Source of the DNA: a virus
Lineage: Duplodnaviria > Heunggongvirae > Uroviricota > Caudoviricetes
Strand: one strand, 5' to 3'
Length of the DNA stretch: 27,225 nucleotides
IMG/VR virus record: IMGVR_UViG_2541047770_000002
The notes under the pieces are model-generated. The model saw nothing but the letters and a program-made list of their open reading frames with translations, was not told the origin of the DNA and did not search any database. Of the stretch, positions 1 through 27,225 are shown piece by piece (the first letter of the stretch is position 1; each line of letters begins with the position of its first letter). Both the position numbers and the translations under genes were made by a program.

Positions 1-1962
1 AACGCCGAAATATTTCAGCGCAGCCGCAAAGGCTTTATAGAGCAGGCCTGCCGGCGACCAGTTAATCAGCAACTTACCAGTTCCCACAATGCCGCCGTTA
101 AAGGCTTCCTGAATGTCAGCCCAGCGCTGTTTAAACCAACCACTGACAGCCCCCCAGTTGCGGTAGATAAGGTAAGCTGCTGCCGCGACAGCGGTGATAA
201 CGAGACCGATGGGATTCATCATCAGCGCTCGCCCAATCCAGAGAACGGCACGTGCAGCGCTCATAAAACCGCGAACGAGGCTGCCCGCCAGAACTTTGCT
301 GAGTTTCAGTCCTCCGCTGGTCAGTCGGCTGAATCCAGTGACAAGCCAGCGTAATTTGCCACCTTCTCCGAGTGCGGTAGTCAGTCGATGCCAGTTGGTC
401 CGGAGTAAAACAGCATTTTTCCAGACACTTACAAAGGGGGAAATAAGGAGATTCAGCCCCAGTTTGAGACCAACAGTCGCTATCTTAATCGCAAGGAGCG
501 CACTGATGAGCTTAAAAGCCCCACTGACAAATTGCGGGTGAGTCGCTACCCAGTGTTTTGCCCCCTGAATGAGTGGAAGCAGTTCCTGAGTCAAAGAAAT
601 AAAAGATGGAGCTAATTGATCGCCCAGCGTAATTGCCAGATCGCGACTGCTGACCATAAGTGTTTTAGTGGCTTCAAGGGGAGATTTCAGTCGCTGATCG
701 TAAGCACTGGCAAGCAAATCGTTATCCGCAGCCCTGAGAGCACCGGCACGGATCTCTCGATATCTGTCCATGTTGGCCAGCATCGGGCGGATAAATGCCA
801 TGACCTGCATATCCGCGAACATATCACCCAGACCAAAGTTTTTCGCCAGAGCCTGAAGTGCCTCATCTCTTGCCGTATCATTCTTTATTTTCATGGCTGA
901 TTTGAAGCCGGCCAGCGCTTCGGGGCTTTTGGCATTGAGGTAACGTTCTATAACACTCAACATCCCTTCAATCGGAGAGATCCCCGCAGCTTTATAACTC
1001 GCAATAGATCCCTGCAAATCAATACCCAGATCAGCAAACTGTTTCTGAGTATCGCGGGCAAAAATTTTGGTAAGAAAGTTTTTAAAATTATTGGCTGCTT
1101 CGTCGGTGGAACCTGCACCGATTTTTGCTATCTGGAGACTGGCCCCGATTTCAGCAACAGCCTCTTTTCCACTGGCAATACCCGCCATCATTGGGGCCAG
1201 GGACTGCATCCACTTGACCTGATCCGGGATTTCAAATGACCCCTGGTCACCGGCATAAGCCATAATATTCTGAACGGCACCAAAATCTCTGGCCGCACCT
1301 TTCAGGGAGTTTTGCCAGACTGCGGCCACTTTTGCCCAGTCCTGAGCAGACGTGCGTGTTGCCGTTGCCGCGCGGGCAATATCCGGCATCAGAAAACCGA
1401 TATCTGACACATTATCAATATTGTCGCTGATGAGTGAACCCACCGCCTCCTGCAGCTCATCCTGATACTGATTGTATTTAAGCGCCCAGCCTTTTATCTG
1501 TCCGGCAAGTCCATCCCGCGTTTTATTGTCATATTTTGCGGTGATCGACATATCAATCATTTTGTCCTGAAAAGACATGGACTGCTGAACGGCAGGGGAA
1601 ACCGTATGATAAACAGTCTGTGCCATGCCATACGCTTCAATCCCCTGACCATACAGCGCCATGCGGTTAGCTTTCAGCGCATCACTGGTAGCGGATGCCG
1701 CTGACAGACGGCGCTGCTGGCGCTCAATTTGCTCCATGGTGCGGCTTACCCGCAGCAGCTCGCTGTTGAGATGCTGCATCCGGGAAGAACCCAGTTGACC
1801 ATAACGTTCTGTTGCACGGGTTAAAGCGTTCTGACGTTCCTGCAGGCGGCGTGAGGTATCGCTCAGGGAATCAAGCGCACGGCGGGTACCGCTCATTGCA
1901 GAACGGAATGTGCTACCAATCATCCCGCCGATAACAACGCCGACTGAAAACTGTCCCGACAT
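1..1962 (-). CDS. Phage tail tape measure protein (N-terminal part; gene continues past window start)
   Basis: ATG at 1962 preceded by GGAGG; translation MSGQFSVGVVIGGMIGSTF... stays open to position 1 in this frame (checked by hand near 600-660 and 1090-1962); Ala/Gln-rich coiled-coil composition; sits after tail chaperone pair as in Mu-like and P2-like tails. Not in ORF track because no stop codon lies inside the window. Confidence 0.75.
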   Translation of the reverse strand, partial: MSGQFSVGVVIGGMIGSTFRSAMSGTRRALDSLSDTSRRLQERQNALTRATERYGQLGSSRMQHLNSELLRVSRTMEQIERQQRRLSAASATSDALKANRMALYGQGIEAYGMAQTVYHTVSPAVQQSMSFQDKMIDMSITAKYDNKTRDGLAGQIKGWALKYNQYQDELQEAVGSLISDNIDNVSDIGFLMPDIARAATATRTSAQDWAKVAAVWQNSLKGAARDFGAVQNIMAYAGDQGSFEIPDQVKWMQSLAPMMAGIASGKEAVAEIGASLQIAKIGAGSTDEAANNFKNFLTKIFARDTQKQFADLGIDLQGSIASYKAAGISPIEGMLSVIERYLNAKSPEALAGFKSAMKIKNDTARDEALQALAKNFGLGDMFADMQVMAFIRPMLANMDRYREIRAGALRAADNDLLASAYDQRLKSPLEATKTLMVSSRDLAITLGDQLAPSFISLTQELLPLIQGAKHWVATHPQFVSGAFKLISALLAIKIATVGLKLGLNLLISPFVSVWKNAVLLRTNWHRLTTALGEGGKLRWLVTGFSRLTSGGLKLSKVLAGSLVRGFMSAARAVLWIGRALMMNPIGLVITAVAAAAYLIYRNWGAVSGWFKQRWADIQEAFNGGIVGTGKLLINWSPAGLLYKAFAAALKYFGV

Positions 1963-2037
1963 AGTGGTTAACCTCCGGGGAAGGTGAAAAGACGTGAGGG
2001 GATAACGCAGAACAGCCGCTACTGGCGGCTGTCTGTA

Positions 2038-2295
2038 CTATGATTTGTCGCCGTACTCGCTTTTTATTTGCTCTTCAGCCTGCTCCAGCCACATCTCCAG
2101 ATCGTCAGTATCGAGGGCATCAATCTCCCCCGGCTGAAACCGGAACCATCTCGCCAGCAGCCCCTGCGCCTGCGTCAGCGCCCTGGTTGCTCTCACCCAT
2201 CCCCGTGATGAGCTGAAATCGTTTCTGTAACTGCAGGTAATCAGCCAGATCCATATTGTCGAGATCTTCCGGGAGAAGACCAGTACTGCGGGCAA
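2038..2295 (-). CDS. Second-frame ORF overlapping tail assembly chaperone (candidate frameshift extension, T-like)
   Basis: 85-codon ORF overlapping 2120..2295 of the chaperone gene in the +1 frame; acidic C-terminal tail; located between chaperone and tape measure as in conserved G/GT arrangement. Confidence 0.35.
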   Translation of the reverse strand: MPAVLVFSRKISTIWIWLITCSYRNDFSSSRGWVRATRALTQAQGLLARWFRFQPGEIDALDTDDLEMWLEQAEEQIKSEYGDKS

Positions 2296-2455
2296 TCAGC
2301 GGTTCGTCCCAGTCTGCCGGGTTTTTGCTGATTTTGCGCACCTGCTTCAGGTCTTTTACCGTCAGGCGTTTCAGTTCAACCAGCTCAATTCTGGTGCCTG
2401 CAGCAGTGGTGAAGGGATAAGACAATTTAAAAGTATCGGATGGGGTCTGTGACAT
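2120..2455 (-). CDS. Tail assembly chaperone (G-like)
   Basis: 111 aa, ATG at 2455 with AGGAG 7 nt upstream; position between tail tube and tape measure; overlapped by second-frame ORF. Confidence 0.55.
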   Translation of the reverse strand: MSQTPSDTFKLSYPFTTAAGTRIELVELKRLTVKDLKQVRKISKNPADWDEPLIARSTGLLPEDLDNMDLADYLQLQKRFQLITGMGESNQGADAGAGAAGEMVPVSAGGD

Positions 2456-2531
2456 GATTGTGCTCCTGTGTAAGTTCAGGGCAGTATGTCGGGAGAAGCG
2501 CGTGACGGATATTAAAGGAGATTAAGAAGAA

Positions 2532-2545
2532 GGGGCCGGAGCCCC
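2532..2545 (-). terminator. GC hairpin GGGGC-CGGA-GCCCC followed on minus strand by UUCUUCUUAAU; possible intrinsic terminator or attenuator inside tail operon
   Basis: Perfect 5-bp GC stem with 4-nt loop 7 nt downstream of the stop of ORF 2553..2834; T-rich tract follows in the minus-strand direction. Confidence 0.3.
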
Positions 2546-2552
2546 TGTGATG

Positions 2553-2834
2553 TCAGCAAGTGCGAAACCCCTTGCAGTTACGCAGGAAAGCGATGAGAAG
2601 CGTCTTTCCCTCAGATTTGCCGATGCCGGAGAACCAGTGGTCGGGAGGCTCCCATGCTTCAATCAAATCCGCCAGTTTGCGGGCCTTTGAACGTGTGCAG
2701 TCAATCGGGTCATTGGTTTTACGGGTATTAAAAAGGGTTTCCACCCCCGGAATATCAAGGAGGGTAAACCACGTACCATTTGACATGCCCAGTGCCGCAC
2801 ATCGTCCTCCTTTATCCGTCAGTTCAACACTCAC
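2553..2834 (-). CDS. Hypothetical tail-operon protein
   Basis: 93-codon ORF (GTG start at 2834 with GGGGG upstream, or ATG at 2786) filling the gap between tail tube and chaperone on the operon strand; no recognisable motif. Confidence 0.4.
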   Translation of the reverse strand: MSVELTDKGGRCAALGMSNGTWFTLLDIPGVETLFNTRKTNDPIDCTRSKARKLADLIEAWEPPDHWFSGIGKSEGKTLLIAFLRNCKGFRTC

Positions 2835-2836
2835 CG

Positions 2837-3358
2837 TCAGCCCCCGATATTGATACGGTAGTCAGTCAGTTGATCAACACCGCCGACCCGGAAGATGTTG
2901 GCCAGATAGTCCAGTTGCAGCAGCTCTTCACCATCCAGTACCTGTCTGATATACGTGCAGGTGAAGCTACTGGAGAACTCGGCGTTCTCGTGCTGTTTGA
3001 ACGTCCCCAGCGGGTTCTTCTTGAACATAATCGTCAGGAAGGTGACCAGCGGGATTTCGTCAATCAGCCCCTGCGAGCTGTAGCGCTGGACGCTGGAACG
3101 ACACTGCAGTGCCAGCGACCTGTACGGGTTCGCGGCAGACAGCATCGCATCGCGGTAAAAGCTGTTCCATTTGATTTCGCCTTCCAGTTTGTCAAAACCA
3201 GCCGGGAGTTCCACCTTACCCACCATCCCCAGCGCCTTGTGTTCCTGCATAATCATGGAGACATCGGGGAGTTTAACTTCCTCAGCCCGTCCCAGCAGGT
3301 TAGTACCATCCAGATAGATGTTGGCATTCGTGATGCGGTTTATCTCAATCTTTGACAT
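2837..3358 (-). CDS. Phage tail tube protein (contractile tail)
   Basis: 173 aa, start ATG overlaps sheath stop (TGATG); immediately downstream of sheath gene; size and position typical of Mu M / P2 FII-type tube proteins. Confidence 0.7.
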   Translation of the reverse strand: MSKIEINRITNANIYLDGTNLLGRAEEVKLPDVSMIMQEHKALGMVGKVELPAGFDKLEGEIKWNSFYRDAMLSAANPYRSLALQCRSSVQRYSSQGLIDEIPLVTFLTIMFKKNPLGTFKQHENAEFSSSFTCTYIRQVLDGEELLQLDYLANIFRVGGVDQLTDYRINIGG

Positions 3359-4785
3359 CAGTTGCCCCCTTTCAGGGTTAACAGGTATTCCGAGGTGATC
3401 TCAGTCTCAAACGTCAGTCGCTCCAGCGGCGGTGGTGGCGTATATTTGTAGCTCAGCAACAGGTGCCCGGCGGCCAGCTCCGTCTCCGGATTGCGGGCCG
3501 GATCAAACCAGCAACGGAAGCCCAGTACCGCACCATCACCAGTCATTTTGCGACCGTAGGCGTTGACCGACTCCGTCAGTGCATCAATCAGCGCCTGAGT
3601 AATCGGCATGTCGATGTACTGCTGGCTGAAATAACGAATGGACTCGTTGATCACATCACCGGTGCGGCGAACGTTCTCAAAGTTACGCATATGGGTGACC
3701 GTTGGCCATGCTGCCGTCCGGTTACCCCACAGACGAAGGCCGCTGCCGTAACTGCTGAATACCGTGGTGATCCCCTGTTCGTTAAGCAGGTTCACCTCAC
3801 TCTGCGGGTCATCAATCATCGCGGACAGCTGGCGCTCCACGCCGGTGATCCCCAGAATCTCCTGATTGGAGGATGACCACCAGTAGCCCTTGTCCAGATC
3901 GACTCTGGCACGCAGACCTGCTGCACGCTGGCTGAGCGGCTCCAGACGCTCTGTGTTTGTCACCGGGTCATATACCTTCACATGCGGATAGCACAGACGG
4001 ACGCGGTCGGAGCTGGTATTGAAGTTGATGGTGCCTTCCGGGCCACGACCTGCCAGAGCCTGTGCAAAGGTGGTACCGACAGGCGCATCAATGTAGGTTA
4101 CCGCGCCCAGCTTCTCTGCCATGGCGATAAGCTCAACTGCGACACTCTTCTGGGTGCAGAACACCGGCGCAATCAGAATTTTGGCGAAATAGCCGTACAG
4201 GTTGAAGCTGTCGTTAAGCAGCTTCATGCCGGTTCGGTTTCCGGCGCTGTTCACCCCGCCGATGATGTCCGCCGCAGTCACCTTCGACGGGTCCGCGTAC
4301 TCATAGCTCACCTTCACGCTGCCACCGGCCTCAATAGCCTTGCCCAGGTTCGTGAGCACACCCGCCTGCGCATCAACACGGTAGTCCGTGTTCGCCGTGT
4401 GGGAGGTGCTGCCTTCACTGTTTTTCACCACCACATTAGCGACAACCGGATGCGCCAGTCTGGCCTGCCCTGTCGATTTGTCAAAGGTAACCACCTCATC
4501 CTCGATCGCCGTTTTATGTTTCGCCGGGTCGAGGACGTTAATGACCAGAACGGTACCTGCACCATGGTCATAAATCGCATCCAGCGCCTGCGGAATGGTA
4601 AAGCCGGTGAACTGGCTGCCAAATGCCGCTGCGTCTTTCTCAGACAGGCACTGTACCAGCGTATTGACATCCCCCATCGGGGCGGTACCAATCAGGCCAA
4701 TAACGGCAGATTTCACCGTTTTAACCGGGCGGGCACCGTTTTCCACCTCAATGGTTTCGGGACCATGCAGATAGTTAGCTGCCAT
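3358..4785 (-). CDS. Phage tail sheath protein
   Basis: 475 aa, GGAGG 6 nt before ATG at 4785; size, position ahead of tube gene and sequence character match Mu L-type sheath proteins. Confidence 0.85.
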   Translation of the reverse strand: MAANYLHGPETIEVENGARPVKTVKSAVIGLIGTAPMGDVNTLVQCLSEKDAAAFGSQFTGFTIPQALDAIYDHGAGTVLVINVLDPAKHKTAIEDEVVTFDKSTGQARLAHPVVANVVVKNSEGSTSHTANTDYRVDAQAGVLTNLGKAIEAGGSVKVSYEYADPSKVTAADIIGGVNSAGNRTGMKLLNDSFNLYGYFAKILIAPVFCTQKSVAVELIAMAEKLGAVTYIDAPVGTTFAQALAGRGPEGTINFNTSSDRVRLCYPHVKVYDPVTNTERLEPLSQRAAGLRARVDLDKGYWWSSSNQEILGITGVERQLSAMIDDPQSEVNLLNEQGITTVFSSYGSGLRLWGNRTAAWPTVTHMRNFENVRRTGDVINESIRYFSQQYIDMPITQALIDALTESVNAYGRKMTGDGAVLGFRCWFDPARNPETELAAGHLLLSYKYTPPPPLERLTFETEITSEYLLTLKGGN

Positions 4786-5029
4786 GGGTGTCCTCCGTTT
4801 TCACTTCGCTGTCACTGCTGCTTCTGCGCTTTGGTGACTGCACAGCCGGTGTGCCGGCGGGTTTAGTCTCTTCAGGTACCGGCGTCAGATGTTTCAGCGC
4901 CACCAGTACCTTCACGTAGTCATGCTCCTCCGGCAGGGAAACCGTCTTCCCCGGCCAGAGCAGGATTTCGGTTCCGTCCGACAGCGTGACGCCGCTGGCC
5001 GGGCCGGAATAGCGGTATTCTTTCATCAC
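4775..5029 (-). CDS. Small hypothetical virion-module protein
   Basis: 84 aa ORF bridging gp37-like gene and sheath gene on the operon strand; overlaps sheath start by 11 nt. Confidence 0.45.
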   Translation of the reverse strand: MMKEYRYSGPASGVTLSDGTEILLWPGKTVSLPEEHDYVKVLVALKHLTPVPEETKPAGTPAVQSPKRRSSSDSEVKTEDTHGS

Positions 5030-5490
5030 TCGCTTTCCTCATAGTTCACTTCGGTTAACAGCGGGCCGGACGGTAAATCGCTGTCTTCGATAAAGACGCT
5101 TTCAGTCGCGAAGTCGAGGGCGTACTGCCACAGCCCCCTGACTTCACCGATAAACACCTCGCGGGTCAGCCAGATACGGCGGCGGCAGCCGGGCGGGGTG
5201 TGGCCACCGAGAATGCGGCGGACAGCATCCAGGACATTAATCGCCCCTTTTTTACCGTTGAGCTGGCGGAAGACCACCGTGACGCAGAGCTGGATAGTCT
5301 GAGACTGGATCACCGCACCGGTATCATCCGGCCTGTCAAAGCGCGAACCGGCATAGCTCAACAGCAACGCGCCAACCGGATGGTTCAGGCGATATTCAGC
5401 CGGTTTCTCCGGGAAGTACTCCACCTGCAGTTGCGGCAGCTTCTCGCGTAACCGGGCCAGTACCGCATCAAGGACGGGCAGAACGTTCAT
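5026..5490 (-). CDS. Mu gp37-like virion protein
   Basis: 154 aa; ATGA overlap with upstream gene; conserved position between head-completion genes and sheath in Mu-like late operons. Confidence 0.5.
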   Translation of the reverse strand: MNVLPVLDAVLARLREKLPQLQVEYFPEKPAEYRLNHPVGALLLSYAGSRFDRPDDTGAVIQSQTIQLCVTVVFRQLNGKKGAINVLDAVRRILGGHTPPGCRRRIWLTREVFIGEVRGLWQYALDFATESVFIEDSDLPSGPLLTEVNYEESE

Positions 5491-5936
5491 CAGTATTTCT
5501 CCAGTAAACCGTCACGACCGCCGAAAGTGGCCGGGCGACTGCGTACACGAAACTCGCCAGGCTCAGGCACATCTTTCTGAGTGGACGGCAGCCCCAGCGT
5601 GAGCCTGTTATCACGTAACTCCCTGAGTTGCCGCAGCGCTTCTTTGTGGTCATCCTTTACCGTATCCGGGAGGTCACCTTCCGGGCGGCGGGCGTAGAGC
5701 CGGTAACGGACCAGCGTGATGGCAATGTCCCGCAGAACAGTCGGTATCTCTGCCAGTGGCAGGATATAGCGTCCGCGCAGATGGGCATCAATCAGCTCGT
5801 CGGCATAGCGGATACAGCTGTCCACCACACGGGTATTCACTGTTGCAGGCGAGTCGAAGTCCATCTCTTCACTGGTGAGCTCGATAAGCGTCCGCTCCGG
5901 CACCTGCGCAAGCAAATCCTCCAGGGTGCAGTACAT
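5490..5936 (-). CDS. Mu gp36-like head-tail joining protein
   Basis: Start taken at internal ATG 5936 (MYCTLEDLL...) directly after the stop of the upstream gene (TGAcATG); the longer track ORF to 6098 would overlap the upstream gene. Confidence 0.5.
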   Translation of the reverse strand: MYCTLEDLLAQVPERTLIELTSEEMDFDSPATVNTRVVDSCIRYADELIDAHLRGRYILPLAEIPTVLRDIAITLVRYRLYARRPEGDLPDTVKDDHKEALRQLRELRDNRLTLGLPSTQKDVPEPGEFRVRSRPATFGGRDGLLEKY

Positions 5937-5937
5937 G

Positions 5938-6276
5938 TCACACCCCGCGCAGGATACGAATGACGTCGCCTTCACCCCCGGCTTCATCAAGTGCAATACC
6001 ACAGGATTTACCGTCGCCGGACTGCGGCACGGCTCTGGCCTGAGCATCTGACTGAACAGCCACACCACGGCTGACAGCGGCCCCGGCCTCGACAGCAATA
6101 ATGCCCAGAACGCTCACCGGCGTGCTGTCGCCGGTAACAGCATCCACTTCGGCAACCCCGAGCGCTGCGGCACCGGCTTTACAGGGGGTATTATCTGCCC
6201 CGACAAAACGCTGCTGTGCCAGTGCTGCCCCTGCCGTTACGGTTGTGATCAGAATGACCTGCTGAGTGGTTCCCAT
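5938..6276 (-). CDS. Small Ala/Gly-rich head-associated protein
   Basis: 112 aa ORF immediately downstream of major capsid gene on same strand; low-complexity Ala/Gly/Val composition. Confidence 0.4.
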   Translation of the reverse strand: MGTTQQVILITTVTAGAALAQQRFVGADNTPCKAGAAALGVAEVDAVTGDSTPVSVLGIIAVEAGAAVSRGVAVQSDAQARAVPQSGDGKSCGIALDEAGGEGDVIRILRGV

Positions 6277-6285
6277 AACGCCTCC

Positions 6286-7239
6286 TTATTTACTGATACC
6301 GGTAATGAGATACCCGGCATCGCCACCAACCACGGCGACTTTGTAGATATCGGTATAACGGCAGTACTTCACCTTGCCACCGGCTCCGTCGTATTTGTCG
6401 GCAACAGGCATCCCCTTACGACGCAGGGTGTAGCCGAAGGACGGCTCGTTCTCGTCCGCGCTGTCCGCCCCCGGCTGCGGTTTGCCGACATAGTGCAGCA
6501 TCAGATTGTCTCCCCAGATATCCGCCGGCACGCTGTTCTTATCCATTGCCGCTTTCATGGACGGCAGGGAGACCGGGGCACCGATGACGATCTCTTCGAT
6601 CTGAAAGAGGTCCTGCAGGATTTCTGTGGTGATGCGCTTGCGTTCGTTGGCTCCGATGGCGGCCTGAATCGCCGGGTGGAACTTCAGCAGCGCCATCACG
6701 CCGGCCCCCATGGTCATCAGGTTAGGACGCAGCCCCGTGGCCGTACGGACCGCTTCCATACCGGCTTCAATCACCCCGATGGGGTCCCCCTTACCACCGG
6801 CCCAGCGATCACTGGCTGTCAGTTTTTTGACGTGCCCGGTACGGTAGACCTTTTCATCCTGAGCCAGACGGGCAGCGATAAGTTCACGGCGCAGGTTCAC
6901 GCCATTCGTGGCGCGACGGATGGCCTTGCTCTCTTCGTTAAACATGGACTCCGCCTGCTCGCGATAGTCCACCGGCGCAGCCAGATCGTGTTCACCCAGC
7001 ACCAGGTCCAGCGTGCCTGTTTTTTCACGGACCAGAACATTGCTGTCCGCCCCGACGGCACGCTCGGTGTCATATTCCACAAAGGCGGTTTTCCCGAAGG
7101 TCGGTACACGCACGCCTTCCTTGTCCGTCAGCACGACGGGGAAAATACGTTCGCCGATGAATGCGGCATTTTTATAGCCACGGGCGATACTGGTCAGTAC
7201 CGGATCAACGACACGTTTACCTTTTAAGTAATCAGACAT
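6286..7239 (-). CDS. Major capsid protein (Mu T-like)
   Basis: 317 aa; AAGGAGA before ATG at 7239; follows protease/scaffold gene as in Mu I-T order. Confidence 0.75.
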   Translation of the reverse strand: MSDYLKGKRVVDPVLTSIARGYKNAAFIGERIFPVVLTDKEGVRVPTFGKTAFVEYDTERAVGADSNVLVREKTGTLDLVLGEHDLAAPVDYREQAESMFNEESKAIRRATNGVNLRRELIAARLAQDEKVYRTGHVKKLTASDRWAGGKGDPIGVIEAGMEAVRTATGLRPNLMTMGAGVMALLKFHPAIQAAIGANERKRITTEILQDLFQIEEIVIGAPVSLPSMKAAMDKNSVPADIWGDNLMLHYVGKPQPGADSADENEPSFGYTLRRKGMPVADKYDGAGGKVKYCRYTDIYKVAVVGGDAGYLITGISK

Positions 7240-7253
7240 GCTCTCTCCTTAAA

Positions 7254-8369
7254 TTACAGGCAGCGTGCGACAGCAGCCTCATAGCTGATGCCTTCTTTTT
7301 TGGACAGGGCCACTGCTTTCTGATGCAGGGCCAGACGCTCAGGATCGGCTTCCGCAAACTCTGCCACATCCACCTTCACCGTGTCGCCGACACGCTCTTT
7401 TGTGGCCTGTTCGGCGAAATTCATCACCGGCTCCCCGTCGGAGAGCAATGAACGAAAGGCGGTGGCCAGCGGTGTGCGGCTTTCCCCCTCAGCAAACTCC
7501 ACCGGCTTGTCGCCACCGGCGACGGCATCCAGCAGGGCAACCACCACGGAGGAGGCGCGGGGAGCCAGACGGCCCTCTGCGACCAGTTTTTCTGCAAAGG
7601 CCACATTGTCCTTATGCAGTTGCTCCTGTCTGACCTGTGCATCACGCGCATCGCGATCAGCAGCCTGCTGCTTCAGGCGGCGGTTCTCCTCCTGAAGGGC
7701 TTCAATCTCTTCTTTTGTCATCGATGATTCCTCGTTACTTGCGGAAGACGGCCCCGGGCCTGTCTCACTGAATTGTGCACCTGCTGCATCCTGCGACAGT
7801 GTGTCGCGGTACGCCTCTTCGCGCAGACTGTTGAGCTGCCATTCCGGCAGGACTTTTTCTGCCTCGTCCAGACTGAAGCGGGCGATCAGAAAATCGCGCA
7901 GCTTTCCCCACAGGGAGGCATTCGTGATGGCCTGCCAGTCGGCGAACTCCACCACACCTTCTTCCTGCTCACTGAAGGACACCTGTTTCAGCCCCTTGAC
8001 GGAAGGTGGCTGTGCCCCGAGAAAGCCCACATGGCGAAGGTAGAGCACGCCGGGCTTCGGATTGGACGGTGAATCCGGGAGGTAGAAAGAGGCGGACACT
8101 TTTTTGAATCGTCCGTCGGTGACCATCTCAGCAAACTGCGGGTCCAGCTGGGCAGGCTCTGCCATCAGATCGACGCCGCTGAGCGACAGGGCTTTCACCC
8201 AGCCCCACGCCGGGTCTTCCGTTCTGGGATGACCAATCACGAGTGGTGCTTCATGGACGGACGGGTCATAGGCTTTCACGCAGGCGGCAAGATCGTCTGG
8301 CGTGAACGGCAGTTTTTTGCCGTGCATATCGGTATGAGTACCGGCTTTAAAAATGTGAATGGCTGACAT
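7254..8369 (-). CDS. Head maturation protease / scaffold (Mu I-like)
   Basis: 371 aa; N-terminal domain followed by Glu/Ala/Gln-rich coiled-coil region (EEIEALQEENRRLKQQAADRDARDAQVRQEQ) typical of protease-scaffold fusion; precedes capsid gene. Confidence 0.75.
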   Translation of the reverse strand: MSAIHIFKAGTHTDMHGKKLPFTPDDLAACVKAYDPSVHEAPLVIGHPRTEDPAWGWVKALSLSGVDLMAEPAQLDPQFAEMVTDGRFKKVSASFYLPDSPSNPKPGVLYLRHVGFLGAQPPSVKGLKQVSFSEQEEGVVEFADWQAITNASLWGKLRDFLIARFSLDEAEKVLPEWQLNSLREEAYRDTLSQDAAGAQFSETGPGPSSASNEESSMTKEEIEALQEENRRLKQQAADRDARDAQVRQEQLHKDNVAFAEKLVAEGRLAPRASSVVVALLDAVAGGDKPVEFAEGESRTPLATAFRSLLSDGEPVMNFAEQATKERVGDTVKVDVAEFAEADPERLALHQKAVALSKKEGISYEAAVARCL

Positions 8370-8583
8370 TTTGCTGTCCCGCGTTATGTTGTCGGAGACA
8401 GTTTGTGAGAAATGCAGGCCCGGCGATTTTAATCTGCTTTAGAAAACATCAGGGGAGAAGGACAGGGAAAGCAATGCGGTGAACCGGAGGCGGTTATAAA
8501 ACAGAGGCTGTAAAGCCTTTATAAAGGTAATACAGCCCCTCATTCGCTGGCAATGATAAATCACCCGCCTGAAGAGAGAAAAC
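8370..8583 (-). promoter_or_regulatory. Non-coding gap inside late operon: likely terminator plus internal late promoter upstream of protease gene
   Basis: 214 bp without convincing ORF between G-like and I-like genes in an otherwise overlapping gene array; Mu has a C-dependent promoter before I at the equivalent position. Confidence 0.3.
8492..8522 (-). terminator. Putative intrinsic terminator after G-like gene
   Basis: On minus strand AAAGGCU-UUAC-AGCCUCU stem-loop followed by GUUUUAUAA. Confidence 0.3.
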
Positions 8584-9042
8584 TCAGCGACGGGCCGCTG
8601 ATTCAAGATGGCGGACAATGGTATCGAGGATGGGGATTACCACTTCAGGCTGTAGTTCTCCATCCCCCGTCACCGGCAGGAACGGGCGGGCCGGAAGTTC
8701 AACAGACTCATTACGCCCCGTTTTACCCCCGAACTGGTGAATGGCACCGTAAACAACGTTGGTCCCCACAACAGCCTGCCGGTCGTCATGGTCGGTTGAT
8801 ACTGACCCCATCAGACGCCCGGTATCCTGCAGTGTCTGCCCGTCACGTTCTTCCGCTGCCAGCGAGGGGATCCACCCCGGACGCCCCTCATCAAGAAAGT
8901 TAAACTGTGTTTCCGCCAGCAGGGTTCCGGCGATTTTGCGCATCGCGGGCTCCAGGTCTGTGGCAGCAAGATCCAGCGCACGGAGGCTCCGGCGCAGGGA
9001 TTTATCGTTAATGGTGATACTGACCAGGTTATCGGAAGCCAT
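8584..9042 (-). CDS. Virion morphogenesis protein (Mu G-like)
   Basis: 152 aa; GAGG 6 nt before ATG 9042; follows F-like gene as in Mu. Confidence 0.65.
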   Translation of the reverse strand: MASDNLVSITINDKSLRRSLRALDLAATDLEPAMRKIAGTLLAETQFNFLDEGRPGWIPSLAAEERDGQTLQDTGRLMGSVSTDHDDRQAVVGTNVVYGAIHQFGGKTGRNESVELPARPFLPVTGDGELQPEVVIPILDTIVRHLESAARR

Positions 9043-9044
9043 TG

Positions 9045-9866
9045 TTATCCTCTCAGTTCCTGTTGTGCCAGTGGCTGAAGCGTACCCTGATAGCGGGCCA
9101 GGTCGGGACGGTATGCTGCCCCCGGTGCATAAGACCAGCCGACGTCGGTGGTCACCTTCGTGGTGCCGGTATTAAAGGTGGCCACGTTCCGCATTTCGCC
9201 GGTTTTCTCTGAGACCAGTTTCAGTTCCTGGCCCATGGCAGAGCCGGAGCTGATAACCTTCAGGCCACGGGCACGTACATCCGCCGCACTCAGGGCAATC
9301 ACACTACAGCGGCAGCGCCAGCCGTTCGGCGGGTAAAATGCCTGCCAGAACGGGTCATCCCAGCGCAGCACCAGACCATGCAGCGCCAGATGGCTCCTGC
9401 GGGTATGGCTGTCGTTGATGCCGGTATACATCCAGTACGGCCTGTCGTCGACGTTTTCCATCTGTTCCGCCCAACGACCGGCGCTGTAGAGTACGGACAT
9501 ATTGGTGCGAAAGATGGTATCGAGCCGCCACGGACTGCCCTGCTGAATGGTGACCGGCTTACCCGTTACCGGGTCAGTCGTGTCACGTGGTCCCCACCAT
9601 CCCTTACGCTTCAGCACCGGCTCCAGCTCCTGCCGGAACCAGCGATCGGTTTTTCCTTCATCGACAGCCTGCTGCAGTGCCCCGCGAATATCTTCCAGGA
9701 TATCCAGGCGGGTCACTTTAGCAACGGTAAAGGCGCGGGCATGGGCCTCCTGCCACATTTCTTCCCAGTCCCAGGTAATCTGATACCCTTTGGACTTCAG
9801 GTAACTGACTGCCCGCTTCGGGGGAAGCGTCATGCAGTACGCCAGTTCAGCCGTTGTCACGCTCAT
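9045..9866 (-). CDS. Head morphogenesis protein (Mu F-like)
   Basis: ATG at 9866 (MSVTTAELAY...) with GGGGA upstream, overlapping portal 3' end by 20 nt; track start 9893 is a TTG. Position after portal matches Mu gene F. Confidence 0.75.
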   Translation of the reverse strand: MSVTTAELAYCMTLPPKRAVSYLKSKGYQITWDWEEMWQEAHARAFTVAKVTRLDILEDIRGALQQAVDEGKTDRWFRQELEPVLKRKGWWGPRDTTDPVTGKPVTIQQGSPWRLDTIFRTNMSVLYSAGRWAEQMENVDDRPYWMYTGINDSHTRRSHLALHGLVLRWDDPFWQAFYPPNGWRCRCSVIALSAADVRARGLKVISSGSAMGQELKLVSEKTGEMRNVATFNTGTTKVTTDVGWSYAPGAAYRPDLARYQGTLQPLAQQELRG

Positions 9867-11343
9867 GCAGACGTCCCCAGATATTTGCCACAAAGAGAAT
9901 ACGGGCCAGCCGTTCCTGCAGATCGTCCGTGTTCATCTGAGGGTAGAGCTCCGCCAGTTCGCCCAGCAGCTCAGTCGGGTTAACCCCGTTTTCGACCCGC
10001 TTAAACAGAGGTGCCAGGACGGGTTCCAGCGTGCCATTTAACACACCTCCGTTCATCAGAATGTCCAGCGCGTCGTCAAGCTGCTGCTGAGCCTGAATAT
10101 CGGCATCAATCGCCTCGGCAAATGACAGCGGCAGCATGTTATTCTGGCGTTCCGACGGTGATGTCTCGTCAATATCGCCGTCCTGCAGTTGGTACTCACG
10201 CTTAAAGTATTGCGGGGTCAGACGCAGACCCGCCCGGGTGAGTTTTTCGTCGCGGGTGGCGCGGGTGTCATCAATGGTCTCCTGTTCCCACATGGCCCAG
10301 ACCGGACACGGCACATCGCCGAAGTTCAGGGTGACCACCGTTCTGATAACCTGATTCACTGCTGCCTGAATTATGTCCGCATCCGCATCGCGGATATCAG
10401 CCGTTACCTCCAGCCCGGCCTGTGCAGAGGCCTTGTTACTGTTCGCTTCCGTGGTCTGATTCTGACCAAGTAATGCAATGGAGATCTCACTGCGTGACAG
10501 TGTGATCAGCTCGCGGAATACCTCGCTGCTGTCCGCCTTACCATCCGCGGCTTTGAGTTCGATGCTGCTGTCATCGGGGATGGCGGCCACCGCGTCCTCC
10601 ACCATCTGCTCCATGGAGTCCAGCAGTTTTTCAATCTCTGCATCATTTGCACCCCTCGGGTGCTTACCGATCACCCACGGGGAGCCAAACTTTTCGGCAA
10701 AGCGGAGCCAGAATTTCATCCCGCCTTTCTTGAAGGCGACCGGCCAGAAGCACATGGACAGGTCCGGGAAACCGTAAGGATTGTCATACGAGGCATCCTG
10801 TGCCGGCACCACGAATTTTGACGGTGACAGCAGCTCACCCTCCACACCCGCATCACGCGCCCGGAAGCGCAGGCAGTTGTCCGTATCAAACTGAAACCAC
10901 TCAGGCGGTTTGCCGACAATATCCGTCACTGCCCACGCCCTGACCGAACGGCCCCACATGATTTCACAGGGCTGATACCCGTAGAGCACGGCATCACTCA
11001 TCTCACCGATGATGCGGGACAGATCCAGATCGTCGAGCATGTCGCGGATGAAACGGAAGACCCGGGCAGAAGCGTGACCGCGCTCCAGTCCACGCTCCAG
11101 TGATTTGAGCGCTGCTTTACGTCTGCGGATACAGCCCCCAACCAGCGGGTCGGTGCGCAGTTCGCGGTAGATACGGATATCCCGTCCCTGAGCCTTGAGA
11201 ATGGGATCAGGATTGGGCAGATACATGCCCAGTCCGTAAAAGTCGATCGCGCGGCTGCGGGAGGCAATCTGCGCGGTCAGTGATTTCTGAGGCTCAGAAA
11301 AAGCAACAAATTCATCGGGTGAAACCCAGATACCCCTCGCCAT
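9847..11343 (-). CDS. Portal protein (Mu gp29-like)
   Basis: 498 aa; ATGA overlap with terminase large subunit stop; size and position between terminase and F-like gene. Confidence 0.8.
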   Translation of the reverse strand: MARGIWVSPDEFVAFSEPQKSLTAQIASRSRAIDFYGLGMYLPNPDPILKAQGRDIRIYRELRTDPLVGGCIRRRKAALKSLERGLERGHASARVFRFIRDMLDDLDLSRIIGEMSDAVLYGYQPCEIMWGRSVRAWAVTDIVGKPPEWFQFDTDNCLRFRARDAGVEGELLSPSKFVVPAQDASYDNPYGFPDLSMCFWPVAFKKGGMKFWLRFAEKFGSPWVIGKHPRGANDAEIEKLLDSMEQMVEDAVAAIPDDSSIELKAADGKADSSEVFRELITLSRSEISIALLGQNQTTEANSNKASAQAGLEVTADIRDADADIIQAAVNQVIRTVVTLNFGDVPCPVWAMWEQETIDDTRATRDEKLTRAGLRLTPQYFKREYQLQDGDIDETSPSERQNNMLPLSFAEAIDADIQAQQQLDDALDILMNGGVLNGTLEPVLAPLFKRVENGVNPTELLGELAELYPQMNTDDLQERLARILFVANIWGRLHERDNG

Positions 11344-12938
11344 CAGAATCCCTCCAGCATACGGGCCGCCTGACGACGACGGCGTGAGCTTGCCTTCACC
11401 GGCCCTTTGTTAATTTCACGGCTGGCGAAATACGCCAGCGCCAGTGCGATGGCTGAATCCCCGTGGCGTTTACCACCGTCAGCCTTTGCTTTTGAGCGTT
11501 GCTCCGGTACGCGGGGGACACCGTTCACCACCTGAACGGCCCGCAGGTCATCCAGTGTGTCTTCATCCTTTGGTAAGTCCACCAGGTTACCGTCTTCCAG
11601 TGCAGCTTTGACCGGAGGCATATGCTCCCGGTACCAGCCTTCGGTTGGCATCACCTGCTGAACCCGGCCGGAGCCGTAGCGCTGCATGGCGTATTCAGCC
11701 AGATAGGCACCATTACCACGGGCATCAAACGCTGCACCCAGCAGACCGGGCAGGCCATCCATCAGATACCAGGTGATTTGCTCCTGCTGTCTGAACGGCA
11801 CGTTACGCAGCTCCAGTACGAATGGCACGCGTCGTACCAGGTTCTTCTCCTGCAGCAGGGGATAGTCCACCGACAAATCACCGCTACGGCCAAAGTCGCG
11901 CCCCAGGAAAGAGCGGGCATCAGTGGGGAGTGCCTCCAGCAAGGGTTTCAGATACTCATCAAGCCAGTCCTGCGTCTCGCGGAAGCGAACCTCATCAGAC
12001 AGCAGTTCATAACCTTCCTTGCAGGTCAGACGCAATACCGGCGTATCAGCGGACATGCGGGACTCTATCAGGGCACGGGACAGCCAGGCACCGCCACCGT
12101 TGGCCGGAATACAGTCAAGCTCTTCGGATGCGCCGGCACCGTAGAATTTGTACACCGATGCCATCCAGGCCTGCTCGGATGCCTCCGACCATTCCTTCCC
12201 GGTGCGCAGACAGACGCGCCGGAACAGCCCCTCAGATACGGCTTCCCGGAAAGTGATGCGATGTATGCTGCCTCCCTGACGTCCGGCACGGATATCCCCG
12301 ATAAGCGTATTGAACGGATTGTCGTCACCGTCATGGGTGGAGATAACGCGTACCTTTCCCCCCCAGATAAGCATCGCCAGCGCCGCTTTCAGCAGTTCGT
12401 CCAGTTGCTCATGGAACGCCGCTTCGTCGATAACAATAATACCCTGACGGCCACGCAGGTTAGACGGGCGGCTGGAGAGCGCAACAATACGAAAGCCGGA
12501 GTCAGGAAATTTGATGGTGTAAGTCCTGATGTGTTTGTCGTCGTCGTCCTCTTCCCAGAATCCTTCTTCAATTTCACTGGCCGCATAGTTGAATGCCCGT
12601 GCCCACATCGCACACGCCTGAATGTATTCGACGGTCATGTCCTGGTTATAAGCGATGTAATACACATTCATCCCGCCTGCTGGCGCAGAAGAGGCGGCGG
12701 TCAGTACGTTATCGGATGCCTCAGCCCATGTAATACCGGTACGACGGCTCTTTTCTATCACCTTAAGCGGAGAGGTGTCTGCCACCCAGCGCTGCTGGTA
12801 AGGCAACAGAACGGGAGGAGCATCCAGCGCCGAGGTATCAGGCAAAACGGGAGCAAGGTTATTCCTCCCGTCCATGGGACTCATCCCTTCGGGGCCACCG
12901 CCAGCGGCGTTTAAAATCACTCCGGATGATTTTGTCAT
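11343..12938 (-). CDS. Terminase large subunit
   Basis: 531 aa; ATGA overlap with small-subunit gene; acidic nuclease-type C-terminal region; conserved position. Confidence 0.85.
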   Translation of the reverse strand: MTKSSGVILNAAGGGPEGMSPMDGRNNLAPVLPDTSALDAPPVLLPYQQRWVADTSPLKVIEKSRRTGITWAEASDNVLTAASSAPAGGMNVYYIAYNQDMTVEYIQACAMWARAFNYAASEIEEGFWEEDDDDKHIRTYTIKFPDSGFRIVALSSRPSNLRGRQGIIVIDEAAFHEQLDELLKAALAMLIWGGKVRVISTHDGDDNPFNTLIGDIRAGRQGGSIHRITFREAVSEGLFRRVCLRTGKEWSEASEQAWMASVYKFYGAGASEELDCIPANGGGAWLSRALIESRMSADTPVLRLTCKEGYELLSDEVRFRETQDWLDEYLKPLLEALPTDARSFLGRDFGRSGDLSVDYPLLQEKNLVRRVPFVLELRNVPFRQQEQITWYLMDGLPGLLGAAFDARGNGAYLAEYAMQRYGSGRVQQVMPTEGWYREHMPPVKAALEDGNLVDLPKDEDTLDDLRAVQVVNGVPRVPEQRSKAKADGGKRHGDSAIALALAYFASREINKGPVKASSRRRRQAARMLEGF

Positions 12939-13480
12939 GTGGCAATCCCCAGAATCTCGCGACGAAGCGCCTGTACTGCGTCGCTTGACAGTCCCCCCTT
13001 ACGGGCAATTTTCTCGGCGTTGCTGGCTGCCTGCTGCGCTCTGGCCCGTACTTCAGACTGGAACTTTTTGAGGTTGACGGACGCGCGGGACAGCGTAGCC
13101 ACATTCTTCGCCACCTTCGACAGCAGGGCCACGCGTTCTTTAGGATCGACTTCGCCTTCTTCCGCCTCCTGCAACTGGACAATACTCTCGAACAGCTCGG
13201 TCTGAATAAGGGCTATCACAGCCTCCGAACGCGCATCCTGATCGTCTGCTGCGCCTTCGGTCAGCATGCGGGCCGCTTCTGTTGCCGCACGGATAGCACC
13301 ATAGCGGCGCTCAATCTTCTGTCCATAGCGATGGATAGCGGATTTGCTGATGACGTACCCCCGCTCACGCAGCAGGGACTCCAGCTCGTTATACCCGCTG
13401 AAGCCGGATTCAGTCAGCGCCCGTTCAAGCCAGCGGCGCACATCTTCCGGCAGCTTTTCTATTGTGCTGCGTCTGGCCAT
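12935..13480 (-). CDS. Terminase small subunit-like protein (Mu gp27-like)
   Basis: 181 aa, basic N-terminus with HTH-like segment then coiled-coil; immediately upstream of and overlapping terminase large subunit. Confidence 0.6.
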   Translation of the reverse strand: MARRSTIEKLPEDVRRWLERALTESGFSGYNELESLLRERGYVISKSAIHRYGQKIERRYGAIRAATEAARMLTEGAADDQDARSEAVIALIQTELFESIVQLQEAEEGEVDPKERVALLSKVAKNVATLSRASVNLKKFQSEVRARAQQAASNAEKIARKGGLSSDAVQALRREILGIAT

Positions 13481-13791
13481 TATTCACTCCAGTACTTTTC
13501 CGGGCGGGCAATACCCGGACCACATTCCACGGTGTATTCCACCAGGTCTACGCCGAGGCGGGTCAGGTCAGCAAACCAGTCGCCAGAAGGTTTTTTCTCC
13601 AGATCAACCATTTTACGGTCAGCCAGATAATCCAGTTCGCGTCGCAGTTCCAGCGGTGTGGTGTCCGGGTAGATGGCACGGGACACATCCAGCAGCAGCG
13701 TCTCGCTGGCGGTGTAAGGGCGGGTCTTGTTCAGGGCAACCAGCAGACTCCAGCGCAGGGATTCGCGGCGTACCCGGGTAATATCGACCAT
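13480..13791 (-). CDS. Hypothetical protein (Mu gp26-position)
   Basis: 103 aa ORF coupled by TAATG overlaps to neighbours on operon strand. Confidence 0.45.
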   Translation of the reverse strand: MVDITRVRRESLRWSLLVALNKTRPYTASETLLLDVSRAIYPDTTPLELRRELDYLADRKMVDLEKKPSGDWFADLTRLGVDLVEYTVECGPGIARPEKYWSE

Positions 13792-14117
13792 TATTGACCT
13801 CCGGTATTGCGGTACTGCTGTACCACTTCCAGTTTGTTATAAAGCGCGTCCAGTTTGGCCTCAATGACTGTCTGGCCACGGATATAATCCTCTCGACGGA
13901 CATAATTCAGCGGTAAATCCGCTTTAAATCGCATAAATTCTTTTTCCAGCTCGCCCCAGTTGGAGGCGGATTGTTGCAGGGCCTGTTCAAGGGAGGCGAA
14001 TCGTGCCGCCTGGCGTTCTTCTGTTTTACTGAACAACCATTTGGCGAGCCCTCCCACAAACCCCATGAAGGTGAGCAGAAAACTCACCACCGTCCAGAAT
14101 TCAACCTGCAGTGTCAT
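13791..14117 (-). CDS. Membrane-anchored coiled-coil protein (Mu gp25-position)
   Basis: 108 aa; N-terminal hydrophobic helix (FWTVVSFLLTFMGFVGGLA) then coiled-coil; ATGA overlap with spanin gene. Confidence 0.45.
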   Translation of the reverse strand: MTLQVEFWTVVSFLLTFMGFVGGLAKWLFSKTEERQAARFASLEQALQQSASNWGELEKEFMRFKADLPLNYVRREDYIRGQTVIEAKLDALYNKLEVVQQYRNTGGQ

Positions 14118-14764
14118 TTCTGTAATCCTTCCCGTTCATCCAGTAACGCGTTTATCTGGTTCCGCCAGCGACGACATTGTCCTGCGTTGTCGATGATGTT
14201 GGCGAGAACGTCACGCTGGGAGACACCCGAATCGCGTAACCGGGTGTCAGTGGTTTCAGGTTGCCCGGTCGCTGTGCCAGAGCGGGTGCCAGCGGCGGCA
14301 ACTGAGTCTGAATGACCGGTGTCGACGGATGCGTTGTCATATCCGAGTGCGGCGTTGTACTGGCGCACGAAACCGCGAGTAAACACGCACTCAATGGGAT
14401 GGCTCTTACCTTTTTCATCAATCCAGCGCTGTGTGACATCGTTAATTTGCCCCTGTAGTTGTTTATTCCGGCTCTCCAGTTGAGCAATCTGCTCAAGATA
14501 ACCGGCTTCAGCCCGCTGCCCGGCGGCCACCTGCTCCTGATACCGTCTGGCCCAGGCCCGCAGCGCAGCATTCTCAAGCGTTGCCTGCTCCGTTTTGTAC
14601 GCGTCAAATGCTGACTGCAACTGACTGAGCGCGGTATCACCGTCACGCTTTGCAGAGTCATGACCACTTCTGTATCCCATGGCATACAGGCCGACCAGAA
14701 AGGCATTGATAAGAATGGCCAGCAGAATGCCGCGCCACGGCAGCTTTTTAACCAGATGCCACAC
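14114..14764 (-). CDS. Rz-like inner-membrane spanin (i-spanin)
   Basis: GTG start at 14764 preceded by GGGGAGG (8-nt spacer); short N-terminus, one TM helix (GILLAILINAFLVGLYAMGY), long periplasmic coiled-coil; directly after endolysin. Track start at 14866 would overlap endolysin by about 120 nt. Confidence 0.6.
   Translation of the reverse strand: MWHLVKKLPWRGILLAILINAFLVGLYAMGYRSGHDSAKRDGDTALSQLQSAFDAYKTEQATLENAALRAWARRYQEQVAAGQRAEAGYLEQIAQLESRNKQLQGQINDVTQRWIDEKGKSHPIECVFTRGFVRQYNAALGYDNASVDTGHSDSVAAAGTRSGTATGQPETTDTRLRDSGVSQRDVLANIIDNAGQCRRWRNQINALLDEREGLQK
14152..14418 (-). CDS. Rz1-like outer-membrane lipoprotein spanin (o-spanin), embedded in Rz gene in +1 frame
   Basis: ATG at 14418 gives MKKVRAIPLSACLLAVSCAS...: lipoprotein-type signal with Cys, proline-rich 88-aa product; wholly inside the i-spanin gene. 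Confidence 0.55.
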   Translation of the reverse strand: MKKVRAIPLSACLLAVSCASTTPHSDMTTHPSTPVIQTQLPPLAPALAQRPGNLKPLTPGYAIRVSPSVTFSPTSSTTQDNVVAGGTR

Positions 14765-15488
14765 AACTGCTGCCTCCCCATGTGAGATATCGCGGTGCCA
14801 GTTCGCGCAGGATGCGCTGCGGATAATGGCGGTTCTCCCGCCAGCTGGCCGCATTGCGTCCGGCATTCACCGTGGCGACATGTCCGAACCAGCGGGTGCT
14901 GTCCAGACCTTTCTGTGATGCAAGCCGCCTGTCCCGTTGTACCCAGCCCAGACCACCGTTATAGCCCGACAGTGTCATGGCCATACGCTCGCAGTCACTG
15001 GCGGCGCTGACACGCTGCCACAGCCAGCGGTCATAGCTGACCAGCGCCCGGATAGCCCATGCCGGATTAAACGGCTCACGACTGCTCAGCATCGGTATCA
15101 ACTGGCTTATCCAGTCGGCAGTGGCAGGCATGAACTGCGCCAGTCCCTGAGCGCCAGCCGGCGAGATCGCATCAGGTCGCCAGCCGCTTTCCTGATGCAG
15201 TTGCGCGGCGAAATCGGCCACCGGCGCAGACAGTCCCCATTCAAGCCGGGCATTACGGATCACATCATCGCGATACTGCAGCGCAGCCTGCGGAGGTTGT
15301 GCTGCGCATGCCTGGCTGAAAAAGCCGCCACACCAGAGCAACATTGCGACAAAGAATACCCATGCCATATGAACCAGAAAGGTCCCGGCGCGGACTGACG
15401 GGCGTTCGGTTCTGATGAAGACCCGAAAGGCTTCGAAAGCCAGTTTCAGGGACATGCATACAATCCAGGTGATCTGCGGCCAGTTCAT
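14748..15488 (-). CDS. Endolysin, soluble lytic transglycosylase (SLT) domain, with N-terminal hydrophobic SAR-like or signal segment
   Basis: Contains the SLT catalytic-region signature ...AQLHQESGWRPDAISPAGAQGLAQFMPATA...; hydrophobic stretch WVFFVAMLLWCGGFFSQACAA near N-terminus; start coupled to holin-like stop (TAATCATG). Alternative start at ATG 15368. Confidence 0.8.
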   Translation of the reverse strand: MNWPQITWIVCMSLKLAFEAFRVFIRTERPSVRAGTFLVHMAWVFFVAMLLWCGGFFSQACAAQPPQAALQYRDDVIRNARLEWGLSAPVADFAAQLHQESGWRPDAISPAGAQGLAQFMPATADWISQLIPMLSSREPFNPAWAIRALVSYDRWLWQRVSAASDCERMAMTLSGYNGGLGWVQRDRRLASQKGLDSTRWFGHVATVNAGRNAASWRENRHYPQRILRELAPRYLTWGGSSCVASG

Positions 15489-15490
15489 GA

Positions 15491-15841
15491 TTAAAGCCCC
15501 ATCGCAACAGCCAGGCAGACCGCTGCAACAATCAGTGCACGGCGAATTAACGCAGCAGAAAACACCAGGTGAAGGCCGGTCTGTACCGGGAAACGCCCTT
15601 CAGCCATCAGCCTGTCGTCATGTTTCAGGTACTGACCAGGACGGGCTTTGGGGAAGAGCGAACGGTCAAGCCAGTAACCCAGCACTGCTGCCAGCGTGAT
15701 GAGTGCCAGCTTGTAGATCACAACAGGCAGCTGCTGTGGTGAGACCAGAGCGATGGTGCCCAGCAACAGCACTGAGGTCAGCAGCCAGCCGCTGAGGCGA
15801 GGTTTTTTAACAGGGGGAATGAATTTTTTCAGGTTTTTCAT
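15491..15841 (-). CDS. Holin-like membrane protein
   Basis: ATG at 15841 with AAGGAGA 5 nt upstream; about 116 aa with three predicted TM helices; first gene of the lysis/late operon immediately upstream of endolysin. Confidence 0.5.
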   Translation of the reverse strand: MKNLKKFIPPVKKPRLSGWLLTSVLLLGTIALVSPQQLPVVIYKLALITLAAVLGYWLDRSLFPKARPGQYLKHDDRLMAEGRFPVQTGLHLVFSAALIRRALIVAAVCLAVAMGL

Positions 15842-15971
15842 GTGTGTCTCCTTATCTGGTGGAGACAGCATCACAAATACAGGGCGCGAAGGATTTTAAA
15901 GCGCGTTAAGAGAGCCGGGGATACGGGATGTGCAGGATAAACGATGAATTATTCACAGAGGAGAATACGAT
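15842..15971. promoter_or_regulatory. Divergent intergenic region: probable late-operon promoter (minus) and promoter/operator of gene 15972..16700 (plus)
   Basis: 130-bp non-coding gap between divergent start codons; contains small palindrome TGAATTATTCA at 15945..15955 resembling the half-sites of the repressor-ner operator. Confidence 0.3.
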
Positions 15972-16700
15972 ATGACGCAGACACTGAATCCGGTCATCAC
16001 TGTCACCGTGTCCGGTCCTGTGGGCAGCGGTAAAAGTTACATATTGGCGCGGATAGAGGAAGTGGTGAAACAGGAATTCGGAAACAGCGTCATTGTCGAC
16101 GCCGCAGACGTGGACGGTGAGCGCCGTATGAGTGGGGATGATCTGAGCACATGGCAGAAACCACGGGCTGGCACAGTGATCAGGCTGGAGGAATACACGG
16201 GACAGGGCCTGTTGTCATACGGCGAGGAGCGTATCTGTCGGACGAATGAGCTGCTGGATGTTATATGCCCCACGGGCCGGCAACCCTGGATACTGCCCGA
16301 TGCACTGCATGCCACCATTGCGGCACTGATGACAGTTTACGATCAGGAGCTGCTCATGAAGGAGTTACGTAAACTCACTGGTCAGTCAACAGAATGTTGT
16401 TCGTCCCCGAAGTACGGCAAACAGGAACACATCCCGATTAACCAGCCTCCCCGGTTCTTCGACGAATACCTTCTGACACCGGAAAATAAAGCTGAGCATG
16501 AAGAGATCAAAGCGGCGTTGTTCCGGGAAATCAGGAAGATTGCTGAAATGCAGTTGGGGGGCGGGCTGGACAGAGTGATGGCGAGAGGAGAATGGGCATC
16601 GCTGTTTGAAAGAGTTTCCCCGGAATTACTTCCCCTCGCACTGGCTATCGGGATTATGCAGACAGCGGATAAACCTCACTTACGTTCATTAAACACGTAA
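15972..16700 (+). CDS. Hypothetical protein with Walker-A-like motif (GPVGSGKS)
   Basis: 242 aa; strong RBS AGAGGAG 8 nt before ATG; N-terminal VTVSGPVGSGKSYIL motif; no further assignable domain by eye. Confidence 0.5.
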   Translation: MTQTLNPVITVTVSGPVGSGKSYILARIEEVVKQEFGNSVIVDAADVDGERRMSGDDLSTWQKPRAGTVIRLEEYTGQGLLSYGEERICRTNELLDVICPTGRQPWILPDALHATIAALMTVYDQELLMKELRKLTGQSTECCSSPKYGKQEHIPINQPPRFFDEYLLTPENKAEHEEIKAALFREIRKIAEMQLGGGLDRVMARGEWASLFERVSPELLPLALAIGIMQTADKPHLRSLNT

Positions 16701-17080
16701 CGCATAATCCGGGATACGCATTCAGCGATGACTGCATTTTCACCGGTTTTTACTGCATCCAGAAGTGACTCTTTAAATGGTACGGGCCGGGGCTGCAGAA
16801 AGGTCGGCATGGCATTGAGCAGACAGAGCGTTTTTTCCGTGAGGACGACATCAGCCGCTCCCACAGCCAGCAACTGAGAGTAACGAATATAGCTGTTATC
16901 CCGAAGCCATATCAGCGTATCAATAAAACACCGGCACTTTTTCTGGTCGTGATCAACCTGGTCCGGGATATCGAAAAAACCAGAATAAATCAAAACCTGA
17001 GGTGCCGGATGCGTGTTCAGTAATCGGCAGAATATTTTGCCGGTGAGTACATAAAAATCATCATTTAAGGAGTGCATCAT
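16676..17080 (-). CDS. Hypothetical protein (134 aa)
   Basis: ORF on late-operon strand, convergent 25-nt overlap with 15972..16700 and start codon overlapping the divergent start of 17079..17294; weak RBS (GGGGA). Coding status uncertain. Confidence 0.35.
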   Translation of the reverse strand: MMHSLNDDFYVLTGKIFCRLLNTHPAPQVLIYSGFFDIPDQVDHDQKKCRCFIDTLIWLRDNSYIRYSQLLAVGAADVVLTEKTLCLLNAMPTFLQPRPVPFKESLLDAVKTGENAVIAECVSRIMRYVFNERK

Positions 17081-17294
17081 GAATCCCCGATTAACGTTAA
17101 CAGAACATCAGCGCCGTGCTGAAGCAGTGAACAATGTTCTGGAAGATATTATCCGGTTATACCGCGGAGAACTGAGTGTCTGTCGTGCCGCTTTTCATTT
17201 TCAGGGAATACAAAAGCAGTTTGATACTTCTGTTTTTGCAGAAGGTATTACTTATGCCCTGGACCGGATAAGGTCAGAAAATCGCCCCGGATAA
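17079..17294 (+). CDS. Hypothetical small protein (71 aa)
   Basis: Near-ideal RBS AAGGAG with 6-nt spacer before ATG 17079; upstream of dam on same strand. Confidence 0.4.
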   Translation: MNPRLTLTEHQRRAEAVNNVLEDIIRLYRGELSVCRAAFHFQGIQKQFDTSVFAEGITYALDRIRSENRPG

Positions 17295-17348
17295 TCCCTA
17301 AACCACATTAACAGAAATCCCGCCATCCCTGCCGCATCATGAAAGAAC

Positions 17349-17380
17349 GACCAGCCCGGCACCCGAAAGCCGGGCTGGTC
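17349..17380. other. Perfect GC-rich hairpin (12-bp stem GACCAGCCCGGC, 8-nt loop)
   Basis: GACCAGCCCGGC-ACCCGAAA-GCCGGGCUGGUC 55 nt after stop of 17079..17294; no strong U-tract on plus strand, so either a weak terminator or a structured RNA/REP-like element. Confidence 0.4.
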
Positions 17381-17420
17381 ATCGCCCCACAGGAATGCGC
17401 TGTGAGCCGACCAAGGTTCA

Positions 17421-17466
17421 GTCAGTCTCGCGAGACCTGACCAGACTGCCATATTTTTTAATAATT
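17421..17466 (+). promoter_or_regulatory. Candidate dam promoter with overlapping palindromic operator
   Basis: Imperfect 21-bp palindrome GTCAG-TCTCGCGAGA-CCTGAC (17421..17441; central 10 bp perfectly palindromic) overlapping a -35-like TGACCA, 17-bp spacer, -10-like ATAATT, about 20 nt before the dam ATG. Confidence 0.3.
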
Positions 17467-17484
17467 GTAAAAGGCTTACAGATT

Positions 17485-18252
17485 ATGAAAATGCAGACAT
17501 TACCCATCGTGCCGTGGATTGGTGGCAAACGCCGCCTTGCAAAACACATTCTGCCGCTGTTTCCGGCGCATGAATGTTATGTGGAGCCGTTTTGTGGGGC
17601 AGCAGCGCTCTATTTTCTTAAGACACCCGGCAAGATCGAAGTCATCAATGATATCAACGGTGAACTGGTGAATCTGTACCGGGTGGTAAAGCATCACCTG
17701 GAAGAATTTGTCCGCCAGTTCAAATGGGCGCTGGTCAGCCGTCAGATCTACAAATGGCTGCAGATCACCCCGGAAGAAACACTGACGGATATCCAGCGTG
17801 CGGCACGGTTTTACTACCTTCAGAAGCAGGCGTTTGGCGGCAAGGTGGCAGAGCACAGCTTCGGTACCTCCACCACATCCCCGCCACGCTTCAACCTGCT
17901 GCGTATTGAAGAAGAACTGTCAGCGGCACACCTGCGGCTTTCCAGAACAGTCATAGAACACATGGACTGGCAACAGTGCATTGAGCGTTATGATCGTCCG
18001 CACACGCTGTTCTACTGCGACCCACCGTACCTGGGTACGGAAGGCTATGGTGTGGATTTTCCTGAAGGGAACTACTCGCGGCTGGCAGAGCTGGCCCGGT
18101 GCATCAGAGGAAAGATGATTATATCGGTCAACGATATCCCGGAAATGCGGCAGGTTTTTAACGGTCTGAACATTCACTGTGTGAAGGTCAACTACAGTCT
18201 TGCAGGAAAGGGAACACTACGGCGCGAACTTATTGTAAGTAATTTAGAGTAG
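17485..18252 (+). CDS. dam: DNA adenine (N6) methyltransferase, Dam family
   Basis: Translation aligns by eye with E. coli Dam motifs: PWIGGKRRL (vs KWAGGK), EPFCGAAALYF (vs EPFVGAGSVF), DINGELVNLY (vs DINSDLISLY), FYCDPPY catalytic motif. Start ATG 17485 (MKMQTLPIV...); track start 17395 is upstream in frame. Confidence 0.85.
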   Translation: MKMQTLPIVPWIGGKRRLAKHILPLFPAHECYVEPFCGAAALYFLKTPGKIEVINDINGELVNLYRVVKHHLEEFVRQFKWALVSRQIYKWLQITPEETLTDIQRAARFYYLQKQAFGGKVAEHSFGTSTTSPPRFNLLRIEEELSAAHLRLSRTVIEHMDWQQCIERYDRPHTLFYCDPPYLGTEGYGVDFPEGNYSRLAELARCIRGKMIISVNDIPEMRQVFNGLNIHCVKVNYSLAGKGTLRRELIVSNLE

Positions 18253-18277
18253 GCTCAGAAGGAGGTAAGTAGTCTTG

Positions 18278-18309
18278 CATAACAATGCACCTGATGGTGC
18301 ATTGTTATG
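18278..18309. terminator. Bidirectional terminator-type hairpin between convergent dam and membrane-protein gene
   Basis: 14-bp perfect inverted repeat CATAACAATGCACC / GGTGCATTGTTATG with 4-nt loop TGAT; 26 nt after dam stop and overlapping the stop of the minus-strand gene. Confidence 0.5.
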
Positions 18310-18742
18310 ATATCACTTTGATTATATTGAATAATCGCCTACCTGTTTGTAATAAACACAACATAGACATAACAACAAGCCCAATGAGAATAGCGGCTAC
18401 AATCTCTTGATGCTTACTTTGCAGCATCAACCCAATCAAACATGTCAACACCAACACTAGCAAAACTAAGCAAGTGTAGAATGCATCGGTCATCAGACGC
18501 TTGTAATGTCCGGTTTTTTGCATGTTTTTAAGTAACGGTTTATCAAGCAATGATGCAAGTAGTGCAATTGCTGTAATAATAAAACCTAACAACGTTGCAA
18601 AGACACTGGACAATGTAGTCATGAAGTTTGGGATTGCGGCTACTGGCATATGGGGCAACTTGAACCAGTAGAGAAAACCAATCCCACATCCAATCAATAA
18701 ACTAAGCAATAGGGCCGAGTTCATCTTCTCCAATATATGCAT
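18305..18742 (-). CDS. Small four-helix integral membrane protein, RexB-like in size, topology and position (homology unverified)
   Basis: ATG 18742 with GGGAGAG 5 nt upstream (alternatives 18766, 18724); about 145 aa with four hydrophobic helices; last gene of repressor-strand operon; AT-rich. From memory of lambda RexB (144 aa, 4 TM) there may be a shared TLSS-plus-hydrophobic motif, but this was not verified. Confidence 0.6.
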   Translation of the reverse strand: MHILEKMNSALLLSLLIGCGIGFLYWFKLPHMPVAAIPNFMTTLSSVFATLLGFIITAIALLASLLDKPLLKNMQKTGHYKRLMTDAFYTCLVLLVLVLTCLIGLMLQSKHQEIVAAILIGLVVMSMLCLLQTGRRLFNIIKVIS

Positions 18743-19595
18743 TGATACTCTCCCGGTTTTCAGCATACGCAGTATCGATTAGACGGTACATGGTTTCGGC
18801 TGGAGGGAAACGAGCGTCAGTAACTACCGATTGATAGGACGAAATACGCTCGGCAATCAAATCCACAGGATGGACAACACCATCAGCATCGAACACATCA
18901 ATTACAGCCTTTTTCGCCCCAAACTCGACTAACTCTTGCATAGCAAATTTTATATTCTGCTTAAGCCTACCATCACTATCGCCACGGCGAGTATTAATCC
19001 CCATTACAATTTGCATTGTATCGGCACCTGCATCACCAAGCAGTTGTAGTGTCTTTTGACTGAAATCAGTATCAGGGTAAAACTCAGGATTACGGGGGCG
19101 AGGAATCGTCAACTGGATTTTTTTCATTTTGACATCTCCTCTCATAAGCCTAGCGATTGCATCTTTTTCCAGCAAAGGTGCGGGCTTAACCTTTGAACCA
19201 AAGATAGTTGAAAGAAATGCACTAAAACGGCTTATACCACAAGCCATATGATTATAGTGCCAACCTATAACATTGATTCGAGGATAGAATACAAAGAAAT
19301 TGCGCTCAATGATCCCTTCATCCTTGGCAAGTGGAATAGGGGTAGACTGTTTCCCTGGTGCACCTTTATCCGGAATGTTCGAGTTGCGAAATTTTCTCAA
19401 CTCTCCACTAAAAGAACCATCCGCGCGTTTTTTCAACCCCCAAATTTCTCTAGTAAAACCCTCATGGTTTGAAGAGGAAGGGCTCTGTTTATCAATTACA
19501 GATTGAAAAGCATCTCCGAGATTTGCCAGCTGATCTGTGGCCTTAAACGATAGCTGATGAAACTCAATACGATAATTTCTCACATCACCACTCAT
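18702..19595 (-). CDS. Hypothetical 297-aa soluble protein in the rexA position (no recognisable family)
   Basis: ATG 19595 with AAGGA 8 nt upstream; no TM segments; AT-rich codon usage unlike phage backbone; 3' end overlaps start of the membrane-protein gene (operon). No similarity to lambda RexA apparent by eye. Confidence 0.6.
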   Translation of the reverse strand: MSGDVRNYRIEFHQLSFKATDQLANLGDAFQSVIDKQSPSSSNHEGFTREIWGLKKRADGSFSGELRKFRNSNIPDKGAPGKQSTPIPLAKDEGIIERNFFVFYPRINVIGWHYNHMACGISRFSAFLSTIFGSKVKPAPLLEKDAIARLMRGDVKMKKIQLTIPRPRNPEFYPDTDFSQKTLQLLGDAGADTMQIVMGINTRRGDSDGRLKQNIKFAMQELVEFGAKKAVIDVFDADGVVHPVDLIAERISSYQSVVTDARFPPAETMYRLIDTAYAENRESINAYIGEDELGPIA

Positions 19596-19717
19596 ACGAT
19601 TAATCCTTAACGCGGAAAGTTCAGATGGTTAGTGCAAACAGCACATCCTACTGTTTAAATCAGCGCATATAACGAAGAGGTTTGATAACCTTGTCAATTG
19701 TTCTCATTGGGAATAGA
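19596..19717 (-). promoter_or_regulatory. Intergenic region between repressor and 297-aa gene; candidate internal promoter
   Basis: Minus-strand consensus -35 TTGACA (plus 19692..19697) with imperfect -10 candidates 17-19 nt downstream; could allow expression independent of the repressor promoter. Confidence 0.25.
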
Positions 19718-20134
19718 TTAACCCACATTTTTTAACCGCTCAATCGTTGCGGATAATTCCTTCAGTTGTTTTTCCATCTCGATCACTCGCTGTTTTTCCG
19801 CAGCGCCTCGCAGAAGATCGTTACGAACCTCGGGGTCTAGCTGCTTTAAAAGCTCAAGCATAGTAAGGTCAGCTTGGCTAAACTGCACTTGCGTCGGAGT
19901 TACGTCTACTTCTTTTGATAAACCTTGTTTTCTACCTGTTAGCAACCAATCTAAAGAAACCCCCTTTTCTTCTGCGATGTTTATGCAAATTGCATAAGGC
20001 ACAGAATCACGCTTCCTCCAACTTGCAAGTGTCTGCCTATTGACGTTAAGCGCTCTTGCCAACTCACTATCATTCTCTGCTTGGAATAGTGACATTAACC
20101 GGGAAAGCACAGCGTTAACATCTTTGTTATTCAT
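19718..20134 (-). CDS. Prophage repressor, CI-type helix-turn-helix (no peptidase domain)
   Basis: 138 aa from ATG 20134 (track start 20149 is GTG); HTH segment LARALNVNRQTLASWRKRDSVPYAICINIAEEKGVSLDWLLTG typical of phage CI-type repressor N-terminal domains; divergent from the ner-A-B early operon. Confidence 0.7.
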   Translation of the reverse strand: MNNKDVNAVLSRLMSLFQAENDSELARALNVNRQTLASWRKRDSVPYAICINIAEEKGVSLDWLLTGRKQGLSKEVDVTPTQVQFSQADLTMLELLKQLDPEVRNDLLRGAAEKQRVIEMEKQLKELSATIERLKNVG

Positions 20135-20149
20135 TTTGCGTAATTCCAC

Positions 20150-20222
20150 TTGATTTATTTATTTTGAATAAGTACATTTATTCATATTGAGTACATGATA
20201 ACCCAACTGGAACTATCCGCAT
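20150..20222. promoter_or_regulatory. Repressor / early-operon operator-promoter region
   Basis: 20-bp palindrome TGAATAA-GTACAT-TTATTCA at 20165..20184 (perfect 7-bp arms); second GTACAT copy at 20191..20196; lies between divergent repressor and ner-like starts. Confidence 0.5.
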
Positions 20223-20447
20223 ATGAATAAACAACAAGTTCGGGCACGACTAGTTGAACGAGGCAGTAGCTTGCGCCAGTTCGCGCTTAACGCAGGCTAT
20301 GAGCCACGAACAGTCACACAGGCAGTCAGTCGCTGGGCTGGTAAAAGTGAACTACCACGTGGTCGTTTGACTTATCGGATTTTGCGAGATCTATCGGTTG
20401 CAATAGGTAAAGAAGTTACCCCCGGTATCCTTAAGGAGGTGTCATGA
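20223..20447 (+). CDS. ner: Ner-like DNA-binding protein (early-operon regulator)
   Basis: 74 aa; segment LRQFALNAGYEPRTVTQAVSRWAGKSELP resembles Mu Ner (LSALSRQFGYAPTTLANALERHWPKGEQ, from memory); first gene of operon ending in transposase and B. Confidence 0.65.
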   Translation: MNKQQVRARLVERGSSLRQFALNAGYEPRTVTQAVSRWAGKSELPRGRLTYRILRDLSVAIGKEVTPGILKEVS

Positions 20448-20752
20448 ATAAACCAAATACATCAAGCGCAGGTACCCGTATTTTGCGTGTTCTTAAGGCG
20501 TTACGTGGCCACGCTCTGAACGGTATCTCCAACGGTGAACTGGCGGCAGCACTGCACGAGTCACCAGCAAACATTAATCGGGCACTCAACACCCTCATTG
20601 AAGAAGGGCTGGCCCTGAAACTGGAGAATGGACGTTTTGCACCGGGCATCCAGTTACTGCAGATCGCCATGGCTCACAGTAACGAGATGGCACGAGCGCA
20701 GGATCGTATTAACGAAATCAACCAACGTGTCATTTCAGGTAGTCGTTTATAA
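20444..20752 (+). CDS. Small winged-helix DNA-binding protein (IclR-like HTH)
   Basis: 102 aa; ATG overlaps ner stop (ATGA), AAGGAGG upstream; pattern RILRVLKAL...ISNGELAAALHESPANINRALNTLIEEGLA resembles IclR-type N-terminal wHTH. Confidence 0.45.
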   Translation: MNKPNTSSAGTRILRVLKALRGHALNGISNGELAAALHESPANINRALNTLIEEGLALKLENGRFAPGIQLLQIAMAHSNEMARAQDRINEINQRVISGSRL

Positions 20753-20762
20753 GGAGTAATCA

Positions 20763-21674
20763 ATGGGACGTACCAAATCACCAATGTCCACTGATCTGAA
20801 TGCTGAGGTGCCGCTGTCTGATGATCTCAACATCAGTCTTAATACCATGGCACAACACCGCGTGGAGATCATGCAGCAGTTCGGCGATGGTCTGCCTTAT
20901 GAACGTGATCGCATTGTTCACGAAGCACGCTTTTATATGGCACAAAGTGCTGAGGCCATGCTAGAGGCAGGTAAACGACTGATAATACTGAAAGAAAATG
21001 AACCATATGGTGATTTCATAAATATTGTCGAGTCTGAATTATCAATGTCAAAGCGTACTGCACAGGTAATGATGCAGGCATCAATAAAATATTTATCACC
21101 ACAACTTGAGTCAAAAGCGCAGACGTTTGCGCTTTTAGGAAAAGCCAAATTATTCGAGTTAATGACGGAAGACGATGAAAACCTTGCCGAACTGGCTGAT
21201 GGTGGCACTGTTGCCGGCCTGACGCTTGACGACGTTGATCGCATGTCAGTACGCGAACTTCGCCAGGCCCTGCGCGAAGCGCGCGAAACCAACGCAGCAC
21301 AACAGCGCGTACTCGCCGATAAAAATGAAAAAATTGATTCTCTCTCTACCAGACTGGAAAAGAAATCCCGTATTCAGCCGCCTGAGCCTGATGAGGAGGT
21401 TAAGAAGCTGCGGGCGGAAGTGACAGCATTAGCGGTTGAGGCGGAATCTGCTATCGCCGTCCGACTGTCCAGCGCTTTTGAGACACTGTGCGCATATTGT
21501 GCTGAAAACATGATTGATACTCCCAGAGACTTCATGGCAGGCCTGGTCTGTCAACTGGAAAGCACAGCGCGTAGCCTGCGCTCCACATTTGACCTGCCGG
21601 ACGAGCCAACAGGCAATGCAGCGCCTTCATGGCTGACTGAGCCGACGCCACAGATTAACGGGCTGGAGGCATAA
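20763..21674 (+). CDS. Hypothetical coiled-coil early protein
   Basis: 303 aa, AAGGAG RBS; central coiled-coil region; a gene of similar character sits before the transposase in several Mu-like prophages (recollection, unverified). Confidence 0.5.
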   Translation: MGRTKSPMSTDLNAEVPLSDDLNISLNTMAQHRVEIMQQFGDGLPYERDRIVHEARFYMAQSAEAMLEAGKRLIILKENEPYGDFINIVESELSMSKRTAQVMMQASIKYLSPQLESKAQTFALLGKAKLFELMTEDDENLAELADGGTVAGLTLDDVDRMSVRELRQALREARETNAAQQRVLADKNEKIDSLSTRLEKKSRIQPPEPDEEVKKLRAEVTALAVEAESAIAVRLSSAFETLCAYCAENMIDTPRDFMAGLVCQLESTARSLRSTFDLPDEPTGNAAPSWLTEPTPQINGLEA

Positions 21675-21677
21675 CCA

Positions 21678-23447
21678 ATGAATGCTGCCCTGACTGAACG
21701 ACTGGTTTATGTCGCCCGCGCGGCACGTGACGCGGGGCATGGTAAACGCGGTGCAATATACGACGCTGCCTGTGCTGAACTTGGCATGTCCCGCGCCACT
21801 CTGCTGCGCAGGCTGAAGGAGGTCTCTGTGACTGATAAACGCAAAAAACGCGCCGATGCCGGGCGCAGCGCCCTGACCCGCGACGAAGCCGCGCTGATAT
21901 CTGCCACACTGCGTGAGGCCACCCGCAAGAACGGTAAGCGTCTCTATTCCATCGCAGATGCAGTGGAAACCCTGCGGGCTAACGGCTTTATCACCGCAGG
22001 CAGAACAGATGAAACCACCGGTGAGTTTTTCCCGTTGTCTGAAGATGCCATCAGCCGTGCTCTGCGTAACTATGGCCTGCACCCGGAACAACTGGATGCC
22101 CCTGCACCACATACCGAAGTGGCCAGTCTGCATCCCAATCATGTCTGGCAGATTGACGCCTCACTCTGCACGCTTTACTACCTGAGCAATGGACATAAAG
22201 GGCTGCAGGTGATGGACAGCGCGAAGTTCTACAAGAACAAGCCCGCTAACCTTGCCCGTATCGCCAGTGACCGCGTGTGGAGTTACGAGATTACCGACCA
22301 TGCCAGCGGCTGGATTTACGTTGAGTATGTGACGGGCGCGGAATCCGGTGAGAACCTGTGTTCTGTGCTTATCAACGCCATGCAGGAGCGTGGCGGCGCA
22401 GACGTGCTGCACGGCGTGCCGAAAATACTCTATCTCGACCCCGGCTCGGCAAACACCGCGGGTATGACGAAAAACATGTGCCGCTCACTGGGCATCGACC
22501 TGATAGCGCACAAGCCGCATAACGCCCGCGCCACCGGACAGGTGGAAAAGGCGCGGGACATTATCGAACGCAAGCTGGAGCCGGGTCTGAAGTTCCGGCC
22601 GGTTCACAGTCTGGAAGAACTCAACGCGCTGGCCGCGAAATGGCGCAGCCACTTTAACGCCACGGCTGTTCACAGCCGCCACGGTAAAACCCGCACGGAT
22701 ATCTGGCTGAAGATTACTGCTGAGCAGCTGAAAAAAGCGCCTCCCGTTGAGGTATGTCGTGAACTGGCTGTGGCGGCACCAGAACTCCGCAAAGTCACGC
22801 CAAAACTTCGTGTCTCGTTCCGGGGCACTGAATTTGACGTATCAACGGTACCGGGCGTACTGGTTGGTGAAAAACTGATGATTACCCGTAACCCATGGCG
22901 CAGCGATGTGGCACAGGTGGTTCTGACCGGTGAGGACGGCCACGAGACGTTCTTCCTGGTCGAAGAGGTCAGAAAGAACGAGTTTGGCTTTGCTGAAGGC
23001 GCGGCGGTATTTGGCGAAAGTTACAAAGCCCTGCCGGAAACCCCGGCACAGATGGCGGCAAAAGAAACCGAAGCGCTGGTTACCGGTACAGACAACGCCG
23101 CAGATGCAGCCGCCGCACGCAAGGCGAAGGCGCTGCCGTTCGGCGGGCGGCTTGACCCGTATAAACATATCGACGACACCACACTTCCGGCCTATATGCC
23201 GAAGCGTGGTCAGGCCTCTGACGTACGCGGGCCGCGCACTGAACAACGTCCCATGACTCATGTGGAGGCCGCGAAAGCCCTGCGCGATAAGTTCAGCGCC
23301 GACGGCCTTACCTGGACGCCGGAACATTACCGCCAGTTAACGGCACAGTACCCGGACGGCGTACCGGAAGCCGCACTGGATGAAGTCATGGCCACGCTGA
23401 CCACACCGGCCCGCAGCAGTGTTATCAGCATTGTTAACGGCAACTGA
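21678..23447 (+). CDS. DDE transposase (Mu A-like)
   Basis: 589 aa; GGAGG 9 nt before ATG; immediately followed by AAA+ ATPase partner; HVWQIDAS-type segment consistent with DDE integrase/transposase core. Confidence 0.8.
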   Translation: MNAALTERLVYVARAARDAGHGKRGAIYDAACAELGMSRATLLRRLKEVSVTDKRKKRADAGRSALTRDEAALISATLREATRKNGKRLYSIADAVETLRANGFITAGRTDETTGEFFPLSEDAISRALRNYGLHPEQLDAPAPHTEVASLHPNHVWQIDASLCTLYYLSNGHKGLQVMDSAKFYKNKPANLARIASDRVWSYEITDHASGWIYVEYVTGAESGENLCSVLINAMQERGGADVLHGVPKILYLDPGSANTAGMTKNMCRSLGIDLIAHKPHNARATGQVEKARDIIERKLEPGLKFRPVHSLEELNALAAKWRSHFNATAVHSRHGKTRTDIWLKITAEQLKKAPPVEVCRELAVAAPELRKVTPKLRVSFRGTEFDVSTVPGVLVGEKLMITRNPWRSDVAQVVLTGEDGHETFFLVEEVRKNEFGFAEGAAVFGESYKALPETPAQMAAKETEALVTGTDNAADAAAARKAKALPFGGRLDPYKHIDDTTLPAYMPKRGQASDVRGPRTEQRPMTHVEAAKALRDKFSADGLTWTPEHYRQLTAQYPDGVPEAALDEVMATLTTPARSSVISIVNGN

Positions 23448-23457
23448 GGAGGGAAAC

Positions 23458-24624
23458 ATGCTGGTACTGAAGCAGCAACTGAAAGAGGCCCGTATTCCAC
23501 AGGCGGTGGTGGCGAGAGCTGTCGATGTTTCTGAGGCCACGCTGGCCCAGATTGTGAATCATAACGCGTGGCCCCGCACCAGCCCCGGAGAAGTGCGCCG
23601 GCGTCTTGCGTCCTGGCTGGAAAGTCAGGGGATTGATACAACGAAGAGTTTTGATGCTGTACAGGGCGCGGCCACGCCCCGTACAGCGGGTACCACAGAT
23701 AAAACGAGCCTCAGTGAGGAAGAGAATATGTTACTCAAAAAACAGGTGTTATTTCCAGCAACCAAAAAAGCGTTTGGTCTTTTCCGTGACCCGTTCGCCG
23801 ACGAAGCCATGCAGGGTTCTGATGATGTGTTCACCACCCCGGACATTCGCTACGTGCGTGAGGCGCTGTACCAGACAGCCCGTCATGGTGGGTTTATGGC
23901 CGTCATCGGTGAGTCCGGTGCGGGTAAATCCACGCTGCGCCGCGACCTGACTGAACGTATCAACCGCGAGAATGCGCCGGTAATTGTTATCGAGCCATAC
24001 ATCATCGCTATGGAAGACAACGATGTGAAAGGGAAAACCCTGAAGGCAGCAGCTATTGCCGAAGCCATTATCAGTACCATCGCACCACTGGAAAGCATCA
24101 GACGCAGTCAGGACGCCCGTTTTCGCCAGTTGCATCGCGTCCTGAAAGACAGCAGCCAGGCGGGGTTCAGCCACGTTCTGGTGATTGAGGAGGCCCACAG
24201 TCTGCCCATTCCGACACTGAAACACCTCAAACGCTTTTTTGAGCTGGAGTCCGGTTTCAAAAAACTGCTGTCCATCGTGCTGATTGGCCAGCCGGAACTG
24301 GCGACAAAACTGTCTGAACGCAATATGGAAGTCCGTGAAGTCGTTCAGCGCTGTGAGGTGGTCGAACTTCTGCCTCTGGACAATAACCTTGAAGAATTTC
24401 TGACGTTCAAACTGCAACGGGCCGGTAAACAGCTGACGGACATTATGGACGCCGGTGCAGTGGATGCCATACGTGCCCGCCTGAGCAATCCGGGAAGTCA
24501 CCGTAAAAATATGGTCAGCCTGCTGTATCCGCTGGCCGTCAGTAACCTGGTAATAGCCGCCATGAATCTGGCCGCTGAAATCGGGGTTCCACAGGTCAAC
24601 GCTGACGTTGTCAAAGGGGTTTAA
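23458..24624 (+). CDS. Transposition target-DNA activator ATPase (Mu B-like, AAA+)
   Basis: ATG 23458 with GGAGGG RBS directly after transposase stop; N-terminal HTH-like segment then Walker A GESGAGKST and Walker B-like HVLVIEEAH. Confidence 0.8.
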   Translation: MLVLKQQLKEARIPQAVVARAVDVSEATLAQIVNHNAWPRTSPGEVRRRLASWLESQGIDTTKSFDAVQGAATPRTAGTTDKTSLSEEENMLLKKQVLFPATKKAFGLFRDPFADEAMQGSDDVFTTPDIRYVREALYQTARHGGFMAVIGESGAGKSTLRRDLTERINRENAPVIVIEPYIIAMEDNDVKGKTLKAAAIAEAIISTIAPLESIRRSQDARFRQLHRVLKDSSQAGFSHVLVIEEAHSLPIPTLKHLKRFFELESGFKKLLSIVLIGQPELATKLSERNMEVREVVQRCEVVELLPLDNNLEEFLTFKLQRAGKQLTDIMDAGAVDAIRARLSNPGSHRKNMVSLLYPLAVSNLVIAAMNLAAEIGVPQVNADVVKGV

Positions 24625-24643
24625 TAATGAAATCCACCACAGG

Positions 24644-24810
24644 TGCGTATTTTCATGAAAGGAGATCACTCAATAACTTCCATCGAGATCGGGTAATAAC
24701 ATTTGAACAGATCGCTGAATAACATCGATGGAGATCACTTTTGACTCATTTTGTTATTCAGTGATCTCCATCAATGTTATTGGAACTTCACAGGTGTGTT
24801 GATCTGTATC
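24644..24810. repeat. Left terminal inverted repeat region of IS with multiple internal repeats
   Basis: GGAGATC-containing motifs at 24661, 24685, 24730 and inverted at 24763; six GATC sites within about 160 bp. Confidence 0.6.
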
Positions 24811-24836
24811 TTTTGCCATTCCGGTAAAGGATACCT

Positions 24837-26378
24837 ATGCCAACAGTTCCAATTTCTATGAGAAAACTTAAAGAAATTCTTAGGCTTAAATACGGTGTTG
24901 GACTCAGCCATCGACAAATTGGTCGTAGTCTTGCAATCTCCCCTTCCGTTGTATCCAGATATGCTAATCGGGCGGCTCAACTTGGCATAAAGCAGTGGCC
25001 CTTACCTACAGGATGGGATGATACAAAACTAAAACATGCGTTCCTTCAGACCCAGGTTAAGATGAAGAAGCACTCTCTGCCTGACTGGGCTACAGTACAC
25101 CGGGAACTGCGTAATAAATGCGTGACGCTGCAGCTACTCTGGGAAGAATACTGTGAGCGTAATCCAGGCGGTTTTTACAGCTATAACCATTACTGCCGGA
25201 TGTACCGTGAATGGCTCAAAACCACTTCACCATCAATGCGTCAGGTACATAAAGCTGGCGAAAAACTTTTCGTTGATTACTGTGGACCTACCGTTGGCGT
25301 TACCGACCCTGAGACCGGAGAAATAAAAACTGCTCAGGTCATCGTAGCTGTTCTCGGGGCATCAAGTTACACATGGGCAGAGGCCACCTGGTCTCAGCAG
25401 CTTGAAGACTGGGTGATGAGTCATGTTCGCTGCTTCCAGTGGTTGGGTGGCGTTCCTGAACTTGTTGTTCCGGACAATCTGAAAAGCGCCACATCCAGGG
25501 CATGTAAGTATGATCCTGACGTTAACCCTACCTACCAGCAGATGCTTGAGCATTATAATGTCGCAGTTTTGCCTGCGCGGCCACGTAAACCGAAAGATAA
25601 AGCCAAAGCTGAAGTTGGCGTTCAGGTTGTTGAACGCTGGATCATGGCCCGAATCAGGCATGAGATCTTCTACAGCCTTGCATCGCTTAATCAGCGCATT
25701 CGGGAGTTGCTGGAAAGACTGAATAACAAAATAATGCAGAAGTTGGGTTATTCACGTGCAGAACTCTTCATCCAGCTTGATAAACCCGCACTGAAGCCTC
25801 TTCCTGAAGCCAGTTACAGTTACACCCTGGTGAAGAAAGTCAGAGTTCATGCCGATTACCACGTGGAAATCGACAAACATTACTACTCGGTTCCATGTTC
25901 GCTGTTAGGCCAGCAACTGGAAGCATGGATCTCCGGAGAACTGGTAAGACTCTTCAATCAGGGGCAGGAGGTTGCTGTGCACCCGCGCAAGCGTACTTAT
26001 GGCTACAGTACCCGCAACGAGCACATGCCTGAAGCTCATCGACAGCATGCCACCTGGACGCCAGAGCGTCTTCTGGAATGGGCGGGGCACATAGGCAGTG
26101 AAACTCATAGTTATGTGCTTCATATACTGAACTCTCGTCCACATCCGGAACAAAGCTATCGCTTCTGCCTTGGACTCCTGAACCTTCATAAAAAATACAG
26201 TAAAGCCAGACTTAATGCAGCATGTGCAAGAGCTCTGAAAACAAAGGTATGGCGTCTGTCAGGTATTAAATCGATCCTGGAAAAAGGTCTGGATAAACAA
26301 CCTGTTCAGGATCCAAAACCAGATCTGTTATCCACGATGGAACACGAAAACGTACGCGGCAGTGAGTATTACCACTGA
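24837..26378 (+). CDS. istA: IS21-family transposase IstA
   Basis: 513 aa; N-terminal HTH (GLSHRQIGRSLAISPSVVSRY), DDE-type core; followed 11 nt later by istB. Confidence 0.85.
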   Translation: MPTVPISMRKLKEILRLKYGVGLSHRQIGRSLAISPSVVSRYANRAAQLGIKQWPLPTGWDDTKLKHAFLQTQVKMKKHSLPDWATVHRELRNKCVTLQLLWEEYCERNPGGFYSYNHYCRMYREWLKTTSPSMRQVHKAGEKLFVDYCGPTVGVTDPETGEIKTAQVIVAVLGASSYTWAEATWSQQLEDWVMSHVRCFQWLGGVPELVVPDNLKSATSRACKYDPDVNPTYQQMLEHYNVAVLPARPRKPKDKAKAEVGVQVVERWIMARIRHEIFYSLASLNQRIRELLERLNNKIMQKLGYSRAELFIQLDKPALKPLPEASYSYTLVKKVRVHADYHVEIDKHYYSVPCSLLGQQLEAWISGELVRLFNQGQEVAVHPRKRTYGYSTRNEHMPEAHRQHATWTPERLLEWAGHIGSETHSYVLHILNSRPHPEQSYRFCLGLLNLHKKYSKARLNAACARALKTKVWRLSGIKSILEKGLDKQPVQDPKPDLLSTMEHENVRGSEYYH

Positions 26379-26389
26379 TACGGGATCCA

Positions 26390-27139
26390 ATGATGAATCA
26401 TCTTTACGAACAACTGACCGCACTTAAACTCACCGGCTTCCGTGATGCGCTTAAAAAGCAACTTGCTCAGCCGGGCACATACCAGGAGCTGGGCTTCGAA
26501 GAACGCCTGTCATTACTGACAGCAGAAGAACTAACCTGCCGTGAAAACAGGAAGGCAGAGCGTCTGATCAAACATGCACGGTTCAGACTTAATGCTGAGT
26601 TATCAAAGCTGGATTATCGTAACAATAGAGGGCTGGACAGGGCCCTCATCCGTTCACTCAGTCAGGGAAACTGGTTAACCCTGAAACAAAATATTTTACT
26701 GACCGGGGCCACCGGCAGCGGTAAAACGTTCCTGGCATGTGCACTTGGTCATAATGCCTGCCGACAGGGATACAAGGTCTACTATTATCGCCTTAAAGCG
26801 CTGATGGAACAGTGCTATCAGGGGCATGCTGATGGAAGATACAGCAAACTTTTGACCAGGCTGAATAATAGCGATCTGCTGCTTCTGGATGACTGGGGGC
26901 TGGAACCTCTCTCATCAGAACAGCGTAGCGACCTGCTGGAAATAGTGGATCTGATGTACCAACGAGGCTCAATCATCGTAGTGAGCCAGTTGCCGGTGGA
27001 AAACTGGTACAAAATGATCGGAGACTCCACACATGCGGATGCCATCCTAGATCGACTGGTTCATGGCAGTATCAAGATCGAACTTAAAGGAGAATCAATG
27101 CGGAAAATACAATCTCCGTTGACCGAAGGAGATCAGTGA
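26390..27139 (+). CDS. istB: IS21-family helper ATPase IstB
   Basis: 249 aa; Walker A LLTGATGSGKTFLACALG, Walker B LLLLDDWG; canonical IstB size. Confidence 0.85.
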   Translation: MMNHLYEQLTALKLTGFRDALKKQLAQPGTYQELGFEERLSLLTAEELTCRENRKAERLIKHARFRLNAELSKLDYRNNRGLDRALIRSLSQGNWLTLKQNILLTGATGSGKTFLACALGHNACRQGYKVYYYRLKALMEQCYQGHADGRYSKLLTRLNNSDLLLLDDWGLEPLSSEQRSDLLEIVDLMYQRGSIIVVSQLPVENWYKMIGDSTHADAILDRLVHGSIKIELKGESMRKIQSPLTEGDQ

Positions 27140-27164
27140 AGGTAATTTAAAAACGGTTCTGTGA

Positions 27165-27224
27165 AAGTGACACGAACCGATCTCCATCGATGTTACTCAC
27201 CGATCTCCTTCACGGTAATACGCA
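27165..27224. repeat. Right terminal inverted repeat region of IS
   Basis: Reverse complement TTGCGTATTACCGTGAAGGAGATCGGTGAGTAACATCGATGGAGATCGG aligns with left end (24643..24700). Confidence 0.6.
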
Positions 27225-27225
27225 A

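Follow-up and report, generated by a model that had tools for sequence, protein, structure and literature searches.

A stretch of 27,225 nucleotides of viral DNA, referred to here as the window, very probably ends in an intact copy of the insertion sequence ISEc12 that entered a BcepMu-like transposable prophage of E. coli by transposition; the GATC-rich ends of the element are its predicted transposase-binding sites. The complete copy of ISEc12, an IS21-family element carrying istA and istB, is 2,581 bp in length and occupies positions 24644-27224 on the plus strand, within codon 6 of a phage gene of 89 amino acids and co-directional with the phage early operon (Table 1). The insertion is known from one contig, and the left junction alone lies within the window. 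The element is an already catalogued, common insertion sequence of E. coli and its insertion is ordinary. The significance is mainly one of annotation: the contig end is to be taken as a probable assembly break, and the early operon of the prophage as split.

Table 1. Features of the B/ISEc12 region (positions are those of the window)
Feature	Position	Strand	Evidence or remark
Phage B-like AAA+ transposition ATPase, the final early gene left intact ahead of the IS	23458-24624	+	Pfam AAA_22 (E 4e-20); phrog_296 'DNA transposition protein' (E 8e-93)
Disrupted early gene of 89 aa, first 17 nt (5 codons + 2 nt)	24627-24643	+	phrog_2041 (E 3e-36)
ACAGG, left copy of the expected 5-bp target-site duplication	24639-24643	+
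Left repeat array, four direct 23-bp units, predicted IstA-binding sites	24644-24738	+	L1 24644-24669; L2 24670-24692; L3 24693-24715; L4 24716-24738
L5, inverted copy of the repeat unit	24761-24783	-	inverted repeat with L4
Predicted 12-bp hairpin over the istA Shine-Dalgarno sequence AAGGA (24828-24832)	24806-24834	+	RNA fold
istA, DDE transposase, 513 aa	24837-26378	+	Pfam rve (E 3e-10) and Mu-transpos_C_2 (E 3e-16)
istB, AAA+ helper ATPase, 249 aa	26390-27139	+	PF01695 IstB_IS21 (E 2e-67)
Right-end unit over the istB stop codon, inverse to R1/R2, with GATC 27131	27115-27138	+
Right inverted repeat, R2 and R1, 23 bp apart	27177-27224	-	R2 27177-27199; R1 27200-27224
Single base A past the IS; the window (presumably the contig) ends here	27225	+

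Identity of the element and of its host prophage

Over its entire 2,581 bp, the element is 99.7-99.9% identical to features that carry the name 'IS21-like element ISEc12 family' in RefSeq (the name ISEc12 is used here as the ISfinder name appearing in RefSeq/PGAP annotation), and the RefSeq relatives of istA are annotated as 'ISEc12 family transposase'. This full-length near-identity to a named element, together with the Pfam domains of istA and istB, establishes the IS21-family unit that an earlier note on this DNA had proposed. The organization is that of the IS21 family: IstA combines a DDE domain of the rve fold with a C-terminal beta-barrel domain, the AAA+ protein IstB is encoded directly downstream, the terminal inverted repeats are imperfect and of the 5'-TG ... 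CA-3' type, and the ends are built of several direct repeats at 23-bp spacing. Both open reading frames are intact. The istB start in RefSeq is the second ATG, at 26393, and the gap between the istA stop and the istB start, on the same strand, is 12-15 bp. Compared with the consensus of six other copies, the copy in the window differs by 1 nt (A instead of G at 25327, giving K instead of R at residue 164 of IstA), and its terminal repeats are identical to those of other copies. Annotated ISEc12 matches were found in 1,923 of the 5,426 complete E. coli genomes (about a third) and on 977 plasmids.

The element begins with TGCGTATT... at 24644 (TG) and finishes with ...AATACGCA at 27224 (CA). The same boundaries, the same length of 2,581 bp and the same TG...CA ends were observed, despite differing flanks, for all 16 other copies examined (16/16). 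The target duplications of these 16 copies were of 5 bp in 10 cases and of 6 bp in 2, while the flanks were unmatched in 4, at least three of which look like products of recombination between copies. Target duplications in the IS21 family are of 4-8 bp. A 5-bp target duplication has been reported for ISEc12 (PMC10711316), and the duplication in the window is presumably also of the usual 5 bp, ACAGG.

Upstream of the element, the two tandem pairs of transposase and AAA+ ATPase, phage A and B followed by istA and istB, are present as first described. The phage A transposase matches phrog_310 and is related to IstA remotely only (19% identity over 169 aa, E 0.016); comparison of phage B with IstB gave nothing meaningful. 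The B reading frame, for which a mechanical call gives GTG 23419 as the start against ATG 23458 in RefSeq relatives, encodes a product identical to WP_000960679.1, the 'ExeA family protein' of IS-free relatives. In BcepMu-like phages, the genes of a DDE transposase and an AAA+ ATPase precede gam, gemA and mor within a single early operon. Over A/B the closest phage is Escherichia phage PhiKM (genus Bcepmuvirus), with 100% identity, and BcepMu is at 68%. From 10600 to 24644 the window is 100.000% identical to a prophage of E. coli EC5654. BcepMu-like elements integrate at random and have TG...CA ends. The prophage resides at different chromosomal sites in two genomes, beside nagE in one and within gspL in the other, and comparison of the two integration sites mapped its right end to ...TAATCA together with the downstream genes. 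It also encodes its own dam, as the earlier note had stated: a D12-class adenine methylase lies at 17395-18252.

The insertion site and the interrupted early gene

The stop codon of B (TAA) is at 24622-24624 and the element starts at 24644, in agreement with the 19 bp first counted between them. These 19 bp are, however, the start of a phage gene and not a spacer. In IS-free relatives the phrog_2041 gene, annotated as 270 nt and with no function assigned, starts 3 bp past the B stop. One such relative (L002, 14028-14297) reads ATGAAATCCACCACAGG followed directly by TATCAACC... across the empty site, and the IS-free EC5654 prophage runs ...CCACCACAGG followed directly by TATCAACC... across the insertion point. 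Alignment with IS-free relatives, which had been suggested as a check, gave 100% identity up to the junction and phage sequence beyond it, confirming that the early region of the phage is interrupted by the element beyond A/B. In the window, the start of the disrupted gene runs into the element as a chimeric open reading frame of 31 amino acids (24627-24722).

It had also been supposed that the element separates the early operon from the prophage terminus. The element does separate B from the downstream part, but it does not lie between the operon and the terminus: its position is within the following early gene, at codon 6, and some 12 further genes and 3,765 bp of prophage are expected beyond. 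The insertion would thus split the early operon into one part with the repressor, the ner-like gene, A and B, and another with the 89-aa gene, gam, small open reading frames, gemA and mor; the right end of the prophage, at a distance of 3.77 kb in IS-free relatives, would also be cut off from A/B. In the case of a simple insertion, the right junction is expected to continue as ACAGG+TATCAACCAGC..., that is, ...GGTAATACGCA-ACAGG-TATCAACCAGCAAATC..., and the expected right-junction read is ...CGGTAATACGCA-ACAGG-TATCAACCAGCAAATC....

The stop of the window 1 bp past the element most likely represents an assembly break at a multi-copy repeat and not the prophage boundary. Since one base only is visible past the element, a rearrangement was considered, in which the downstream prophage would have been lost or inverted, either by recombination of one ISEc12 copy with another or by transposition within the molecule, leaving unrelated DNA to the right of the element and a prophage truncated after B. 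Such events do affect ISEc12: a pair of flank-swapped copies in other E. coli genomes (L063 and L064) indicates IS-mediated inversion, and one copy (L003) is without a clean 5-bp duplication. Nevertheless, the visible base, A, agrees with the expected ACAGG (the chance of such a fit being one in four), and a contig break at the outer edge of a multi-copy element is what short-read assembly yields for a simple insertion. The other end of the window likewise breaks in a repeat-prone gene, its left edge falling inside the tape-measure gene. We consider the rearrangement quite unlikely.

Of the complete E. coli genomes, 632 contain the A/B stretch; in every one of the best matches listed, the alignment breaks off at query base 2045, corresponding to 24644 of the window. 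The B/ISEc12 junction was detected in none of the listed best of these 632 near-full matches in 5,426 complete E. coli genomes, and the exact left and right junction patterns had no match in viral contigs or metagenome contigs. No record was found of the 31-aa chimeric frame, and none of the ten other sites with the exact IstA K164 variant adjoins phage B. The lack of the junction in these collections would be in agreement with an assembly artefact, by which prophage and element, apart in the genome, were linked over a short sequence common to both; indeed the T at 24644 is shared by the end of the element and the uninterrupted phage sequence. An overlap of one base, however, cannot drive a mis-join. 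Moreover, the join coincides exactly with the canonical TG end of ISEc12 and not with an internal position, and a second ISEc12 copy (L005) likewise has the flanking pentamer ACAGG as its duplication. An artefact is thus extremely unlikely, and transposition of ISEc12 into the prophage is the reading adopted below.

Terminal repeats and the question of Dam methylation

The richness of the ends in GATC and the repeated GGAGATC, both pointed out in the earlier note, were confirmed by counting. At the left end, six GATC sites (24664, 24687, 24710, 24733, 24763 and 24801) are present in 193 non-coding bp, against an expectation of 0.65 by base composition and 1.9 by a first-order Markov model (P about 0.01). 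The right end carries three (27131, 27179 and 27202), where 0.4-0.85 are expected (P about 0.05). Six of the nine GGAGATC heptamers of the window are at the ends of the element; shuffles of the window contained a mean of 2.8 and never nine.

The first four left-end GATC sites follow each other at exactly 23-bp spacing, one in each unit of the form (A)ATAACAT-N5-6-GAGATCRS. L4 and L5 together make a 22-bp near-perfect inverted repeat (95% complementary), and L5 forms hairpin 1 in the RNA fold. The unit layout and the left GATC offsets (20, 43, 66, 89/90) are kept in relatives at 54-93% IstA identity; an equivalent of L5 is located at an offset of about 120 in all relatives of the subgroup, and an equivalent of GATC 27131 at about 90 in relatives. 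To set the ends of the relatives, multiple copies from a single genome were compared, and TGCRTATT served as an anchor. Because the alignment was made on GATC, information content across the units is circular at the GATC columns, and positional conservation was used instead.

For IS5376, the repeats are spaced by 23 bp, and each carries two conserved boxes, whose recognition by HTH-1 and HTH-2 takes place in the major groove (PMC10122671). Each unit of ISEc12 contains two boxes, AATAACAT and GAGATCRS, at a distance of roughly one helical turn; by analogy, these would be recognized by the pair of HTH domains at the N terminus of IstA. The four direct repeats and one inverted repeat on the left, and the two direct repeats and one inverted repeat on the right, are predicted IstA-binding sites. 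The number of GATC sites at the ends simply follows the number of repeats, since GATC is the core of one box. Judging from the sequences, ISEc12, the ISAs28-like element, ISSso4, ISBmu3 and ISRme9 are a subfamily of IS21 with a GATC-containing predicted recognition box every 23 bp.

From the GATC motifs, the earlier note had supposed a Dam-sensitive transposition. This supposition was not supported: GATC is the core of the 23-bp predicted IstA-binding repeats, and TGATCAC is found also in ISBmu3 and ISRme9 but not in ISAs29. Under Dam gating, methylation of the nine terminal GATC sites would alter IstA binding, or hemimethylated sites would recruit SeqA, and the activity of ISEc12 would largely be restricted to the time just after replication or to dam-deficient cells, as is that of IS10, IS50 and IS903. 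Several observations point in this direction. GATC is present in every predicted IstA-binding unit, and thus at the element ends, as in Dam-regulated insertion sequences; its offsets are kept in relatives from Enterobacterales, Aeromonas, Pseudoalteromonas, Psychrobium, Psychromonadaceae and Rheinheimera while the rest of the unit diverges; and an extra GATC (24801) occurs in TTGATC just upstream of istA. The boxes of IS5376 are, in addition, read via the major groove (PMC10122671), where N6-methyl groups project. Against these observations, TGATCAC at 23-bp spacing is present, in even more copies, in ISBmu3, from a Burkholderia cenocepacia plasmid, and in ISRme9, from Cupriavidus, which is not known to have Dam. 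The methylome of B. cenocepacia consists of CACAG and GTWWAC only, without GATC methylation (PMC7364216). Conversely, ISAs29, which takes its name from the Dam-positive Aeromonas, carries TGAACAC in the copy examined, located on an IncC plasmid of E. coli, and the Pseudomonas and Nitrosomonas relatives have TGGCCAC and TGCCACC. No predicted sigma-70-like promoter overlaps a GATC; the TTGATC at 24801 is without a good -10 partner, and this site is lost in the Erwinia relative. Full-text literature searches for a link between IS21-family elements and Dam yielded no paper. Dam gating as such appears rather unlikely.

A correlation with the host had at one stage been considered, as all close relatives (54-93% IstA identity) keep the GATC sites and those of Nitrosomonas and Francisellaceae are without them, but this idea was overturned by the sampling of plasmids (ISBmu3, ISRme9 and ISAs29): GATC does not track Dam-positive hosts, ISBmu3 and ISRme9 having the box and ISAs29 lacking it. 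Because the motif is present in relatives from Dam-less hosts and absent from ISAs29, it is one lineage's version of the recognition box and not an adaptation to Dam. The comparative sequence data speak against a selection of GATC for Dam control, and they are compatible with a methylation effect as a by-product. Modulation of IstA binding by Dam is physically possible, rather than specifically supported, and the dam gene of the phage adds nothing obvious in a host already having Dam. It is unlikely that in Dam-positive hosts the nine GATC-bearing boxes make end recognition of ISEc12 methylation-dependent, coupling transposition to the replication fork, and that prophage induction transcribes istAB and, through phage replication and the phage's own Dam, changes the methylation of the ends; if true, ISEc12 would be the first member of the IS21 family with demonstrated Dam control. 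The preferred reading of the GATC boxes remains that of predicted transposase-binding sites, and this subfamily offers a convenient system for asking whether Dam methylation affects IstA binding.

Expression, consequences for the prophage and comparison with known systems

The promoter scan gave no convincing istA promoter and no sigma-70-like one upstream. Six terminator-like sites were predicted in the element, all on the minus strand. As no plus-strand terminator is predicted, transcription from the phage early promoter may read into istAB. The predicted RNA fold of 24700-24845 has an energy of -52.5 kcal/mol (z -6.96), and the modelled hairpin over the ribosome-binding site probably damps the translation of istA. 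For the prophage, the insertion would inactivate the 89-aa gene and would be at least partly polar on gam through mor, crippling lytic development. Because its early operon is split by the element, the prophage is probably defective for lytic growth. A comparable situation is that of the X mutants of Mu, in which IS1 is inserted in or near B in the early region, and in which killing and lytic growth are blunted. Here, in contrast, the inserted element is ISEc12 and it is located just after B, at the positional equivalent of the kil region of Mu.

The host element resembles BcepMu-like phages (Bcepmuvirus, PhiKM) in carrying A, B, gam, gemA and mor in one early operon, and the copy of ISEc12 in the window differs from the named element in its insertion site alone. 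With IS10, IS50 (Tn5) and IS903, ISEc12 shares GATC inside the end sequences that the transposase must bind, as predicted for ISEc12. The Dam sites of IS10, IS50 and IS903 overlap with one particular end and with the promoter of the transposase gene, and an effect of dam has reportedly been measured for Dam-regulated insertion sequences, for example by Yin et al. 1988. In ISEc12, on the other hand, no promoter overlap is evident, and the GATC box is common to relatives in Dam-less hosts.

The likeness to IS21 and IS5376 includes the istA-istB operon, the direct repeats with two boxes at 23-bp spacing and a target duplication that is usually of 5 bp. In IS21 and IS5376, a junction promoter arises where two copies stand in tandem, (IS)2, with a short spacer between them (PMC10122671). 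In (ISEc12)2, a natural tandem whose copies are likewise separated by a short spacer, of 2 bp, the outward-facing TTCACG carried by R1 (27209-27214) is 16 bp from TATTTT of the next copy (24648-24653). ISEc12 differs from IS21 and IS5376 in the length of IstA (513 aa against about 400 aa), in the number of repeats (4+1 on the left and 2+1 on the right against L1/L2 and R1/R2) and in the sequence of the box, which in ISEc12 contains GATC.

Identity and integrity of the IS21-family element

The element next to the prophage B gene extends from position 24644 of the window, opening TGCGTATTTTCATG, to 27224, closing CGGTAATACGCA. Its assignment to the IS21 family in the earlier note was confirmed both by the Pfam domains of its transposase (istA) and AAA+ helper ATPase (istB) genes and by its identity to ISEc12. 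Copies of 99.7-99.9% identity, all annotated as ISEc12, were detected by megablast in 1,923 of 5,426 complete E. coli genomes, at a median of three places per genome, and in 977 plasmids. The window copy is 2,581 bp long with imperfect inverted ends, and all of sixteen other copies, compared for length, termini and flanks, showed the same length and termini. The target duplication was 5 bp in ten of these copies, in agreement with PMC10711316, and 6 bp in two. The flanks did not match in four, of which at least three look, from their sequences, like products of recombination between copies. Compared with a six-copy consensus, the window copy differs by one base at 25327, giving K164 instead of R in IstA. 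Since this is a single-base difference, both genes and every terminal repeat are intact, and the exact IstA variant is widespread among other sites, the element is a standard and presumably active ISEc12. ISEc12 is already known, and the insertion site is ordinary though previously unrecorded.

The phage A/B pair (transposase and AAA+ ATPase) and the istA/istB pair are, as described before, aligned in tandem. The two transposases, A and IstA, are only 19% identical across 169 aa (E 0.016), and for the ATPases B and IstB no significant similarity was detected. Judged from these comparisons, the tandem arrangement is a coincidence of insertion.

Features of ISEc12 and head-to-tail copies in complete genomes
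Feature	Position	Description
istA ORF	24837-26378	513 aa; Pfam rve and Mu-transpos_C_2
istB ORF	26390-27139	249 aa; Pfam IstB_IS21, E 2e-67
Left direct units L1-L4	GATC at 24664, 24687, 24710, 24733	four units, exact 23-bp period
Left inverted unit	24761-24783	30 bp further on than L4
Right units R2, R1	GATC at 27179, 27202	two units, exactly 23 bp apart
Right inverse unit		one unit, overlapping the istB stop
(ISEc12)2, E. coli 4/1-1	NZ_CP023844.1 2230230-2230371	locus L079, 3001-3142
(ISEc12)2	NZ_OZ501570.1 4692740-4692881	

Insertion point within the prophage

The flanking DNA is a BcepMu-like transposable prophage. Over A/B it matches Escherichia phage PhiKM (genus Bcepmuvirus) at 100% identity, compared with about 68% for BcepMu. 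A query of 22600-24700 was covered to at least 80% in 632 complete E. coli genomes, many belonging to ST131, and among the matches listed for these genomes none carried the B/ISEc12 junction. Between 10600 and 24644 the window and the E. coli EC5654 prophage show 100.000% identity, and in this and other top-ranked matches the match ended at query base 2045, corresponding to 24644. The uninterrupted sequence of the IS-free prophage reads GTTTAATAATGAAATCCACCACAGG/TATCAACCAGC, with the slash at the insertion point.

ISEc12 starts exactly 19 bp after the stop codon TAA (24622-24624) of the B-like gene, as stated earlier. The IS-free prophage carries next to B a gene of 270 nt (WP_000843446.1, 89 aa, phrog_2041) with its ATG 3 bp past the B stop, so that the 19-bp "spacer" consists of 2 nt and the first 17 nt of this gene, and ISEc12 is inserted in codon six. 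Further downstream in IS-free relatives, gam, six or seven small ORFs, a gemA (gp16) homologue and mor follow. Comparison of two integration sites, one adjacent to nagE and the other within gspL, puts the prophage right end (...TCAAGTCTAATCA) 163 bp past mor, at a distance of 3,765 bp from the insertion point. ISEc12, which is co-oriented with the early operon, therefore splits this operon. Thus the early phage region is interrupted, as had been suspected, but the element is not located at a boundary between the operon and the prophage terminus.

The EC5654 prophage lacks the IS and is otherwise identical; its gam gene (locus L002, 14325-14855) has an internal stop and is annotated as a pseudogene, indicating that point mutation also decays prophages of this family. 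The immunity/regulatory region (18210-21550), which comprises the repressor, ner-like, IclR-like and DUF3102 genes, is mosaic: it matches the EC5654 prophage at 100% identity, whereas against PhiKM 20486-21550 is only 79.6% identical and 18210-20485 has no match, the flanking regions being more than 99% identical.

At its start (1-123) the window cuts into the tape-measure gene, at a place that falls in a sequencing gap of the PhiKM record; its end (27225) is one base past a multi-copy IS. The window thus resembles a contig delimited by repeats on either side, and neither of its ends is a prophage boundary. An IS-mediated rearrangement is a possible origin of this configuration, given that flank-swapped ISEc12 copies are present in other genomes, but the sole base after ISEc12, A, fits the start of ACAGG, the expected duplication (C would be expected for a 6-bp duplication), although such a match occurs by chance in one case out of four. 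The right junction was absent from the public viral and metagenome contigs searched, and the 31-aa chimeric ORF was also not on record. A simple insertion is most likely. Exchanged flanks between two ISEc12 copies of one chromosome were observed at loci L063 and L064 (GCA_046581165.1, CP165389.1), and also at L071; in the L063/L064 case ACTCA flanks one copy on the left and the other on the right, indicating inversion by recombination between the copies.

Terminal repeats and Dam methylation

The earlier note had counted the GATC sites correctly. The 193-bp non-coding stretch of the left end contains six GATC, against 0.65 expected from base composition and 1.9 from a first-order Markov model (P ~0.01), the last 105 bp of the right end contain three, and six of the nine GGAGATC heptamers of the whole window are located inside the ISEc12 ends. 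The repeat units (see table) follow the pattern (A)ATAACAT, 5-6 bp, GAGATC(A/G)(C/G). This architecture is the same as that described for the IS21 family, in which the inverted repeats consist of direct repeats "separated by 23 bp", each repeat having a pair of conserved boxes, offset by about one helical turn, that are contacted in the major groove by HTH-2/HTH-1 of IstA, and integration needs two repeats per end (PMC10122671). Because of this match in spacing, the GATC excess at the ends is seen to follow from repeating a predicted IstA-binding site with GATC in its core. GATC is also in surplus within istB (7 versus 2.8 expected from base composition) and in the whole of ISEc12 (23 versus about 11 from the Markov model), and thus the excess is not limited to the terminal repeats.

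For the proposal that GATC-rich ends imply Dam-sensitive transposition, IstA relatives were sampled from one genome per species and from plasmids, and the element ends were then located. Within the ISEc12 subgroup, which comprises members from Enterobacter (93% IstA identity) and from Psychromonadaceae, Psychrobium, Pseudoalteromonas, Aeromonas and Rheinheimera (54-59%), the GATC offsets are constant (left 20, 43, 66, 89/90 and ~120; right 19, 42 and ~90), while the second box varies by lineage (AATAACAT versus TTCTCAT). The hosts of this subgroup belong to orders known to have Dam, and the Nitrosomonas and Francisellaceae relatives are without GATC. The host correlation looked supportive in the subgroup alone, but was removed by the wider sample including ISBmu3, ISRme9 and ISAs29. 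ISBmu3, from a Burkholderia cenocepacia plasmid, carries TGATCAC repeated at 21-23-bp spacing with eight GATC at its left end, and the same box is present in ISRme9 of Cupriavidus, which is not known to have Dam. The B. cenocepacia methylome includes CACAG and GTWWAC only (PMC7364216). The corresponding box is CGATCAC in ISSso4 (Escherichia), TGAACAC in ISAs29 (named after Aeromonas; the copy examined is from an E. coli plasmid), TGGCCAC in an ISPpu7-like element (Pseudomonas) and TGCCACC in an unnamed element of Nitrosomonas. The left ends of ISBmu3 (L074) and ISRme9 (L077) are built in a more complex way than the ISEc12 left end: the 23-bp direct repeats are followed by another series of units that contain TGATCA and are spaced at 21 bp, which brings the left-end GATC count to eight in each.

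Since ISBmu3 and ISRme9 have TGATCAC and ISAs29 has TGAACAC, GATC is the form that a homologous TG..CAC box takes in one lineage; this form occurs without Dam (ISBmu3) and is missing with Dam (ISAs29). As the boxes are contacted in the major groove, an effect of methylation on IstA binding is plausible on physical grounds. Dam-sensitive transposition is nevertheless without specific support, GATC being the core of the 23-bp repeats and the box not tracking Dam across relatives, and full-text literature searches found no paper describing Dam control of an IS21-family element. The phage-encoded Dam (17395-18252), to which significance had been attached, adds nothing evident, as the host already has Dam.

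Predicted effects on expression and comparison with known systems

The insertion would inactivate the phrog_2041 gene and would be polar, at least in part, on gam through mor. In Mu-like phages, middle and late gene expression depends on Mor-type activators, and therefore reduced mor expression would impair lytic development. As no terminator-like site was predicted on the + strand of ISEc12, transcription from the phage early promoter could enter istAB and even pass beyond. The istA 5' leader (24700-24845) gave a very stable predicted fold (-52.5 kcal/mol, z -6.96), with one predicted hairpin of L4 paired with the inverted unit and another, at 24806-24834, pairing the istA Shine-Dalgarno sequence; the latter would limit istA translation.

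Head-to-tail (ISEc12)2 with a 2-bp spacer (AC) was detected in two complete genomes, with TTCACG of the right end and TATTTT of the following left end separated by 16 bp. This junction is predicted to form a hybrid promoter of sigma-70 type, comparable to that of the activated (IS21)2 in R68.45. The classical X mutants of Mu carry IS1, and the prophage split by ISEc12 would be a natural counterpart of these mutants.
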